NCBI GenBank assembly: GCA_963662405.2
Contig: CAXXKT010000001.1
Span: 416,001-480,000 of the forward strand
Reading direction: 5' to 3'
Length of the DNA: 64,000 bases
From: Syntrophales bacterium
Lineage (GTDB): Bacteria > Desulfobacterota > Syntrophia > Syntrophales > UBA2210
In this document: positions 1-64,000 of the stretch, piece after piece
Position numbering within the stretch: position 1 is the first letter of the stretch
Layout of the letters: every line of letters begins with the position of its first letter
Notes under the pieces: model-generated
What the model was told of the DNA's origin: nothing
Seen by the model: only the letters and a program-made list of their open reading frames with translations
Database searches by the model: none
Program-made: the position numbers and the translations under genes

Positions 1-1424
1 CCAGCCGAACGATCTCTTCTAGTTCCGCTTCGTGCTGGAGCGTAATAAGGGCATTGTTGCGTATCTCATCGTAGTCGGGGCTGATCTTACTCCACCATGC
101 ATCCACTGCGTCGGTATAGAGGCTGTAGCTCTGGAGCCAGTTGATGGTCGGGAAATGTCTCTTGTTGGCGAGGGCGACATCCAGCGAATAGAGGACATCG
201 ACGATTCTGAGTGTCGCCTGGGTGACCGGTTCGCTAAAGTCAGCACCGGGAGGACTGACGGAGCCGATCACCGTCGCGGATCCCATCCGCTGGGGATTCC
301 CTACACATTCGACCCTTCCGGACCGCTCGTAGAAGGCGGAGAGACGGGAGCCCAGGTAGGTGGGAAATCCCTCCTCCCCCGGGGTCTCCTCGAGCCGTGC
401 GCCGATCTCTCGCATCGCCTCCGCCCATCGGGATGTCGAATCGGCAACGAGGAGGACATCGTACCCCATATCCCGGAAGTATTCGGCCATGGTAATCCCG
501 ATGAAGATACTGATCTCCCGCGCGACGACGGGCATGTTCGACGTATTGGCGATGAATATCTCCTTCTCCTGGAGGAGCCGGTCCGTGGCGGGGTCTTTCA
601 GCTTCTTGAAGCTGTGGAGGACATCCGCCATCTCGTTCCCCCGTTCACCACATCCGACGTAGATATTCAGCTGTGTCTGGGACCATCGGGCCATCTGCTG
701 GAGGGTAACGGTCTTGCCCGTCCCGAACCCTCCGGGGATGGCGGCCTTTCCTCCCAGTGCCAAGGGGAAGAGGTAGTCGATGATCCGCGTCCCGGTCACC
801 AGGAGGTCTTCGGGATCGAACCGCTGTTTATATATCCGGGGTTTTCGAGCCGGCCACTTCTGCATGAGGGTGAGGGGCTTCTTTTCACCATCGTGTTCCA
901 GAACGGCAACGGTCTCTTCAATAGTAAAGTCCCCTTCCTTTATCTCGAGGATAGTCCCCTGCATGCCGATCGGTACCATGATCTTGTGCTCGATCAACCC
1001 TGTTTCGGGAACCGACCCGATAATGTCCCCTTCCTGAATGGTGTCGCCCTCTTTCACGGAAGGGGTGAAATGCCATTTCTTTTCCCGGTCGAGGGCATGG
1101 GTCCGTACCCCCCGTACCAGAAAATCGCCGATGTCGTCCATCATGGTGACGAGGGATCGCTGAACACCATCATAGATGTTCCCGACAAGACCGGGTCCCA
1201 ATTCCACCATGAGGATATTGCCCGTTCCGGTCACCGGTTCCCCGACCTTGAGCCCGACAGTATCCTCATATACCTGGATGACCGCCTTGTCCCTCTCAAG
1301 ACCGATAATCTCCCCCGTGAGCCGTTCGTCCCCCACATCGACGACCTCGTATACCTGAGATCCCCTCATATCCTCGGCGATTACGACAGGCCCCGAAATT
1401 TTCCAGATCTTCCCCATAGGTCAT
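1..1424 (-). CDS. ntpA: V/A-type ATP synthase subunit A (operon 1), runs off the window edge
   Basis: Manual translation of the minus strand: [28 protein letters not shown]..., Walker [13 protein letters not shown]; no stop before position 1, so it is absent from the ORF track. Confidence 0.95.
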
Positions 1425-1471
1425 GCCTCACTTTGGTAGTATGGTTGGTCTGAATCCCAACGGTTTTCTCA

Positions 1472-1819
1472 TCAGATGTTTACGTTAAACCCGATCAGTT
1501 TTTTGGTATATGTCTTATAGTATTCCTTGACATCCTGTTCTTCCGTCTTGAACCCCGGTGGAATCCCAATCAAAATGGCGGAGGTGCGCTTGCTCTCTTG
1601 CAGATAGGTGATCGTATCGGCAACTTTTCTGCTCCAGCCTTCCGGCATCATGATGACACCGATGGAGCTATCTCCCGCGACTTCCGTCAGGACCTCCCTG
1701 AGTTTTTCAGGAGTAGCCTCTTTATCATCTATAATCCGGCACTTTTCAACGCCGGCAAGCCTCATCAGGGCCGTCTGGTCCCTGTTCCCGATAACGGCTA
1801 CGGTTACCTGTTCATTCAT
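1472..1819 (-). CDS. V/A-type ATPase subunit F
   Basis: VAVIGNRD..LMRLAGV N-terminus typical of subunit F; operon position. Confidence 0.9.
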   Translation of the reverse strand: MNEQVTVAVIGNRDQTALMRLAGVEKCRIIDDKEATPEKLREVLTEVAGDSSIGVIMMPEGWSRKVADTITYLQESKRTSAILIGIPPGFKTEEQDVKEYYKTYTKKLIGFNVNI

Positions 1820-2853
1820 GCCGCGATCACCAGTTCCTTTATCTCTGTTGGGGGTATCCCGTCTGCAAGCATCTTAAATATCAACCTGAGGTTTCGTATC
1901 TCCAGTTCCTTTATCAGGAGATACCACAGCATATTGGCGGTCGACAGGATCCGGGGAGAGAGGAGATCCTTGAGCATTCTGAACCGGTGTTTCTCCGTTA
2001 TCCGGTCAATTACCTTGATTTCCGTATCCTTTTCAAACGCCTTGGCTATCTCTTGTGCCAAAAGGTGATAGCCGGTGTTTTCTACTCGTCCCGTTATTTC
2101 GCCTATTTTGAGTATAAACAGTTCCTGCACAACCCCTTCGGAAAGCATACGACCGCCCCCGAGAACGGGCATCCCTGCGGCCTGCCCCCCTGCAAGAGAA
2201 ACCCGAAAGACCGTCCGGAGATTCTCCAGATCAATATTGGTCTGGAAGGCCTGCGCGAGGAGATACCCATCGCCCATCCCCCTGAATGCCTCCAAGACTT
2301 TTTGATGATAGAGGTTTTGCATGGCAGTCTCTGCTTCGGTAATAGACTGCGCATCTTTTTCGTCCATCCCTTCGAGGACCCGGTTATAGTCCCCCAGATT
2401 GCACCGGTTAAGGATCGTGTAGATTTCTTCCTTTTCTTTCACGGTCGCAAGCTCTTGCAGGAATCCAGCATTGTGGATGGCACCCAGAGGGAGCATTGAC
2501 GAGGGTACCCGTTTCAAGAGTATCCGTAAGGCGACTTTGATGTTCATGACATCATACTTCTCGGCATACAGACACGCTATGCGTGACATATCCGGGGGTG
2601 TGTTGAAACTCTCAAGACGCCCCAGGCATTCTCCCAAGTACAACCACAGATATTCGTCGGCGTCATCGAAGGTTGGGATCGGCCGGTCAAGCAGGTATGC
2701 CCCGACATCGGTATCGTCGATCATCTCCAGTGCATCCTGCATGGTGGCGGATCGCTGCAACATCTCGCCAATCTGTTCCGAGGATACCGATCGGGACTCC
2801 TCCCCCTTGAGATAAGCCGCCATGAATGAGTATCGTGTGTTTATCAGGTTCAC
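1816..2853 (-). CDS. ntpC: V/A-type ATPase subunit C (d)
   Basis: 345 aa; YDVMNIK and KELEIRNLRLI motifs; position between E and F. Confidence 0.9.
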   Translation of the reverse strand: MNLINTRYSFMAAYLKGEESRSVSSEQIGEMLQRSATMQDALEMIDDTDVGAYLLDRPIPTFDDADEYLWLYLGECLGRLESFNTPPDMSRIACLYAEKYDVMNIKVALRILLKRVPSSMLPLGAIHNAGFLQELATVKEKEEIYTILNRCNLGDYNRVLEGMDEKDAQSITEAETAMQNLYHQKVLEAFRGMGDGYLLAQAFQTNIDLENLRTVFRVSLAGGQAAGMPVLGGGRMLSEGVVQELFILKIGEITGRVENTGYHLLAQEIAKAFEKDTEIKVIDRITEKHRFRMLKDLLSPRILSTANMLWYLLIKELEIRNLRLIFKMLADGIPPTEIKELVIAA

Positions 2854-3446
2854 TGTCTGGTCTCTCCAAAGAGTTTTTTTCCCAGTTCGGGCATAATTTT
2901 CGGCATCAGCATCCCCATCCTCACCTCGAACGAATTGTCGATGCTGACCATACCATCCGTTGATTCAACGATAATTCCCCCGAGGCAGTCATGTTCTACG
3001 ACCTCCTCTATCTGTCTGCTCAGATCATCGTCATGCTGGACGGCCTTGTTGACGGTATCGATATCCCGTGGAGAAGCGAGGATTCTGAGCTTTTCATCCG
3101 ACTCAAAAGCCACCACGGCCTCCTTGATCAGGACGGCCAAGGCCGTTTCATCGGTTAGTTCCCGGGCAAGAGTCTCATTCGTTTTTGCTACGATCTCGTT
3201 GATGACCTCATCCTGCTCCTTGAGAATCTCCTGCCGCGCCTTGAGAGAGGATTGCGCCAGTATCCTTGCTGCCTCACGCTGTGCCTCCGACAAGATCCGA
3301 AGCTTCTCCTCTTCGAAGCGCTTCTCTTTCTGCTGCTCCGCGTGAGCCATGAGGTCCTTGGCCTTTGTCTTGGCGTTGGCCACAATCTCCTGGGCCTCTT
3401 TTTGCGCCTTATCAAGTATGGTCGCTCTAATCTTATCTGTTTCCAT
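2850..3446 (-). CDS. ntpE: V/A-type ATPase subunit E
   Basis: N-terminal coiled coil and C-terminal LGGIIVES..DNSFE motif; start taken at METDK. Confidence 0.9.
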   Translation of the reverse strand: METDKIRATILDKAQKEAQEIVANAKTKAKDLMAHAEQQKEKRFEEEKLRILSEAQREAARILAQSSLKARQEILKEQDEVINEIVAKTNETLARELTDETALAVLIKEAVVAFESDEKLRILASPRDIDTVNKAVQHDDDLSRQIEEVVEHDCLGGIIVESTDGMVSIDNSFEVRMGMLMPKIMPELGKKLFGETRQ

Positions 3447-3459
3447 ACCGTTCACCCTT

Positions 3460-3933
3460 TCACATAAGCTTGAGGATGCTGAGTGCCATGATGGTAAAGA
3501 CCAGACCGAGAACACCGATCAACTCCACGAAAACAGCGAGCATCATAGAGGCGGTCAGGATCCGTCCCTTGGTCTTAGGAAGAAGCGCAATCCCTGAGGC
3601 ACACACCGACCCTTGGAATATTGCTGAGGCAAACTCGGCGAATCCGGCCATGATGCCGATCCCCAGCACCATGATCCCGGCACCGACACCGGCGAGGGCG
3701 GCGATCTTCGGAAGGACCACCGTGAGGATGATAATCAGGATGATAAGACCGTAAAAGCTCTGTGTCATGGGGAGAGATGCCAGGACGATCACGTTTCGGA
3801 GCTGTCCCGGTTCCTCCGACAGAGTAGCCACCCCGGACGAGGCGGCATTGGCGATTCCTATAGCCGATCCTGCAAGTCCCCCCGCGAGCGCCATCGCACC
3901 ACCAAATGTAGCCAAGGCTTGAATCAACGTCAT
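3460..3933 (-). CDS. ntpK: V/A-type ATPase rotor subunit K, 4-TM duplicated type with Na+-site signature
   Basis: 157 aa; LPMTQSFYG / AIFQG / FVELIG motifs. Confidence 0.92.
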   Translation of the reverse strand: MTLIQALATFGGAMALAGGLAGSAIGIANAASSGVATLSEEPGQLRNVIVLASLPMTQSFYGLIILIIILTVVLPKIAALAGVGAGIMVLGIGIMAGFAEFASAIFQGSVCASGIALLPKTKGRILTASMMLAVFVELIGVLGLVFTIMALSILKLM

Positions 3934-3947
3934 CTCTTCACCTCTCT

Positions 3948-5951
3948 CTAAAATTTTTTGCCTACAATTGTCTCTCTTCTCACGCTCAGATGAAACGGAT
4001 TGTATTCCTTTCCGCCCCCCTCATAGAATTTCAGCAGAAATTCCACAAAGCAGAGCCTGAGAGAGTGTATAAATGCCGCAAGACTGCTGAGGAACAGATT
4101 GAATATATGGAAGATGAGCAGCATGATCATCCCGATCACAAAAGCCAGGATACCTCCCAACACACCGGGCATGAAAGAGGAGATCGTAGAAGAAACCCAG
4201 TCGGAAAGCAGGTTAAAGGAAGACGCAAGATAGAAGGTGGCAAGGCCGACCCCGGCCAACCGTGAGTACGACATGATATCTCCCAGGATGCCGGTGAGAT
4301 CGAAGATCCAGAACACACTCCCCAATCCCCCCATCTGCATGAATGCTCCGACGACAATCAGCACCAGACCCACAAGCATCGGATAGGCCAACGATCCATA
4401 CACTCCGGGGGCCAGCGGAAGCAATTCAATGGTTAGCATTACTTTGAACAGGTAAGGAATACCGAAGATCTCCAGCAGGAATAACCCTGCCTTGCTGACC
4501 ACAATTCCCCAATCCCCTTCCTTAACTCCCTTAACTAAACCGAGAAGATGAGCGAGATTCACGTGTATCAGACCGATTATCAGTGAAAGCGTGATAAAGG
4601 AAATGGGGTCTGAGAGTTGTTTCTGAACCCAGCGCACCAGGGCGAGTGATACGAGGTCTATCTCGAAATACATCTGAAGGAAATCACCCAGATAGGTCCC
4701 CGAAAGGAGACCGAAGACAAGAGCGACCCCTCCACTGATGTACAATACTTTACGAAACAGATCGGTCCCTTCGGTCGTGGGATCGTCGACGAGTTTATCA
4801 AGGATAAAGCGGGCGAGAATCAGCAGGCCCAGCGCGTAGACGACGTCACAGAGCATGAGACCGAAGAAAAAGGCAAAAAAGTAGGCAACACTCGGCGTCG
4901 GGTCCCATCCCCCGTACTTGGGCAAACTAAAGAGATTGACAATCACCTCGAAGGGCTTGATGGGCCGCGGATTCTGGAGCTGCGTCGGGGGCTCATCGGA
5001 AGGAACCGCATCGCGTGCATCGACAAAAGTATTCTCAAGGGATGCATGTATCTCCGATATAATGAAATCGGTTTTGCTCTGGGGAACCCATCCTTCAATC
5101 AAAGCGACATAGTGGGTTTCCGCCATTCGCTCAATCGCGGACAGCATCTCATCCTCCAGGGAGACCGTCTCCCTGTACAGGGCGATCCGTTCCAGATTCT
5201 CGGAGGTAATCGTTTCTATCTCCTTCTCGAGGGCGTCGATCTCTCCTTTTTTATCTTCAATGATATCATTCTTTTTTATAATGAATTCCCTCAGGGTGAC
5301 ATCTTCCGGAGGAACATCCAGAGGCAGAGACCCGAGGTCTCGCGCCACCGCCTCTACCAGATTCTGCTCGGTAGTTCTGGCAATAGTATAGACCACCGTT
5401 TCCTCTTCAGAAGAAGCGATAACCTTTTGAATGATATGCTCACCGGTCTTTTCCAGGAATGCCTTGGCTGCCGGCAGCGGAAACACGAATACCCTGGCTG
5501 AAAGATAACCACCCGAGTAGTATAGATCTCTTAAGGGGAGATTGATCTCTTGTGCGAGGATATCCAGGTACCTCGCCAGTCCATTCATGGTAGCGATATC
5601 GGTTTCCAGCTTTATAGCATTCTCGCGGAGGCGGGTACACTGGTCGCGCAATCTATCGGTCCGGTACAGGATTGTGTCAAGTGGCTCAGCTGCCCTCTCT
5701 TCCGGTATGAGGACTTTATGCTCGCCCCTGATATACGATAGGATATCGTTAATATTGACGGTTATTTTTCGTATAAGATTTCTTTTTGCTTCGACTGCGG
5801 CTAAATCGGCGGGGTTCAGTTCCTGGGGTTCTTCGATATGGAGGACGCCAATTTCCTGCAAACGTTCCAAGGTCTCTTGAGAAGCATCTTTGGCGGTTAC
5901 CACTCTGACCTTGGACATTACTTCAGGTGTATTGATAAGCAATGGGATCAT
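3948..5951 (-). CDS. ntpI: V/A-type ATPase subunit I (a)
   Basis: DPTP, SYSRL and HSLRLCFVEF motifs. Confidence 0.95.
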   Translation of the reverse strand: MIPLLINTPEVMSKVRVVTAKDASQETLERLQEIGVLHIEEPQELNPADLAAVEAKRNLIRKITVNINDILSYIRGEHKVLIPEERAAEPLDTILYRTDRLRDQCTRLRENAIKLETDIATMNGLARYLDILAQEINLPLRDLYYSGGYLSARVFVFPLPAAKAFLEKTGEHIIQKVIASSEEETVVYTIARTTEQNLVEAVARDLGSLPLDVPPEDVTLREFIIKKNDIIEDKKGEIDALEKEIETITSENLERIALYRETVSLEDEMLSAIERMAETHYVALIEGWVPQSKTDFIISEIHASLENTFVDARDAVPSDEPPTQLQNPRPIKPFEVIVNLFSLPKYGGWDPTPSVAYFFAFFFGLMLCDVVYALGLLILARFILDKLVDDPTTEGTDLFRKVLYISGGVALVFGLLSGTYLGDFLQMYFEIDLVSLALVRWVQKQLSDPISFITLSLIIGLIHVNLAHLLGLVKGVKEGDWGIVVSKAGLFLLEIFGIPYLFKVMLTIELLPLAPGVYGSLAYPMLVGLVLIVVGAFMQMGGLGSVFWIFDLTGILGDIMSYSRLAGVGLATFYLASSFNLLSDWVSSTISSFMPGVLGGILAFVIGMIMLLIFHIFNLFLSSLAAFIHSLRLCFVEFLLKFYEGGGKEYNPFHLSVRRETIVGKKF

Positions 5952-6125
5952 CCGGTTTCCTCCATTCGAGCAAGAATTGCTGGCTAAGAAAAACCTACTC
6001 TGATAATCCAGTTTCCCTCATAGCATTACCGTTGGAGAGGTGGTTTTAAGGCATAGTGTGAAAATCCTCCTTTGCGAGAATATGTAAATTCCTTATATGG
6101 AATTTTGGAAAAAACCGTTTGAAGC

Positions 6126-6155
6126 ATCTTAATTGCACGTCATATCAGTTGTCAA
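6126..6155 (-). promoter_or_regulatory. Putative sigma70 promoter for ATPase operon 1
   Basis: TTGACA-N18-TAAGAT on the minus strand in the divergent intergenic region. Confidence 0.4.
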
Positions 6156-6448
6156 GGACAAAATTCTTTTTTCTAACAAAGTGATTGACAAAAGCCCTGT
6201 TTGTCCCTCATTATAGAGTCAAGCATATGTGGAGTGGTTTCCGATAGGAGTCGGTTGTGCTTCACTTTTTACGGAAATGTTCTTTTCGAGGCGCTTGAAT
6301 TGTTTTCAAACGGAAATTGTGTCTACGACGGCGTTTACGAAAGGCCCTCTTCAAGTTCGTATAGCCCGCATTCTCCCTATCAACCTCAGGAGCGCGGTCT
6401 GCAATCCAAGCATTAACCTTTTACCCTATGACGTAAAGGAGGACTGCC

Positions 6449-6658
6449 ATGACTGACAGCGTTTACAAGATTATAGAGTTGGTAGGAACCAGCACCGTGT
6501 CATGGGAAGATGCTGCCAAGAATGCCGTGGAAACGGCCAGCTCAACCCTTCACGATCTGCGGATCGCAGAAGTCACCCGGCTCGACATGACCCTCGAAGA
6601 CGGAAAGGTCAAACAGTACCGGGCACGGGTCCGCGTATCGTTCCGGCTGGAAGATTAA
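6449..6658 (+). CDS. Dodecin family flavin-binding protein
   Basis: 69 aa; VYKIIELVGTS..SWEDAA..YRARVRVSF; SD AGGAGG. Confidence 0.92.
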   Translation: MTDSVYKIIELVGTSTVSWEDAAKNAVETASSTLHDLRIAEVTRLDMTLEDGKVKQYRARVRVSFRLED

Positions 6659-6690
6659 TCTATCTTTTTAAACACATCGAAATCACCCTT

Positions 6691-6720
6691 TCGTGTTTGC
6701 CCCTGCAGGGGTAAACGCGA
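6691..6720. repeat. Stable palindromic hairpin between dodecin and USP genes
   Basis: TCGTGTTTGCCCC-TGCA-GGGGTAAACGCGA; no U-tract. Confidence 0.6.
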
Positions 6721-6847
6721 GGCGGAGGTGTGTCTCGGAAGGGAGAACCTGCAACCATGACGGAACCATGAGGGATGGGAATCCGGTATCTCTGATCTGA
6801 ACCTTAGTATATCAGAGCGACTGCCGGAGAGCGGAAAGGAGGGAGCC

Positions 6848-7777
6848 ATGTACCAATTCAAACATGTTACGGTAGGGCTCGCACTGGGTGAGCAGGACAA
6901 GACAAAAATCCAGTATGCGGGACTGGTCAGTTGGCTGGCCTCATCGGAACGGATCACCTTCTCCCACATTGTCAGCCGTGACAAGTTGCCGGAGAAGACA
7001 GGCGCCGACGTTCCCGCATCTATCGAAAAAAAGGCGAGAAGCCGGATGCAGGAGCTGGTCGAGCAATACTATGATGGTCCTCCCGCCACACAACTTGATT
7101 ACGATATAATTCCGGAATCGCCGCTGGTGGAAATCGAGATTCTCCGGAGATTACGGGAGCAAGAGGCCGATCTTATCATCCTCGGGAAGATCAGCAGTGA
7201 ATTTAACGGGGTGGAAACAGTCCCCGTCAGCATCTCGCGGAAGGCGGCCTGTTCGACCTTGTATGTCCCCCAAGAGGCCGAACCCCGGACAAACCGTCCC
7301 GAAGAGATCACTATCCTCGTTCCCGTCGATTTCTCCGAAAACGCGGCGGATGCCATGAGACTGGCAATCGACTTTGCCGTCGCCCATGAGATACCGAGTA
7401 TCTACTGTGTGCATGTCTACGATGTGCCCCTGGGATACTACAAGCGGGGGAAAGAATACGAAGAATTCGCCGAGATCATGGAGAAAAACGCGGAAAAGAA
7501 ATGTCAGGAATTCATCAAAGATATCAATTTCAAAGGGATCTATCTCAATCCGATCATCGTGAGGATCCACAAGAAGCCATACGAAACGATCGCCCAGACC
7601 GTGGAGGAGTACGGCATCGATCTGGTCATCATCGGGTCGAGAGGTAAAAAGGCCGCCGCGCGGTTCCTGCTGGACAGCGTGACGGAGCAACTCATCCGGA
7701 CGACAGCGGCGCCGCTCCTTTCTTACAAGAGAAAGGACAAGGACATGAGTCTCTTCGAGGCACTCCTGCGGTTATAG
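6848..7777 (+). CDS. Universal stress protein, tandem domains
   Basis: ILVPVDFSENA and DLVIIGSRG..LLDSVTEQLIR motifs. Confidence 0.88.
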   Translation: MYQFKHVTVGLALGEQDKTKIQYAGLVSWLASSERITFSHIVSRDKLPEKTGADVPASIEKKARSRMQELVEQYYDGPPATQLDYDIIPESPLVEIEILRRLREQEADLIILGKISSEFNGVETVPVSISRKAACSTLYVPQEAEPRTNRPEEITILVPVDFSENAADAMRLAIDFAVAHEIPSIYCVHVYDVPLGYYKRGKEYEEFAEIMEKNAEKKCQEFIKDINFKGIYLNPIIVRIHKKPYETIAQTVEEYGIDLVIIGSRGKKAAARFLLDSVTEQLIRTTAAPLLSYKRKDKDMSLFEALLRL

Positions 7778-7801
7778 GGGGCCATCGACAGGAGAACCGG
7801 T

Positions 7802-8110
7802 ATGGACGATACGATCACCCGTATCATGGAGATCGAGAAACGGTGCGCCGACGAGATCGAAGGGGCTCAGCAGGCGTCACGGCGGACGATCGAGGAGCAC
7901 CGGAAGGCCGTCGAGAAAGGGAAGGCGGAAGAGAACACCCGGATTGCCGGAGAGAATGAGGCTCGGCTGAAGGAGACGGTCGCGGAGGAACAGAAAAAGA
8001 TCGAAGCGGCATTTCACGAGGCGGAGGGCGATCTGGAGGAGCTCTTTCGGGATACATCATTAAAACGGGAGATACGGGAACGGATCGTCTCCATCCTGCT
8101 GGCGGATTGA
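7802..8110 (+). CDS. V/A-type ATPase subunit G/H-like (operon 2)
   Basis: 102-aa coiled coil at the head of the operon. Confidence 0.65.
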   Translation: MDDTITRIMEIEKRCADEIEGAQQASRRTIEEHRKAVEKGKAEENTRIAGENEARLKETVAEEQKKIEAAFHEAEGDLEELFRDTSLKREIRERIVSILLAD

Positions 8111-8116
8111 AAAACC

Positions 8117-9046
8117 ATGAGATACTATGCGGACGACAGCTACCTCCACGCGAGGATTTACGCCATGAGGAGCCGTCTCATCCCATCCGACGGGTACGCC
8201 CCGCTCCAGCGGGAGTACGAGGCCTCATATGCCGGCCCCCACGGGATGATCGAGGCAAAGGAGGGGACCTTCCGGGAGCAGATCGCCCCTATCATTCATT
8301 TGGCCGAGGCGACGGAGCGATACGCCCCCCTCTTTATCGCGTTTCTCCGCCGGTACGAGGCGAATAACGTGAAGCTCCTCCTGGCAAAGGCATTCGGGAG
8401 GCGATCCATCGAACAGTGGTACGATATCGGCCCCTACGCCACCCTCGATCGGGATCTCTTCGATGGTGATCCGGCCCCGGACGACCTGCAGGCGGCCCTG
8501 GCCGGGACCTACCTGGACGGGATATTCGAGGGAAGGGCAACCTACGAGCGGATCGAGGATCGCGTTGATATCCTCACCGCCCGGCACTTCTTTGACACGT
8601 CGGACGCCTTCCCCCCCGAGGGGCGGGAGGTCTTCCGGGATTTCATCCTCCGACGGCTCGCCGTCCTCATGGTCATCCGGCAGTGGCGGTTCCGGGTCAC
8701 TTACGGCTGGAGCGACGAGCGGATCTGGGCCTACCGGGACGAACTGGGAGCCCTCTTCGGGGAGACCGACTGGCCGCAGGTGAGGGAGCTCGTGGGGGTG
8801 CTCGTCCGGCGGCTCAGGGAGATGGGGGGGCAGACCCCGGGCCCGGCGGAGGCGGAGTCATTCCTCGAACGTTCCTATTACCGGTGGGTCGCGTCGATGT
8901 TTCACCGGGATTTCCACTCCGTCCACTGCGTGATGGCGTACCTGTGGCTCCTGGACTATCAGATACGGAACCTCTTGTGCATCATCGAGGGGATCAGGTT
9001 CGGCCTGTCCCCCGAGGCGATACTCGAAACGATCATCAGCGATTGA
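8117..9046 (+). CDS. V/A-type ATPase subunit C (operon 2)
   Basis: YLHARIYAMRSRL, YEANNVK and YQIRNL..IIEG motifs. Confidence 0.85.
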   Translation: MRYYADDSYLHARIYAMRSRLIPSDGYAPLQREYEASYAGPHGMIEAKEGTFREQIAPIIHLAEATERYAPLFIAFLRRYEANNVKLLLAKAFGRRSIEQWYDIGPYATLDRDLFDGDPAPDDLQAALAGTYLDGIFEGRATYERIEDRVDILTARHFFDTSDAFPPEGREVFRDFILRRLAVLMVIRQWRFRVTYGWSDERIWAYRDELGALFGETDWPQVRELVGVLVRRLREMGGQTPGPAEAESFLERSYYRWVASMFHRDFHSVHCVMAYLWLLDYQIRNLLCIIEGIRFGLSPEAILETIISD

Positions 9047-9054
9047 GGACGCCT

Positions 9055-10947
9055 ATGTTCGTCAAGTCCGATATCAGGAGGGTCTCCATCGCCCTCGAAC
9101 GGCGGTTCTACCACGAGGTCTACCGTGCTCTCGGCGAAGCGGGGATCATTCACCTGGCCCCCCCGCGGGACCGGGACGCCGTGATGGACGCGCCCCTGCG
9201 TGAGGAAGAGACACGGGTAAAAGAGATCCTCGCGGGGATCGAACATGCCTTGCAGACCCTTCATATCGAGCCGGGGGCGACCGCCGGGCACGCGATCGAT
9301 ACCGCTCGTGACGGGGCCTTCGCCTCGAAGGTGCAGCGGGAGCTTGAGCGCGTGGAACGGGTGCGTTCGCGGATTCATGAAACATTGGAAACGGCGGACC
9401 GGCGCGTGGAGTACCGCGCGGCCCTGGACCGGATGGGGATCGACCCGCCGGCCCTGCACGGGGCACGGCTGGTCCGGACGGTCTTCGGGACCGTGGCGGA
9501 GACCGAGTGGGAGCCGCCGACCGGCGAGCGATTCGTCGTTGCAAAGGCCAATAGCTACGTCTGCGGCGCCGCCCTTCCGGCAGATTTCCCCGCCATGCTT
9601 CAGTTTCTGAGGGGATACGGCTTTACGGACCATTCCAACGAGATCACCGGTATGTCCGTCACGGAACTGGAGTTTCGCGCGGAGACCCTGAAGGGGCGGC
9701 TCGCCACCCTCGATCGGTATCTGGTCAATCTGCGCAAGACGGTGGGGCCGACCCTGGCGGAGCTGTATGCCCCCTACCGGGAATACGGGGAGGTCTTCGC
9801 AGCGATGAAGCTCTCCCTCTTCTCCGCGAAGGCCCTTTTCATCGCGGGGTGGATGGACGCGAAGGACCGGGAGTGGCTCTTCGAGATCCTCCGGGGGATC
9901 TGCGGCGACCGCTTCATCGCCGTCGTCTCCGATCGGCGGGACCCCGATGCCCCGGTGCGCCTCATGAACAGCCGGCTCCTCAGGCCCTTCGAGCTCCTCG
10001 TGAAGACGATGGGGATGCCGGCGAACAGCGAGATCGACCCCACGCCCCTGACGGCCGTTACCTTCGTCGTCATGTTCGGCCTGATGTTCGGCGACCTCGG
10101 CCAGGGGATCGTCATCGCCCTCGGCGGCCTCCTCCTCCGGCGGATGGCGAAGATGCGAGGAGACCCGGAATCGACCATCGGCCAGGCCGGGGGGATCTTG
10201 GTCGCCTGCGGCCTCTCCGCCGCCGTCTGCGGCATCCTCTACGGCAGCGTCTTCTCGAACGAGCACCTCATCCCCGCGCTCCTCTTCCATCCCATCGAAA
10301 ATATCATGCCCCTCTTCGCCGTCACGATCCTTCTCGGGGTCCTCTTCATCAGCCTGGGACTCGGCGTCAACGTCCTCAACAACCTGATGAACGGGAACTA
10401 TACCGAGGCACTCCTCGAGAAGCGGGGGCTCGCCGTCTTCATCCTCTACGGCGCCGTCGTGATCCTTGCCGTGCGCTGCACCCTCACCGGGCAGGGACCC
10501 TCGCCGTGGGCGGTCGGCGCCTTCGTCCTCTTCCCCCTCGCGGTCTTCTCGCTCCGGGGCGTCCTCGGCCCGCTCCTTTTCAAGAGTCAAAAACCGCACA
10601 GCGCGGTCGAATACATCATCGAGACCTGCGTGGAGATCCTGGAGATCGGCCTGAGCATGCTGGCCAACACCGTCTCCTTCATCAGGGTCGGTGCCTTCGC
10701 CCTCTCCCACGCGGGTCTGAGCATCGTGACGTACACCCTCGCCGGGATCGTCGATCCGGCGATGCGCTCCGTGGGTGCCATCATTGTCATCATCGTGGGG
10801 AATGTCTTCATTATCGGCTTCGAATGCCTCATCTGTCTGATCCAGTCGATGCGGCTCGAGTACTACGAGTTCTTCAGCAAGTTTTTCAGGGGGGACGGGG
10901 TGGGCTTTGTCCCCTTCAGACTCAAGGCAACAAACCCGGAGGTGTAG
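9055..10947 (+). CDS. V/A-type ATPase subunit I (operon 2)
   Basis: EIDPTP, GLMFGDLGQG, SFIRVGAFALSH, QSMRLEYYEFF; start taken at MFVKS. Confidence 0.95.
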   Translation: MFVKSDIRRVSIALERRFYHEVYRALGEAGIIHLAPPRDRDAVMDAPLREEETRVKEILAGIEHALQTLHIEPGATAGHAIDTARDGAFASKVQRELERVERVRSRIHETLETADRRVEYRAALDRMGIDPPALHGARLVRTVFGTVAETEWEPPTGERFVVAKANSYVCGAALPADFPAMLQFLRGYGFTDHSNEITGMSVTELEFRAETLKGRLATLDRYLVNLRKTVGPTLAELYAPYREYGEVFAAMKLSLFSAKALFIAGWMDAKDREWLFEILRGICGDRFIAVVSDRRDPDAPVRLMNSRLLRPFELLVKTMGMPANSEIDPTPLTAVTFVVMFGLMFGDLGQGIVIALGGLLLRRMAKMRGDPESTIGQAGGILVACGLSAAVCGILYGSVFSNEHLIPALLFHPIENIMPLFAVTILLGVLFISLGLGVNVLNNLMNGNYTEALLEKRGLAVFILYGAVVILAVRCTLTGQGPSPWAVGAFVLFPLAVFSLRGVLGPLLFKSQKPHSAVEYIIETCVEILEIGLSMLANTVSFIRVGAFALSHAGLSIVTYTLAGIVDPAMRSVGAIIVIIVGNVFIIGFECLICLIQSMRLEYYEFFSKFFRGDGVGFVPFRLKATNPEV

Positions 10948-10948
10948 G

Positions 10949-11287
10949 ATGACCAGGAACAAAAAGGCTGTCATTTTTCTGTTGACGTGTCTCATCGTCG
11001 CCCCCTTTGTCATATTCCCCGCCGTGATGCTGGCGGCCGGCGATGAAGCGGCCGAGGCCGCCCTGGACGGGGGATGGGTAGGGATGGCGTACCTGTCCGC
11101 CGCCCTGGCCGTGGGGCTGGCCTGCATCGCGAGCGCCTTCGCCGTCGCCCGGATCGGTTCGGCGGGGATCGGCGCGATGAGCGAGAAGGAGGAGCTGACG
11201 GGGCGGATACTGATCTTCCTCGGTCTTGCCGAAGGGATCGCTATCTACGGCCTGATCATCGCGATCATGATCCTGAACAAGCTGTAG
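10949..11287 (+). CDS. V/A-type ATPase rotor subunit K, single hairpin plus N-terminal hydrophobic segment
   Basis: GLAEGIAIYG motif. Confidence 0.92.
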   Translation: MTRNKKAVIFLLTCLIVAPFVIFPAVMLAAGDEAAEAALDGGWVGMAYLSAALAVGLACIASAFAVARIGSAGIGAMSEKEELTGRILIFLGLAEGIAIYGLIIAIMILNKL

Positions 11288-11288
11288 C

Positions 11289-11597
11289 ATGAAGATATTT
11301 ATTATCGGTGACATCGATACGGTAAGCGCCTTCCGCCTCTCGGGGGTGGAAGGGGTGATCGCCGACAGGGAGAACGTCCCGGAACGCCTCGAAGAGGTGC
11401 TCCGGGGGGGAACGGCGGGGATCGTGATGGTGACGAGCGAACTCGCCGGGGACCTCCAGGAGCGGATCACGCAGATCAACCTCGCCCCGGAGGGGCCCGT
11501 CGTGATCGAGATCCCGGGTATCGACGAGCCTGAGGGATTCCGCCGGTCCGTCGTGGGGTACATCGCCGAGGCCCTCGGCATCTCCCTCGAATCGTAG
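11289..11597 (+). CDS. V/A-type ATPase subunit F (operon 2)
   Basis: MKIFIIGDIDTVSAFRLSGVEG..PVVIEIP. Confidence 0.92.
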   Translation: MKIFIIGDIDTVSAFRLSGVEGVIADRENVPERLEEVLRGGTAGIVMVTSELAGDLQERITQINLAPEGPVVIEIPGIDEPEGFRRSVVGYIAEALGISLES

Positions 11598-11610
11598 GAA
11601 AGGGGTCGCC

Positions 11611-12213
11611 ATGAAAGAGCCGCCGCTGGAAGAGTCGATCAGGAAGGAGGCCGAGGAGACCGTGCGCGCCGTCAGGGAACGGGAGGCCGCTGAGATCCGG
11701 GAAATGGACGAGTCCTGCGCCGCCGAGATTGAGGAATTTAAAAAGAAGACAGAGTCAGAGACCCGGGCGCGGATCGAGCAGGAACGATCCCGGCTTGAAA
11801 ACAAAGGCCTCCTGGAACGGAAAAAACTGAAACTGCGCGGCCTCGAAGCATTCATCGGCCGTATGGTGGAGGAGGCGGTGGGGACCATGCGGGACGACCC
11901 ACGGTATAAGGAATTCTTCCTGGACCGGGTGCGCGAGGCCGCCCATGAAATACAGGCCGGCATCGAGGTTTCCCTGCATACGGCAGACCTCCCCCTCGAA
12001 AAGGAGATCATGGCGGCCGCGGGGAAGACGGGGCGAAACCCCGACGTCGCGGTGCGCGCGGACCCGGCGATCCGGTGGGGAGGGTGCGCCATCAGCGACG
12101 GGGCAACGGGGCGCATCTTCAACAGCACCATTGAGCGGATCTACTACCGGCAATCGGCGACGATCCGCCGGGAGATCACGAAGATCCTGAACGAGAAGGG
12201 CTTCTCCTTCTAG
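11611..12213 (+). CDS. V/A-type ATPase subunit E (operon 2)
   Basis: Coiled coil plus GGC..NSTIE C-terminal motif. Confidence 0.85.
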   Translation: MKEPPLEESIRKEAEETVRAVREREAAEIREMDESCAAEIEEFKKKTESETRARIEQERSRLENKGLLERKKLKLRGLEAFIGRMVEEAVGTMRDDPRYKEFFLDRVREAAHEIQAGIEVSLHTADLPLEKEIMAAAGKTGRNPDVAVRADPAIRWGGCAISDGATGRIFNSTIERIYYRQSATIRREITKILNEKGFSF

Positions 12214-12230
12214 CTGACGGAGGCAGGGAC

Positions 12231-14003
12231 GTGGAAGAGATGCTGACAGGACGGGTGATATCGGTAAACGGCCCGATCGTCAAGGCGGCGGGCCTCAGGG
12301 GAATACGGATGTTCGACATCGCCGAGGTGGGGGCCGACCGGTTGATCGGCGAGGTGATCCGTCTGATCGGGGACATCACCGTCATCCAGGTGTACGAGGA
12401 CAACACGGGGCTGATGCCGGGAGACGAGGTGACTTCTTCCTGCCGCCCCCTGTCGGTCCTCCTGGGACCGGGTCTCATCGCGAACATCTACGACGGGATC
12501 CAGCGCCCCCTCGTCGGGATCTCCGAGGTCTGCGGCGCCTATATCCGCAAGGGGATCAAGCTCTCTCCCCTCGACACGAAGAAGAAATGGGAATTCAACC
12601 CTCTGATAAAGGCGGGGACCGCGGTGCGGGAGGGGGACATCCTTGGAGAAATCCCGGAGTCTCCACTCGTTACGCACCGGGTTCTCGTCCCCCCCGGCGT
12701 ATCCGGCACGCTGGCCGCAATCGTCGGGTCGGGGGAGTATACGATCGAGGATGAGCTCTACACCGTCGAGAACGGCGCCGCCCCCTACCAGGGAAAACTG
12801 GCCGCCTACTGGCCGGTCCGCAAACCGCGGCCGAGCCGGGGGAACAAGAAGCCCTTCATCCCCCTGATGACGGGGCAGCGGATCATCGACACCTTCTTCC
12901 CCATCGCCCGCGGAGGGACGGCAACCATCCCCGGCGGGTTCGGGACGGGAAAGACCATGACCCAGCACGCCCTGGCGAAGTGGTGCAACGCCGACATCAT
13001 CGTCTATATCGGGTGCGGGGAGCGGGGCAACGAGATGACCGACGTCCTGACAGACTTCCCGAAGCTGATCGACGAGCGCAACGGACGCCCCCTGATCGAG
13101 CGGACCGTGATGATCGCCAATACCTCGAACATGCCCGTCCCCGCCCGCGAGGTGAGCATCTACACCGGGGTGACCATCGCGGAGTACTACCGCGACATGG
13201 GGTACAGCGTGGCGGTGATGGCCGACTCCACCTCCCGGTGGGCGGAGGCCCTGCGGGAGCTCGCCAGCCGGCTCGGTGACATGCCGGCCGAGGAGGGTTT
13301 CCCTCCTTACCTGGCAACCCGCCTCGCCGAGTTCTACGAACGGGCGGGCCTCGTGGAGACCCTCTCCGGAACCGACGGCGATATCAGCATCATCGGCGCG
13401 GTATCCCCCCCCGGGGGGGACTTCTCGGAGCCCGTCACCCAGCACACCTCGCGCTTCGTGCGGTGCTTCTGGGCCCTGGACAAGATCCTCGCCGATGCCC
13501 GCCACTACCCCTCCATCAGCTGGATCGACAGCTACACCGAGTACCTCCACGACATCGAGGGGTGGTGGAAGGACCTGGACCCCGAGTGGCTCACGATCCG
13601 GGGGGAGGCGATGGGGATCCTCCTCGAAGACAACCGCCTCCAGCAGGTGGTAAAACTCGTCGGGAGCGACGCCATGCCCCCGGCCCAGCAGTTCATCCTC
13701 TTCGTGGCGGAGATGATCAAGAACGCCTTCCTCCAGCAGAACTCCTTCGACCCCGTCGACAAGTACTGCCCCCCGGAGAAACAGCTCAAGCTCCTCAAGG
13801 CGATCCTGGATCTGAACAAAAGAGGAGAGGAACTGGTGAAGGGCGGGATGAGCGTCAAGGAGATCGCCGCCCTCGATGTGGTGTCGGAGATGGTGCGGCT
13901 CAAGTCCGAGGTCCCCAACAAGGAGCTGGGCAGGATCGACGACTACCGGGAGCGGCTCGCCGCGGGGCTCGATTCGCTCAAAGAGAAAACGGGAGAGGTG
14001 TAG
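12231..14003 (+). CDS. V/A-type ATPase subunit A (operon 2)
   Basis: [17 protein letters not shown] and [12 protein letters not shown] motifs. Confidence 0.97.
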   Translation: MEEMLTGRVISVNGPIVKAAGLRGIRMFDIAEVGADRLIGEVIRLIGDITVIQVYEDNTGLMPGDEVTSSCRPLSVLLGPGLIANIYDGIQRPLVGISEVCGAYIRKGIKLSPLDTKKKWEFNPLIKAGTAVREGDILGEIPESPLVTHRVLVPPGVSGTLAAIVGSGEYTIEDELYTVENGAAPYQGKLAAYWPVRKPRPSRGNKKPFIPLMTGQRIIDTFFPIARGGTATIPGGFGTGKTMTQHALAKWCNADIIVYIGCGERGNEMTDVLTDFPKLIDERNGRPLIERTVMIANTSNMPVPAREVSIYTGVTIAEYYRDMGYSVAVMADSTSRWAEALRELASRLGDMPAEEGFPPYLATRLAEFYERAGLVETLSGTDGDISIIGAVSPPGGDFSEPVTQHTSRFVRCFWALDKILADARHYPSISWIDSYTEYLHDIEGWWKDLDPEWLTIRGEAMGILLEDNRLQQVVKLVGSDAMPPAQQFILFVAEMIKNAFLQQNSFDPVDKYCPPEKQLKLLKAILDLNKRGEELVKGGMSVKEIAALDVVSEMVRLKSEVPNKELGRIDDYRERLAAGLDSLKEKTGEV

Positions 14004-14006
14004 CCT

Positions 14007-15401
14007 ATGGCCGCTGAGATCGAATACACGAACCTGTCCGGGATCTCCGGCCCCCTGATCTTCGTCGAGGGGGTCAAGGGCGTCGGGTACGGCGAGATCG
14101 TGGAGATTCGGGACGAATCGTCCGAGGTGCGGATCGGCCAGACCCTCGAGGTGGACGAGGACCGCGCCATCGTCCAGGTCTTCGAGGGGACGAGCGGGCT
14201 CTCCGTCAAGGGGGCGCGGGTCACCTTCGTGGGGAGATCGCTCGAGATCCCCGTCCACCGCGACATGCTCGGCCGGGTCTTCGACGGGCTGGGGCGCCCC
14301 ACCGACGGCGCCCCCCCGGTGATCACCGACAACATGATGAACGTCAACGGCCTCCCCGTCAACCCCTGGAGCCGGGAGTACCCGCGCGACTTCATCCAGA
14401 CGGGGATCTCGGCCATCGACGGGATGAACACCCTGATCCGGGGGCAGAAGCTCCCCATCTTCTCCGGGAGCGGGATGCCCCACAACCTGATCGCCGCCCA
14501 GATCGCGCGGCAGGCCCGGATCCTCTCCTCGGAGGAGGAGTTTACCGTAATCTTCGCCGCCATGGGGGTCAAGTTCGACATGGCGCGCTTCTTCATCGAC
14601 TCCCTTGAGGAATCGGGGGTCCTCACGCATTCGGCCATATTCCTCTCCCTCGCCGACGCCCCCTCGATCGAACGCCTCATCACCCCCCGCGTCGCCCTGA
14701 CGCTGGCCGAGCACCTCGCCTTCGAGGAGGGGATGCACGTCCTCGTCATCATGACCGACATGACGAACTACTGCGAGTCCCTCCGCGAGCTGTCCAGCTC
14801 GCGGGGCGAGATCCCCTCCCGGAAGGGTTACCCCGGCTACCTCTACAGCGACCTCGCCGCGATCTACGAGCGCGCCGGGCGGCTCAAAGGAATGAACGGC
14901 TCGATCACGCAGGTCCCGATCCTCACCATGCCGAGCGACGACATCTCCCACCCCGTCCCCGACCTGACGGGGTACATCACCGAGGGGCAAATCGTCCTGG
15001 AGCGCGAACTTTTCAACAAGGGGATCTATCCCCCCATCGCCGGGCTCCCCTCCCTGTCGCGCCTGATGAAGGACGGGATCGGCGAGGGGCGGACGCGCAA
15101 GGACCACGCCCAGAACGCCGCCCAACTCTTCGCCTCCTACGCGAAGGTCAAACGGATCAGGGCCCTGGCGGCCATCGTTGGCGAGGAGGAGCTCTCCGAA
15201 CTGGACAAGATCTACCTGAAATTCGGGACCGCCTTCGAGGAGCGCTTCCTCCGGCAGGGGCCCGACGAGAACCGCTCGATCATCGAGACCCTCGACCTGG
15301 GGTGGCAGATGCTCTCCCTCCTCCCGAAGGACGAGCTGTACCGGGTCTCCATGGAGGAGATCCAGCGCTACTACATACCGCAGCAGGAGGCCAGTGGATA
15401 A
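14007..15401 (+). CDS. V/A-type ATPase subunit B
   Basis: [33 protein letters not shown] motifs. Confidence 0.97.
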
Positions 15402-16024
15402 TGCCGGCGATCGATATCCCCCCCACCAAATCGTCCCTGCGCAGGCTCAAGGAGGACCTCGCCTTCGCCTACGAGGGGTACGACCTCCTCAACCAGAAGC
15501 GCGAGATCCTCGCCATCGAGATCATGCGACACATCGGCGAGATCCGGAAGATGGAGGCCGCCCTCGCGGGGGTCCTCGGCGAACTGTACGCGGCCTACCG
15601 TAAGGCGGCCGTCGAAATGGGATCGGACACGATCACCCGGAAGAGCTGTTCAGAGAAACGGTCCTATTTCTTCCACATGGAATTCACGAAACTGATGGGG
15701 CTCCGGCTCCCGGTGATCAGACTCTCCCCCAAGCGCCCCCGGATCACCGCCACCCTGCCGGGGACGACCGTCGCCTACGATGAGGCGAAGGAAAAATCGC
15801 GCGCGGCCCTCGAGGCCCTCGCCGAGTACGCCACCATCACCAAGGCGATCATGATGCTCTCACGGGAACTGAAGAAGGTCCAGCGGCGGGTCAACGCCCT
15901 CGAGAAGATCTTCATCCCCCAGCACGAAGAGGCGAAGAAGTACATCTCCGACCGGATCGAGGAGATGGAACGGGAAGAGATCTTCGTCAAGAAGCTGATC
16001 AGGCAGCGGGTGGAGGGGGAGTGA
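15401..16024 (+). CDS. V/A-type ATPase subunit D
   Basis: PTKSSL..GYDLL..KR and QRRVNALE motifs; start at MPAID. Confidence 0.93.
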   Translation: MPAIDIPPTKSSLRRLKEDLAFAYEGYDLLNQKREILAIEIMRHIGEIRKMEAALAGVLGELYAAYRKAAVEMGSDTITRKSCSEKRSYFFHMEFTKLMGLRLPVIRLSPKRPRITATLPGTTVAYDEAKEKSRAALEALAEYATITKAIMMLSRELKKVQRRVNALEKIFIPQHEEAKKYISDRIEEMEREEIFVKKLIRQRVEGE

Positions 16025-16082
16025 AGGATTATATGCTATCAGGAGATAAAGACTCTTTCATATCAAAAATTTTAGAGCTTCG

Positions 16083-16490
16083 CTAAGTTTGGACAACAAA
16101 GTCCCCAACCTGTACCTCTTCAAGCTTAAGCAAGAAAGTATTTCCTGGAGTGATCGTTTCTGTAACCGTCTCTGGCTGAACAAAGGTACTAAACAAATCC
16201 AATCCTTTTCGAGTTCGCTCCTTTACTATTTCTTTAGTGTCAGGGTGCTTCCCATAACCACATGATTTTAGGGTGCTGATCTTTTCTTGTACGTGTGTGG
16301 CTTCGGCTTTGCCTTTGACTATTTCAAGTTTTTCTAATTCCTCTTTTGTTTCTGGATCAACAATTGTTTCACCCAGACCGATAATAATAAACTTGTCGCC
16401 TTGATTTATGCCCCCGTTTCTTCCCTTATTAATAACAACGGTATAAGGATCAACTACCTTTAAAACCTTTGCAATATATTTGTCAGGCAT
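16083..16490 (-). CDS. AT-rich hypothetical protein, small beta-barrel resembling the FlgT C-terminal domain
   Basis: VVINKG..GINQGDKF..I.DPET.EEL pattern; SD GAGGAG; start overlaps the upstream stop. Confidence 0.7.
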   Translation of the reverse strand: MPDKYIAKVLKVVDPYTVVINKGRNGGINQGDKFIIIGLGETIVDPETKEELEKLEIVKGKAEATHVQEKISTLKSCGYGKHPDTKEIVKERTRKGLDLFSTFVQPETVTETITPGNTFLLKLEEVQVGDFVVQT

Positions 16491-17007
16491 TATTCTCCTC
16501 CTGTTGATCAAGTTCTGAAAGAATACTAAATGGTATGACTGGTCTGATTATAATATTGTTCAACTGGGACATAATGGAAGATATTGAAGCCTCGTCGATC
16601 AACTCCTTAATAATCTTTATTTGTATAAGTTTTTCTTGTACGTGATGTACAACGCCCACCAGAGCGACTCTTTCAACACCGTCTTCTACCATGTAACATC
16701 CAACAACAATGTTGTTAAGAAAATTTTCATTTTTCCTAATGATGAGTATTTTCTCTTTGTTAAGAAATTTAATGGGAGATTCTTGGCTGGGCACAAGCTT
16801 TCTCGATTGCCAAATATCAAAAATTACTTTCAGAAGGATAAAACAAGCAGAAAGCAATAATAACAATGTAAAAAGAAGCCATTTAATTGAAATTTGGGTA
16901 TTAATATCTATGAATAGTTGCGTAATTCCGGAAAGAAATCCAATAACACCCAAGGTGATTGAAAGACCTGATAAACTAAAAAAATGTTTCTTTATTTCTT
17001 CACGCAT
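16483..17007 (-). CDS. AT-rich hypothetical membrane protein with two N-terminal TM segments
   Basis: Long ORF in AT-rich DNA, translationally coupled to the 16083 gene. Confidence 0.7.
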   Translation of the reverse strand: MREEIKKHFFSLSGLSITLGVIGFLSGITQLFIDINTQISIKWLLFTLLLLLSACFILLKVIFDIWQSRKLVPSQESPIKFLNKEKILIIRKNENFLNNIVVGCYMVEDGVERVALVGVVHHVQEKLIQIKIIKELIDEASISSIMSQLNNIIIRPVIPFSILSELDQQEENNA

Positions 17008-17078
17008 GCTTACTTTAAACCCTAGCAAGTAGTCTAAACTAGAGGCGTTTCCCGTATTAATTTACAACACATTCCCTA

Positions 17079-17257
17079 TCACAACACACAAAAGCCCCAT
17101 CGCTCGGGTTCGAGTAACGGGGCTTTTCGCAATCAGACCATACGCGCTCCTTTGTGTTTGAGGTGCGGGCCGGACAGGTAAAGCTAACAAAAAACAAGTT
17201 CGTAATGAAATCGAAGGGAAGGATACCTCCCCGGGGGATTCCGGTCAAGGATTTAAT
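17079..17257 (-). repeat. ~178-bp promoter-leader-terminator repeat, copy 1
   Basis: Aligns over its full length with 18638, 20016 and 21294. Confidence 0.97.
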
Positions 17258-17273
17258 TACAGCCCGAGGCATC

Positions 17274-17298
17274 AAAAAAGGAACCATGGGCCTTTTTT
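17274..17298. terminator. Hairpin terminator after the APC permease
   Basis: AAAAAAGG..CCTTTTTT. Confidence 0.5.
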
Positions 17299-17302
17299 CT
17301 CC

Positions 17303-18566
17303 TCACCTATGGTGGCCCTCCGTACGTACATGGCGAAGCAGGATCGGGCGCCCGAACATGGCGATGATTACCAGGAGACCGAAGCGGGTCAGTTTGGATC
17401 AGGCGAATAATCAGGGCAACCGATGCGGAGGCGCTGGCCAGCGCGCCAAACCCTGTGAAGACCCGCGCACCCACCCGTTCCCGAAACGCGAGGCCGCATA
17501 CGACGGTAAAAGTGAACAGAAATGCGAGGCTGGCAGCTTCAACGAGGGTGGTGAGCGCCCCGAAAACGGAGAGGATCGCCGCCAGCGCGCCGAGTACTAT
17601 CACCGCCCGGTTCGGTATGCCTGCCTTGTTCTTGTGATCGAGGGCGGCCGGCAACTCACTGTCTTCCGCAACCTCATAGACGAGCCGCGCTGTTGCAAAG
17701 AGCGTCGAATTGATGGCCGATCCGGTAGAGAACGCCGCGGCAATCGTCACAATGACGAGGCCGGCGGTCCCGAGTGCCTGCCGGCCCGCGATGGCAAGAG
17801 CCACTTCCTGGTGCTGCATAACCTGGTCCGCCCCGATCAGCATCACCGTCCCCAGCGCGACCACGATGTACACACCGATCACGGCAATGATGGCCGACAG
17901 CACCGCGAGCGGGAGGGTTTTCCGCGGGTTATCGATATCATCATAATCGTAGGTCAGCAGCTGAAAACCCTCATAGGCCATAAACACGGAGGCCGCGCCG
18001 AATAACGCCGCGCCGATCCCCGTGTCCGGCACGTTCCGGGAGAGCATCGGCGGGTCCCACTGGGCAAGCCCCCACCCCGCCAGCCCCACAAGAACGACTA
18101 TCTTGAACCACACGAGAAAGACCTCGACACCGCCGGCTTCACCGACGCCGCGCAGATTCAAGCAAATGAACGCAATCAGGATGGCAACGGCGGCCGCGCG
18201 CGGGAACCACGGTCCCAGACCGGCAACATACCCGAGGTACTGCCCGAAGGTGGAGGCGTATACCGCGTTTGTCAGCACATACCCGACGATGAGCACCCAC
18301 GAAAGGCTGCCGGCGGCCCCCTCCGCGTTGATCTCGCGGAGAAACGTGAACGCGCCTCCCCCTTCGCCGTAGTAATCGGCCAGTTTTACGTAGCTGTATC
18401 CCGTGGCCAGGGCGATGAGGCCGGCAGCCAGGAAACTGAGCCATGTCAATGCGCCGGCGATTCCGACAACGACGCCGAGTGTGGAAAAGATGCCGCCGCC
18501 GATCATACCGCCGACGGCCATCGACCATGTGGCGTTGAAATTAAGCTTGGTTTGAGGCTGATTCAT
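17303..18566 (-). CDS. APC family amino acid permease, frameshift near the C-terminus
   Basis: GGMIGGGIF and FMAYEGF motifs; last TM helix GLLVIIAMFGRPILL continues in another frame to a TGA at 17303. Confidence 0.9.
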
Positions 18567-18637
18567 GGTAAATTAGGGACACTTCCCTATTTTTTACAAA
18601 TTTCTTTTTATCTGTTTTGGCCTCTCAGCCATCCCCG

Positions 18638-18813
18638 TCACAAAACACAAAAGCCCCATCGCTCGGGTTCGAGTAATGGGGCTTTTCGCAGTCAGACCAT
18701 ACGCGCTCCCTTTTGTGTATGAGGTGCGGGCCGGATGGGTAAAACTAAAAAAGTTTGTAATGAAATCAAAAGAAAGGATACCTCCCCCCGAGGATTCCGG
18801 TCAAGGATTTTAT
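18638..18813 (-). repeat. ~178-bp repeat, copy 2
   Basis: Direct alignment with copy 1. Confidence 0.97.
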
Positions 18814-18874
18814 CGCGGACCGGGGTGTCGGTTCCGGAGCGCAACGGGTTCCATCGAATCGTTCCGACAATCCT

Positions 18875-19936
18875 TCACTGTTTGTCCAGCAACCCATCAT
18901 CGAGTATCTGCTGGAAATGGTCTTTCACGGTCTGCTCGACGGGGATATACGACATGCCCAGATCTGTCTTGCTGTAAGAGCTATCGAGTCTGATATGAAT
19001 CCCGACATTTCTGCTCGCAAATTTCCGCGTGTAGCCCATCACCGGGGCAATGAGCCAGAACAGGAATTTGGGGGCCTGTCTCCGGGGAAACGGATACCGG
19101 TCTCCAAAATGTTTTCGAAGGATATTCGCTATATCGAGAAGCGATACTTCTTCACTCACGACGATGTGCCGCCCGCTCGCTTCCGGGGTGTACCCCGCCT
19201 TGACGTGGGCGGACGCCACGTCACGCACATCAACGATACAACTGTACAATTCCGGAACCCCGGTTTTGTAGATACCATTGCCAAAGAGGATCATGGTGTT
19301 GATGCTCATGGAGTCTTTCCTCTTCGACAGAGAAGGGCCAAGGATCCATCCGGGGTTGATCGTCAGCAGATCCCATTGCTCCTGTTCCGCGGCGAGAGCC
19401 CAGGCTTCTCTTTCCGCGATTGTCTTTGAATAGTTATAGGGCTGGTGGTCGGCACTGCTCGTGACGTTCCATTCCTTTTCAGTGAGTATGCCCTCCGGGG
19501 CCAGCGCCATGTCGGCATTGTCGCCGTATATCGCCACGACACTGCTGGTGAGCACCACCCGCTTCATCGTCGGGGTTCTTTGCGCCGATTCGAGGACATT
19601 GCGTGTCCCCTCTCTGGCCGGTCGTATCAATTCTTCTCCAGGATTCTTGATTCCGGTTATGAAGTAGGGTGAGGCGGTGTGCATCACCAGCTCGCACCCT
19701 CGCATCGGTTCATCGAAACTTCCCGGATTCAGAAGATCCGCCTTGAACAACGTCAACTGCCCGGTCGCTGTTTCCGCCAAGGCTTTCAGATGTTCGATCT
19801 TTTGCATATCCGAAGGGTCGCGTACCGTTGCGTGAACAGGGGTTCCCTCTTCCAGCAAGATCTTGATTATCCAGGAAGCCACGTAACCCGTACCCCCCGT
19901 AACCAATACCGGTTTGGTCTTATCGATTTCGCGCAT
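18875..19936 (-). CDS. NAD-dependent epimerase/dehydratase (aldehyde reductase/dihydroflavonol reductase-like extended SDR)
   Basis: TGGTGYVA, HTASP and YNYSK motifs; start MREID after SD AAGGAGG. Confidence 0.92.
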   Translation of the reverse strand: MREIDKTKPVLVTGGTGYVASWIIKILLEEGTPVHATVRDPSDMQKIEHLKALAETATGQLTLFKADLLNPGSFDEPMRGCELVMHTASPYFITGIKNPGEELIRPAREGTRNVLESAQRTPTMKRVVLTSSVVAIYGDNADMALAPEGILTEKEWNVTSSADHQPYNYSKTIAEREAWALAAEQEQWDLLTINPGWILGPSLSKRKDSMSINTMILFGNGIYKTGVPELYSCIVDVRDVASAHVKAGYTPEASGRHIVVSEEVSLLDIANILRKHFGDRYPFPRRQAPKFLFWLIAPVMGYTRKFASRNVGIHIRLDSSYSKTDLGMSYIPVEQTVKDHFQQILDDGLLDKQ

Positions 19937-20015
19937 GACACCCTCCTTATCTATCCTCGGAAACGCAGGTCTCCTCTCGAGTATTGGACAGGTTTCTCTT
20001 TTTCCGCCTTTACAA

Positions 20016-20192
20016 TCACAAAACACAAAAGCCCCATCGCTCGGTTCGAGTAACGGGGCTTTTCGCAATCAGACCATACGCGCTCCTTTTATGTATCAGG
20101 TGCGGGCCGGACAGGTACAGCTAACAAACAAGCTCGTAATGAAATCAAAGGGAAGGATACCTCCCTGGGGGGATTCCGGTCAAGGATTTTAT
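20016..20192 (-). repeat. ~178-bp repeat, copy 3
   Basis: Direct alignment with copy 1. Confidence 0.97.
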
Positions 20193-20415
20193 TGAAAGGG
20201 CGGGGTGCTCATAGGTTTCAGGCGGCACCGGGAGGTGGGGATCGATCGCCTGTCTGAACGAGAGGGTTGAGGGACGCCAGGCAGATCTTTCGGACAGCAT
20301 GAGGAGCTGTTTGCGGAGTTGATGCCGGTCGTATCCGCCCTCCTTGCCATACCATCCAAGTGGGGGTCAATGACTCTGTGGTGTTGATCGAGCTTGCCTA
20401 TGAGGTTCTGAGGTT

Positions 20416-20448
20416 AAAAAAACTCCGGCGAGCCGCTGCCCGCCGGAG
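20416..20448 (-). terminator. Intrinsic terminator of the 20516 gene
   Basis: CTCCGGCG..CGCCGGAG followed by T7 on the minus strand. Confidence 0.7.
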
Positions 20449-20515
20449 CGAGAAGATCCACTGACGTAACGAAGTAAAAAAAACGGCGTTGGTGACGAAA
20501 TGTCCTGACAGGCCT

Positions 20516-21097
20516 TTAGCTTACAGGTTTCTTGTCCTGAATTTTCCCCATCCGTTTTCCCAGCCAGTCTTTCAGCCTGTCAACAAGAGAAGGCTTTTTG
20601 AACGTGAGCTTTGTTTGCGCCGTCTTATCGGAACTCATGGACGTGACTTTGGCGGTATAGACACCAGCCGGAATAGTCGGTTGGGTAATGACAACAAACT
20701 GATTATATTTCCCGTCATCGGCATACGTGCCGCTGACGTTCCCTTTCAGGATTCCGGTGACCTTCGCGAGGGGGCCTATCGGGGCGGTAAATTGACCGGC
20801 GGCATCGACTTTTCCGTCAGCTACCACCACCTCGGTTTCATCAGGGCCAAAGAGCGTTACGAATACGGAATCTTCAGGCACGAATCCCGACCCTCCGAAT
20901 ACAATCTTTTGCTTCATCAATGTAGCAGCACCGAGACTGACGCATTCGGGGTTCACAATCAATTGAGGTCCCGTAATCTCAGGATCAAAGGTTTGTGGCC
21001 CGGCCGTACACCCGGTAAGCAGAAGGCCCCCTGTTACCCCCCATAACACTACCAGAAACAAAAACGCCAAAACCCTGCTTTTTTGAATGCTCAACAT
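20516..21097 (-). CDS. Putative lipoprotein with beta-rich domain, function unknown
   Basis: Signal peptide with lipobox LLTGC. Confidence 0.75.
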   Translation of the reverse strand: MLSIQKSRVLAFLFLVVLWGVTGGLLLTGCTAGPQTFDPEITGPQLIVNPECVSLGAATLMKQKIVFGGSGFVPEDSVFVTLFGPDETEVVVADGKVDAAGQFTAPIGPLAKVTGILKGNVSGTYADDGKYNQFVVITQPTIPAGVYTAKVTSMSSDKTAQTKLTFKKPSLVDRLKDWLGKRMGKIQDKKPVS

Positions 21098-21293
21098 GTA
21101 AAGTCCCCCCCTGAGTTTTCAATTTATTATAGCATGGTGATGTAAGATGTGGTGCTCTTGTCGGCATGTGGCATTTCTACCGTAGGAACAGTATATTTTC
21201 TCGCGCAATATTTTTCAAGAGAAAATCATCGCTTTCGGATGAAATAGCGACAGCTCCCTCTGTATGGGACAATAAAAATTTGAAGTACAAGCT

Positions 21294-21471
21294 TCACACG
21301 ACACAAAAGTCCCATCGCTCGGTTCGAGAAACGGGCTTTTCGCAATCAGGCCATAGGCGTTCCTTTTTGTTTGAAGTGCGGGCCGGACAGATACAGCCAG
21401 CAATAAAATAAGTTCGTAATGAAATCAAAAGGAAGGGTACCTCCCCGGGGGATGCCGGTCAAGGGCTTTAT
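21294..21471 (-). repeat. ~178-bp repeat, copy 4 (more diverged)
   Basis: Alignment with more substitutions than copies 1-3. Confidence 0.95.
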
Positions 21472-21633
21472 CGAGGTGCATTTCGTATGGTGTATCAGTG
21501 ACCGAAGGGAAAAACCAGTTTCCCGCGAAGGACGAACCAACTGATTTCCCCGAGATTTTGACACTTCACACTAAATATCTTTGTCCTGCCATCCGATAGT
21601 GCTATAAAGCCCCGCAGTACAAGGAGGGGATAC

Positions 21634-23415
21634 ATGCGCGAACACTGGGATACCAAGCGGGCCTTCATTCTGGCGGCGATCGGATCGGCGATCGGACTGG
21701 GAAATATCTGGCGTTTCCCCTTCAAATGTTATGAAAACGGCGGCGGGGCGTTTCTCTTCGCCTATCTGATCGCCATGATCACGGCGGGGATTCCCCTCCT
21801 TATCATGGAGATGGGCATCGGTCACCGGTTCGGGCTGGCGGCACCACTCTCATGGAGGACAATCTCAAAAAAATATGAATGGATCGGCTGGTGGGCCGTG
21901 TTCGTATCGTTCGTTATCACCACCTACTACACGGTGGTAATGGCCTGGAGCCTGAATTTTTCTGTCTATTCCTTGAGCCAGGCATGGGGTGACAACCCGT
22001 CAGACTTTTTTTACAACTCATTTCTCCGACTCACGGACAGCCCTTTCAATCTGGGAGGGATACGCGTTCCAATCCTGGTTTCCCTGGCCGCGGCCTGGGT
22101 ACTGATTCTTGCCTCGATCTGGAAGGGCACCCGATCGGTTTCGAAAGTCGTTTATATCACGGTATTTCTGCCGTGGTTGATCCTGATCGTCTTTGTAATC
22201 AGAAGCGTCATGCTTCCGGGAGCCATGGAAGGACTCCATTATTATCTGTACCCCGTCATGGAAAAGCTCATGAATCCCCGTGTCTGGGTGGCGGCCTATG
22301 GGCAGGCCTTTTATTCGCTGTCCATCGGGTTCGGTCTGATTATCGCCTACGCCAGCTATCTCAAACGGGACACCGATATTGTCAGCAGCGCGGTCATCAT
22401 TGCATTGAGTGACGGCGCGACCGCCTTTGTCGGCGGCTTCGCCGTGTTCGGTTCACTGGGTTTTTATGCCCACCTGAATAACCTGCCCGTCACCGAGGTC
22501 TTACAGGGCGGACCGGGGTTGGCATTTGTAACGTATCCGGCGATCATTAATCAGTTGCCGTATTCATGGATCTTCGGGATCCTCTTTTTCCTGATGCTGA
22601 TTACCCTGGCGCTGGATTCCTGTTTTGCCCTGGTGGAATCCGTATCTTCGTCATTGAGGGATAAATTCGGCTGGGGCATTAAGAAATCCAACCTGCTTGT
22701 CGCCATTCCGGGATTTGTGGTCGGCATTATTTTCACGACCGGCGCGGGGTTGTACTGGCTCGATATCGTCGATAAGTGGATGGAGTTCTTTGGGCTGGGG
22801 ATGGTGATCCTCTTTGAAACGATTGTCATCGGGTGGTTTTACGATACGGGAGGTTTGCGGCAGTATGCCAACCGGCCCTCGGATATCAAGATCGGGAGGT
22901 CATGGGAAATCCTCTTGAAATATTTAATCCCGGTTGCACTGGCAATCCTCGTCGTCAGTGAAGGCATCCGGCTGATTCGCATCGGTTATGGTGATTACCC
23001 CGCTTCGGCACTGCTCATAGGAGGGTGGGGCGTGGCATTGATCCTGCCGGTTATTGCCTTCCTGGCCGCCAAGCTCAGAGGGAAAGAAAAATCCCTTTCC
23101 CCTTTGCCGGAGCCCGTGGAAGACCTGACCGATCAGACCGGTTTTCGTCACTATGCCCTTTTCCAGCGAGTCGTCATAGTTTTGATCGTGGTCACCTCTG
23201 TGGTTGCCCTTGTGGCCCGATGTTTTCCCCGTATGACACATTTCGTTGTCCCCGTTGTCATCATCACCATGGTTATCAGCCTCGTGGGGGGATCCGTGTA
23301 TTTTCTGAAAATCTCGTCGGGCAATTTTGAGAAACGGGAAGAATGGCGGGAAAGGTATGCATTGGATCAACAGAGAAGCAGTACCAATCGAGCCCGAAGG
23401 GGTTCCCGCCAATAA
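21634..23415 (+). CDS. Sodium-dependent transporter (NSS/SLC6 family) with C-terminal extension
   Basis: GSAIGLGNIWRFP..ENGGGAF signature. Confidence 0.95.
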   Translation: MREHWDTKRAFILAAIGSAIGLGNIWRFPFKCYENGGGAFLFAYLIAMITAGIPLLIMEMGIGHRFGLAAPLSWRTISKKYEWIGWWAVFVSFVITTYYTVVMAWSLNFSVYSLSQAWGDNPSDFFYNSFLRLTDSPFNLGGIRVPILVSLAAAWVLILASIWKGTRSVSKVVYITVFLPWLILIVFVIRSVMLPGAMEGLHYYLYPVMEKLMNPRVWVAAYGQAFYSLSIGFGLIIAYASYLKRDTDIVSSAVIIALSDGATAFVGGFAVFGSLGFYAHLNNLPVTEVLQGGPGLAFVTYPAIINQLPYSWIFGILFFLMLITLALDSCFALVESVSSSLRDKFGWGIKKSNLLVAIPGFVVGIIFTTGAGLYWLDIVDKWMEFFGLGMVILFETIVIGWFYDTGGLRQYANRPSDIKIGRSWEILLKYLIPVALAILVVSEGIRLIRIGYGDYPASALLIGGWGVALILPVIAFLAAKLRGKEKSLSPLPEPVEDLTDQTGFRHYALFQRVVIVLIVVTSVVALVARCFPRMTHFVVPVVIITMVISLVGGSVYFLKISSGNFEKREEWRERYALDQQRSSTNRARRGSRQ

Positions 23416-23472
23416 GACTTTGAATGGTCAGGCACCGGCAATCATCCTCCGCCGGCGCCTGACCCGGCCTGT

Positions 23473-24585
23473 TTATTTGAAGACCAGCATTGTCGAGGTC
23501 TGATTGATATGACCGAGGTATTCTTCACCGTAGGTGCTGAACCCGACGGTCGGGACATCGGTGAAGACCTTTCCGTAATCGTCCGTTTTTTCACCTCCCT
23601 TGAGCTCGAGTGTCCTGAGGATGCAATGGAAATTGACGATCCCCGCGATCGATCCCATTTCCTTCCGTTTCGCCTCGATAGCCGCCTTCGTATCACCGAC
23701 GATATCACCCGATTCCAAGAGTGAAAGTTCCATCCCCTCCAGTATCTGACAGTAGAATTTGATGACCGTGCCCTGAACCTGCTGGGGACTTCTGACGAAG
23801 GGTTCGCCGTCAACCATGAGCCCCAGGGGGTTTTTCATGAAGTAGTCGGCCGCCGCATCTACCGGTACGCCGACGGCCTCGGCATAGGCTTCCGTGGCGG
23901 GCCTGCCATTAAATTCGATGACTTCTCTGTTCTGCTCATCGACTTTTGTAGCCACCAATACCGGGGAAAGCTGTTTAAAGCTCTGTGTCTTAACGATGTC
24001 GAAGGGCCTGGCGGCCTTTATGAGGACCAGGATCGCGGCATCGGTGCACGCCTTTCCTTCGGCAAAGAGGTGCGTCGCCTGGAACTTGAGGTCATCACCG
24101 GCCGACCCGCCGATAAAGGTAACGTTGGTCAGATCGCCGATCCATTCCATCAGTCTCTCCTCGGCACCGCTGAGGCCGTCGGCCAATATGATGCCTACAT
24201 ACGTTTCGAAATCAATAGACGCCATGTCCGTTCCGAAGTGCTTTTCGAAAGAATCGAATGCACCGATGATCATGTCTTTATTCCCGGTCGCGATACCCTC
24301 CACGACTTCAATTTTCATGTCTTCGATGATGTCGCCGCCGAAGGCCATGGCCACGATGGATTCTTCCAGCATTTTTCCCGAAACGATCTCACCGGCCGTC
24401 GTACAGCCGAAGACGGGAACAGCGTCAAAGGCCTTCTGCATTTCCGCGGCCACCGCATCGGGATCGTAAGACGACGAAACAAAATAAATGACTGTTTTAA
24501 AGGACTCGACACCCAGGGCCTGCCGGATCGTTTGAACCGCTTTGGTGACATCTTTTTCAGTGGTGTACGCTGTTTTGATACTCAT
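23473..24585 (-). CDS. FIST N+C domain sensory protein
   Basis: FGCTTAGEI, GGSAGDD, C.LR and GFSTYGE motifs. Confidence 0.93.
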   Translation of the reverse strand: MSIKTAYTTEKDVTKAVQTIRQALGVESFKTVIYFVSSSYDPDAVAAEMQKAFDAVPVFGCTTAGEIVSGKMLEESIVAMAFGGDIIEDMKIEVVEGIATGNKDMIIGAFDSFEKHFGTDMASIDFETYVGIILADGLSGAEERLMEWIGDLTNVTFIGGSAGDDLKFQATHLFAEGKACTDAAILVLIKAARPFDIVKTQSFKQLSPVLVATKVDEQNREVIEFNGRPATEAYAEAVGVPVDAAADYFMKNPLGLMVDGEPFVRSPQQVQGTVIKFYCQILEGMELSLLESGDIVGDTKAAIEAKRKEMGSIAGIVNFHCILRTLELKGGEKTDDYGKVFTDVPTVGFSTYGEEYLGHINQTSTMLVFK

Positions 24586-24622
24586 ATATCTTCTCCTCCG
24601 TTACATATTCTGTGTTTGGCTA

Positions 24623-24826
24623 CTACGAGATCTTGACTCCCATCTCCTGCGCCGTCATGATGACTTTTTTTATGACGGCAGGGTCGTCCGCCGAACGCGC
24701 GTCATACTTGTCGGGGTTGAGTCCCTTCAATATCAGCTTTGTCTTTGTCGTGGTCATCAGGGTGGGATTTCCACCTGACTTAGCCGTTACGATCTCATCC
24801 AACATCTTCTTGATTTTTCCCGCCAT
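24623..24826 (-). CDS. Small hypothetical protein co-oriented with the FIST gene
   Basis: 67 aa; SD AAGGAG; same strand and 37 bp upstream of the FIST gene. Confidence 0.75.
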   Translation of the reverse strand: MAGKIKKMLDEIVTAKSGGNPTLMTTTKTKLILKGLNPDKYDARSADDPAVIKKVIMTAQEMGVKIS

Positions 24827-25242
24827 AGATTCCTCCTTGAGTAATATGATTTCCCGTTGTCCTGTTTTAGTAGATTGTAAGATTCCAAGCGATCAAATGT
24901 ATGATAAACTCAGATCCAGGTTGTTGCCTGGTCCGGCCCTCTCGGCTTATGCCGCAGGAGCTTCATCACAGGCCCCGACGGATCAATAATCGGCAGTAAC
25001 CTTTATTTCTTTAGAAAATAACGTAAAAGGGGAGGAAGAAGGGAAGATCGGACAAGGGGCATCGGGATCTTACGAAAAACGCCGTCCCGGGGGATTTCGC
25101 GCATATTCTGATTCATAAAAGATCGGGTAGTCCCCCGTCGAAAGGCTATACGCTATTCCTCTTGGCACAAGAAACCACGCGAGGATTTCACGGGCTCTCC
25201 CCGCGTTGTGATTTTTCAATCGTTACAGCGACAATAAAACAA

Positions 25243-25978
25243 GGGTCTTGACTAGAACAGCGGTTTATTTTTGAAGTTCTTTAACAACAATTTATAGATA
25301 TCGGTGTTACGGTTGTTGAACCGGAACTCACATTCCTTGAGATGCAGGTAAAAGGTTGATTGTGGAATACCATGGAACTTCATCAGCCTCCGTTTTGCGA
25401 ATGACCAGAAGGATTCAATGCCATTGATGTGGCTTTTCCCCCTGGCAAATTCATTGGCTCCGTGATGAACACGGTAATGCTTTTTGTATCCCAAGTCAAC
25501 CAAACCATCATAGCCTCTCCAACTATCTGAATGTATGACACTATTCGGTTCAACTTTGCCCCTGATAATGGCCTGGAGAGTCTTCCTGGCGCAATCGGGA
25601 ACGATTTCGGTATAGACACTGCCTTTTCGTTGCAGGATACCGAATACAGGGGTTTTTCTCCCGGCCCCACGGCCTCGTTTCCCTTTGATACGTTTTGCAC
25701 CGAAATATGATTCGTCAACCTCGATTTCACCCTGAAATGGTGATTCTTCTTCGCACAGATCAGCTATACGTTGACGAATCAAAGACAGATATCGATTCAC
25801 CGTATTTCTATTGAGTTTTGTTAAAAGAGCGATGGTTTGAGCATCCAAATCGAAGGCAAAATACTTCACGATCTCTCTAAATTTTGCCTCTGAAATTTTG
25901 GAATTTTTTACATACTTGTTACTTATTGACATGACTAGACTCTTAACATATTTCCGTGTGCTGTTCTAGTCAAGACCC
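25243..25978 (-). mobile_element. IS1595-family (IS1016-like) insertion sequence, 736 bp
   Basis: 19-bp perfect terminal IR GGGTCTTGACTAGAACAGC; 8-bp target duplication TAAAACAA at 25235-25242 and 25979-25986. Confidence 0.96.
25252..25932 (-). CDS. IS1595-family transposase
   Basis: EIEVDESYFG, HSDSWRGY, HINGIESFWS and KECEFRFN motifs. Confidence 0.97.
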   Translation of the reverse strand: MSISNKYVKNSKISEAKFREIVKYFAFDLDAQTIALLTKLNRNTVNRYLSLIRQRIADLCEEESPFQGEIEVDESYFGAKRIKGKRGRGAGRKTPVFGILQRKGSVYTEIVPDCARKTLQAIIRGKVEPNSVIHSDSWRGYDGLVDLGYKKHYRVHHGANEFARGKSHINGIESFWSFAKRRLMKFHGIPQSTFYLHLKECEFRFNNRNTDIYKLLLKNFKNKPLF

Positions 25979-26045
25979 TAAAACAAAAGCCCCGTTGCTC
26001 ATTTCGAGAAACGGGGCTCTTGTAATCGGTCCGTATGTGCTCGTT
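25979..26045 (-). repeat. Partial degenerate copy 5 of the repeat (terminator half); terminates the Sel1 gene
   Basis: ACAAAAGCCCCgttGCTC..TTCGAGaAACGGGGCTcTTgtAATC aligns with the repeat terminator. Confidence 0.8.
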
Positions 26046-26051
26046 GTTTCC

Positions 26052-26849
26052 TTATTTATCTGTGCTCTTCAGCATTTCAAGCAGTTGCGGCGTCGCCTTG
26101 CCGTCAGGATACAGACCCTTCGTGCGCTGAAACTCCTGGATCGCAGTCTTCGTCTTGCCCCCGAACATCCCATCAATCGGACCCGGCGCGTATCCCAGAT
26201 CGGTCAGGCGCTGCTGGACTTGACGGACCAGTTGCTGCCCGGTGGACCTGTTGGTGCTCCGAGTCGATGGCGCGGCCTGGTTCATCTTTTTTACATACTC
26301 CTGTATACCCGATTCCGAGAGCAACTGACTGTCAACCTGAACACCATGAGCCTGGGCCAGGCGAAACCACCTGACCGCTTCCCTGTTGCTCTGCGGGACC
26401 CCGATCCCCTGGGCATACATCAGTCCGAGCAGATCCATGGAGGGCCCGTGCTCCAGAGCGGCGGCCTGTTCGAGATGGCGTACCGCCACCATCGAATTAG
26501 AGAAAATCAATTCCATGCCGATAAAGTAATGCGCCGCCGGGGAACCGTTCTCCGCGGCCTGCCGTATCCAGTACTCGTATTGCCTGATATCTCGCTGTAC
26601 CCCTTCCCGGTTCAGATACATGTTGGCGAGCATGAACTGTCCATACGGGCTTCCCGCCTGGGCAGCCGTTTTATATTCCTGGAAAGCGGTAACAAAATCC
26701 TTGTTCTGATATGCCTCGTCCGCCTTTTCCTCAGCGACGCTTGACTTGTACAGGTCTACCGTCTGAGACAATGTCCCCGCGCAACCGGACAAAAAACCGC
26801 CTAAGACAATCAAACCAGCTATAACCAAAACCTTTCGATAGCGAATCAT
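26052..26849 (-). CDS. Lipoprotein with Sel1-like repeats and a C-terminal peptidoglycan-binding domain
   Basis: LSGC lipobox; LGLMYAQGIGVPQS..AVRWF; LGY..GPIDGMFG.KT..AI.EFQ. Confidence 0.92.
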   Translation of the reverse strand: MIRYRKVLVIAGLIVLGGFLSGCAGTLSQTVDLYKSSVAEEKADEAYQNKDFVTAFQEYKTAAQAGSPYGQFMLANMYLNREGVQRDIRQYEYWIRQAAENGSPAAHYFIGMELIFSNSMVAVRHLEQAAALEHGPSMDLLGLMYAQGIGVPQSNREAVRWFRLAQAHGVQVDSQLLSESGIQEYVKKMNQAAPSTRSTNRSTGQQLVRQVQQRLTDLGYAPGPIDGMFGGKTKTAIQEFQRTKGLYPDGKATPQLLEMLKSTDK

Positions 26850-26916
26850 CGTCAGTCTCCCTTATCTTTGTTTGCCCTCACCCTGCCTTCAATTGTAAAT
26901 CACCGGACAGGTACCG

Positions 26917-27810
26917 TTACTTCGCACCACCGCCGCTGCTGCTGTTATGGACGAGATAGCGATTACCGCTGTCCGTCACCACATAGAAATTATGGCTGTC
27001 ATCGACCTGCATATTATACAGCGTGTGGCGTGCCCGATGGTAATCGACTGAAACAATCGTGACCATACAACCGTCTATCTGCACCTCGTCACCTTCCCGC
27101 AGGTCGCGCACCCTCTTCCAGCCGGTGTCGCTGAGGAGCCGTTCGGTTCCGGTAGCGGAAAGCTCTCCGTTGATCGTATAGAGATGATTTCCCTCGACGG
27201 TGTAGACATCGACCACCGGTTTGATTACCGTAGTCTGATACCCGATATCGTAGGTCAGGACCCGATCACCGGGGCGGATCTGTTCAAAGGGTTTTGCCGA
27301 TCCGTCCGCCATGGTCACGAGCGTATCGGGCAGAAAACACCCCCCCGACTGGGAGATAATCGTCTGTCTCTCCTGCTCCAACCGGTCGACTTTCTTCTTG
27401 AGCCGTTCAACTTCCTTCTCGGTGGCGGCTGCTTCGGTATAGTGCCGATTTGCCGCATCTTCATATGTCTCTTTGCCATCTCCCTTGAACCATCCCCGAC
27501 TTTGGTCGTTCTTGACATCATTTATGACCCCGAGGTGCTGTTCCTTGACCGCGTGCGCCTCCAGGCCGCTAATGGTCTCTCGAGTGTTTTCGATGTCTCT
27601 CTCGACTTCTTTCACTGTTCGCGGCGTAACAGGAGCAGGGGGCGGGGTCTCAGGCTTGGGGGCCGGCTTTGCATACCTATAACCCCTTGACGGCCCCGGG
27701 GACAGACAGAATGCGACAGCATCCTGAATTGAGAATACGATTGCTGTGCCGATCACCAGAACGACAAACATTGACTGGAGCATGTTTTCTCTTTTCATAA
27801 TATCCCTCAA
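26917..27810 (-). CDS. Secreted protein with a C-terminal Hint (bacterial intein-like) domain
   Basis: Signal peptide, Pro-rich linker, coiled coil, then GGCFLPDTLV...YNMQVDDSHNFYV...LVHNS. Confidence 0.9.
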   Translation of the reverse strand: MRDIMKRENMLQSMFVVLVIGTAIVFSIQDAVAFCLSPGPSRGYRYAKPAPKPETPPPAPVTPRTVKEVERDIENTRETISGLEAHAVKEQHLGVINDVKNDQSRGWFKGDGKETYEDAANRHYTEAAATEKEVERLKKKVDRLEQERQTIISQSGGCFLPDTLVTMADGSAKPFEQIRPGDRVLTYDIGYQTTVIKPVVDVYTVEGNHLYTINGELSATGTERLLSDTGWKRVRDLREGDEVQIDGCMVTIVSVDYHRARHTLYNMQVDDSHNFYVVTDSGNRYLVHNSSSGGGAK

Positions 27811-27983
27811 TAGTTAAAACTGCTTTGAATGTGATTTTTCTCTAATTTATACCAAGATTACTTTTTGTGTCAATCTCCTTTTGCGTAGCGGAGCCAAGGT
27901 GCCGTTTCTCCCCCGGGACGCATGATCCATCTCATCTCGTTCTTGTCAGGGGGAGGAGCATTGCTCGTTTGAGCACCGTGTTT

Positions 27984-28454
27984 TCAACCGTGTGCATCAG
28001 TAAGATCGTCTATGGTCCACCACCTGACATCATCGATTCCCCGGACCATCTGATAGGCACCGACGGTGACACGAAAGAGGGCACAGCCAGTCGACCGAAG
28101 AAAGGATTCGAGATCGGGGTGCCTCTCCAGGTGCGCGTTGAGAGCGGTGTCCAGCCCTGCATCCGCGATCTCTTCCGCGCGGCCAAGCGCGGTGATGACG
28201 AAGCCTTCCCGCTGACCCGGGATGGACATGCCCCGGCCATCGATAAAGAGGGCTACTTTGGTGTTGCCGATCAGATTGCGGTACTTGCGTGTGCCGCGAT
28301 AGGTGGCGAAGAGGAGGTGCCGACAGTTTCCGGACGGTGTGATGGCTACCAGGCTCGCATGGGGCTGTCCGTCGTGCTCCGTCGTCAGAACGGCAAATCC
28401 TGCCGCCTGGAGCACCTTTTCGATCAACTGGATCATATCGGGTTGATGTTTCAT
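27984..28454 (-). CDS. Pyridoxamine 5'-phosphate oxidase-like flavin-binding protein
   Basis: AVLTT..GQPHASLV, T.R.TRKYRNL..N.KVAL motifs. Confidence 0.85.
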   Translation of the reverse strand: MKHQPDMIQLIEKVLQAAGFAVLTTEHDGQPHASLVAITPSGNCRHLLFATYRGTRKYRNLIGNTKVALFIDGRGMSIPGQREGFVITALGRAEEIADAGLDTALNAHLERHPDLESFLRSTGCALFRVTVGAYQMVRGIDDVRWWTIDDLTDAHG

Positions 28455-28565
28455 GTCGGGTTCAACCTGATGATGGCCCGGCGACGTTTCTGTTGCCGGA
28501 GGAAAACCGTTGAGCAGATACTTACTGATAATAAACAGAGAAACACACCAAACGGACTATACTGA

Positions 28566-28594
28566 AGGATACCCTTCCGACTTATCACGGTCAA
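28566..28594 (-). promoter_or_regulatory. Sigma70 promoter with the same hexamers as the repeat promoter
   Basis: TTGACC-N17-TATCCT. Confidence 0.6.
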
Positions 28595-28604
28595 GAATTA
28601 TGTG

Positions 28605-28695
28605 TTTAATTAGGGACAGCGCCCATTTTTGTAAATGCCTAAATTAAATCTTATTTTCTGTGATAGGAGAAAAATGGGCGCTGTCCCTAATTAAA
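28605..28695. repeat. 91-bp element with 26-bp perfect inverted repeats (MITE/REP-like)
   Basis: TTTAATTAGGGACAGCGCCCATTTTT ... AAAAATGGGCGCTGTCCCTAATTAAA. Confidence 0.85.
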
Positions 28696-28701
28696 TCCTA
28701 A

Positions 28702-29577
28702 TTAAATATCGACCCCCAAGAACGTACGCAGCAGATAACCGATGAAGAAGCTGAACGCGGCGACGCTCAGGCTCAGGCCCGCCATTTCAATAAAGCGTTT
28801 TCTGAATGATTCGTCTTTGGCAACAGAAATGTAATAATTAAAAAGGGCGATGATCAGAACGGCACCGGCAAGCGTACATCCCAGACAGAGGTAATAGTCG
28901 TTGAGGACCAGATAGGGCAGGATGAGAAGCAGCACGGTAATCAGATAGGCAACGCCCGTGTAAGTCGATGCCCTCAAGGGATTCTTGGTCGTTTCTTCCG
29001 CCTTTGTGGAGAGGTATTCTGAGGCCCCCATCGAGAGGGCGGCGGCGATGCCGGTAATCGAACCGGTCAGGGCGATCAGCTTCGTGTTCTGCAGGGCCAG
29101 GGTCAGCCCCGCCAGCGCACCGGTCAGTTCAACAAGGGCGTCGTTGAGACCCAGGACCATGGAACCGGTATAGCGCAGCCGCTCCTCGTCCAAGAGTTCA
29201 AGGAGGGCGGTCTCGTGCTGGTTCTCCTCACGCATAATGATCTCAGCCTCCGGGATCTCGGCCCGGAGACGCTCATAGCTCTCCTGGGCACCCTGCTCCC
29301 CCTGCTCCATCAGCTTGACGCCGAAGGTAAACCCGAATAGGCGGCTGATCCAGTAGTATTTCCACATCTTCCACCGGTCGGGCGCTATATCCTCTTGGGT
29401 ATAGGTGCGCCAGGTGTGGTAATGCCGGAGTTCGTCGTTGGAGATATCTTCCAGTACCCGCCGGTTCGCGGGTTCGCGGACCCGCTCGGCCAGCCTTTTG
29501 TAAATATAATGTTCGGTGATTTCGTTCCGTTGAAAGGTCAGGACCTTCCGGCGAATTTCCGCGCTGACAGCCATCAT
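28702..29577 (-). CDS. Ferritin/rubrerythrin-like domain fused to a VIT1/CCC1 transporter
   Basis: E..EH, DE.RH, EE..H di-iron motifs; VLGLNDALVE..ALSMGASEYLS. Confidence 0.9.
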   Translation of the reverse strand: MMAVSAEIRRKVLTFQRNEITEHYIYKRLAERVREPANRRVLEDISNDELRHYHTWRTYTQEDIAPDRWKMWKYYWISRLFGFTFGVKLMEQGEQGAQESYERLRAEIPEAEIIMREENQHETALLELLDEERLRYTGSMVLGLNDALVELTGALAGLTLALQNTKLIALTGSITGIAAALSMGASEYLSTKAEETTKNPLRASTYTGVAYLITVLLLILPYLVLNDYYLCLGCTLAGAVLIIALFNYYISVAKDESFRKRFIEMAGLSLSVAAFSFFIGYLLRTFLGVDI

Positions 29578-29639
29578 TCAGCTCCTTGTATCTCTCTATT
29601 CAGATGCCCGGGTGATATAACCTCTTCAGGCGGGAGAAC

Positions 29640-30245
29640 CTATGACGGGCCCGTCAGCCTCAGCACCCCGGCCCGCTCCATGGCCGTGACCACCTCACAC
29701 AGAGGAAGACCGATCACATTGGTGTATGACCCCTGGATCTCCTTGATAAAAAAGGCCGCTTTTCCCTGGACGGCGTATCCTCCCGCCTTATCATACGGTT
29801 CATCCGTTCGCGTGTACCACTCCATCTCATCCGGGGAGATCTCCTTGAACAACACACCGGAACGGACGGAATCATTGACGACAGCACCCAGTCCTCCCTT
29901 TACGAGCGCGAACCCCGTTATGACGATGTGCTCACGACCGCTCAGCATGCCGAGCATCCGCTTCGCCTCGACGGGGGTTGCCGGTTTGCCCAGGACATCG
30001 CCGTCTATGACCACGATCGTATCCGCACCGAGGACCCACCGGGTCGGATGCGCCCGGGACACCGCGAGGGCCTTTTCTTTCGAAAGCCGCAGGACATGTT
30101 CTTCCGGTGATTCTCCGGCCACAGGACTCTCATCAACATCGCTCGGGATAATGTCGAAATCAGGTATCAGCGCCCTCAATAGCGTCCTGCGACGTGGTGA
30201 AGCGGACGCCAGTATAAAGGACGCTTGCATGTTCATAGTATTCAT
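29640..30245 (-). CDS. maf: Maf family nucleotide pyrophosphatase
   Basis: ILASASPRR, GADTIV, KAGGYAVQG, NVIGLP. Confidence 0.95.
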   Translation of the reverse strand: MNTMNMQASFILASASPRRRTLLRALIPDFDIIPSDVDESPVAGESPEEHVLRLSKEKALAVSRAHPTRWVLGADTIVVIDGDVLGKPATPVEAKRMLGMLSGREHIVITGFALVKGGLGAVVNDSVRSGVLFKEISPDEMEWYTRTDEPYDKAGGYAVQGKAAFFIKEIQGSYTNVIGLPLCEVVTAMERAGVLRLTGPS

Positions 30246-30293
30246 GTCTCCTCATGTCATTTCATACGGGGCAAGGAACCACCCACCTCCCTA

Positions 30294-30695
30294 TCAGGGA
30301 CAGTCGGCAATAGATTTGACGATTATTTTCCTCACCCGGGGACCATCGAATTCACAGAAAAAGATCGACTGCCACGTCCCCAGGACAAGGGTCCCTCCCT
30401 CCACAATGAGAATCTCGGAGGGACCGATAATCGACGCCTTGATGTGCGCGGCTGAGTTACCCTCGATGTGCCGGTAGCCATCATTCAGAGGAACCATCTT
30501 ATCAAGCTCCATCAGGATATCTTTCGGCACATCGGGGTCCGCTTTTTCGTTAATCGTGACTGCTGCGGTCGTATGAAGCGTGTATACATAGCATATTCCG
30601 TTCGCCACACCACTTTTCCGGACGATGGAGGTAATCTCCCGCGTAATATCGATCATCTCAAAACGCGCCTTGGTCCTCACGGTCAACTGGTCCAT
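30294..30695 (-). CDS. yjbQ: YjbQ/UPF0047 protein (secondary thiamine-phosphate synthase activity in E. coli)
   Basis: HTTAAVTINE, NSAAHIK, LGTWQ.IFFCEFDGPR. Confidence 0.93.
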   Translation of the reverse strand: MDQLTVRTKARFEMIDITREITSIVRKSGVANGICYVYTLHTTAAVTINEKADPDVPKDILMELDKMVPLNDGYRHIEGNSAAHIKASIIGPSEILIVEGGTLVLGTWQSIFFCEFDGPRVRKIIVKSIADCP

Positions 30696-30887
30696 ACTGT
30701 CCTCCATAACAGCGGGGGATTCTCCCAAAAGGAATCATTCCCATTTTGAATATATCTTTTGACTTATCTTTTCTCATTGTCTATATTCCAGAAGTTACGT
30801 TGCTTCGGAGTCTACTCGATCCTCCGAATACTATTAAGGCATGTTCCTCGCCGCGCCAGTACGATAAAGGGCTTATCAACGCAAACC

Positions 30888-31577
30888 ATGAAACCTGAAG
30901 AGTTCTTGCAGGGGGTATCCCTCTTCCAATCTCTCAGCCGCAGCGACAGAGAGTGCCTTGCCGCTTCCCTCAAACGACGCTTATTGAAGAAGGGAGAGGC
31001 TCTCTTCCGCAAAGGGGATGAGGGAACGTCACTTTATATAGTACAGTCGGGTAGTGTCAAGGTTGTTCTTCCATCAGAGATGGGGGATGAGGTCGCGGCC
31101 GCCATTCTCTCTGAAGGAGATTTCTTCGGTGAGATGGCACTCCTGGACGGGATGCCGCGTTCGGCCGATGTGATAGCGCTCGAAGCTTCCGCGCTCCTGG
31201 CACTGAACCAAAGAGATTTTCTGGCTTTTCTAAAAGGAAATGAGGGGGCCATACAGGCGATCTTTTCCTACCTCACCATGCGGCTACGCAGAACCGATGA
31301 ACTGCTTGAAGATGCTTATTTCCTTAATATTTCAGCACGCCTCGCCAGAAGACTCGTCGAGCTGTCCGAAAAATACGGTCAACAAAGTGCGGAAGGAGGA
31401 CCGATAAAGATCGATCTGCGTCTGACACAGAAGGATCTTGCCAGTATTGTGGGAACAACTCGGGAAAGTGTCAACAAAGAACTGAGGGCTCTGCGTGAAA
31501 AGGGTTTCGTCGTCACCGAGGAAGATGCCCTGCACATTCTCAACTTTGAAGGTCTCAGAAAGCGTGCCCGCCTCTAA
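30888..31577 (+). CDS. Crp/Fnr family regulator, cAMP-binding type
   Basis: FFGEMALLDG.PRSA cNMP pocket; HTH TQKDLAS.VGTTRESVNK. Confidence 0.93.
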   Translation: MKPEEFLQGVSLFQSLSRSDRECLAASLKRRLLKKGEALFRKGDEGTSLYIVQSGSVKVVLPSEMGDEVAAAILSEGDFFGEMALLDGMPRSADVIALEASALLALNQRDFLAFLKGNEGAIQAIFSYLTMRLRRTDELLEDAYFLNISARLARRLVELSEKYGQQSAEGGPIKIDLRLTQKDLASIVGTTRESVNKELRALREKGFVVTEEDALHILNFEGLRKRARL

Positions 31578-31587
31578 TAGATTGTCA

Positions 31588-31603
31588 TGTGACGCACATC
31601 ACA
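31588..31603. promoter_or_regulatory. CRP-type binding site
   Basis: TGTGA-CGCACA-TCACA, perfect consensus. Confidence 0.8.
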
Positions 31604-31761
31604 CCAAAGCGATGAAGCGCCTCATTGCTTTGACCGCCCATCTCTAGTATACGGCTGGAGAATAGGTTTGTGTACCCATAATATTCCGCGCTTTTGCATG
31701 CCGCTGCCCCGCAGAGCGGGGTGATGGCATTTCGGCAGGAAAGAATTGGTAGTGTATATTC

Positions 31762-32541
31762 ATGATTCCTCCGTACGATCCATATATTCCTGTGATCCTC
31801 TCGGCACTTTTGGGCGCCGTCGTGGGTAGTTTCCTCAACGTATGCATCTACCGCATCCCGGAGGGACGATCCATCGTCTTCCCGGCTTCACACTGCCCTG
31901 TCTGTTCGCAACCGATACGATGGTATGACAACGTACCGATTATCAGTTTTCTGATTCTCAAGGGAAAATGCAGAAAATGCGCGCAAAGAATATCCCCCCT
32001 ATACCCTTTTGTTGAACTGTTGACCGCCCTCATGGCCGTTCTCCTTTTTCGAAAATACGGCCTGTCTCTCGATTTTCTCTTTGCTTTTCTGTTCACCTGT
32101 GCATTGATCGTTATTACTTTTGTTGACCTGAAACATCAGATTATCCCCGATGTAATTACCCTTCCGGGAATCCCGCTGTTTGCCCTGGCGGCAATTTTCT
32201 TCATGGATATCACGATCAAGGATTCTCTGATCGGCATCCTCGCAGGAGGAGGGTTTCTGTATCTGGTTGCCATTACGTATCAACTCGTGACAAAAAGGGA
32301 GGGCATGGGAGGAGGCGATATTAAACTACTGGCCATGCTGGGAGGATTTCTGGGGTGGCAATCCATTTGGTTTATCATCATGGCAGGTTCCATCGTCGGC
32401 GCGGTCGCAGGCATATCGGTTATGATCTGGAAGGGGAAGGATACGCGATACCCCATCCCTTTCGGTCCGTTTCTTTCCGCCGCCGCCATGGGATACCTCC
32501 TTTGGGGCGATCTATGCATGAAGCTTGTGCTCGTCAGGTAA
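31762..32541 (+). CDS. pilD: Prepilin peptidase
   Basis: GSFLNVCIYR.P, two CxxC motifs, GMGGGDIKL, PFGPFL. Confidence 0.96.
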   Translation: MIPPYDPYIPVILSALLGAVVGSFLNVCIYRIPEGRSIVFPASHCPVCSQPIRWYDNVPIISFLILKGKCRKCAQRISPLYPFVELLTALMAVLLFRKYGLSLDFLFAFLFTCALIVITFVDLKHQIIPDVITLPGIPLFALAAIFFMDITIKDSLIGILAGGGFLYLVAITYQLVTKREGMGGGDIKLLAMLGGFLGWQSIWFIIMAGSIVGAVAGISVMIWKGKDTRYPIPFGPFLSAAAMGYLLWGDLCMKLVLVR

Positions 32542-32972
32542 AGGGGTTTACCCTCGTCGAAATGATGATTGTAGTATCCGTACTGGCAATCCTTGCCGCC
32601 ATTGCGTCTCCGAATCTTCAGGATTATATGCGACAAAGGAGAGTCAGCGGAGCGGCAAGGCAGGTCATGTCGGACCTGATGGGTGCGAGGATGAAGGCGG
32701 CGAATGAGAACAACCGATTCAAGGTATTTTTCCTGGATAATCACCGGTACAAGATACTTGACGACAACGATAATGACAACACGGAAGACACCGGAGAAAC
32801 AACCACAATCAAGACCATTCAGAACGCATACCCCGATGTGACACTGAGCGCGACGGCTAATCCTATTTTCTATCCAAACGGAACCGCCTACGGCACAACC
32901 ATCACTTTTACCAATGTCAGCGGTTCGAAGGATGTCAGCGTCTCAACGGCCGGCCGTGTCAAGATACAATAA
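32514..32972 (+). CDS. FimT/GspH-like minor pilin
   Basis: GFTLVEMMIV prepilin motif; ends GRVKIQ. Confidence 0.88.
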   Translation: MHEACARQVKGFTLVEMMIVVSVLAILAAIASPNLQDYMRQRRVSGAARQVMSDLMGARMKAANENNRFKVFFLDNHRYKILDDNDNDNTEDTGETTTIKTIQNAYPDVTLSATANPIFYPNGTAYGTTITFTNVSGSKDVSVSTAGRVKIQ

Positions 32973-33346
32973 TGGGACATGACATGAAGAAAATAAACGA
33001 TTCAAAAGGTTTTACCCTTGTAGAAGTCATGATCGCCATACTGCTCCTCGCGGTGGGTCTCTTGAGCGTGGCAAGCGTGGCAACAACCGTCATAAACGGG
33101 AATAGACTCAGCCGATATATAACCACCGCCACCACCCTGGCCCAGGATAAGATAGAAACGCTCAAAGACACAAGCTATGCAAACCTCGGATCCAATTCCG
33201 ACACACAGCAACCCATCTATACGAGAACATGGACAACGACTGCCAACTCACCCGCTACCGGCATGAAAACGATCCAGGTAACGGTACAATTTCCATGGAA
33301 GGGTACGACCCATAGCGTTACCCTCAGGACGATAGTGGCAAAATAG
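32972..33346 (+). CDS. PilV-like minor pilin
   Basis: GFTLVEVMIAILLLAVGLL. Confidence 0.88.
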   Translation: MGHDMKKINDSKGFTLVEVMIAILLLAVGLLSVASVATTVINGNRLSRYITTATTLAQDKIETLKDTSYANLGSNSDTQQPIYTRTWTTTANSPATGMKTIQVTVQFPWKGTTHSVTLRTIVAK

Positions 33347-33348
33347 CG

Positions 33349-34017
33349 ATGGAAACCATATATCGAAGAGCAGGACGCGTCAGGCGGCAATCCGGAAGAC
33401 GTGACGGAGGGTTTTCCCTTATTGAACTCCTCATCGCCATGTCGGTCGGCCTGATCGCCCTGGGCGCCATGTACGGTGTCTTTAACATGCATCGCAAAGC
33501 CCTCGACATTCAGGAACAGATCGCCGAGATGCAGCAGAGCACCCGGGCCGCGATGGAGTTCATGTCCAGAGAATTGCGCATGGCAGGGTATAACCCCAAA
33601 CCCCATCTCAACCCCACGGGTTTGGTTGTGGGGATTCAAACTGCCACATCCAGCAGCCTGACGTTCTCTCTCGACATACGGGGCGACGACGAGGGCGACC
33701 CCCCTGATGGAGACACCGGTGATTCGAATGAGTATATCACGTATTCACTCTATACCCCGGAGGACGGTATACAGAAACTCGGACGAAGATCGACAACCGA
33801 TGCCACGTATCAACCGATTGCCGAGCACATCCAGTCCCTCACGTTTCAATACCAGGACACAAACGGCACTACGACGGCCAGCACAACGGCCATTCGCCGG
33901 ATACAGATCACCATCACCGCACGGACAGCGAAACCGGATCCGGGATACGCTTCAAATAGCGGTTACAGAACATACACCCTTACATCCGTTGTTGCCCCGA
34001 GAAATCTCGGCCTATAA
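33349..34017 (+). CDS. PilW-like minor pilin
   Basis: GFSLIELLIAM; RELRMAGY; ends V.PRNL. Confidence 0.88.
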   Translation: METIYRRAGRVRRQSGRRDGGFSLIELLIAMSVGLIALGAMYGVFNMHRKALDIQEQIAEMQQSTRAAMEFMSRELRMAGYNPKPHLNPTGLVVGIQTATSSSLTFSLDIRGDDEGDPPDGDTGDSNEYITYSLYTPEDGIQKLGRRSTTDATYQPIAEHIQSLTFQYQDTNGTTTASTTAIRRIQITITARTAKPDPGYASNSGYRTYTLTSVVAPRNLGL

Positions 34018-34031
34018 GGGAGAAGGACACC

Positions 34032-35279
34032 ATGAAACGCATCAAGGCACTCTGCGGGAACGAACAGGGGGTGGCCCTCGTAACGGTCCTCCTCCTGGTT
34101 GCGACCCTGACCATTTTAGGGACAACCGTTGTCATACAAACATCCACCGATCTCAAGATCGCCAGCAATTTCGAGACCGGCAAAGAGGCCTTCTATGCCG
34201 CGGAAGCGGGCATCGAAGAGGGGCGGGCACGGCTCCGCAAATATGCGACAGGAGCCATCGGCGACGGTCACCCAACCTCAACTCAGTGGCGGGCCTATAT
34301 CGGGACCGATGTCAAGGCCCAGGGAAAAGGATACGACAGTGAGAACGTCATGCACGTCAAGACGAGCAGCCTCCAGTCCACACTGGATTACGTCGTCGTC
34401 ATACGGCACCAGACGGATGACTCCGGTAATATTTTATACTGGGGAGATGCCGACGGCGACGGAACGAGTGAACGAAGCACAACGCCCGGGCAGAACATCT
34501 ATCTGATCAACAGCTATGGCACGTTCGGCACCTCGGTCAAGACGATCACGGCAGAGGTAACCCGGGTCCCGCCGATCACGGTTCCTTCCGCCCTGTACGT
34601 CGAAGATGATACCTCTATCAGCGGCACCAGCACCTATGTTTCCGGCAACAATGCCTGCGGAGCAACCGGCGACAAACCGGGGATCAAGACAACGGATAGT
34701 GAAGCTGACGATTCTATCACCCCGAACGGCAACCCCACCATCGAGGGCAATCCCGCCATCGAATACAGCGGGGCGGATCTGGATATCCAGAGTATGGTCA
34801 ATTCCGTCAAGGGTGCCGCCGATTTTTCGTATACCGTCGACAGTGTAACCCATACGGCAGATACCGTCCCAGGTCCGGGGGACGGATGGGGAACACCAAC
34901 GGGCGGCGCGACCCAAAACGACCCCTCCTCCTGCAGTACCGGGAGCATCGTTCACTACGACACGCAGGGTACCTCCGTCAAGCTGAGCGGCGGCACAAGC
35001 GGATGCGGGATCTTGGTCGTTGAGGGCGATCTCGAACTCAGCGGCGCTTTTTCATGGTACGGGATCATCATCGCCACGGGATCGATCAGATTTACCGGCG
35101 GGGGGCCGGGTGACAAAAATGTCACCGGAGGGATCCTGTCCGGGGCATCGGTTGACGCCGATATGGACACGACGATATCGGGGGGCGTCAGCATCATCTA
35201 CTGTAGTACGGCCGTGGAAAATCAGACGCAGAACGCGCCCTTGAAAATGCTGAGTTGGAGAGAGGATCTTATGCCTTAG
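34032..35279 (+). CDS. PilX-like minor pilin
   Basis: G.AL start lacking Glu5; AFYAAEAGIE. Confidence 0.85.
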   Translation: MKRIKALCGNEQGVALVTVLLLVATLTILGTTVVIQTSTDLKIASNFETGKEAFYAAEAGIEEGRARLRKYATGAIGDGHPTSTQWRAYIGTDVKAQGKGYDSENVMHVKTSSLQSTLDYVVVIRHQTDDSGNILYWGDADGDGTSERSTTPGQNIYLINSYGTFGTSVKTITAEVTRVPPITVPSALYVEDDTSISGTSTYVSGNNACGATGDKPGIKTTDSEADDSITPNGNPTIEGNPAIEYSGADLDIQSMVNSVKGAADFSYTVDSVTHTADTVPGPGDGWGTPTGGATQNDPSSCSTGSIVHYDTQGTSVKLSGGTSGCGILVVEGDLELSGAFSWYGIIIATGSIRFTGGGPGDKNVTGGILSGASVDADMDTTISGGVSIIYCSTAVENQTQNAPLKMLSWREDLMP

Positions 35280-35305
35280 CAGGAGGGCGCCTGTTTAAGA
35301 TTTTT

Positions 35306-35845
35306 TTACTTCTCTTTCCACCATCCATTCGGAAGTTTTCCCCTGTTCTTTTCTTTGACCTCGTCCGTCAGGGCATATATCTCGGTGGTGAGCCTCCTCA
35401 TTTCCTTTTGCTCTCTCTCCTTGGCTTCCGCATCTCTTTTGCTTGTTGCCTCTCTGAGTCTCTCAAGCGTTCGATCAAGTTCAGCGGCGAGCCGTTCCTT
35501 TTTCTCCATATACAAAGGGATATCTATCTGTTCCTGTTCCTCTTTCCCTGTATCCTCGCGACTATTCGTTCCGGAAGGGGGTACCGTTGTCTCCTGTTCA
35601 ATCCCGGATTGTGCGTACCGTAGGTTTTCCGGGATCACCTTGTCTATGGTCATGATCGAATCCTTCCCAATACCCATAACCCCATCGTAGATGTAAAAGC
35701 GCACCTCCCCCCCTTCCCGCCAGTACTTGAGGGTCGTGAATTCGCCTCCATTCTTCAGGGAGATCCGCCAAGCATCCGAACCTCCCGCGGGGGCCGCGAG
35801 GAACAGGACCATGATACCGATAAGTGCCAGATATTTTTTCTCCAT
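35306..35845 (-). CDS. Secreted hypothetical protein
   Basis: Signal peptide MEKKYLAL.., I.LKNG motif, C-terminal coiled coil. Confidence 0.7.
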   Translation of the reverse strand: MEKKYLALIGIMVLFLAAPAGGSDAWRISLKNGGEFTTLKYWREGGEVRFYIYDGVMGIGKDSIMTIDKVIPENLRYAQSGIEQETTVPPSGTNSREDTGKEEQEQIDIPLYMEKKERLAAELDRTLERLREATSKRDAEAKEREQKEMRRLTTEIYALTDEVKEKNRGKLPNGWWKEK

Positions 35846-36036
35846 GATTCCCGGAGTATAACAGCATGTGGAGCTTGAAGACAATAGGAAAAGTGATCCG
35901 CACGGGCACACTTTTCCATGGGGAAAAACCCTCCCTGCAAAGCGCAGAAAAATATCAAAACCTCTTGACTCGAAAGGACTGTATAGATATATTGGGAACC
36001 GATAGGGAAAATCGAGCTACCGGAAGGAAGGGACTT

Positions 36037-36228
36037 ATGGGTACCGAAAAGAGATACTGCTCCATATGCGCGTGGAGGGGGACCTGTGCAAAGCGGTTTT
36101 TCTGTTTCCAAGGATGCCAGCGGGAGGGGTCCACTGTCCTGATTATACGAGGGACCCTCGAGATCAAAGATCATGACATTGATGGAATAATCAACCAAAG
36201 CGAACACGTAGAATTGCAGGGGAAATAA
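36037..36228 (+). CDS. Small Cys-rich protein with apparent compensating homopolymer frameshifts
   Basis: YCSICAWRGTC; alternative frames read SVSKDASG / VHCPDYTRD. Confidence 0.55.
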   Translation: MGTEKRYCSICAWRGTCAKRFFCFQGCQREGSTVLIIRGTLEIKDHDIDGIINQSEHVELQGK

Positions 36229-36262
36229 CAACGGCGTAGCAACGAGCCATTTGAGATTCAGC

Positions 36263-36291
36263 AAAAAGGTTGGCCTCCGGGCCAACTTTTT
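36263..36291. terminator. Bidirectional hairpin terminator
   Basis: AAAAAGGTTGGCC-TCC-GGGCCAACTTTTT. Confidence 0.65.
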
Positions 36292-36320
36292 CGTTTTCTA
36301 CGCGACCGAGAAACGATCAT

Positions 36321-37985
36321 ATGAAAAAGAAACTCGTCGGATTACTGGAGCAATCTATCCATTCCTCCTTGAATAAAGGGACATTAAAAAAAACGGATAT
36401 CCCTTTCATAGAAGTCGAACTTCCGCGTGAAGGTACCCACGGTGATTACGCATCGAACATAGCCATGGTACTCGCCTCCAGTCAGAGGGAAAATCCCCGG
36501 AAGATCGCCGAACGCATCGTCGAGAACATCGATGACGGTGAGGGGATCATCGATAAGATAGAAATCGCTGGCCCCGGTTTTATCAATTTTTTCATTGAGA
36601 AAACCGCATGGGCCACCCTCCTGAAGGAGGTAGATGCGCAGGGAGACCACTATGGTGAATCCACCCTCGGGAAGGGGGCAAAGATCCAGGTTGAGTTTGT
36701 CAGCGCCAACCCCACGGGGCCCTCTCCATATCGGGCATGCCAGAGGTGCCGTTATCGGCGACGTCGTTGCCAGCATCCTTCAGGCATCGGGGTTCTCCGT
36801 ATCCAGGGAGTACTATATCAATGACGCCGGGAACCAGATGAATACACTGGGAGAATCCGTTTACTATCGCTACCTGGAACAGATGGGGGAGACCGTTTCC
36901 TTCCCCGAAAGCTGCTATCAGGGAGGATATATCGCGGAGCTCGCCCGTGAGGTACACGACCAGTTCGGAAACCGGTTCCACTCCGACAGAGAGGCGGCTA
37001 TCCCCTTTCTGACGGAGTATGCTGCAGGATCCATCCTTGAGGGGATCAAGGAAGATCTCGAGACGCTGGGGGTGGTTTTCGACCGTTATTTCAGTGAAAA
37101 GGAACTTCACGAAAACGACAATGTCACACAAGTCATCCGCAAGCTTCAGGAAGAAGGCTTCATATACGAGGAGGGTGGCACGCTGTGGTTCAAGACGACG
37201 GATTTCGGGGACGAGAAGGACCGAGTCGTCGTCAGAGAAAACGGCGAACCGACCTACTTTGCGGGCGATATCGCCTATCACCTGAATAAATACACGCGCG
37301 GCTTTGATAAGGTCATCAATGTCTGGGGAGCGGATCATCACGGATATATTCCACGGATGCAGGCGTGTATCCAGGCACTCGGCAGGAGGAAGGAGGATCT
37401 GGAGGTTGTCTTGGTGCAGTTGGTCAACCTCCTCAGAGGAGGCGTTCCCGTCCCCATGTCGACCCGGGCAGGCGAATTCGTCACCATACGGGAGGTGACT
37501 GATGAGGTGGGAAAGGACGCGGCCCGGTATAATTTTCTGATGCGCAGATCGAACAGCCACCTCGACTTTGACCTGGAGATCGCGAAGGCGCAGTCAAATG
37601 AAAACCCCGTCTATTACGTTCAGTATGCACACGCCAGGATCTGCAGCATTATGAGAAACGCCGTGGAACAGGGGCATCTGATCCCGGTATTCGGCGATAT
37701 CCGGCTCGACCTCCTGACGACCGCGGAAGAACGTGAGCTCATCAAGATCATAGGCTCATACCCTGAGATCGTCGAGGGAAGCGCACAGACCCTTGAGCTA
37801 CATCGTATCCCCGTATTACATCAACGACCTCGCCTCCGTCTTCCACAGTTTTTACAACAAGCACCGGGTTGTTTCGGACGATAGCGAGCTGACACAGGCA
37901 CGGCTGTTTTTGATCAAATCCGCCGGAAACCGTTATCCGCAATGCCCTCAGATTATTGGGCGTTTCAGCGCCGGAACGGATGTGA
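36321..37985 (+). CDS. argS: Arginyl-tRNA synthetase, split by frameshifts
   Basis: [46 protein letters not shown]-terminal GVSAPERM across frames. Confidence 0.93.
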
Positions 37986-38027
37986 GAGCAAACTTCTCTC
38001 AGACTCATCCATGACAAGGGTAAATCA

Positions 38028-38672
38028 ATGTCGAAGAAAACGGAAGAGTTTGAATTCAAGCTGAGCAGATCCGGCCTGACCTTTTTCACCTTTGTCATTG
38101 CGGTCGTTTTATTGCTTTCTTTCGCCGGCGGGGTGATCGTCGGAAAGAATATAGAAAGTTATCCGGAAAAGATTGCAAAAGGGCTTCCAAACGTCATAAA
38201 GAAAACCATTGCCAACCGTATTGATGTCGCGTCAGGCACAAATGAGGAGAACGTAGCGAAGAAACATATCACTCCTCCTGATACGGAGCCGGATGGGGAA
38301 AAGATTGAATTTACCTTTTACGACAGGCTCAAAAAAACCGATGCGGAAGTAAAGCAAACCGCTACTGCCGATGAAACCCTCTCCCCGGATACGTTGTCTC
38401 ATGTCCCGTCCCCCAAAAAGCTAAAGGGCCTCTACACGGTCCAGGTAGCCTCCTTCAGGGACAAAGAAAAGACAGTGCGATTGAGGGGTGAGTTATCCGA
38501 CATGGGATGTGCTCCCCGGGTGGACGAGGTCACCCTGAAATCCGGAAAATGGTTTCGCATAAAACTGGAAGGCTTCGACACCTATAACGAAGCCGAAAGG
38601 ATTGCATCTCGTGTGGAGGACAAGATCAAAGGGGTCAAGTGTCTCATCAGAAAAAACAGAGAATCGAGATAA
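38028..38672 (+). CDS. SPOR-domain membrane protein (FtsN-like)
   Basis: TM helix, FTFYDRL, YTVQVASF; follows argS. Confidence 0.85.
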   Translation: MSKKTEEFEFKLSRSGLTFFTFVIAVVLLLSFAGGVIVGKNIESYPEKIAKGLPNVIKKTIANRIDVASGTNEENVAKKHITPPDTEPDGEKIEFTFYDRLKKTDAEVKQTATADETLSPDTLSHVPSPKKLKGLYTVQVASFRDKEKTVRLRGELSDMGCAPRVDEVTLKSGKWFRIKLEGFDTYNEAERIASRVEDKIKGVKCLIRKNRESR

Positions 38673-38678
38673 AACGGT

Positions 38679-40012
38679 ATGTTTGAAAATCTGACTGAAA
38701 AGCTGGATACGGTCTTTAAAAAGCTGAAGGGCCGGGGCGTCCTTGACGAGGAACACGTCGCGGCCGCCATGAAAGATATCCGAATGGCGCTCCTTGAAGC
38801 TGATGTCAACTTCAAGGTCACCAAGGAATTCATCCGGGATGTCAGTGAGAGGGCCATCGGCCGCGAGGTCCTGGACAGCATCACCCCCGGACAACAAATC
38901 GTCAAGATCGTCCATGACCGACTCATCGAACTCATGGGGACGGAAAGCAGCCATCTGAATCTCTCCAACCGCTTCCTGCCCCGGTCATGATGGTTGGCCT
39001 CCAGGGATGTGGGAAGACAACTACCGCCGCAAAGCTGGCCCGGCATCTCAAAGACCAGGGCCGCCGCGTTTCTCTCGTTTCCGTAGATATCTACAGACCG
39101 GCGGCGATCGAACAGCTCAAGATACTCGGTGACAAGATCGGGGTTCATGTCTACGACTCACAGGGCCGAAACGATCCGGTACAGATCTGTATCGACGCGG
39201 TTGAAGACGGAAAGGCAAACGGCTACGATACGCTCATCATCGATACCGCGGGGAGGTTGCACATCGATGATGAGTTGATGAACGAATTAAAACGGATACA
39301 GAAAGCGGTCGATCCGTCGGAGATTCTCTTCGTCGCTGACGCAATGACGGGGCAGGATGCCGTCTCGGTGGCTGAAAAGTTCGACGAACTCCTGAACATA
39401 CAAGGCGTCGTCCTGACAAAAATGGACGGGGACGCACGGGGCGGAGCGGCGTTATCCCTGAAGAAGGTCATTGGAAAACCGGTCAAGTTCGTCGGGATGG
39501 GCGAGAAGACCGATGCCCTGGAAGTCTTCCATCCGGAACGGATGGCATCCCGGATTCTCGGTATGGGGGATATCCTGACCCTGGTCGAAAAGGCCCAGAC
39601 GACGATTGATGAAAAGGCCGCACGCGATCTCGAGCGGAAGATCCGTAAGGATTCGTTCACTCTGAACGACCTGAAAAAGCAGCTGGGGCAGATACAAAAG
39701 ATGGGATCGCTCCAGGATATCATCGGAATGATACCCGGTCTCGGAAAGATAAAGGCCCTGAAGGATGCCACGCCTGACAAGCGTGAACTGGTGAAGACAA
39801 CCGCCATTATTGATTCCATGACGGAGAAGGAACGCATCAATTACAAGATCATCAACGGCCAGAGGCGAAAAAGAATCGCCAACGGAAGTGGTACCACGGT
39901 GCAGGACGTCAACCGGGTCCTTAAAAACTATGTAGAGATGAGAAAGATGATGAAGAAGTTGTCAAAGGGGGGAATGAAATCGATGATGAGGGGAAATTTG
40001 CCCTTTAAATAG
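38679..40012 (+). CDS. ffh: Signal recognition particle protein, one frameshift near 38985
   Basis: ALLEADV, GLQGCGKTT, DTAGR, TKMDGDARGG. Confidence 0.95.
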
Positions 40013-40075
40013 AGAAAAAGATGTGATAATAGTAAGCGTTAATGTCGATAAAATCAGGAGGTGATAACCTACAGG

Positions 40076-40351
40076 ATGGCAGTAAAAATCAGATTAACGA
40101 GAATGGGCGCAAAAAAGAAGCCGTTTTATCGAATTGTCGTGGCGGAAAACGAGGCGCCGAGGGATGGAAGGTTCATTGAAATAGTCGGCAATTACGACCC
40201 GCTGAAGGATCCGGTCGAGATCAACCTCAAGGAAGGCCGGGTGGAGGAGTGGTTGTCGAAGGGAGCCAAACCGACCGAGACGGTCTCGAGTCTTCTCAAG
40301 AAGAAAGGCGTGGTACCGAAGACAAAGGAAGCGGAACAAGCACAGATGTAG
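40076..40351 (+). CDS. rpsP: 30S ribosomal protein S16
   Basis: [22 protein letters not shown]. Confidence 0.98.
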
Positions 40352-40414
40352 GGTTGTGGTGATACGGAACCATCTTCATCTTACTTATGCCAACAATCAC
40401 GGGGGGGTGCTGCG

Positions 40415-40645
40415 ATGAAAGATTTGGTCAAGTATATGGCTCAGGCTTTGGTAGATTATCCTGATGATGTTGAGTGTACCGAGGTGATCGGCGAGCAAAC
40501 TTCCGTCATTGAGCTGAGGGTTGCCAAGGATGATCTGGGGAAGGTCATAGGAAAACAGGGGAAAACCGCAAAGGCAATGAGAACCATCCTCAGCGCGGCA
40601 TCATCCAAGATACACAAGAGAGCGGTTCTCGAGATCATAGAATAA
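40415..40645 (+). CDS. khpA: KH-domain RNA-binding protein
   Basis: [10 protein letters not shown]; conserved position after rpsP. Confidence 0.93.
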
Positions 40646-41140
40646 GTGAGTGATCTGCTTGAGATAGGGAAGATCGTCAAATCCAACGGTCTGAAGGGCC
40701 GACTCAAGGTTCTTTCATATTGTGAATCGGCACAGGAGCTCGAAACGCTGGCGTGTGTTTTCGTTGGCGGGGATGTTGAACATGTATCCCCCTTCAATGT
40801 GAGTTATTTGCGCGCCAAGGGAGGATCTTTTTCTCTTGAGCTCGAAGGTGTCGAGTCCTTGGAGGCGGCCAATGGGTTGGTGGGACAATTGGTCTGCATC
40901 CCTCGGGAGCAACTCCCGGATGGTGAATACTACTGGAGCGATGTCATAGGGCTTGATATCGTGACCGAAGATGGCCGACGGTTGGGTCAGGTCGCAGCCG
41001 TTTTACCGACGGGGAGTAATGATGTGTACATCTGCAGGGGCGATGAAGGTGAGATCCTCATTCCGGCATTTGACGACGTGGTCCGAAAAATCGACATCGG
41101 ACAAGGCATCATGGTGGTGAGGCTTCCCGAAGGGCTGTAG
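40646..41140 (+). CDS. rimM: 16S rRNA processing protein
   Basis: GLKG, GEYYWSD.IG, GSNDVY, LIP. Confidence 0.95.
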
Positions 41141-41141
41141 C

Positions 41142-41882
41142 ATGGTTGCTTTTGATATCCTGTCCCTCTTTCCGGAGATGTTCCAGTCCGTCCTCGGCAG
41201 CAGCCTGATAAAAAAATCCGTCGACAGGGGCCTTATCGAAGTACATCTTCATAATATCAGAGATTACACGAGGGACAAGCACCGGACGACAGACGACACC
41301 CCATACGGGGGCGGCGGCGGAATGGTGATGAAGATCGAGCCGGTCGCCTGTGCGTTGGACATGATCGCTCCCGCCGGGGATAGGGCGCCCATCATTCTCC
41401 TTTCACCACAGGGGGAGCCTTTCAGGCAGGAGATCGCCGAAGAGCTTTCGCGTTGTTCCCGGATTGTCCTGATTTGTGGACACTATGAGGGGATAGACGA
41501 ACGGATCAGGGAACACCTCGTCGATAGGGAGATATCGATCGGCGACTATGTCCTGAGCGGGGGAGAACTTCCCGCCATGATCGTGGTTGACGCGGTTTCG
41601 CGTCTGGTGCCGGGTTTCGTGGGAAACAGCGAGTCGGTGCTGGACGATTCTTTTTCGACCGGCCTCCTGGAGGGTCCTCACTATACGAGACCCAGAGAAT
41701 ATCGGGGGTGGACGGTGCCGGAAATTCTCCTTTCGGGACACCAGAAAAAGATCGACGAATGGCGGCGCAGGGAATCCCTTAGACGGACCCTGACCAGAAG
41801 ACCGGACCTGTTTCAGGAAGCCGATCTTACGGAAGAAGACGAACGGGTCCTTGAAGAGATCAAAGGCGAAAAGGGACCCTAA
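41142..41882 (+). CDS. trmD: tRNA (guanine-N1)-methyltransferase
   Basis: [31 protein letters not shown]. Confidence 0.97.
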
Positions 41883-41891
41883 GCGTATAGG

Positions 41892-42497
41892 ATGAGCACC
41901 GATAATCTTCACATTGCCCTTTTACATTACCCCGTCTATAACAAGCGGGGCGATATCGTGACAACGGCGGTCACCAATATGGATATACACGATATATCGC
42001 GGACCGCCCGGACATTCGGCGTCAAGCGGTTCTACATCGTGACACCGTTGGAGCAGCAGAAGAGGTATGTAGAACGCATTCTGTATCACTGGCAAGAAGG
42101 GTACGGCACCACTTATAACCCTTCAAGGAAAGAGGCCTTTGATATCGTGAGGGTAAAAGAAACCCTGGATGACACCATGGGTACCGTCGCGCGGGAGACG
42201 GGGGAAAAGGTCAATCTGGTGGTTACCAGTGCCTCGCGGCAGAGGGGGCATTCTTTAAGCTGTGGTGAATTATGGGAAAAGATATCACAGGGCAACGAGG
42301 CCTTTCTCCTCGCCTTTGGAACAGGGTGGGGCATAACCAGAGAGGTGATTGAAAAAGCCGATTTTTTAGTAGAACCGATACAGGGAGTTTCGGGTTACAA
42401 CCACCTGTCCGTCAGATCGGCGGCGGCCATCATGCTGGACAGGTTGTACAGACATAACGAGCAAGATGCTATTTCAGAGGAGGATTGTGCAACATGA
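41892..42497 (+). CDS. SPOUT-family RNA methyltransferase
   Basis: [27 protein letters not shown]. Confidence 0.88.
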
Positions 42498-42841
42498 ACG
42501 TTCTTGATACGATTGAAAGAGAACAGATGAGATTCGATATCCCCGCATTCAAGGCGGGGGACACCGTGAAGGTGCATGTAAAGATTGTTGAGGGACAGAA
42601 GGAACGCATCCAGATATTTCAGGGATCCGTCATACGCAAGCGTGCGGGGCAGAACCGCGCCACTTTTACCGTCCGTAAAATCTCTTCCGGTGTCGGCGTC
42701 GAGCGGACCTTTCCCATCCATTCCCCCATTATCGACAAGGTCGAGGTGGTGATGAGAGGTAGGGTGCGGCGATCAAGGTTGTATTACCTGAGAGACCTCA
42801 AAGGGAAAAAGGCGCGGATCAAAGAACTCGGCAGAAGATAA
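42494..42841 (+). CDS. rplS: 50S ribosomal protein L19
   Basis: [27 protein letters not shown]. Confidence 0.98.
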
Positions 42842-42842
42842 C

Positions 42843-43427
42843 ATGGAGCTATACGAACTGCGCGCCCGCCGGCGTGGTTTTGATGCCATCGCCGGCGTCG
42901 ACGAGGCGGGGAGAGGACCTCTCGCCGGTCCCGTCGTCGCAGCCGCAGTCATCCTTCCTCCAGGATACACGAACGGGGAGATCAGGGATTCAAAAAAGCT
43001 GACTCCCCGTAAGCGCGAGATTCTTTATACCACGATACAACAAGACGCCGTCTGCATCGGCCTGGGGGTCGTCGAGGCCTCGATTATCGACAGGATCAAC
43101 ATCCTTCAGGCAACACTTGCGGCAATGAAGGCGGCCGTCTCCAATCTTGACCCCCGACCCGACTACCTCCTCATAGACGGAATAAACACTATCGATTCTT
43201 CTATCATGCAGGAGACGATCATCAAGGGAGATTCCCTGAGCCTTTCCGTGGCGGCCGCTTCCATTATCGCCAAGGTATCACGGGATCATATCATGGACCG
43301 CTACCATACCCTCTATCCCCATTATAATTTTATCAAGAACAAGGGGTACGGCACGAAGGAACACCGGGAGGCGATCAAGCTCTATGGCAGATGCAAGATT
43401 CACCGGAGATCATTCACGGTCAAATAA
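42843..43427 (+). CDS. rnhB: Ribonuclease HII
   Basis: GVDEAGRGPLAGPV, DSKKL. Confidence 0.97.
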   Translation: MELYELRARRRGFDAIAGVDEAGRGPLAGPVVAAAVILPPGYTNGEIRDSKKLTPRKREILYTTIQQDAVCIGLGVVEASIIDRINILQATLAAMKAAVSNLDPRPDYLLIDGINTIDSSIMQETIIKGDSLSLSVAAASIIAKVSRDHIMDRYHTLYPHYNFIKNKGYGTKEHREAIKLYGRCKIHRRSFTVK

Positions 43428-43782
43428 CAGAGACAAGGGCGCACGGGGAGAAGACCTGGCAACCGCCTGCCTGAAAAAGGAAGGGTACCGGATCGTCGAG
43501 CGAAACTACCGGTGCCGGTTCGGCGAGATCGATATCATCGCCATGGACAACGGTGATGTGGTATTCGTCGAGGTCAAGGGGAGACAATCGGACACCTTCG
43601 GAGCACCCGAAGAGGCGATCGGACCGACCAAGCAGAAGAAGATCTCGAAGGCGGCGCTCCACTATCTGCAGGAAAAGGGGCTTACCGGTCACAATGCGCG
43701 GTTCGATGTGGTGGCCATTCGCTTCATGCCTCAGGATACCCGGGTACAACTGATCAGAAACGCCTTTGATCTGAATTGGTAA
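43384..43782 (+). CDS. yraN: YraN family protein (start uncertain)
   Basis: GE..A..L..GY.I.ERNYR..GEIDII, FVEVK. Confidence 0.9.
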   Translation: MADARFTGDHSRSNNRDKGARGEDLATACLKKEGYRIVERNYRCRFGEIDIIAMDNGDVVFVEVKGRQSDTFGAPEEAIGPTKQKKISKAALHYLQEKGLTGHNARFDVVAIRFMPQDTRVQLIRNAFDLNW

Positions 43783-43784
43783 CA

Positions 43785-44653
43785 ATGGTTATGCACCACG
43801 GGACACTCTATATCGTCGCCACTCCCATCGGCAACCTGGAGGACATCACCCTCCGGGCAATCCGTATCCTCAAGGAAGTGGGGCTGGTAGCGGCGGAGGA
43901 CACCCGCCGGACGCGGATACTTCTCGACGCCTACGGGATCGACACCCCCCTGACCAGTCTCCATGACTATAACGAACGAGAAAAGAGCTCCTCCCTGATT
44001 GCCCGGCTGCGGGAGGGGACGGATATCGCCTATGTCTCCGACGCGGGACGCCGGGGATATCAGATCCCGGATACCTTCTTGTGAGGGAGGCCATTGACGG
44101 TTCCATCAGGGTCGTCCCCGTCCCCGGTCCGGTCGCCGCGGTCGCGGCCCTGAACGTCTCCGGACTCCCGATGGACAGCTTTTCATTCTTCGCCTTCCTC
44201 CCCTCCCGGGGCGGCAAGCGGAGAAGCTTCCTGGAATCGATCAAAGGAGAGACAAAGACCCTCGTCTTTTACGAATCCCCCAACCGACTCGTCGCCGCAC
44301 TGCAGGATATGCAAAAGATCCTCGGGGATCGGCGGATCGCCGTCTCCCGGGAACTGACAAAGTTGTACGAGGAAACGCTCCGCGGCACCGTGGGAGAGGT
44401 AATCGAATCCCTCCGGGAGAAAAAGGTCAAGGGGGAAATCACCCTGGTCGTCTCGGGGGCCGAAATAAGAACGCCGAATGTCTCACCGGAAGAGATCCGG
44501 GCGCGGGTTCGGGAGGCGCGCAGAGATCCCGCCGTCTCTACCCGGGATATGGTCGACACCCTTTCGGAGGAAATGGGTATACCGCGGAAAGAGATGTACC
44601 GGATCGTTCTGAACTGCATCAAGGAAGAGGACCTCTCCTCCTCATATTCGTAA
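43785..44653 (+). CDS. rsmI: 16S rRNA C1402 2'-O-methyltransferase, one frameshift near 44050
   Basis: LYIVATPIGNLEDIT.RA, AEDTR, FYESP.R, RELTK. Confidence 0.93.
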
Positions 44654-44796
44654 CCGGGGCAAAAGTTTTTTCCTCACGAATGAGCCGTGCCATTGACTCT
44701 CCCGTGAGATACGGCGTATAGTGTTCCTGTGAAGGGATACGCCTTGTCCGGCATAATAAATAAGATGCGGGAACACCTTCGAAAGCGGGGTATGCC

Positions 44797-46353
44797 ATGG
44801 GAAGCAAGGACCTGTTACTCGCCATCGATAACGGAACACAGAGCCTGAAGGCCCTCCTCTTTGACCTGAAGGGACAGCTGGTAGCGCGCCGGCAGATTAT
44901 CTTTGAACCTTACTATTCAACGCAACCGGGATGGGCCGAGCAGGACCCCACCGTCTTCTGGGACGCCCTGTGCAAGGCCTGCCAGGGATTATGGGGCCAG
45001 GGCGACTACCGGGAGCGGATCGCCGGTGTATCCATCACTACCCAGCGGAGCACCTTCGTCAATGTGGGCAAAGACGGACGCCCTCTCCGCCCCGCCATGA
45101 TCTGGCTGGACCAGCGCAAGACCCACGGACTCCCCCCGCTGGGAGGGGCCTGGGGTCTGATCTTCTCCCTCGCCCGTCTCACCGAGACGATCTCCTACCT
45201 CCAGGCCGAGGCCGAGGCAAACTGGATCCGTACCTACCAGCCGGAGATCTGGAGAGATACCCACAAGTACCTCCTCCTTTCCGGCTACCTGACCTACCTC
45301 CTCACGGGGGAATATGTGGATTCCGTCGGGTGCCAGGTGGCCATGATCCCGTTTGATTATAAACACCTGCGCTGGGCCTCCGACTGGAACTGGAAGTGGA
45401 AGGTCGTCCAGGTCGAGCGCGAGCTCCTCCCCAACCTCGTCCCCCCGGGACAGCCGCTGGGGACCATCACCCGGAAGGCCGCGGAAGAGACGGGTATCCC
45501 GGAGGGCCTCCCGCTCATCGCGGCGGCAACGGACAAGGCATGCGAGGTGATCGGGTCGGGGAGTCTCGACCCCACCGTCGGCTGCCTGAGCTACGGCACG
45601 ACCGCCACCATCAACGTGACGAACAGGAAATACGTGGAGCCGATCCCCCTCATCCCCCCCTACCCTTCCGCGATTCCCGGATACTACTCGATGGAGGTCC
45701 AGATATACCGTGGCTTCTGGATGGTGAGCTGGTTCAAGCAGGAATTCGGCTACCGTGAGGAGCAGGAGGCATCACGGCAGGGGGTCCCCCCGGAGGAACT
45801 CTTCGACCAGCTGGTAAACGATATCCCCCCCGGCTCGCTGGGCCTGGTGTTGCAGCCCTACTGGACCCCCGGCCTCAAGCTCCCCGGACCGGAAGCCAAG
45901 GGGGCCATCATTGGGTTCGGCGATGCACACACGAAGGGGCACGTCTACCGATCCATCCTGGAGGGGTTGGGATACGCCCTCAGGGAGGGAAAGGAACGGA
46001 TCGAAAAACGGGCACACATCTCCATCACCTCGCTGCGCGTCTCCGGTGGCGGCTCTCAGAGCAGAAACGCCATGCAGATGACGGCCGATATCTTCGGCCT
46101 TCCGACGGCCCGTCCCCACGTTTATGAAACATCCGGGCTCGGTGCGGCAATCGATGCCGCCGTGGGACTCGGCCTCCATACCGATTTCGAATCGGCGGTC
46201 AGGGCCATGACCCACGTCGGCGACGTATTCGAGCCGAACCGGGAGCACCAGCACCTGTACGATCAACTCTATCACGATGTCTATAAAAAGATGTACCACC
46301 GCCTGAAACCGCTCTACGAGCGGATCAGGGACATTACCGGCTATCCCGGATAG
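44797..46353 (+). CDS. FGGY family carbohydrate kinase
   Basis: [22 protein letters not shown]. Confidence 0.92.
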
Positions 46354-46379
46354 GATGTGGCCATACCGGTTATTCCGGA

Positions 46380-46610
46380 TTGAATACGAGCCTCTTCGCC
46401 ATCGACGGGCACGCCCACCTCAGCGAACTGGAGGACCTCGACCGCGCAATCGACGAGGCACGGCGCGCCGGCGTCAGGACCATCATCGGCGTGGGGATGA
46501 ACCTGCGAACGAACAGGCGAACACTTGACATCGCCGAGCAGTATCCGGGGTTTGTCCTCCCCGCCGCGGGGTATCACCCCGGGGAGATCCGTCAGAAAGA
46601 GATTCAGGAT
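46380..46610 (+). pseudogene. Truncated TatD-like hydrolase (N-terminal third)
   Basis: IDGHAHL and GYHP motifs, then sequence runs into the glcD remnant. Confidence 0.7.
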
Positions 46611-47260
46611 ACCTCCGTGCATCCCGCGGGAGACCGATCTTTTCTGAGTCTTCCACCATGTTGATGACGACGCCGTCCATCAGCTCAAGTGCTACGGGGA
46701 CAATCCCGGAGCCGATAATACACGCAACGGCCCTGCTCGCCCCGTCCAGTTCGGAGAAAAAGGCCTGTATGCTCTGCCTGAACGGGGGAGGGGGAGGAGT
46801 TTGACCGTCACCTCCGTCACGTTTTTCGCCGTGACACCGCCGGTCCTCACCATACTGCCATCCGCGAGGACGACCGTGAGACCGAGGATACAGTCTCGTG
46901 TCACGCCGTACCTGACGCCCCGCGCCCCCCCCGCATTCTCCCCCACATTCCCGCCGATGGTACTGACGGCCCACGAAGCGGGGTCCGGCGGATAAAAGAG
47001 ACCCACCTTCTGCACCGCATCCTGGAGTTCCAGGTTGGTCAGTCCGGCCTCGACGATGGCGTGACGGTGACCCCGACTTTGGCGGCCAGTTTCACTCTGT
47101 CCGCTGTCTGTTCGGTGGTCTCGGGAAGGACCACCGCCTCCGGCATGGCCTCGTCGATGGAAGAATCATAGGAGGAGTTGATACGATCTTCCACCGAGTC
47201 GAGGTAATTGCCCTCCCCCACAAGGGTGCGAAGCTTCCGTGCAAGCTCGTCCGTAATCAT
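46611..47260 (-). pseudogene. Fragmented GlcD-like FAD-linked oxidase
   Basis: PEAVVLP, YPPDPAS..STIGGNVGENAGG..YGVTRD, ALELMD found in three frames with internal deletions. Confidence 0.8.
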
Positions 47261-47479
47261 GGAATCCCCCCTTTTGTATTTCTTTCGCCTCGCACAATGC
47301 GTGCCTGAGTTTCAGGAAAACAGGGGGGAAGAAAGGGAGAGCGATCACTGGTGAGAGCAAACAAGGAAGATATGTTCAGACATCACATACTCAGAGGGAA
47401 GAAAGGGACAGAATGTTCTTATGTCCCGTCACGGGCGGGGGAACCTCCCCGCACGTGACGGCAATCGTTTCTGAGTTCC

Positions 47480-50400
47480 TTAGGCACGCCGCCTGCGACT
47501 GACCAGGAGACCTCCCGTGATGGTGAGGAGGAAGAGGATCATCATCCCCCACTCCGAGAGCGTGGGGATGGCGGCACCTCTCACAGCAATACCCCCCTGA
47601 TCGACAATGGGAAATCCCAGGGTGTCGTCCCCCAGCGCACTCTCCGTCAGGGTAAACTCCACATAGGGGACCGTGACGCCCCCGATCACCTCCGTCCCGA
47701 AGGTCGCGTTCGGCATTGTGTACCAGATAAAGGCGTTCCAGTCTTCCGGCGTGGGCCCGTACTTCCGGTAGGTGCACCCATCGAGGCTCTCCGCTCCGTG
47801 ATAGTAGATCCGCACGGTCACCGGAGAGCAGGGAATCTCGAACCCCACCAGGCCGAAGGGATAACTGTAGCCCGGATCTTCAGCTCCCACCGACCCGTCG
47901 GAATAGGTCTGGACCTGCTCGATCTGATCGCAGCCGGTTACCTCGACGGTCAGGTACCCCTCTCCCGCCGCCGCGGGGAGGGAGGCCACGTTCGTCTGCT
48001 TGCTGTCCGGGGTCCCGTCTCCGTTCCCGTCTCCGCCGTTCGGCCCCGCATCCTGGGTCTCCGTGGGAACTCCCGTGCCGTCAGCGGAGGTGGTGAAGGT
48101 CTCGTTATCCCCGTAGGCCGTTCCTTCCGCGTTCGTGGCATAGGCCCGGACATAGTACGCCGTGTCCGCCAGGAGACCGGTCATGGCGGAGGTGAAGCTC
48201 CCCGTGCCGGTCCCGTCCGTGGTATGGCTGCCTGCCGTGGTCGGGTTCGCCGCCGTGCCCCAGCAGACGCCCCGCGCCGTCACCGCGGTCCCCCCGTCGG
48301 AGGTCACCTCCCCGCCGCTCTCGGCCGTCGTGGCCGTGATCGACGAGGCTGCCGCCGTGGTCACCACGGGGAGGGCTACGTCGACCGTCCCCGTCAGGGT
48401 CAGGTTATAGGGATCTTCATTGCTGTCGTTGCTGGCGATGGCGATGGATGCCGTCTTGTCTCCGGCCACCTCGGTGGGTGAGAACCGGATGGTGAAGGTG
48501 GTGCTCCCCGATGTGGCGACTGGAGATGCCGGCTGGGACCGGACGCTGAACTGGTCTGCGTCGTCCCCCGTTATCGTCACGATCGGGTCCCCCGAAAGGG
48601 TGAGGTCCGCGGTCCCCGTGTTCTCGATGGTGAAGACCACATCCGTATCGGTTTCGGGGGCATGGCTGCCGAAACTGTGGCTCCCGCCGTCGGCGATGGC
48701 GGTCGTCCCCTGCTTCAGGTCCATCTCGGGGGTGGCGGGACCCTCATAGGATCCCACGTCGGGAACGCCGATAAAGGCGACGCCCCGCTGGTCGGTGGTG
48801 ATCTCGGTGACGCCGCTCACGGTGGTGGAACCGTCTTCCACCTTCACCCAGTCAGTCCCGTTATAAAAGGCGTATTTCGTGCTGCCCTCGTCGTCATAGG
48901 TCCCGGTCCGCACACCGGCTTCAAGGGCGATGGAGCAGCCGTCCAGGGCCACCGTCTCGGTGGAACCCCCGTTGTCGGCCAGGAGGGGCCGGTAGACGGT
49001 GTCGGCCGCGATCTCTTCGTAATCGGCAAAAAGCGAATCGCCTTTCCCGCCGGTATGATAGGTGTAGGCCACATTGCCGGTGCCCACTCCGGAAAGATCA
49101 TAGCCGGAGATGGCGGAGTTGCCGGAGATGGTGGCGGAGCTGTCATAGTTATAGATATCGGCATAGGCGCTGCCGTCTGAGAGGTAGTTGTAGGCGACGA
49201 TGGAGCCGGTCAGGGCCACCGTGGGTCTATAAGCGAAGATCCCGCCGCCTCTTAATGATGCACTGTTGCCGCCGACCGTACAGTTTGTAAAGGTCAGCGT
49301 GCCGGAGGAACCACGGTAGATCCCGCCGCCTTCGCTTGCGCTGTTGCCCGCGACCGTACTGTTTACCAGGGCCACCGCACCCCCGCTAGACACAAACATT
49401 CCGCCGCCCATATTTGTTGCACTGTTGCCGCTGAGCGTGGAATTGCTCACGGTGACAACATGGGACAAATTATCGGCGTAGATTCCGCCGCCGTTGGTTG
49501 CACGGTTGCCCGTAATCGTCGAGTCCGTCAGGGTCAGCGGGTTGTTCACGTAGATCGCGCCGCCGTTGCCACCGATCGAGTTCGCGACCGTGACACGGTT
49601 CAGGGTAAGGGTGCCGGCCGCCAGAGAGATCGCGCCTCCCATGTTGGCTCCACGCGGCAGCCTCGAGACATCCCCCCCCCTGAGGGTCATGCCGGTGATG
49701 GCCACGGTTTTGTCCGCGGCATTGATCTCGAATACGCGATATTCGGATGTGCCGGGCGTCGCTACCTGGATCGTCACGTCGTTTCCGGAAGCCTGGTTCA
49801 CACCGTTCATGGTCAGGCTGTCCGTGATGGCGGGCATCTGCGCCGAGATGGTCACCGTATCATTCTCCGATCCGAGATTAAAGACAATGGTGTCGTCCAC
49901 CTCGGTCGTTGCGTTGGCCTGATTTATGGCCCAGCTCAGAGAGCCTTCCGTTCCTCCCGTACCGTCGTCCGTGGGTTCGGTGACCGTATAGGTCTCCAGG
50001 GTGTGGCTATATCCCACCACCGCCAGGTCCGCCGCGCCGATGGGGCCGGTTTGGTATTCCAGGGACCAATCCCCCCCCTTCCCGGTGGGGTTCTTCGATG
50101 CGGCCACATCCGCCCCGGTCAGAAGGGCCAGGCGCTCCACGAACCGGATGCCGGCCGGATTTGTTGCCAGGTTGCAGGCGTAGAGGAGGATATCGCCCCC
50201 GTCGGCCAGGGCCCTCCCCCAGGAGGCGACGACGGCACCATGATCGGTGATATAATTACTATCGATAATTTCATTGTTCAGGACCAGCCTGCCCGCGCCC
50301 CCGTGGGAGACGATGCGGACAGTGCCGATCCCGGTCCTCCCTGCGAGATAGCCTGCAATCTGATCGATCCCGGCACGATCTGTTGTCAGGCGGACGATCT

Positions 50401-50593
50401 CGGCCGTGCCGGCCAGGGCGGCCATAATTGCCCCCCCATCCGGGACCGCGGGGTCGATAAAGACGATCTCGCCTCCCCCTTCCCCCGTGCTTGGGGCGGC
50501 AGCGCCAAGCGGGGTGCCGTCGCCGAAGCCGGTCAGGAGTGCGATACAAAGCAGACACAGAACGATTCGAAAGAGTTTGCGGCCAGAATCCAT
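47480..50593 (-). CDS. Large surface protein: DUF4347-like domain, GGAI/GGGI beta-helix repeats, Ig-like domains, IPTL-CTERM sorting signal
   Basis: SHG..G.L, D.LLY.C, TGADVAAS, DW.LE; ends IPTLSEWG-TM-RRRRA. Confidence 0.88.
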   Translation of the reverse strand: MDSGRKLFRIVLCLLCIALLTGFGDGTPLGAAAPSTGEGGGEIVFIDPAVPDGGAIMAALAGTAEIVRLTTDRAGIDQIAGYLAGRTGIGTVRIVSHGGAGRLVLNNEIIDSNYITDHGAVVASWGRALADGGDILLYACNLATNPAGIRFVERLALLTGADVAASKNPTGKGGDWSLEYQTGPIGAADLAVVGYSHTLETYTVTEPTDDGTGGTEGSLSWAINQANATTEVDDTIVFNLGSENDTVTISAQMPAITDSLTMNGVNQASGNDVTIQVATPGTSEYRVFEINAADKTVAITGMTLRGGDVSRLPRGANMGGAISLAAGTLTLNRVTVANSIGGNGGAIYVNNPLTLTDSTITGNRATNGGGIYADNLSHVVTVSNSTLSGNSATNMGGGMFVSSGGAVALVNSTVAGNSASEGGGIYRGSSGTLTFTNCTVGGNSASLRGGGIFAYRPTVALTGSIVAYNYLSDGSAYADIYNYDSSATISGNSAISGYDLSGVGTGNVAYTYHTGGKGDSLFADYEEIAADTVYRPLLADNGGSTETVALDGCSIALEAGVRTGTYDDEGSTKYAFYNGTDWVKVEDGSTTVSGVTEITTDQRGVAFIGVPDVGSYEGPATPEMDLKQGTTAIADGGSHSFGSHAPETDTDVVFTIENTGTADLTLSGDPIVTITGDDADQFSVRSQPASPVATSGSTTFTIRFSPTEVAGDKTASIAIASNDSNEDPYNLTLTGTVDVALPVVTTAAASSITATTAESGGEVTSDGGTAVTARGVCWGTAANPTTAGSHTTDGTGTGSFTSAMTGLLADTAYYVRAYATNAEGTAYGDNETFTTSADGTGVPTETQDAGPNGGDGNGDGTPDSKQTNVASLPAAAGEGYLTVEVTGCDQIEQVQTYSDGSVGAEDPGYSYPFGLVGFEIPCSPVTVRIYYHGAESLDGCTYRKYGPTPEDWNAFIWYTMPNATFGTEVIGGVTVPYVEFTLTESALGDDTLGFPIVDQGGIAVRGAAIPTLSEWGMMILFLLTITGGLLVSRRRRA

Positions 50594-50681
50594 AACACCT
50601 TCCTTTTTCTCAGTTTTTTGACCCCGCTCCGCACGCGGCGGGTATGTGCTCACTCTTCAGGGCAATGGGACTCCCCTATGC

Positions 50682-50716
50682 AAAAAAACCCTGTTTGCCG
50701 TGAAATCAAACAGGGT
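50682..50716 (-). terminator. Intrinsic terminator in the 5' leader of the surface-protein gene
   Basis: ACCCTGTTTG..CAAACAGGGT followed by T-run, ~90 nt upstream of the start. Confidence 0.75.
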
Positions 50717-51261
50717 ATATTCAACACACATCTTTTTCGGTCCATCTCAGAATCCAATCGTACGCAGCGTAATAAACAATAGAGATGATGAGGCACATCC
50801 ACTGTAATTGTGTAAGCTATGGCATAATGGGTCGAATTGTCAACCACATTAATGGTCAGGAGGGGGTTTTTCTCTCGGGGTCGAGACCGTTTCGTTCGAG
50901 GCATTATCGACCCCGTACTCTTCCGGGAGACGATTTATCAACGCATCCTTTTCGTGTCGCGAAATCCTGGATATTTCGCGGGTAATTTCCTCTCATCGTG
51001 AAGGATGGTCAGGCAGTCCGTTCCTTTTTTCACAAGATCCCTCGCGCAGCAGGTGAATGCAGGAAATGCATAACAGATATAGGTTCGCGCCAAGCTATCT
51101 GATGATCCCGGACTCGTCATGGGATAAGTGGCCCCCTGTCGGCATTATCCTGCCTCTCCGCTGGGAATTTGATAAAAAAGAAAAAAAGGGGGTTGCTATC
51201 CTGGGCAAATCGTATTACTCCCTCATGCGAGTCATCAACGAGAGCGAAGGAAGGCTTATAC

Positions 51262-52338
51262 ATGTCACAACACCTTTTATTCTCAGCGGGTGAGAAGGCC
51301 TTGGCGATGATCAGGGAGGGAGGGCTCAGACCCGATCAGGTCAAGGTCGTCAGCGGGGCGGCGGGGGGACCGAAGAGTCTCATCCTGGGCCACCTCGACG
51401 GCGCCCTCTTCGCACACTGGTTCGCCGGGAGAAAGGAACCCCTCTTTTTGGTCGGTTCTTCCGCGGCGGCCTGGCGGTTCGCCTCCGTATCGCAGGGACA
51501 TCCCCTGGAGGCAATCGAGCGGTTTCAGACCACATACACGCACCAGCACTACTCGGAAAAGCCCTCGACGGAGGAGATCACCCGAGAGAGCATCTCCTTC
51601 CTGGACACCTTCATCGGCCAGAAGGGAGGGGACGAGATCCTCAGCCACCCCTTTCTCAGGCTGAGCGTCATGTCGGACCGGTGCCGGGGGCCGGCGGCGA
51701 GCGACCGGCGGGGGGCACTCCTCCCGGGACTCATCATCGCCGCCCTGTTGAATATCGCCAGCCGACGCGCCCTGGGTCTCTTCTTCGAACGGACGCTCCT
51801 GTACGACCCGCGGGACATCCCGCCCTTCTTCGACATGAAAGGCTTCCCGATCCGGAGGGTCCCCCTGACCCGTGAAAACCTCAAATCGTCCCTCCTGGCG
51901 TCGGGCTCCATCCCCGTGATCATGGCGCGCGTCACCGAGATACCGGGCGCCCCGCAGGGGACGTACCGGGACGGGGGGATCATCGACTACCACATGAACG
52001 CCCCCTTCACAAAGGACGGTGACGGGATCGTCCTCTTCCCGCACTACATGGGCCGCATCATCCCGGGGTGGTTCGACAAAAAACTGACCTGGCGGAAACC
52101 GGACCCGGCACACGTGAAAAATCTGCTCCTCCTCCACCCCACGGAGGCCTTTTTCCGGGACCTCCCCTACGGCAAGATCCCCGACCGGGACGATTTCGCC
52201 ACCTTTAACGGCCGCGATGCCGAACGGATCGACTACTGGCAGAAGGCCATCGAGGCGAGCAGGCGCCTGGGAGACGAATTCATCGAGGCCGTGGAGAGCG
52301 GGAAGATACGCGAACTGGTGAGACCCCTCCCCGCCTAG
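51262..52338 (+). CDS. Patatin-like phospholipase family protein
   Basis: GAAGGPK, GSSAA nucleophile elbow, ASGSIP, DGG. Confidence 0.8.
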   Translation: MSQHLLFSAGEKALAMIREGGLRPDQVKVVSGAAGGPKSLILGHLDGALFAHWFAGRKEPLFLVGSSAAAWRFASVSQGHPLEAIERFQTTYTHQHYSEKPSTEEITRESISFLDTFIGQKGGDEILSHPFLRLSVMSDRCRGPAASDRRGALLPGLIIAALLNIASRRALGLFFERTLLYDPRDIPPFFDMKGFPIRRVPLTRENLKSSLLASGSIPVIMARVTEIPGAPQGTYRDGGIIDYHMNAPFTKDGDGIVLFPHYMGRIIPGWFDKKLTWRKPDPAHVKNLLLLHPTEAFFRDLPYGKIPDRDDFATFNGRDAERIDYWQKAIEASRRLGDEFIEAVESGKIRELVRPLPA

Positions 52339-52426
52339 CGGTCCTGTTTTTCCGTTGACACACCCCGCGAATGCCGATATCGTCCTCGGCATACGGTGTG
52401 AACCAGCACCGGGAAAGGGGAACACC

Positions 52427-53863
52427 ATGAACCGGGAATCGGGAACCCTGTCTCAAAGATACGGGACGGCGGGAGAAATCTTCCACCGCCAGCGGACGGC
52501 CTGTCGGGAAAAACCGTATCCGTCGCTCGCCGAACGTCTCGACGCACTCGAAAAACTGGAACATATCCTGGTGGACAACCAGGAGGAGATCGCCCACGCC
52601 GTATCGGCGGATTTCGGAAACCGTTCCCTCCACGAGACCAAGATCCTCGAGATCTTTCCCGCCGTGTCCGGTCTGCGCCATACACGCCGCAAACTGAAGA
52701 AATGGATGAAGACACAGAGGCGGCATGTGGCGGTGACATTCTGGGGAGGGCATAACCGGGTCATTCCCCAGCCGAAAGGCGTCGTCGGGATCATCGCCCC
52801 CTGGAATTACCCCCTTTTCCTGGTGATCAGCCCTCTGACCAGTGCCCTGGCCGCGGGGAACCGGTGCATGATCAAGATGGCGGCGAATTCGCAACGTCTC
52901 TGCAGTCTCCTTGACCGCCTCTTTTCCGAGGTATTCGACGACGATCACATCGCGATCCTCCCCGGGGTTTCCGCCGGCGACTTCACCCCCCTCCCCTTCG
53001 ATCACCTGATCTTCACGGGGTCGCCCGCGTCCGGGCGGACCGTGATGCAGACCGCCGCCGCGCACCTGACCCCCGTGACCCTCGAACTGGGGGGGAAATC
53101 ACCCACCATCGTCTGCGGTGATTTCGATATCAAGACCGCCGCGGAGCGCATCCTCTACGGGAAGTTCATAAACGCGGGGCAGACCTGCATCGCCCCGGAC
53201 TATCTCTTTCTCCCGGAGGGGATGGCGAATGATTTCGCGGCATCGGCCAAAGCGATCATGCCGCGACGGTACCCCGATATCGCATCCGTCGACTATAGCT
53301 CCATCATAGACGGCGCAAGCTACGACCGTCTCATGGCGGCCCTTGACGATGCCCGCTCGAATGGTGCCACGGTGGTCGATCTGATCCCCGGCCGCGAATC
53401 GGACGAAGGACTCCGGAAGATCCAGCCGACGCTCGTTCTCAATGTCACGGAAGAGATGGAGCTGATGCAGAGGGAGATCTTCGGCCCCATACTCCCCATC
53501 AAAACCTATAGAGATATCGGCGAGTGTATCGCGTACATCAACGCGCACGAACGGCCGCTTGCCCTGTACCTCTTTACGAACGACCGAATCGTTCGGAGAA
53601 AAATATTGACGAATACCCTGTCGGGGGGAGTGTGCGTGAACGACTGTATGATGCACGTTGCCCAGCATGACCTCCCCTTCGGAGGGATCGGCAACAGCGG
53701 CATGGGGCAGTATCACGGCTACGAGGGGTTTCTGGAGTTTTCCAAGCTCCGACCCGTATTCATACAGGCCGCCAGGCCCCTCGCCTCGTCTCTCCTCTCT
53801 CCTCCCTACGGGAAGACCTTTACGAGGATGTATGACCGGCTCATCAGGCTGCGGTGGCTGTAG
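52427..53863 (+). CDS. Aldehyde dehydrogenase (coniferyl aldehyde dehydrogenase-like)
   Basis: PWNYP, FTGS, LELGGKSP, NAGQTCIAPDY, EIFGP. Confidence 0.93.
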   Translation: MNRESGTLSQRYGTAGEIFHRQRTACREKPYPSLAERLDALEKLEHILVDNQEEIAHAVSADFGNRSLHETKILEIFPAVSGLRHTRRKLKKWMKTQRRHVAVTFWGGHNRVIPQPKGVVGIIAPWNYPLFLVISPLTSALAAGNRCMIKMAANSQRLCSLLDRLFSEVFDDDHIAILPGVSAGDFTPLPFDHLIFTGSPASGRTVMQTAAAHLTPVTLELGGKSPTIVCGDFDIKTAAERILYGKFINAGQTCIAPDYLFLPEGMANDFAASAKAIMPRRYPDIASVDYSSIIDGASYDRLMAALDDARSNGATVVDLIPGRESDEGLRKIQPTLVLNVTEEMELMQREIFGPILPIKTYRDIGECIAYINAHERPLALYLFTNDRIVRRKILTNTLSGGVCVNDCMMHVAQHDLPFGGIGNSGMGQYHGYEGFLEFSKLRPVFIQAARPLASSLLSPPYGKTFTRMYDRLIRLRWL

Positions 53864-53879
53864 CTGATATACGGGGCGA

Positions 53880-54701
53880 TTATTCCCGGGACAGAAAGGC
53901 CTCTATCTCTTCCGAGGCCCGGGCGATGAGATCGCCGCAGGCACGCTCGTCTCTCACGGGATCGCCGCTCCGCCCCCAAATGAAGGGAAAGGCTGAAACC
54001 GCTGCACCGAATACCCCTGCCAGGAGGGCAATGGTCGCCCCCTTCCGGGCCTCCACTTTCCGGCGTTCGCCGTAACTGTCTCCTCCCGCCTCATTGAAGC
54101 CGAAGTCGTCGACAAGCAGGACACGTCGAAACGCATCCAATCGCAACGTTTCCCGGATATATTCCCAGAACGGGCGGTCCGCCTTGTGCGCCCCCACATC
54201 GGCGGAGCTGGCAACGACAAAGGAAGGAGATGTACCGGAGGCATCCGTCACCGGTATCGCCCCGATACCCATCTCCCCGAGGGACCGGACGAGATAGGCG
54301 GTCGCCTCCGCGTAGTGGTCGGTGGCGATCACCACCATGACGGAGGGTTCTTCCGTCAGTCTTTTGAGAACAGGGTTCCACCGCCCGTCGATGGATGAAT
54401 GGGTCAGGTACCTGTCGACGAACCGCGCGGCGGCGTCCCGTATCCGGGCTTCCGGGAGGTCGGGAGTAAACAGATCCCTGACCCGCCGGACGATCATCTC
54501 CGCGTAACCGGCGGTGGTGGTGCTCCCCTCTTCCCAGGTGGGGTTGACGATCTCCTTCCAGAAGGTCCCGGGGGTGGCGACCCCGAGAGCGGCAAGACCG
54601 CTCCGTTCCAGTTCCCGTTTCAGGTTCTCGTCTTCCCCGAACCGGACGGCTTCGGGGCTGAGTGTCCCCGACCAGTCGAATATGATTATCTTCTCAATCA
54701 T
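53880..54701 (-). CDS. HAD-like hydrolase
   Basis: IIFDWSGTL motif I variant, K, LVDD. Confidence 0.65.
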   Translation of the reverse strand: MIEKIIIFDWSGTLSPEAVRFGEDENLKRELERSGLAALGVATPGTFWKEIVNPTWEEGSTTTAGYAEMIVRRVRDLFTPDLPEARIRDAAARFVDRYLTHSSIDGRWNPVLKRLTEEPSVMVVIATDHYAEATAYLVRSLGEMGIGAIPVTDASGTSPSFVVASSADVGAHKADRPFWEYIRETLRLDAFRRVLLVDDFGFNEAGGDSYGERRKVEARKGATIALLAGVFGAAVSAFPFIWGRSGDPVRDERACGDLIARASEEIEAFLSRE

Positions 54702-54863
54702 CCCGGGAAAGATAGCACAAAAAGAATCCCGATTGCCATACCCCGCTTCAAAATTTTCGTGAGAGGAGATCTGCCTCGGAGCGATTTCCGGCAACGCATT
54801 GCCGGACCAGCCGGAGGAGATTGACAAAGCGCGGATCTTTATGTAAGAGGCGCAGGGAGATAT

Positions 54864-54955
54864 AAGGGATGGGTTCTTTCCGCCACGGATGATCAGCACC
54901 GGACCGTGTCGATACAGGCAACATGACAGAAATATGAGTGACTGATAACGCCATG
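54864..54955 (+). promoter_or_regulatory. Candidate degenerate fluoride (crcB) riboswitch
   Basis: AGGGATGG-GTTCTTT ... ACCG ... GACTGATAACGCC; one base missing from the pseudoknot 5' strand. Confidence 0.35.
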
Positions 54956-55681
54956 CTAAATCTCAAACAGAATCGAGATCTTACGGAAACCGCTTCCGAC
55001 GGATCTTTGCTGCGGCTCTCCGACGGAGAGGTCCACTTTCTGTGGTGGTTTATACAGGGCGGCATCATGCGTCCGGCAATCCGGCGGCGGCTGCGGAAGG
55101 GGTGGGGTATGTGCGAACGGCACGCCTGGGGCTGGATCTCAGCGGAGGCGGCCTTCAGAAAGGGATATATGCACGGGCCGGCGGTCCTCTACAAAGACCT
55201 GATGAATCGGGCACAAGCCGCCTTTGCCATCCGTGGTCCCCTTCAGGAGTGGAGAACCCTGAGGACTGTGCGGACACGAGGGCCCTGCCTCATGTGCACC
55301 ATGAAATATGACTCTCACAGCAGGGGGTTCATGAAAGCGGAGCACGCGCTGATCGGCCGGGACCTCGGCGCGCTTCAGGACCTGGCCGCGAGAACCGCTC
55401 CGTACTGGGGAAAGGCCCTGTGCGGCCGGTGTGCCGGCACCGATTCGCCCCAGAGGTGCCGCAGGCATCTGGTGGAAGAACTGTCACGGGGTGAGATCAC
55501 GGACCTGTCGCCCCACGTCTCCCTCGTCAATCATATAGAGACGCATATGAGGATGTATAACCGTTCTTTCTGTCACGGATACCATGGAACCGATACCGAT
55601 GAGGACCGGGCCGCCCTGATCAGTGCCGTGGGCTGGTGCTCCGGATGGAAGACACTGCTCTCCATCGTCGAGGCAACCTGA
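54938..55681 (+). CDS. Cys/His-rich hypothetical protein, probably metal-binding (ATG at 54953 also possible)
   Basis: CERH, CLMC, CGRC and CRRH motifs. Confidence 0.7.
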   Translation: MTDNAMLNLKQNRDLTETASDGSLLRLSDGEVHFLWWFIQGGIMRPAIRRRLRKGWGMCERHAWGWISAEAAFRKGYMHGPAVLYKDLMNRAQAAFAIRGPLQEWRTLRTVRTRGPCLMCTMKYDSHSRGFMKAEHALIGRDLGALQDLAARTAPYWGKALCGRCAGTDSPQRCRRHLVEELSRGEITDLSPHVSLVNHIETHMRMYNRSFCHGYHGTDTDEDRAALISAVGWCSGWKTLLSIVEAT

Positions 55682-55724
55682 ACTCTCGTTTTTAACCATT
55701 GATCCCGCAAAAAACCGTCTCGCG

Positions 55725-56343
55725 TCACCGTCCCCCTATCAGGTCAGCCAGTTCCCGGGATACCGCCTCGGGGTCGTCCGCGGCACATATGGCGGAGACC
55801 ACGGCGAGACAGTCGCCACCCGCCGCAACCACCTGCGCCGCGTTAGCGGGACTGATCCCCCCGATGGCGACGAGGGGGGTGGCGGGAGAAGGCCTTGATC
55901 CGGGCCAGGCCGTCGAGACCCCAGGCCCCCTTCGTGTCGGTCTTGGTGGGGGTCGCGAAGACGGGGCTGACACCGATGTAATCGCAGTCGAGCCCTTCGG
56001 CCTCCTCCACATCTTCCCATGTCTCCACCGACAGGCCGACGATTGCGCCGGGCCCCATCAGGGAACGGGCCATCTTATAGGGCATGTCGTCCTGCCCCAC
56101 GTGCACCCCCTCGGCCCCGATCGCGAGGGCCACGTCGACGCGGTCGTTGATGATCAATGGGACGCGGAACGTCGCGAGGATCTCCTTGATCCGCAGGGCC
56201 TCCTCGATGAATTCCCGCGTGGTCTGATCCTTCTCACGGATCTGTACGTATCGCGCGCCGCCCTTTACGGAACGCTCTACGACCTCTTCCAGCGGCCTTC
56301 CCCCGCACAGGGCGCGGTCGGTGACCAGATACAATCCCTTCAT
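55725..56343 (-). CDS. thiE: Thiamine-phosphate synthase, frameshift near 55875
   Basis: [35 protein letters not shown]. Confidence 0.93.
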
Positions 56344-57152
56344 GACACCACCTCTATCCTGAGCCGCTCCTTCAGGTCCTCTTCCGAGAGGCGGTAGAGG
56401 GTGTCCAGGAAGGCAACCTGCAGGCTCCCCGGCCCCTCGGAAGACCCGGCGGCGATCTCTCCGGCGACCCCCATCACCGCCATTGCCCCCACGGCGGCGG
56501 CAGAAAAGGAACGATTCACGGCGGCAAAGGCCCCGCACAGGGCGGTGGCCGTGCACCCCAGACCGGTCACCCGCGGCATCATGGGGTGACCGTTTTCGAC
56601 CTGTATCACGCCATTATCGTCCACGATATAGTCCACCTCGCCGCTGATGCAGACGGTGCACCCCGTCTCACCGTTCAGACGGCGGGCCGCCTCCAGCGCG
56701 GCCGCTGAGGGGTCGGCGCTGTCCACCCCCTTCGTCTTCGCCCCGTGCGCTACAAGGGCCATGATCTCCGAGGCATTTCCACGGACGATCGACGGGGGGA
56801 CGTACGCGATGAGGTCCCGGGCCGTCTTCGTCCGGTATGCGGTGGCACCAACCCCGACGGGATCGATAACCAGCGGTATTCCCAAGTCACGTGCCCTTCC
56901 GGCGGCCTTGAACATCGCCGCCACCCACGACCGGCTCAGGGTCCCGATATTGATCACCAGGGCCCCGGCGATCCCCGTCATCTCTTCCACCTCCTCCTCG
57001 GCGTGCGCCATGACCGGGGAGCCCCCCAGTGCCAGGAGGGCATTGGCGGTCGTGTTCATCACCACATAGTTGGTGATGTTGTGGACCAGGGGGGCCTGCT
57101 CCCTGATCCGTGCGATATCTCCGTAGATGCTCCTTGCTGATATATCCATCAT
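56340..57152 (-). CDS. thiM: Hydroxyethylthiazole kinase
   Basis: [33 protein letters not shown]. Confidence 0.95.
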
Positions 57153-57160
57153 AGGTTCTC

Positions 57161-58105
57161 CTATCTCCCCAGGACGACGGTGACGTCGACCTTCTGTTCG
57201 ATGAGACCGTACCGGAGGGCGAAGTCCGCAAATTCCTGCCACTTGTCCTGGTCGCACCCCTGGCTGTGGGCGTAGAGGGGACGGGTAATCTCGAAGGCCT
57301 TTTTCTCCATCTCTCGCGGGGCATCCGGGACGGCGGCAAAGTATGAGGCAAGGGCCTTCCCCGGGTCCTTCCTCGTCCGGGCAATGGCGCGGTCCACCGC
57401 GCGGGCGAAGCCCGTGAGGACCGCTCCCCGTTCCTGTGCCGTGTGCGTACCGCTGATAAAGACCAGCTCGTCGTAGTCCGGGATCCCCCACTCGTTCAGT
57501 TCGAAGTACCCGGCCCGGTATCCCTTCTCCTCGAGTTCCACCACCTCGTAGTTCTTGTAGGGGCCCATGATCGCGTCCACCTTCGCCGCCACCAGGGACT
57601 GGACGATGGCGAACCCCACGTTGATCGGCTCGTAGTCCTTGATCCCGTTGATCTTCGCGAAGGCCTCCGCCAGGACGTCCATCATCCCGGGGACGGTGTA
57701 TCCGATCTTCTTCCCTTCCAGATCGGCCGGCTTTTCGATCCCCTTCCCCTCAAGAAAGAGGAGGACGCTGAGGGGGTGTTCCACCAGCCGCCCGACGACC
57801 CGGATCTTCAGGCCGACTGAGGCGCCGATGATCACCTGCGGTTCATACGAAACGGCGATATCGACGTTCCCCGACGCGGCGAGCTTCAGGGCGTCCGTGG
57901 TGGATGACGGGGTCAGGATCTCAACCTCGATCCCCTCATCGGCAAAGAGCCCCTCCTGCTGGGCCACATACAGCGGGAGATGATCGATATTGGGAAACCA
58001 GTCGAGCATGACGGTCACCTTCTCCGCCGCGCAGAGGGGATGGGCAACCAGCAGAGACAGCAATACCAGCGCCATCGCTACAACCATTGTGAGACTTCTT
58101 TTCAT
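57161..58105 (-). CDS. thiY: ThiY/NMT1-like ABC substrate-binding protein
   Basis: LDWFPN.DH, SYEP, PDYDELV; signal peptide. Confidence 0.85.
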
Positions 58106-58122
58106 TTCTTCTCTCTTCCTTT

Positions 58123-58861
58123 CTATTTCCAATCGATAACCTTCTTTTCAAGAAGACCGACACAGGCCCACAGGGCGAGTCCCATGGCGGACAGCCACAC
58201 GATCGCCGCGAAGACCAAAGAGACCTGGAGCCTGGCGTTGGCCTGTATCATCAGGTACCCCAGCCCCTTCTGCGCCCCCACCCATTCCCCGATGACCGCC
58301 CCGATCGTGGCGACGGTAACCCCCACCTTCAGACCGGAGAAGAAGTAGGGAAGCGCCCAGGGCCAGTAGAGGAGGCGCATCTTCTGCCGGAACCCCGCCC
58401 CCATCAGATCGAAGAAGACGGCATGTTCACGGTCGCAGTTCTTGTATCCCTCGAGGAGACTGACCGTGATGGGGAAAAAAATAATGATCGCCGCCATCAG
58501 GACCTTGCTGGCGAGACCGTACCCCAGCCAGACCACCAGGAGGGGGGCCAGCGCAAATACCGGTACCGCCTGGGAAGCAACAAGAAAGGGCGACAAGGCC
58601 CGCTCAACCGACGGGAAAGCGAACATTCCCGTCGCGAGGGGAATGGCGATCAGGAGGGACAGGACAATCCCCGCAACGATCTCCAGGGCGGTCACCCCCC
58701 GCGTGGGGAAGGAGCAGCGGCGCTTTGACGATCGTCGTCTCTATCACCGCGGTGGGGGGAGGGAGGATGAAATCGGGCACGGCAAACCACCGGCAGGCAC
58801 CCTCCCATATCACGATGACGACGGCGACCAGCGCCAGGGATATCCAGTTAGATCGTCTCAT
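58123..58861 (-). CDS. thiX: ABC permease (ThiX-like), frameshift near 58697
   Basis: ILPPP, QAVP.FALAP, GAVIGEW.GA..GLG. Confidence 0.85.
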
Positions 58862-59591
58862 GGATGTCTCCCTCCAGTTCATCGAGGACATGCTCCCTGA
58901 TCCTCAGGAGGTCGGGGTTGGTGCTCCGCCCCGCCTTCGGCATATCCAGGACAAACCGTTCCCTCACCCGCATGGGCAGGGGGGTCAGGACCAGCAATTC
59001 ATCGGAAAGGAGGAGGGCCTCCTCGATGTCGTGCGTAATCATCAGTATGGTCTTCTTGAATTCGCTCTGGAGGAGCAGAAGCAGTCCCTGGAGTCCCCTG
59101 CGGGTGATGGCGTCCAGAGAAGAAAGGGGCTCGTCCAGGAGGACCAGTTCGTGCTCGAACATCAGGGTCCGGACCAGGGCGCAGCGCTGCCGCATCCCGC
59201 CGGATACCTTCGCCGGGGTGTACCCCTCGAAGCCGTCGAGTTCCAGTCGCCGGAAAAGGGACAGGACTTTTCCCCGGGATTCATCCGGATCGCCGCCGGC
59301 GATCTTCGCCGGGAGGATGGCGTTGTCGAGGAGGGAAAGCCACGGGAGAAGCAGGTCCTTCTGCTGCATGTACGCCGCCCGCCCCATCAGGTGAGGAACC
59401 GCTTCCCCCAGCCAGGAGATCCTCCCGCCGTCCTTGGGGAAGACCCCCGTGAGGATGTCGAAGAGGGTACTCTTCCCGCAACCGGAAGGCCCGATCAGGG
59501 TCGTGAAACCGCCCCGGCGGAGGGTCAGATCGAAACCGTCCATCACCGAAAGGTCCTCGAATCTCTTTGTCAGCCCCGAAACCGAAAGCAT
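58848..59591 (-). CDS. thiZ: ABC ATPase (ThiZ-like)
   Basis: GPSGCGKST, SGGMRQR, LLDEP. Confidence 0.88.
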   Translation of the reverse strand: MLSVSGLTKRFEDLSVMDGFDLTLRRGGFTTLIGPSGCGKSTLFDILTGVFPKDGGRISWLGEAVPHLMGRAAYMQQKDLLLPWLSLLDNAILPAKIAGGDPDESRGKVLSLFRRLELDGFEGYTPAKVSGGMRQRCALVRTLMFEHELVLLDEPLSSLDAITRRGLQGLLLLLQSEFKKTILMITHDIEEALLLSDELLVLTPLPMRVRERFVLDMPKAGRSTNPDLLRIREHVLDELEGDIHETI

Positions 59592-59620
59592 GCTACACCG
59601 CTCCCGATCCGCCTGGTCAC

Positions 59621-60907
59621 TCAGGCGAACCGTTTTTCTTTCTTCCCCAGTTTGATGGCGCAGAATTCACCGCACATGGTGCATCCCTCTTCCTGTGCGC
59701 GCGTGCTCCTCTCGAGGAACGCCCCGGCCTTCTCCGGATCAAGGGCCGTTTTTACCTGCCCGTCCCAGTCGAATCCTTTGCGATACCGCGCCATGAGGAG
59801 ATCCTGTTCGAACGCACCGGGGACACCCTTGGCAATATCGGCGATGTGGGCGGCGATCTTCGATGCGACCGTCCCCTCTCTGACATCTTCCAATGTGGGA
59901 AGCCTCAGATGTTCCGCTGGGGTCACGTAGCAGAGAAAATCCGCGCCGGCCGATCCGGCGATGGCACCGCCGATGGCCGCCGTTATATGATCGTACCCGG
60001 GGGCTATGTCCGTCGGAAGCGGGCCCAGGACGTAAAAAGGGGCCCCGTGGCAGAGGCTCTTCTGTAGCCTCATGTTCGCCTCGATATCCCGGATGGGGAC
60101 ATGTCCCGGCCCCTCGATCATGACCTGGACACCGCAGGCCCGCGCCCTGTCGGTCAGTTCGCCCAGGAGGATCAGCTCCTGGATCTGTCCCCGGTCCGTC
60201 GCATCCGCGATACATCCCGGCCGCAGACCGTCGCCGAGGCTCAGGACCATGTCATAACGGGCAGCAATCTCACACAGCCTGTCAAAATCTGCATAGAGGG
60301 GGTTTTCCCTCTCATTGTAACGCATCCATCGCTCAAGGATCGACCCTCCCCTGCTGACGATGCCCAGGACACGTCCTTCCTCTTCTATACAAGCAACACT
60401 CCGTCGCGTCACCCCGCAGTGGACGGTAATAAAATCAACCCCATCCTTCCCGTTTTCCTCTATGGCTTCGAAGAGATCATCCGCGGTCATCTCGACGATC
60501 GCCTTTTCCTCTTCCACCATCTTTGTGGCGACCTGATATATGGGAACGGTCCCGACGATCAGCGAGGTCCGCTTGATGATCTCCTTCCGGACCTTCCCCA
60601 CATCGCCCCCCGTGGACAGGTCCATGATCGCGTCCGAGCCGGCGGATTCCGCCACCCCGACCTTTTCGAGCTCCCGTTTCAGGTTCGCATGATCGCCGGA
60701 GGTCCCGATATTGACGTTGATCTTTGTGGTGAGCCCCTTCCCGATGGCGACAGGGAGGATCGAGGCATGTCCGTTGTTTCGGACCACCACAATGGTCCCC
60801 TCCTCAACTCCCGCTCGCACACACTCGGGGGGGACATGCTCCCGCCGGGCGCATATCTCCATTTCTTCCGATATCCGGCCCCTTTGTGCCATCTCGAGTT
60901 GAGTCAT
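59621..60907 (-). CDS. thiC: Phosphomethylpyrimidine synthase (short anaerobe type)
   Basis: [33 protein letters not shown]. Confidence 0.97.
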
Positions 60908-61710
60908 CCTTCCATCCCTCTCGAACCTGTCCGCCCCCCCGCCCCAAGAATGAGGTCCGCCACCTTCTTTCCGGAAAGCAGCATCCCCCCGAATATGGGT
61001 CCCATGCGCGGACCACCGAACGCCGCATTGGCCGCCATCCCGGTAACGAAGACCCCGGGACAGATCTCTTTCGTATTGTCAATCGTCAACCGTTCCGCCT
61101 TGTCGGCCCACATGGAACGCTCACCCAGTATCTTTCCCGTCGGCGTATTCAAAACAACATCGGCCTTCCGTTCGATCACATGCAGCACCTCGGTCGCATG
61201 TCCCGTTGCATCGATGACGTACCTTGCAGCAATGGAAAGGGGATCCACATGCAGACCCGCCATCTCCACCGGGGACCACGTGACGACGAGCCCGGTCACC
61301 CGCCCCTCACGAATGATCACATCCTCCACGCTCATACAATTGAACACCTTCGCACCGGCCTTCATGGCGCGGGAACAGATCGTGGTGACCGCTTCCACCG
61401 CATCGGCCGTGTAATACCCCGGTTCATACTCGCTCGTGCCGACATCGAAAAGGTCGAGGATTTCCTTCCCCTCTTCCTGGACAACGATTTCATTGAACAT
61501 CATGCCACCGCCCCACATCCCGCCGCCGATACTCAGCTTTCGTTCAAAGATGGCAACCTTTTGTCCGGCCTGCGCCAGAAAGTAGGCCGCTACGAGACCG
61601 GAAGGTCCCGCACCGACGATGGCCGTATCGATCTCGGTGTATGCGAGAAACTTCTCTGAAAATCGCTCAATAATTGCCTTCGTTATCACTACTTCACTCA
61701 ACTGCATCAT
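60904..61710 (-). CDS. thi4: Sulfide-dependent thiazole synthase Thi4
   Basis: [35 protein letters not shown]. Confidence 0.95.
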
Positions 61711-61740
61711 TCCCGCTCCTTATGGTATGGTGAGAGACCT

Positions 61741-63081
61741 TCACAGTTTCTTCGATATGCTCACAACCTTTTCGACAACCCGCGCCGGCGTTTGCCCCAG
61801 AACCCGGATCACCGGCTCCTTTCCCACCTCGCCGCGGTCAAAGATGGCATCAGGTATCGTTGAACGCCTCGCCAAAACCGCATTCGTCCCCCATTCAAGG
61901 GAAGATCCTTCCCTCTCCTTTATGTCCGCAGGCTCATCGGAGCGGCTGAAGCTGTCGATATCGTATCCCAGCTCCTCGCATCTTCGGAGGATATCCTCCG
62001 AAAACCGGATGTCCATCGCGGAACGGAACGCCCCGTCGAAGCGCATCACCGTCAGTACCACACCGGCGACATGGCTGGAGGCACCGAATTCCGGGTCATG
62101 GAGGGTCTCGACATCTTCGCCGACCCTGATGATCCTCCCCGGAATGGCCGCCACCTCACCCGCCTCACGGGCATCGGGGAGGGCAAAAACCAGATTGGAC
62201 TGTATCTCGGGTATGATATTGCCGCACCGTTCATCCTTGAGGACCCGGACGGCGTCTTTGAGGTCTCGGATGCACCGGTAGCGTTCGCTCTCCCGGAAGA
62301 CCCAGGCCATGTGGTTGGTGGGTCCGTGCCCGCCGCCGATGGGGAGGGCTGCCCGGATGGCCGCGGTTATGTACTCCTTCGCCCGGCTGACCGCCTCGTA
62401 GACATTCATCCCCTGTGCGAGCCCCGTGGCGATGGCGGCTGAAATGGTGCACCCCGTTCCGTGGGTGTTCTTCGTATCGATCCGTTCAGAGGTGAACCGG
62501 TGAAACCCCGTACCGTCGTACAGGACATCCAGGGCGTCTCCCGGCATGTGCCCCCCCTTCAGGAAGACGTTCCTCGCCCCCATTTCGTGGATGACCCGGG
62601 CCGCCTCCTCCATCTGCTCGACGGTGGTTATTGTCATCCCGGTCAGTTCCTCCGCCTCGGGGACATTGGGGGTGATCACGTAGGCCAGCGGCAGGAGCCG
62701 GTCGATCACGGTCTTCTTTGCCTCCTCGCGGATCAGCATCGCCCCTCCCTTGGCCACCATCACGGGGTCGATGACGAGTTTTTCTATCTCGTACTGCTCT
62801 ATCTTGCGGGCAACCATGTCCATGATCTCCGAGCTGGAGAGCATCCCCGTCTTCGCCGCATCGACACCGATGTCGGTCGCCACCGCGTCGAACTGCTTCT
62901 CGACAAAGTCGGGGGGAATCTCATGGATCCCGTGTACCCCGAGGGTATTCTGGGCGGTCAGGGCCGTGATCACGCTCATGCCGAACCCGCCGAGGGCCGT
63001 TATCGTCTTGAGGTCCGCCTGTATCCCGGCACCGCCGCCGGAATCGGACCCCGCTATCGTCAATACCTTTCCTACTACCAT
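61741..63081 (-). CDS. thiDN: ThiD-ThiN fusion (HMP-P kinase plus archaeal-type TMP synthase)
   Basis: GSDSGGGAGIQAD, THGTGC; C-terminal IPE..SN, FGASSHVA, GKEP. Confidence 0.93.
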   Translation of the reverse strand: MVVGKVLTIAGSDSGGGAGIQADLKTITALGGFGMSVITALTAQNTLGVHGIHEIPPDFVEKQFDAVATDIGVDAAKTGMLSSSEIMDMVARKIEQYEIEKLVIDPVMVAKGGAMLIREEAKKTVIDRLLPLAYVITPNVPEAEELTGMTITTVEQMEEAARVIHEMGARNVFLKGGHMPGDALDVLYDGTGFHRFTSERIDTKNTHGTGCTISAAIATGLAQGMNVYEAVSRAKEYITAAIRAALPIGGGHGPTNHMAWVFRESERYRCIRDLKDAVRVLKDERCGNIIPEIQSNLVFALPDAREAGEVAAIPGRIIRVGEDVETLHDPEFGASSHVAGVVLTVMRFDGAFRSAMDIRFSEDILRRCEELGYDIDSFSRSDEPADIKEREGSSLEWGTNAVLARRSTIPDAIFDRGEVGKEPVIRVLGQTPARVVEKVVSISKKL

Positions 63082-63116
63082 TTCATCTTCTCCTCATCCC
63101 TTCACAACGGGAAGGG

Positions 63117-63767
63117 TTATACTGTGAACTGCCGAACGACCAGAAGATACCCCGACTCCACCGCGATCGTCCCCCGCGCTCCTGCCAGCCGATTGCTGAT
63201 CCCGTAGGGAACACCGATCTCCATGACCGCGTCGGTGAGGGGGTATTCGAATCCCTCCAGCGTGATCCCTCTTCCTTCCGAAGACAGGGGCAGGAGGGAA
63301 ATCGTGTCCCCTTTCTTCCCTTCAACCACGCAGGGACCGTCGATAGCAAAGAGTTCGCAGTCCCTGTCTACGATCTTTGTATCGACCCCCCGTTTCCGGC
63401 ACATGACGAGGAGTGCAATGTTGGCCAGGGCGTGGTCGATCCGCCCCCCGAGGGCGCCGTATATCCGTATCTCCTCCGGCTCCATCTCGAAGGCGTGTAC
63501 GAGGGCGATCTGCGTGTCGGTCTCGTCCTTCTCGGCCGCATACCTGACGATCCGGCTTCCCTTTGATTCGAAATAGGTCAGCGTCTCTTCATCGACGGAG
63601 TCCATGTCCCCCACGATCAGATCGGGGACCCGATCGATAGATCGCATGATCTCGGCCGCCCCGTCGGTACAGATGATCAGCGGCTCACCGGCGCGTTCGA
63701 TCTGATCCGCGAGAAACCCGGCATCATCGATGACACCGTTCGATATGACAAAGACCATCTTTCTCAT
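63117..63767 (-). CDS. Thiamine pyrophosphokinase
   Basis: DG.A, GD.DS, EKDETD, GGRIDH, YGISN. Confidence 0.93.
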   Translation of the reverse strand: MRKMVFVISNGVIDDAGFLADQIERAGEPLIICTDGAAEIMRSIDRVPDLIVGDMDSVDEETLTYFESKGSRIVRYAAEKDETDTQIALVHAFEMEPEEIRIYGALGGRIDHALANIALLVMCRKRGVDTKIVDRDCELFAIDGPCVVEGKKGDTISLLPLSSEGRGITLEGFEYPLTDAVMEIGVPYGISNRLAGARGTIAVESGYLLVVRQFTV

Positions 63768-63791
63768 AGGGCGATCTCCTTCCCCCGTCAC

Positions 63792-63825
63792 AAACAAAAA
63801 GGCGTACCCGGTGTGGATACGCCCT
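63792..63825 (-). terminator. Expression-platform terminator of the TPP riboswitch
   Basis: GGCGTATCC-ACACC-GGGTACGCC-TTTTTGTTT. Confidence 0.85.
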
Positions 63826-63844
63826 CAAAAGATGATCGAATCTC

Positions 63845-63928
63845 TCTCCCTGCGCTGGCATTACCCAGATCCGGTTCAAAGGGTATTATCTCAGCCCGGG
63901 ATCGCCTTACCCCGAGCACCCCTGAATG
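63845..63928 (-). ncRNA. TPP riboswitch
   Basis: GGGGTGCT..GGCTGAGA..ACCCTTTGAACCGGATCTGGGTAATGCCAGCGCAGGGA upstream of the thi operon. Confidence 0.97.
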
Positions 63929-64000
63929 CTACGACGCAGACTTTATGCCAGATATCTCCCAGAATCAAGGAAAAAGGTGTCTACCGGCAAAAGATATCCG

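Follow-up and report, generated by a model that had tools for sequence, protein, structure and literature searches.

An array of unrelated genes separated by long direct repeats lies beside the V-type ATPase subunit D gene (ntpD) of a Syntrophales bacterium, and comparison with relatives shows that genes have been shuffled around these repeats. This suggests a gene-swapping array that would need no neighbouring integrase. The mechanism of shuffling is inferred: on balance, we think it somewhat probable that RecA-type exchange at an insertion hot spot uses the repeats as homology anchors, a portable leader having turned into a recombination anchor. The features lie as follows in the window, by which we mean the whole 64,000-nt stretch analysed:

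15401..16024, plus strand: ntpD, V-type ATPase subunit D (Pfam ATP-synt_D), the convergent array boundary
16083..17007, minus strand: cargo 1, an AT-rich ORF pair of 135 aa and 174 aa (GC 39% and 33%)
17079..17258, minus strand: repeat R1, with -35 box 17248-17243, -10 box 17225-17220, Shine-Dalgarno 17151-17147, micro-ORF 17141-17133 and hairpin 17127-17090
17307..18566, minus strand: cargo 2, an APC-type amino-acid permease (Pfam AA_permease_2; GC 62%)
18571..18592, no strand assigned: short GGGA..CCC palindrome between the permease gene and R2
18638..18815, minus strand: repeat R2, with -35 box 18804-18799, -10 box 18780-18775, micro-ORF 18700-18692 and hairpin 18686-18649
18875..19936, minus strand: cargo 3, an extended SDR of the epimerase/dehydratase family (GC 54%)
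20016..20194, minus strand: repeat R3, with -35 box 20183-20178, -10 box 20159-20154, micro-ORF 20077-20069 and hairpin 20063-20027
20195..20226, minus strand: 32 nt left over from the end of a PNPOx-gene unit, 97% identical to L065 and abutting R3
20516..21218, minus strand: cargo 4, a 193-aa probable lipoprotein (GC 51%)
21294..21473, minus strand: repeat R4, with -35 box 21462-21457, altered -10 box 21439-21434, micro-ORF 21354-21346 and hairpin 21340-21305
25252..25932, minus strand: IS1595-family transposase (Pfam DDE_Tnp_IS1595), directly behind the T-tract of partial copy 5
25980..26045, minus strand: partial copy 5, the 3' third only (degenerate micro-ORF and hairpin)
27984..29577, minus strand: PNPOx-family and VIT1-family genes, in the same variable region as the array

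R1 to R4 (~180 bp, 79-91% pairwise identity) share one orientation, confirming the four co-oriented full-length repeats at 17079, 18638, 20016 and 21294 of a preliminary description of this DNA, and they are the only full-length copies in the whole 3.8-Mb, 100%-complete genome. The spacers of the array measure 1054, 1379, 1200 and 1099 bp. Every cargo gene is on the minus strand and cargo GC runs from 33 to 62%, as expected from the earlier account of unrelated cargo of differing base composition. The same account took copy 4 to be more diverged than copies 1-3. This does not hold, because the pairwise identities (R1-R3 91%, R1-R4 86%, R1-R2 85%, R2-R3 85%, R3-R4 84%, R2-R4 79%) put R4 and R2 at similar distances from R1 and R3. 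Its statement that the window has no integrase stands in that none of the genome's 24 tyrosine-recombinase matches falls inside, but the window does contain the IS1595-type transposase, and the ends of that element are repeated genome-wide. No large serine recombinase was found in the genome. Contigs of sequencing run X2 are almost letter-for-letter identical to the array, with their breaks falling at repeats or within them; this match is not independent because X2 may be the source sample.

How is the repeat built? On the cargo strand it reads as a sigma70-type promoter, a Shine-Dalgarno sequence, a start-codon-stop micro-ORF and a terminator-like hairpin with a T-tract. The promoter boxes of R1-R3 (TTGACC, 17-18 nt, TATCCT) each make 9 of 12 consensus matches, in a region whose overall promoter-match count is no higher than in shuffled sequence; the -35 core is unchanged in all 20 copies. 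A strong hairpin lies ~90 nt past the -10 box, 96% paired, its changes mainly wobble with one compensatory pair. The micro-ORF consists of a start, one codon and a stop placed 5 nt ahead of the hairpin, and is intact in 19/20 array-type copies and in 40 of the 55 profile matches genome-wide. Its stop is conserved at 84-91% per base, no more than the adjacent bases, in a table that shifts the codon columns of array-type copies by one. The -10 box could lie within a G-rich/C-rich hairpin, with no covariation and with slid registers that pair equally well; another 5' hairpin, apparent in R1-R4, is unpaired in most other copies and was rejected.

Because the putative terminator sits between promoter and cargo, we read the repeat as a leader or attenuator rather than as a plain expression module. 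The earlier proposal that each cassette carries its own expression module therefore survives in the promoter- and terminator-like parts and fails at the position of the terminator. The 193-aa gene has a promoter match of its own (21218-21190) that scores better than that of the repeat, and its own putative terminator (20449-20422). The architecture fits a ribosome-coupled attenuator: a ribosome on the micro-ORF would suppress termination at the hairpin, so that, as we propose, cargo read-through would depend on translation. A precedent comes from excerpts of PMC4824070, where terminators that directly follow a stop codon are repressed.

Repeats had been described as lacking attC ends and terminal inverted repeats, and both the attC scan and the alignments agree. 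Repeat ends do not pair and flanks share no common duplication in the alignments, as would be looked for in a MITE or IS end; the repeat is not the end of a nearby IS. Nothing in the array matches Rfam at the gathering score, and at E<=10 the repeats still match no family, unlike a described structured RNA or riboswitch; this is the outcome of a check suggested earlier. Three matches at E<=10 are at chance level (E 1.8-9.8) and lie outside the repeats.

The 3' 65 nt of the repeats belong to a dispersed leader family, of which 53 copies occur in the genome (44 with the next ORF in the same orientation) and to which partial copy 5 belongs. The full-length type is confined to arrays. The preliminary description had named single scattered copies as evidence against its reading, and this objection applies in part, since the 3' third is dispersed genome-wide. 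The family is not the tail of a coding gene, as its members have no common open frame.

The units between repeats are single genes or pairs of genes, and the cargo is heterogeneous. The cargo 1 pair gave a single sub-threshold FlgT_C match and none in PADLOC; for its 174-aa protein, the 338 other genomes of the order gave no close match (four marginal, E 2e-4 to 8e-4), and an Atlas search gave unnamed clusters only. The cargo 2 permease shares 89% amino-acid identity with its G005 copy; its final ~27 residues look frameshifted relative to relatives, and a contig of run X5 has extra letters. Elsewhere in the genome, members of the palindrome family at 18571..18592 flank a Y1 (IS200/RAYT-like) transposase. 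Cargo 4 is without a Pfam match, is probably a lipoprotein as read from its N-terminus, and in G005 its gene occupies another location with no repeat. The PNPOx relic lies before R3, though the gene preceding R3 here is not PNPOx; in relatives, PNPOx- and VIT1-family genes sit within or next to repeat arrays.

Full or 5'-half repeats were found in 8 of 38 genomes of the family and in metagenome contigs. Strict search patterns match 4/339 and 16/339 genomes of the order, the first pattern missing 4 of the 8 known carriers. Pattern matches beyond Syntrophales (L073, L074, L077) fail the profile and were taken as chance, and phage, plasmid and viral collections (phage records, viral contigs) gave no repeat match. 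Repeat loci often lie between tRNA-Phe and ntpD. Among 14 full-length loci of ntpD orthologues, a repeat points at ntpD in four, and the flanking DNA examined at the other ten has none.

Across these loci, which belong to different species (with near-duplicates L062/L066 and L069/G005), gene content and order differ, in line with the earlier expectation of a variable locus: (i) cargo varies, and six genes recur with changed neighbours (SDR, PNPOx, a 231-aa ORF, DsrE-like, PAP2 and acyltransferase), the cargo 3 SDR having different ones in G005, L064 and L068; (ii) homology between the window and L068 covers R2-SDR-R3 (1599 nt, 80%) and ends at the outer edges of the repeats, and homology with L064 runs through SDR and R2 (651 nt, 92%) and ends at the 3' end of the repeat; and (iii) repeat copies look mosaic, as distance matrices of three segments correlate at only 0.37-0.40 and a test for clustering of incompatibilities gives p=0.022 (61 sites, 20 copies). 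In most segments, copies of the same array are mutual nearest relatives. Growth of the array from the ATPase-D side, suggested earlier, is not borne out: tRNA-Phe is the more constant anchor, copy divergence shows no gradient, and a near-empty locus (G029) holds tRNA-Phe, the 5' half of a repeat against the ntpD stop and nothing else.

What is the mechanism of the shuffling? With repeats as homology anchors, RecA would act on incoming DNA or excised circles at the repeats, which are 80-90% identical; in many exchanges, one end would lie in the repeat or a flanking gene, and the other would be illegitimate. No dedicated integrase would be needed for genes to enter, leave or change order, and each would land behind a ready putative promoter. 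Both recA and comEC are in the genome, and PMC2839356 offers promoter repeats as a precedent for gene shuffling. Against a clean repeat-exchange system, only 28 of 93 internal alignment ends from 18 array loci, which are not independent and whose non-repeat members are mostly plain gene ends, fall in or <=30 nt from a repeat (~16% expected by coverage). Many junctions lie outside repeats (that at R3 is ~32 nt beyond it), and no excision joint or circle at the repeats was seen in the X2 contigs, in which rare variants are lost. Adjacencies also changed with no intervening repeat, from the 231-aa ORF to PNPOx and from DsrE to three partners. Joints of the ntpD end to repeats in X5 were excluded as short-sided contigs, probably of other organisms. 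A fuller version can be put forward only tentatively: an integrase-independent chromosomal gene-capture array, its one selected repeat both recombination handle and translation-coupled on/off leader, which the genome-wide family would feed with genes via the common 3' part, some copies carrying attI.

Alternatively, genes may have accreted passively in an insertion hot spot, where IS, RAYT-like or illegitimate arrivals share a leader and the repeats recombine nothing. IS elements in the region would fit, as would the majority of alignment ends lying outside repeats, the REP-like palindromes, which follow R1 as well as R2 and flank one L062 cargo on either side, and ntpD 3'-end relics with variable edges in five relatives. 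(The relics also led us to reject a fixed att site at the 3' end of ntpD: their edges vary and the window's array has none.) We rate accretion as quite improbable, since it does not readily account for a repeat-SDR-repeat unit that is conserved while its flanks are new, for mosaic copies, for nearest relatives within arrays or for a full-length type found only in arrays. Very unlikely, in our estimate, is a site-specific recombinase of a new kind, or a bridge-type IS110 enzyme, acting in trans on a short core of the repeat family. The dispersed family does begin sharply at a CACCT core, where 4/5 copies of one IS110 element are inserted, and the core recurs mid-repeat, where a few truncations or insertions lie close by. 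Truncated copies, however, stop at many profile positions (66, 84, 90, 91, 106, 111, 113, 115, 116 and 156), and the arrays inspected adjoin no recombinase save IS transposases in single loci.

An attI-like site follows 4/28 repeat tails, all of them from relatives, which makes an integron integrase acting in trans a live rival. The arrays would be decayed, integrase-less integron platforms whose repeat is a promoter module before attI; an integrase encoded elsewhere would act there by attI x attI or attI x secondary-site exchange, the attI sites of the window having since been lost. An intact integron integrase is encoded at C1:2211990-2212934, 1.8 Mb from the array, and none adjoins the array. 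A profile seeded with the site upstream of its first attC, labelled attI by position and core, matches 16 genome sites (5 no farther than 120 nt behind a leader, another 4 at a distance of 132-134 nt) and has a match in front of the SDR in both G005 and L068. IntI1 can recombine attI x attI at low frequency, according to excerpts of PMC7790495. We nevertheless regard this explanation as unlikely: the window's array has no attI-like site, and attC-like hairpins are absent from repeats and cassette ends in a scan that does recover the attC sites of the true integron (18 rows there, one in-gene match in the array), loose as it is (27/60 random segments also score). Moreover, an integron integrase occurs in 4/8 repeat-bearing genomes and 8/30 others, incomplete genomes included, and so is not obligate.

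Where bacterial genes stand in ordered, shuffled arrays, as in integrons and pdif modules, a site-specific enzyme with sites of its own is usually assumed to be required. Integrons and integrase-less integron arrays (CALIN) likewise hold co-oriented, unrelated single genes in variable order; some relatives of our bacterium have an attI-like site behind the repeat, and an integron integrase is encoded elsewhere in its genome. Our array differs in lacking attC and attI, in giving each unit its own putative promoter, and in a repeat that precedes the gene and is no end-paired palindrome. The variable region next to tRNA-Phe, which lies between conserved genes and belongs to a genome that has recA and comEC, resembles tRNA-anchored additive genomic islands and minimal mobile elements, but repeat loci have no island integrase and the internal repeats are promoter leaders, not duplicates of a tRNA end.

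The preliminary description could match the array to no described system; a described analogue, the closest, is the promoter-early stem-loop (PeSL) cassettes of T4-like phages (PMC2839356, PMC4122927). There too, intergenic repeats with a sigma70-type promoter (with an AT-rich upstream part) and a stem-loop flank unrelated accessory ORFs in variable regions, where genes come, go and are swapped at the repeats with no dedicated integrase nearby. PeSLs belong to lytic phages and measure ~100 bp, against ~180 bp on a bacterial chromosome here, and their stem-loop sits at the promoter, whereas the main hairpin of the array follows the micro-ORF. Mini-circles and promoter activity have been demonstrated for PeSLs (PMC2839356, PMC4122927); in the array, the promoters are predicted from sequence. 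In the literature searched, which included few subscription papers, integron-like shuffling around promoter-bearing repeats is elsewhere described only for phages. If our reading is true, integron finders would miss such arrays, and regulatory repeats would be a route of gene capture in syntrophic bacteria. Judging from excerpts, ribosome-coupled attenuators with short leader ORFs (bmrB, vmlR) likewise place promoter, short ORF and terminator before a gene; the ORF of the repeat differs in having one codon between start and stop, and in recurring in dozens of copies before unrelated accessory genes. At about 50 copies, this start-codon-stop leader is itself a candidate for a so far undescribed regulator of accessory genes.

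The preliminary description of four co-oriented repeats of about 180 bp between unrelated genes was confirmed, with pairwise identities of 79–91%:

17079–17258, minus strand: repeat R1, ~180 bp, co-oriented with the other three
18638–18815, minus strand: repeat R2, ~180 bp, co-oriented with the other three
20016–20194, minus strand: repeat R3, ~180 bp, co-oriented with the other three
21294–21473, minus strand: repeat R4, ~180 bp, co-oriented with the other three

The spacers (1054–1379 bp) contain an AT-rich ORF pair, an APC permease, an extended SDR and a probable lipoprotein, and cargo GC ranges from 33% to 62%. The genome holds no other full-length copies. The claim that the window lacks an integrase also held, as none of the 24 tyrosine recombinase matches in the genome maps there, and the suggested Rfam search gave no match at the repeats. 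Among the literature listings searched, none described the element or a chromosomal counterpart; the shuffled array on a putative regulatory repeat is real and apparently undescribed, so far in one family. The last ~27 residues of the permease (17307–17390) are out of frame relative to relatives, which fits a small deletion in the source genome.

On the cargo strand, the repeats carry putative promoter boxes TTGACC and TATCCT (the latter altered in R4) at a spacing of 17–18 nt, followed by about 70 nt of leader up to the SD, a micro-ORF reading ATG-GTC-TGA (middle codon GCC in R4) and, 5 nt after it, a hairpin of 36–38 nt with a T-tract at its end. Among 20 aligned copies from the source array and related loci, the −35 core does not vary, the micro-ORF is intact in 19, and hairpin pairing reaches 96%, the changes being mainly of the wobble type with a single compensatory pair; pairing was equally high in 8 of 500 shuffles. 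As read from its sequence, the repeat is a leader, because predicted promoter, terminator and gene follow in that order. In relatives, several truncated copies retain the putative promoter and are fused directly to a gene. We infer a regulatory role for the repeat; a precedent for attenuation is PMC4824070, on terminators that are repressed immediately after a stop codon.

The 3′ 65 nt of the repeats match many further genome sites. A profile of this part returned 70 rows, 46 of them covering both the −35 position and the hairpin, and 53 copies with the 3′ part were counted, all including the window's own copies. In this dispersed family of leaders, the 5′ part is unlike the array type, TTGACA is 98–100% conserved, and a start-codon-stop with a varying middle codon occurs in 40 of 55 matches. 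For 44 of 53 leaders the downstream ORF has the same orientation, the following kilobase has a mean GC of 47% versus 54% for the genome, and some copies sit directly after tRNA genes. The partial fifth copy in the window is a 3′ half of the dispersed type, and an IS1595 element lies behind it. An IS110 element has five copies in the source genome (C1:158697, 164181, 305949 and 1415929; C2:343425) with a common CACCT target, four of them at the 5′ edge of the dispersed leader family. Short units of 60–210 nt beginning CAGGAAG precede many dispersed leaders in mix-and-match order (for example C1:316358–316687). Ahead of the integron integrase gene, at C1:2211748–2211835, stands a distinct leader with the same layout (SD, start, one codon, stop, hairpin).

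Array-type copies, full or 5′-half, occur in 8 of 38 family genomes (G000, the source, and G001, G004, G005, G007, G021, G025 and G029) and in 10 metagenome loci examined, which include two overlapping or near-identical pairs and one duplicate of a G005 locus. Among named records, those that have the pattern and also truly match the profile bear the labels Syntrophales, Syntrophaceae or Deltaproteobacteria. tRNA-Phe directly precedes the first repeat in G021, G029, G005, G004 and locus L068; in L062 the first repeat follows tRNA-Phe-VIT1-PNPOx. A separate check of tRNA-Phe in 10 genomes gave one profile match, two degenerate look-alikes by eye and seven without either, and in the source genome tRNA-Phe lies ~190 kb from the array. 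A repeat is directed at ntpD, the V-type ATPase subunit D gene, in 4 of 14 full-length orthologue loci and likewise in L062 and L066. The G029 locus is almost empty (tRNA-Phe, a 5′ half, the ntpD stop). The window opens with two V-type ATPase operons back to back (1–16024), the second (7802–16024) at ~64% GC; 14 of the 38 family genomes have a full-length orthologue of its ntpD at >50% identity, in varying surroundings, and in five relatives (L021, L024, L026, L027, L046, L047) pieces from the 3′ part of ntpD are duplicated, with edges that vary.

The SDR lies between repeats in both the source array and L068 with different neighbours on both sides, and homology ends with the repeat-SDR-repeat unit (1599 nt, 80%). 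In L064, an SDR 97% identical across the 135 residues present is followed by a repeat and other cargo, and G005 retains the SDR-permease order with 3′ halves in between. PNPOx is preceded, depending on the locus, by VIT1, a 231-aa ORF, another SDR or a DsrE-like gene; the 231-aa ORF is followed by PNPOx, by a repeat and an AlbA-RecG gene, or by a repeat and an SDR. Partners also change for the recurring PAP2, acyltransferase and DsrE-like genes. Among the cargo are enzymes, transporters, toxin-antitoxin genes and two candidate defence proteins. Identical gene content in relatives, named beforehand as speaking against shuffling, was not found: content and neighbours differ between loci. The outcome is in favour of shuffling, which the compared loci show across species.

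What is the route of recombination? Homologous exchange at the repeats is backed by the bounded units, by mosaic copies (segment correlations 0.37–0.40; incompatibility-clustering p = 0.022) and by recA and comEC, both encoded in the genome. Other observations speak against exchange from repeat to repeat alone: just 28 of the 93 internal alignment ends reach a repeat, R3 holds 32 nt of a PNPOx tail although another gene precedes it, the unit of the probable lipoprotein, which is located elsewhere in G005, has its own putative promoter and terminator, and further insertion routes are marked by relics of the ntpD end and by REP-like palindromes. Weighing both sets of evidence, we therefore favour a route that would combine homologous with one-sided illegitimate exchange. 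Alternatively, an integrase acting in trans may have shaped the locus, a real rival for its history and less so for its present state. A profile seeded with the attI-like site next to the true integron detects 16 sites in the genome, nine of them ≤134 nt behind a leader, and five more in relatives' arrays; PMC7790495 describes low-frequency attI × attI recombination by IntI1. However, the profile finds no site in the source array and, in agreement with the earlier remark on missing attC ends, an attC scan found none closing its cassettes.

Among described systems, the PeSL (promoter-early stem-loop) cassette of T4-like phages comes closest; in it, according to PMC2839356 and PMC4122927, ~100-bp promoter-stem-loop repeats flank variable ORFs and recombine into mini-circles. 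The source array resembles PeSL in how it appears to work but does not belong to that class: it sits in a chromosome rather than a phage, its main hairpin lies downstream, behind the micro-ORF, and mini-circles were seen for PeSL only.

Elsewhere in the source genome, 21-nt palindrome pairs recur between genes of 1–3 kb (C3:116981–154109) and flank a Y1 transposase (C3:146004–146339), possibly forming another repeat-punctuated array; one such pair lies within the window (28605–28695). The window also encodes a secreted-looking 297-aa protein with a C-terminal Hint domain and no toxin tail (26917–27810), adjoining a Sel1/peptidoglycan-binding protein, and a TPP riboswitch upstream of thiamine genes (63830–63933).

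Follow-up and report, generated by a model that had tools for sequence, protein, structure and literature searches.

Many accessory genes of the Syntrophales bacterium studied here, and of its relatives, are preceded by a recurrent leader module, laid out as a sigma-70-like promoter, a variable leader of about 60 nt, a Shine–Dalgarno (SD) sequence with an ATG, a covarying terminator hairpin and a co-oriented accessory gene. The module is real and selected, and we found no description of it in the main texts and abstracts consulted. We give about an even chance to the interpretation that it is a portable cis-acting transcription attenuator gated directly by the ribosome, the downstream genes probably being transcribed only if a ribosome loads onto the nascent RNA early enough.

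The window, by which we mean the whole 64-kb stretch of DNA that was analysed, holds five copies of the repeat, all members of a 58-copy family in the genome from which it comes (the home genome); their features are collected in Table 1. A sequence-only reading of the window had described a conserved SD and two-codon open reading frame (ORF) directly before the hairpin, and this is what the letters hold. On the minus strand copy 1 reads GGAG-CGCGT-ATG GTC TGA, the identical ORF is present in copies 2 and 3, and copy 4 reads GGAA-CGCCT-ATG GCC TGA, so that start and stop are kept while the middle codon changes. Copy 5 has ACG GAC CGA at 26034-26026 and, as had been said, lacks both. The reported gap of 5 nt between stop and hairpin arm is likewise correct when measured from the TGA to the A-run that pairs with the U-run; the first G-C pair lies 9 nt away. 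Copies 1–4 open with TTGACC, a spacer of 17–18 nt and TATCCT or TACCCT, about 105 nt before the ATG. The hairpin of copy 1 folds at -23.7 kcal/mol (z -6.86). A simple terminator scan of the window did not list the family hairpins, which carry an internal mismatch and an interrupted U-run.

Table 1. Coordinates, within the window, of the leader module copies and of the genes behind them.
Feature	Position	Strand	Remarks
Copy 1, sigma-70-type promoter	17220..17248	-	-35 TTGACC 17248-17243, 17-nt spacer, -10 TATCCT 17225-17220
Copy 1, leader of ~60 nt that differs between subfamilies	17151..17213	-	Putative transcription start
Copy 1, Shine–Dalgarno GGAG, 5 nt 5' of ATG	17147..17150	-	From sequence
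Copy 1, mini-ORF ATG GTC TGA (Met-Val-stop)	17133..17141	-	From sequence
Copy 1, terminator-like hairpin (17127-17090) and interrupted U-run	17086..17127	-	From fold and covariation
Copy 2	18640..18804	-	Promoter 18804-18775, SD 18709-18706, ORF 18700-18692, hairpin ~18686-18649
Copy 3	20018..20183	-	Promoter 20183-20154, SD 20086-20083, ORF 20077-20069, hairpin ~20063-20027
Copy 4	21296..21462	-	Promoter 21462-21434 (-10 TACCCT), SD GGAA 21363-21360, ORF 21354-21346, hairpin ~21340-21305
Copy 5	25976..26050	-	3' module only; without promoter, start or stop
Behind copy 1: AT-rich gene pair	16083..17028	-	181 aa + 142 aa
Behind copy 2: APC-family amino acid permease	17307..18566	-
Behind copy 3: NAD-dependent epimerase/dehydratase	18875..19936	-	Start ATG at 19936, assigned by eye
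Behind copy 4: 193 aa, no family found	20516..21097	-

The genes behind these copies are a mixed collection. The 181-aa product behind copy 1 belongs to no Pfam or NCBIfam family and its 142-aa neighbour has a weak FlgT_C match below the cut-off, whereas the epimerase ORF as originally listed extends upstream into the copy 3 element. Judged by eye, the 3' end of the permease gene (window 17370-17390) is about 14 bases short relative to its orthologue in the relative G005, and its last codons are altered. In G005, attI-like remnants precede the orthologous permease and epimerase genes, as do promoterless copies that have lost the start or the SD; because of these remnants and decayed copies, it is suggested that some of the window genes entered as cassettes. 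Copy 5 abuts the stop of a Sel1/peptidoglycan-binding gene and is followed by an IS1595-family element; just upstream of it a Hint-domain protein is followed by the Sel1/peptidoglycan-binding protein (window 26052-27810). Elsewhere in the window, REP-like inverted repeats with more copies genome-wide occur at 28603-28697 and 18574-18596, one of them directly behind copy 2; arginyl-tRNA synthetase domains are split over two overlapping ORFs (36270-37884), a possible frameshift or assembly error; two divergent V/A-type ATPase gene sets (1816-5951 and 8117-16024) lie either side of a universal stress protein gene; and an ordinary TPP riboswitch (63830-63933) stands upstream of a thiamine operon.

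An iterated profile gave 70 matches in the 3.8-Mb home genome, 58 of them with the full 3' part; the set of 58 used below omits the 12 partial matches. A later model again returned 58 home-genome copies, a few of them new. Matches to the model R1 occur in 26 of 31 genomes (the home genome included), with 19–26 copies in some genomes from other genera and families. In a sample of the phylum Desulfobacterota, R1 matched 17 of 151 genomes and R2 20 of 150, both counts being approximate, as some weak false matches are included and the filters lose weak copies; the R2 figure in particular is only approximate because weak matches include false positives, one R2 match being a SAM-I riboswitch terminator and another having no start. 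The exact pattern of the main subfamily matched 23 loci, 18 of them labelled Syntrophales or Syntrophaceae. Two patterns gave one and two matches in viral contigs; among plasmids one query returned a single 46-bp match at chance level and the other none; and a pattern of a distant subfamily had no match in metagenomes. Rfam 15 places no model over the element in the window, nor in 20 and 12 related loci, apart from one weak signal for NsiR1 (E 0.47, below the cut-off).

For the wider alignment 172 copies were taken, of which 144 could be anchored on the stem and 28 could not. An ATG or GTG stands 12–25 nt before the stem in 133 of the 144, and at 18–19 nt in 87, although most copies had been retrieved by models that include the SD-ATG part. 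An SD pairing energy of -5 kcal/mol or better is found in 123 of these 133, whereas a control site 25 nt further upstream reaches it in 8 of 133. A search with a pattern for the hairpin only, without SD or ATG, gave 15 matches in five distant genomes; by eye, 12 have an SD and ATG at the expected distance, two of these 12 as start-stop ORFs. Within the home genome, an SD, ATG and in-frame stop in the family geometry accompany 33 of 52 family hairpins; of the 1254 terminator-like hairpins outside the family, 3 have this arrangement. Among the 58 home-genome copies the start is ATG in 50 and GTG in three, codon 2 is mostly GTC, GCC, ATC or GAC, and codon 3 is TGA in 41 and TAA in one.

An in-frame stop precedes the stem in 108 of the 133 copies, compared with 32 and 18 in the other two frames and 47 expected from shuffles. 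The enrichment persists after clustering at 80% (44 of 60 against 13 and 10 in the other frames; 20.9 expected) and is weaker at 70% (13 of 23 against 7 and 4; 8.4 expected). In the home genome, however, conservation at the stop is about matched by that at the third position of codon 2 and at the bases that follow, and only one of the 17 non-TGA variants is still a stop; with neighbouring bases about equally conserved and so few variants being stops, part of the conservation is put down to shared descent. The sequence-only reading had looked to ATG and TGA alike for conservation in a wider alignment; the start is indeed kept, but the stop is less regular, with TGA (83), TAA (18) and TAG (7) all in use over the 108 copies. 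Nor is a two-codon ORF the defining feature that it appeared to be from the window, as the mini-ORF ranges from start-stop up to six codons, 25 of 133 copies have no stop before the stem, and among divergent matches with an ATG outside the training alignment only 3 of 10 have one. Because starts are found in 133 of 144 copies while the stop is missing in 25 of 133 and in 7 of the 10 divergent copies, we take the ribosome-loading site as the core: judged from sequence, the SD and start are invariant, the stop is common, secondary and not required, and the peptide is free to vary.

The stem of the hairpin that follows covaries. In its lower part, 60 cells carry two-sided changes, compared with 22.5 in shuffles, a count that none of 500 shuffles reached, although kinship among copies inflates it. 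In copies with a stop, the distance from stop to stem is at most 12 nt in 105 of 106 (mode 9), a bound that is partly a product of the fixed start distance and the search window; 34 of 169 copies were dropped from this analysis and from that of SD:arm pairing described below. Ordinary gene-end terminators of the home genome behave differently, 5 of 80 lying within 12 nt of the stop with a peak at 20–45 nt (on crude gene calls), or 1 of 51 under stricter rules. This geometry points to direct blocking of the hairpin. The U-rich top of the 5' arm is conserved beyond what pairing needs, one position being U in 52 of 52 paired cells, 41 of them U-G, and this the ribosome-gate model leaves unexplained.

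It had also been proposed that the SD and AUG are held in the 3' strand of an upstream stem. Such a stem does appear in the minimum-energy folds of copies 1 and 3, yet it does not rise above shuffles: the 5' portion of copy 1 gives a poorer fold than shuffled versions of itself (z +1.97), and over 138 copies the pairing of SD with leader is 0.55 against 0.53 for shuffled leaders, being higher in 78. A single compensatory-looking change in a G005 copy, noticed by eye, was too little to retain the SD-hiding stem. Neither is there a signal for an antiterminator formed by the SD and the 5' arm, since own pairs score -6.01 against -6.13 for permuted pairs (P 0.72, 48 representatives) without covariation. 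Stems overlapping the ORF of the kind known from vmlR and the ARE-ABCF leaders thus find no support in either analysis, of SD-upstream pairing or of SD:arm covariation, and the family sequences yielded no pause signal or antiterminator.

Upstream of this 3' module the conservation is of another kind. A TTGAC[ACT] hexamer stands at the promoter place in 53 of the 58 home-genome copies, and in 51 of those 53 a TA follows after 16–18 nt; the final T of the -10 hexamer is present in just 11 of the 51, which counts against the promoter part of the model. Between lineages the leader and the type of promoter vary while SD, start and hairpin are retained. The start has been lost in 3 of 5 promoterless copies compared with 2 of 53 with a promoter (Fisher p 0.003, on small numbers). 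Two other families (loci L098, L102, L085, L099 and others, in G024 and G029) have another conserved promoter-like motif before the same 3' module, namely TAGATT with a TA 17 nt later. A short palindrome lies over the -10 hexamer of copies 1–4 (17216-17232, 18769-18789, 20149-20166 and 21430-21446) and could be an operator. The promoter half and the attenuator half are also found separately elsewhere, and at 28566-28594 of the window a TTGACC-17-TATCCT promoter without an attenuator precedes a pyridoxamine-oxidase-like gene.

The next ORF is co-oriented with the module at 87 of 91 loci of relatives and 48 of 58 home-genome copies, the corresponding figure for the upstream ORF being 32 of 58. 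Four of the 91 related copies face an oppositely oriented gene, and the copy L253 also faces no gene. The downstream DNA is low in GC, 34 of 58 home-genome copies falling below 48% compared with 14% of genome windows. Defence genes are among those downstream (ThsB, GajA, PD-Lambda-5 A, Ppl-like, Mrr, HNH, SIR2, Cas6, HsdM); in a scan of 59 proteins about ten of the first downstream genes of the home genome matched defence models, ThsB, GajA, PD-Lambda-5 A, Ppl-like, PDC-S31 and PDC-M14A among them. Others encode HD-GYP and GGDEF signalling proteins, transporters, CoA-linked enzymes and many unknowns. The sequence-only reading had drawn a parallel with antibiotic-responsive leaders of ABC-F genes, and for the genes themselves this parallel does not hold: those downstream are unrelated accessory genes, and no ABC-F or other resistance family was seen among 104 home-genome and 91 related downstream proteins, many of which have no Pfam family.

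There is also an association with integrons. An attI-like site follows at a distance of up to about 170 nt in 10 of 58 home-genome and 5 of 94 related copies, compared with none of 156 upstream controls, and attC-like sites follow 3 of 10 attI sites checked. Both intI genes of the home genome, one intact and one split, carry the leader, with Met-Asn-TAA and Met-Ile-TGA as mini-ORFs. These integron integrase genes (G000:C1:30400-31900 and C1:2211700-2214400, the first split by a frameshift) both face their attI-like site. The module is probably not a general intI leader, as a search of the DNA upstream of intI at 57 loci from other genomes, several of them truncated by contig ends, did not find it. 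The hairpins are not attC sites, since most lack the RYYYAAC ... GTTRRRY ends and are located behind a promoter; the attC-like sites are separate.

Comparison of the flanks of the 58 home-genome copies showed that most share none, upstream or downstream, a single subfamily sharing about 70 more bases upstream, and no shared ends, terminal inverted repeats or target duplications, for which reason a MITE or IS-derived repeat was rejected. The copies cluster at insertion hot spots, that is, at tRNA ends and, in the window, in the stretch behind atpD. The four window copies form one subfamily confined to this place in the home genome, which fits local duplication or recombination. No joint between copies was seen in the contigs of two DNA runs from a single sample. 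An IS110-family element lies at the same point just upstream of three copies (L026, L029, L036), and an IS1595-family element directly behind the U-run of two (window 25243-25979; L056). The 3' end of atpD itself (window 15960-16024; L208, L209, L210, L213) is duplicated downstream as fragments of 47–143 bp in G001, G005 and G007; three fragments share one junction, and atpD is read as a site where an island integrates. A displaced 3' fragment of atpD lies directly against the promoter half in two relatives, which had raised the idea of an attP; this is read as an island att site plus a deletion, and the idea was set aside because there are no atpD fragments between the window copies.

Transcription, termination, ribosome binding, polarity and signal are, in what follows, our interpretation of the layout, conservation, spacing, covariation and gene context described above. 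The parts of a ribosome-dependent attenuator are all present: a promoter, a short leader ORF led by a ribosome-binding site, an intrinsic terminator and a co-oriented gene; the module may be taken as a variant of that class, its mechanism and signal being inferred from sequence alone. RNA polymerase would start at the promoter and transcribe the leader, the SD-AUG and a terminator hairpin lying 18–19 nt after the AUG. Were no ribosome loaded when polymerase reached the U-run, the hairpin would close and an RNA of about 125 nt would be released; a ribosome that had loaded and taken its first step would sit on or against the base of the hairpin, so that closure would fail and the downstream gene would be transcribed. 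The peptide would have no role, the stop just parking and then releasing the ribosome at the hairpin edge, and in copies without a stop translation into the hairpin would disrupt it. The switch would most likely read the speed of ribosome loading, which sets the supply of free ribosomes against the speed of transcription, and such a gate would damp newly acquired genes. Loading rate is favoured as the signal because loading must fit within the 1 s or so that polymerase would need for the hairpin, and, the interval being so short, the arrival of the ribosome would matter more than its stalling. Antibiotic sensing, with the downstream genes being unrelated accessory genes, is only one possible input. 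The translation-coupled antitermination envisaged in the sequence-only reading remains the reading that the sequence best supports, although it would operate without an SD-hiding stem or a vmlR-like antiterminator.

Precedent for such direct blocking comes from constructs with the terminator tR2 and from pyrBI, in which, as described in PMC4824070, the hairpin is kept from closing by a ribosome no more than about 10 nt away from the stem, without any alternative structure. When, in E. coli, tR2 lies 5 bp behind a translated stop its efficiency drops from about 90% to below 10%, an effect that disappears without the ribosome-binding site, and formation of the hairpin needs 10–15 nt of free RNA between it and the A site (PMC4824070). 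pyrBI differs in having a 135-bp leader ORF with pause sites reading UTP (PMC4824070), compared with 1–6 codons and a start 18–19 nt from the stem here. The same source states that early in an ORF the ribosome rarely catches polymerase without a pause (PMC4824070), and this rarity is the main gap in the gate model, as well as a reason for our preference for loading rate as the signal. Amino-acid attenuators of the trp, his or ilv type, in which over 20 bp separate the leader ORF from the terminator (PMC4824070), were rejected as a match, since codon 2 is variable (Val, Ala, Ile, Asp, Glu, Lys, stop) with no run of regulatory codons, the distance is at most 12 nt and the downstream genes are unrelated.

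A known leader that resembles the module in its parts is that of Bacillus subtilis vmlR, with an SD and a short ORF (three codons) before an intrinsic terminator, an exchangeable peptide, and read-through favoured by a ribosome on the ORF, which is the polarity also proposed here (PMC9226507). As described there, vmlR has anti-antiterminator and antiterminator stems, NusG pauses, a 219-nt leader and one resistance gene (PMC9226507), while the present family is without supported competing stems, its ORF abuts the terminator and it heads about 60 unrelated genes. The vmlR leader is induced by initiation-arresting drugs and the sequence of its ORF can be swapped (PMC9226507), and it thereby lends weight to a different reading, the one closest to the idea of the sequence-only reading, in which polymerase pauses, the ribosome normally clears the mini-ORF and termination follows, and only a ribosome held at start or stop, by antibiotic, ribotoxin, starvation or phage attack, gives read-through. 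Also in its favour are the T that follows the stop in 74 of 108 copies, a context giving fast release, the defence genes among the first downstream genes and the leaders of both intI genes. Many downstream genes are nevertheless metabolic, transport or signalling genes, with no resistance family in sight; copies without a stop fit poorly with a ribosome that runs through and leaves; and the pause signal or antiterminator that might be expected was not found. We regard it as rather unlikely that the module senses stalling. A reversed polarity, in which without a ribosome the G-rich SD would pair with the pyrimidine-rich 5' arm and block the terminator, while a bound ribosome would release the arm and bring about termination, so that the genes would be on when translation fails, has a parallel in the leader of a Sinorhizobium meliloti DUF1127 gene, proposed to monitor ribosome availability by reciprocal logic (PMC12218461), and SD-to-arm folds can be drawn (median -6.9 kcal/mol). 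They are much weaker than the terminator, however (median -17.7 kcal/mol), the predicted SD:arm pairing averages 0.12 and is no better in own than in permuted pairs, and copies without a stop would undo the switch; we judge this polarity very improbable.

Other possibilities dispense with the ribosome as a gate altogether. The patchy multi-copy distribution, the low-GC sites and the proximity to tRNA ends and IS elements would suit a passive repeat, in which terminator and start are relics of mobile elements or captured gene starts that spread with the promoter, and 'mobile attenuators' from IS terminators have been described (PMC2965389). In a variant of this the ATG would be incidental and a protein antiterminator would control the hairpin; the home genome holds a second NusG-family gene and the U-rich arm is conserved in sequence. 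Yet no flanking homology, inverted ends or shared mobile gene were found, the start is lost more often in promoterless copies, and SD and ATG are retained across families that differ in spacer, codons, choice of stop, leader and even the type of promoter, so that we consider a passive origin, in either form, quite improbable. A few copies face no gene, and some 60 loci would have as their main transcript the terminated RNA, which carries a strong SD and a short ORF; this RNA might itself act in trans, as a minigene, say, or by sequestering ribosomes or tRNA as a sponge. The strong co-orientation with the next gene, the placement before promoterless cassettes and attI sites, and a leader and codon 2 that are not conserved all speak against this, and we attach very little probability to it.

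With regard to its mobility, the ribosome-gated attenuator that we favour fits the loose class of mobile promoters and attenuators. Like putative mobile promoters (PMC3575422) and 'mobile attenuators' (PMC2965389), it places homologous non-coding leaders before unrelated genes within and between genomes; those elements are defined by high DNA identity or IS-derived terminators, and the portions of the two papers available describe no conserved SD-AUG at a fixed distance (PMC3575422, PMC2965389). The terms Syntrophus, Deltaproteobacteria and Desulfo are absent from the main text of PMC2965389. There is a likeness, too, to ORF-11 and ORF-17 of attI1 in class 1 integrons, short SD-led ORFs upstream of cassettes whose peptide is irrelevant (PMC8876359). 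ORF-11 overlaps attI1 and enhances first-cassette translation (PMC8876359), whereas the ORF of the present family precedes a terminator, with attI following at 25–170 nt in the minority of copies that have one.

The broadest form of our proposal, which we offer tentatively and think somewhat doubtful, is that of a phylum-level, peptide-free attenuator serving as a general gate on horizontally acquired DNA, with an accessory regulon of up to about 60 loci switched by ribosome supply without a transcription factor or ligand. Each of the known attenuators based on upstream ORFs serves one locus and responds to one nutrient or drug; the present one comes down to a loading site beside a terminator, can be combined with different promoters and genes, and stands before dozens of acquired genes in a genome. 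Should the proposal hold, this 80-nt part would be a natural minimal read-out of transcription–translation coupling and a new route to the taming of foreign and defence genes, in a host group of poorly studied syntrophic anaerobes. It would mean that these slow-growing organisms front defence systems, integron integrases, attI platforms and captured metabolic genes with one and the same promoter-plus-ribosome gate.

Follow-up and report, generated by a model that had tools for sequence, protein, structure and literature searches.

A repeated promoter–leader–terminator element with a minimal open reading frame in a Syntrophales genome: a candidate ribosome-coupled transcription attenuator

In the pyrBI operon of Escherichia coli (leader ORF pyrL), a ribosome that follows close behind RNA polymerase sterically blocks closure of the leader terminator, and no RNA antiterminator is needed; both there and in terminator repression, the distance between the stop codon and the hairpin is the tuning variable (PMC4824070, in part). 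A stop codon placed 5 bp before tR2 cut termination in E. coli from about 90% to under 10%, and this effect was abolished when translation was uncoupled or removed (passages of the same source). In the pil1 locus of Streptococcus gallolyticus, read-through rises when the leader peptide reaches nearer to a premature stem-loop terminator, which is then destabilised by the ribosome (PMC3894217, in part). The leader of Bacillus subtilis vmlR combines an intrinsic terminator with a very short uORF (Met-Ile-Asn), the initiation of which is required and sequence variants of which are tolerated (PMC9226507, in part), and a uORF attenuator of a DUF1127 gene of Sinorhizobium meliloti, in which the uORF ribosome-binding site can be base-paired, has been proposed to monitor ribosome availability (PMC12218461, in part). 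Homologous 5' control regions preceding non-homologous genes within one genome have been described as putative mobile promoters (PMC3575422, in part) and as "mobile attenuators", which derive from IS terminators (PMC2965389, in part).

In this work, a repeat located in a 64,000-nucleotide stretch (hereafter, the window) of a 3.8-Mb Syntrophales genome (G000) was analysed. We judge it a little better than an even bet that this element is a minimal attenuator of the pyrBI/pil1 type, dependent on a coupled ribosome, whose multiplication has given rise to a regulon of accessory genes throughout the genome.

Window copies and the element family

An earlier note on this DNA had recognised a minus-strand repeat uniting a promoter, a leader and a hairpin, which was borne out by four full copies (80–92% identical pairwise, with inter-copy BLAST E-values from 1e-37 to 1e-67) and one partial copy retaining only the 3' part (Table 1). 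Its coordinates, promoter spacers, deviating -10 hexamer of copy 4 and hairpin with a U/G tail were all found to be correct, and the proposed gene distances of 70–80 nt (about 200 nt in copy 4) agree with likely downstream starts at 17007, 18566, 19936, and 21097, i.e., 72, 72, 79, and 195 nt beyond the unit ends. What the note had missed was a Shine-Dalgarno (SD) site followed by a mini-ORF of the ATG-NNN-TGA type, as well as the genome-wide spread of the unit. The order in each full copy is an AAGGAG-like SD, 5 nt, the mini-ORF, another 5 nt and the A-run opening the stem; the mini-ORF reads ATG GTC TGA in copies 1–3 and ATG GCC TGA in copy 4, and its stop codon lies approximately 8–9 nt 5' of the stem.

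Table 1. Positions of the element copies and of associated features (window coordinates, unless a locus or contig is given).
Feature	Position	Strand	Remarks
Copy 1, whole unit	about 17079-17260	-	
Copy 1, -35 hexamer TTGACC	17243..17248	-	supported by family geometry
Copy 1, -10 hexamer TATCCT	17220..17225	-	17-nt spacer
Copy 1, anti-SD strand GCACCT	17161..17166	-	pairs with AGGAGC; weak covariation
Copy 1, Shine-Dalgarno site AAGGAG	17147..17152	-	
Copy 1, two-codon mini-ORF ATG GTC TGA (Met-Val-stop)	17133..17141	-	selection seen family-wide
Copy 1, intrinsic terminator	17079..17127	-	stem 17090-17127 (AAAAGCCCC..GGGGCTTTT), then U/G tail
Low-GC (0.33-0.39) two-gene unit behind copy 1	16083..17007	-	gene 2: weak FlgT_C match below cut-off
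Copy 2	18638..18816	-	-35 18799-18804, -10 18775-18780 (18-nt spacer), SD 18706-18711, mini-ORF 18692-18700, stem 18649-18686
APC-family amino acid permease behind copy 2	17307..18566	-	PF13520
Copy 3	20015..20195	-	-35 20178-20183, -10 20154-20159 (18-nt spacer), SD 20083-20088, mini-ORF 20069-20077, stem 20027-20063
NAD-dependent epimerase/SDR behind copy 3	18875..19936	-	PF01370
Copy 4	21292..21474	-	-35 21457-21462, -10 TACCCT 21434-21439, mini-ORF 21346-21354
Copy 4, SD-like AAGGAA	21360-21365	-	weaker stem 21305-21340
Putative 193-aa lipoprotein behind copy 4	20516..21097	-	judged from N-terminal hydrophobic stretch and Cys
Copy 5, 3' part only	about 25975..26050	-	start codon decayed (ACG GAC CGA); hairpin 25985-26021
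IS1595-family element directly after copy 5 T-run	25242..25977	-	transposase 25252-25932; ends by eye
attI-like motif behind element	G000:C1:158308, 236384, 245914, 693551, 1830870, 2673532; C2:287996		
atpD-facing elements in relatives	L269:9572-9699, L273:2472-2606, L274:1374-1520, L275:1651-1800, L276:5430-5552		

Copy 5 is now positioned as the terminator of a Sel1/PG-binding gene, and the transposase of the IS1595-family element following it is present in eight identical copies in the genome. A 297-aa protein encoded at 26917-27810 (minus strand), upstream of a Sel1/PG-binding gene, combines a signal-like N-terminus with a Hint domain at its C-terminal end. The 193-aa protein behind copy 4 had no match in Pfam, NCBIfam or PADLOC. 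The genes downstream of the window copies, which the note called cassette genes, do not look like integron cassettes: by eye, no attC site was seen, and the unit, devoid of paired R boxes, lies upstream of the genes. Several other features of the window were recorded. Two divergent V/A-type ATPase gene sets (1-5951, minus strand, and 7802-16024, plus strand), showing inverted similarity to each other, flank a Usp gene, and a short palindromic spacer of the AATTAGGGACA..CCCTA type occurs at two gene boundaries (18566-18596 and 28603-28633), similar spacers being found behind elements in the locus L269. Moreover, a G-rich/C-rich inverted repeat followed by Ts covers the -10 box of copy 1 (17216-17232, minus strand) and occupies the same place in copies 2–4; it showed no covariation within the window subfamily and might terminate read-through arriving from upstream.

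A profile constructed from the copies gave 71 non-overlapping matches in G000 at E<0.01, while none was obtained with the same family HMM on the reversed genome even at E<=5. Sixty matches extend to the terminator, of which 57 with E<=5e-4 were analysed (three weak ones, E>5e-4, were dropped). It counts against a ribosome-coupled model that these copies are kin and that the genes were called with a crude ORF finder. TTGAC is located 80–112 nt 5' of the ATG in 52 of the 57 copies, and in 51 of these 52 it is accompanied by TA at a spacer of 16–18. It should be stressed that the promoter is supported because this geometry is family-wide, and not because the region is enriched in promoter-like sites, which as a class occur there at chance level (12 versus 10.0 +/- 3.0 in shuffles). 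The T at position -7 is present in just 12 of the 51 element promoters and is also often missing at other promoter-like sites of G000 (36/98). The ATG was found in 50/57 copies and a stop at codon 3 in 43/57; the seven copies that lack the ATG, two of which have GTG, speak against a ribosome-coupled model. The U-rich leader between promoter and SD splits into subfamilies, one of which comprises the four window copies. Altogether, the family accounts for 38 of the 177 strong intergenic hairpin/T-run (terminator-like) sites of the genome.

A covariance model matched 49 of 61 relatives (G000 included), often many times per genome, and, with as many as 52 matches in a single genome, every one of 15 genomes from a second class. 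It also matched 49 of 151 genomes of the phylum, a count that overstates the range of the family, because the weak matches (E > about 1e-4) include generic terminators without SD and ATG (e.g., L123, L124, L127, L128, and L135). The hairpin pattern alone was found in at least 110 database stretches, and 96 of the 110 listed matches carry titles of the Deltaproteobacteria/Desulfobacterota type, including Syntrophales, Desulfobacterales and Desulfatiglandales; among the matches listed, the named records with the main G000 subfamily are mostly Syntrophales or Syntrophaceae. The plasmid collection contained no match to the element and viral contigs only three pattern matches. A hairpin of the element-terminator sequence type also ends the leaders L187, L188, and L235, which are presumably cobalamin riboswitches, as their motif looks like one, and L188 precedes CobU. 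The family is apparently undescribed: it has no Rfam model, and no description of it was found in the main texts of the literature searched.

Folding of the leader and the hairpin

The RNAalifold analysis of the 95-nt core of the 57 copies yielded the terminator as the sole consensus helix. It has 14 pairs, 92% of cells paired and two-sided changes in 9 of the 14 pairs, a value as high being reached in 0 of 500 shuffles, and a T-run is present after the stem. The earlier note had also claimed a conserved middle block (CCGGCCCGCAC..GGAGCGCGTATGG) able to fold as an imperfect stem. This stem can form, and it is an anti-SD:SD hairpin over the translation start site, but the block is conserved only within the window subfamily, the 5' leader being different in the other approximately 53 copies. 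Among 12 sequences of this subfamily, 93% of cells are paired and one compensatory change, from C-G to U-A, was seen (4 sequences). The structural covariation for which the note had asked is found in the terminator helix, but is weak in the middle stem (18–25 of 500 shuffles as high), and for the anti-SD:SD partners across families it is not significant (1182 of 5000 permutations as good), which weighs against a ribosome-coupled model. The SD of the element is more paired than that of ordinary genes (0.59 versus 0.44).

No competing antiterminator was detected: a fold without the stem base is worse by a median of 14.1 kcal/mol (47 copies), and a duplex of the SD with the 5' arm amounts to about -5.8 versus about -20.8 kcal/mol for the terminator. 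With no RNA fold to rival the terminator and no conservation of the 5' leader, the element does not appear to be a riboswitch. The view of the earlier note that it represents a new cis-regulatory RNA family therefore stands for a cis-acting promoter-leader-terminator unit, but not for a riboswitch-like structured RNA. A metabolite-binding riboswitch, proposed there by analogy with the TPP switch, would fit the promoter-leader-terminator-gene layout and the like hairpin at the end of the three cobalamin-type leaders mentioned above; however, a conserved covarying aptamer upstream is missing, as is any metabolic theme downstream, and the Rfam scan of the window at gathering thresholds returned the TPP riboswitch only (63830-63933), with one chance match in an E-value scan of 16800-21700. 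We regard this class as extremely improbable. The TPP riboswitch itself (63780-63933, minus strand) has its own hairpin and T-run of unrelated sequence, followed by a thiamine pyrophosphokinase gene.

Two candidates were rejected. A leader-peptide attenuator of the trp/his type is contradicted by the lack of control-codon runs (mostly 1–3 codons, with 15 residues at codon 2) and of a competing antiterminator helix. A DNA operator was considered because ATGRTC-T-GATCAT is palindromic in the main G000 subfamily, but this palindrome is absent from the window subfamily and from distant homologues, in which the ATG and the stop persist.

The hairpin could also be the target of a protein, i.e., a NusG paralogue (RfaH/UpxY/LoaP-like) or another RNA-binding factor recognising the start region or the hairpin, allowing polymerase past the terminator and possibly loading the ribosome, as RfaH is also able to do. 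G000 has a second NusG-family gene, located directly after a ribD-like gene (named from sequence), which passes the UpxY cut-off (106.4 versus 100 bits); this UpxY-family paralogue is kept at 37–87% identity in 49/60 relatives, and a second NusG-family match was found in 4/5 element-bearing distant genomes. In addition, the hairpin sequence CCCYRTTTCTC..GAGAGRYRGGG recurs in several orders, although the hits were selected on it. However, a close UpxY orthologue was not found (E<=1e-25) in the element-bearing genomes G154, G124, G131, G121, G158, G170, G081, and G184, while it is present in genomes without listed elements (e.g., G075, G095, G101, and G127), and because of this poor co-occurrence it was rejected as an obligatory partner. 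Furthermore, no ops-like sequence is common to the families, and the NusG-paralogue model alone leaves the selection for an in-frame stop (see below) unexplained. Protein-dependent antitermination is therefore, in our opinion, unlikely. The paralogue (L077:1501-2004, i.e., G000:C1:1449233-1449733) is a stand-alone gene and is not located beside a polysaccharide operon at this locus.

Translation start site and downstream genes

As the database hits were chosen on the hairpin alone, the sequence upstream of them is independent of the query. After omission of five of the 112 rows, which lacked 170 nt of upstream sequence, SD plus ATG was found 13–27 nt 5' of the stem in 81 of 107 among the matches listed, versus 0–8 in eight equal control windows; dereplication at 55% similarity of the matches listed left it in 25/42 (controls 0–5). 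Of these 81, 58 have a stop in frame with the ATG ahead of the stem; the two other frames give 15 and 17, and shuffled sequences 28.5 +/- 4.3 (maximum 44). After dereplication of the matches listed, the count is 17/25, compared with 4 and 4 in the other frames, a value that none of 2000 shuffles attained. The remaining 23 of the 81 ORFs among the matches listed run into or through the hairpin without stopping before it, which is a point against the ribosome-coupled model. Within the same matches, TGA, TAA, and TAG serve as the stop 33, 21, and 4 times, respectively, and codon 2 encodes 15 different residues. The freedom of codon 2 and the use of all three stops imply that the start site matters, and not the peptide, and a functional leader-peptide product is ruled out by the same freedom. 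Moreover, the ATG-to-stem distance is near-fixed (mostly 16–20 nt) whatever the ORF length, whereas the stop-to-stem distance is not the fixed quantity, and therefore the stop may serve chiefly to avoid a non-stop mRNA, which also counts against the ribosome-coupled model. What is conserved is thus the spacing between a translation start site and the stem, with an early stop favoured and the peptide irrelevant.

The stop-to-stem distance was 4–10 nt in all 33 elements in which the finder detected the hairpin. Strong intrinsic terminators are rare at ordinary gene ends of G000 (70 at 1559 ends), and their stop-to-stem median is 29 nt; eight lie within 12 nt, four of them overlapping the ORF. 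A distance of 12 nt between stop and terminator is a known criterion for transcription-translation coupling, and 62 of the 70 ordinary terminators lie farther, as would be expected if the host couples the two processes.

The earlier note had supposed that the downstream genes depend on read-through, and the gene context agrees with this. In 48/57 copies, the unit and the ORF that follows share a strand, and a promoter-like motif of its own is found in one of 40 downstream genes versus 193 of 1075 ordinary first genes (0.17 versus 0.85 per kb). The other suggestion of the note, that the terminated RNA of approximately 130 nt is itself the product (a trans-acting sRNA or a ribosome decoy) and the downstream gene incidental, has in its favour that its promoter and strong terminator make every copy a complete unit of transcription, and attenuator RNAs can reportedly act in trans. 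We hold it to be very unlikely, considering that the leader is not conserved between subfamilies and that the next gene is so regularly co-oriented and, in 39/40 cases, without its own promoter motif.

The downstream genes are of low GC content (median 0.48 versus 0.55; below 0.45 in 39% versus 6% of ORFs). The 46 downstream proteins outside the window include defence proteins (ThsB, GajA, PD-Lambda-5 A, PDC-S31, and Ppl-like), Mrr, HNH and UvrD-type helicase proteins, two GGDEF proteins, three with an HD domain (HD_5), an integron integrase that exceeds the TIGR02249 cut-off, and one integrase N-terminal fragment, while 21 have no Pfam match. A comparable mix, with the addition of PAS sensors, solute-binding proteins, RT, SNF2, and many unknowns, was found among 50 proteins behind distant homologues. 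The scanned downstream proteins comprise no translation factor or ABC-F protein and have no common metabolic theme that would point to a signal, which is an argument against the ribosome-coupled model. An attI-like motif occurs 13 times (E<0.01), and in seven cases it is placed 81–224 nt behind the ATG of an element (Table 1), which would put the element in the place of an integron Pc promoter; the reading as attI is backed by two copies that lie 1.3–2.6 kb downstream of the integrase-leading elements. Integron integrases are mostly LexA/SOS-controlled, and the presence of an integrase gene behind the element leader suggests a trigger other than LexA/SOS.

The same gene content might be served by a constitutive dampener, i.e., a portable cassette in which the position of the AUG fixes the leak of the terminator, ensuring low, safe expression of foreign genes with no regulated signal. 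The functionally unrelated, low-GC downstream genes, many of them potentially toxic defence genes, are in line with this, and duplicated promoters before unrelated genes are a known phenomenon (PMC3575422, in part). Nevertheless, a weaker promoter would achieve dampening more simply, the raised pairing of the SD fits a tunable site, and at least two classes share the geometry, and we consider a mere dampener quite unlikely.

As regards mobility, three relatives carry the window subfamily at the same site, oriented towards the 3' end of atpD; the intervening genes differ, or atpD fragments have remained, or the element has been reduced to its 5' half (Table 1). Duplicated atpD fragments, or a 5' half-element fused to an atpD-like remnant, mark a variable gene-capture region. 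We infer that units of element plus gene may be gained and lost via recombination between copies, which would fit the variation of the atpD locus. About 60 dispersed copies with tandem arrays could also be accounted for if the element were a MITE/REP-like mobile repeat, selfish or neutral and without a function in regulation. The same 322-aa IS110 transposase ends 52–53 nt upstream of three elements (L033, L038, and L046), in a conserved segment 5' of the promoter, IS1595 directly follows the T-run of two elements (in the window and at G000:C3:212033), and some copies flank tRNA-linked islands. However, the four window copies have neither terminal inverted repeats nor a target-site duplication (ends by eye), by which a MITE or REP would be recognised, and the frame-specific selection of stops, the free codon 2, the compensatory stem changes and the strand-fixed position upstream of genes make such a repeat highly improbable.

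Proposed mode of action and comparison with known systems

Returning to the ribosome-coupled attenuator, RNA polymerase would start at the sigma70-type promoter and first produce a U-rich leader of about 60–75 nt, followed in the RNA by the SD, partly hidden in the weak hairpin, by the AUG, usually one sense codon and a stop, with the strong terminator stem approximately 18 nt after the A of the AUG. By default the terminator would close, and the downstream gene would be off or low. If a ribosome were to load on the nascent RNA before release of the polymerase and move on through one or two codons as far as the stop, its front would probably come to lie over the stem base; with the base covered, the hairpin could not close and read-through would follow. 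The stop would also keep the terminated RNA from becoming a non-stop message. The level of read-through would then reflect the race between translation initiation and the dwell of polymerase at the terminator. The 30S toeprint is at +16 from the A of the AUG (PMC9226507, in part), so that a ribosome advanced by one codon would extend to about +19 and overlie the first G-C pairs of the stem, at +18/+19. It speaks against the model that an E. coli terminator 30 bp past an AUG lost only about 10% of its efficiency, the small loss being explained by the ribosome not catching up within the first 100 nt unless a pause couples it (PMC4824070, in part); in the hairpin alignment of the element, no clear consensus pause was seen by eye.

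At the level of sequence, the element has the features of the pyrBI/pil1 class, that is, a terminator in the leader and a start site whose ribosome is predicted to overlap the 5' arm of the hairpin. A broader and more tentative proposal, which we consider possible but rather doubtful, is that of a Desulfobacterota-wide, factor-free regulon, in which the SD-AUG-X-stop site set against a terminator would sense translation-initiation capacity and unlock anti-phage, c-di-GMP and integron integrase genes together with cassette arrays, the unit serving also as a plug-in promoter and recombination handle that domesticates foreign genes. If the attenuator itself works as proposed, it would give syntrophic and sulfate-reducing bacteria a global layer of control, acting after initiation, over defence, signalling and integron genes. 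To our knowledge, ribosome-dependent attenuators are otherwise one-off controls of single operons, while here one minimal attenuator design would be used about 60 times in a 3.8-Mb genome. Both the mini-ORFs and the leaders are too short for standard annotation. If the element works as proposed, its copies (varying in codon 2, stop type, and spacing) would be a natural variant library for ribosome blocking of intrinsic termination at the first codons.

The pyrL leader, which shares with the element the presumed steric action of the ribosome and the tuning by stop-to-hairpin distance, differs from it by a single long leader ORF, UTP-sensitive pauses and the control of one biosynthetic operon (PMC4824070, in part), whereas the element, known here from sequence, has an ORF of mostly 1–3 codons and about 60 occurrences before unrelated accessory genes. 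In pil1, where a ribosome likewise comes close to a leader terminator, the control is exerted at one locus through phase-variable GCAGA repeats (PMC3894217, in part), while the element is multi-copy and has no repeat tract in the ORF. The vmlR leader, similar in its very short and sequence-tolerant uORF, relies on anti-antiterminator and antiterminator helices and serves an ABC-F resistance factor (PMC9226507, in part), unlike the element, in which neither a competing helix nor, among the scanned proteins, an ABC-F protein or translation factor was found. The DUF1127 attenuator of S. meliloti resembles it in the proposed monitoring of ribosomes and the pairing of the ribosome-binding site, but it is of the opposite sign (uORF translation promotes attenuation), concerns a single gene and has a longer uORF (PMC12218461, in part). 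With the mobile promoters and mobile attenuators, the element has in common homologous control regions before non-homologous genes; in contrast to the IS-derived attenuators (PMC2965389, in part), it has a translation start site that is under selection, and it is retained in more than one class. The consulted portions of PMC3575422 and PMC2965389 do not mention the family, and those of the latter have 0 occurrences of Syntroph, Geobacter, Desulf, and delta. As an attenuator of a known class, the element would stand out by its minimal ORF and by its candidate role in a regulon that spans the genome and comprises accessory and defence genes.
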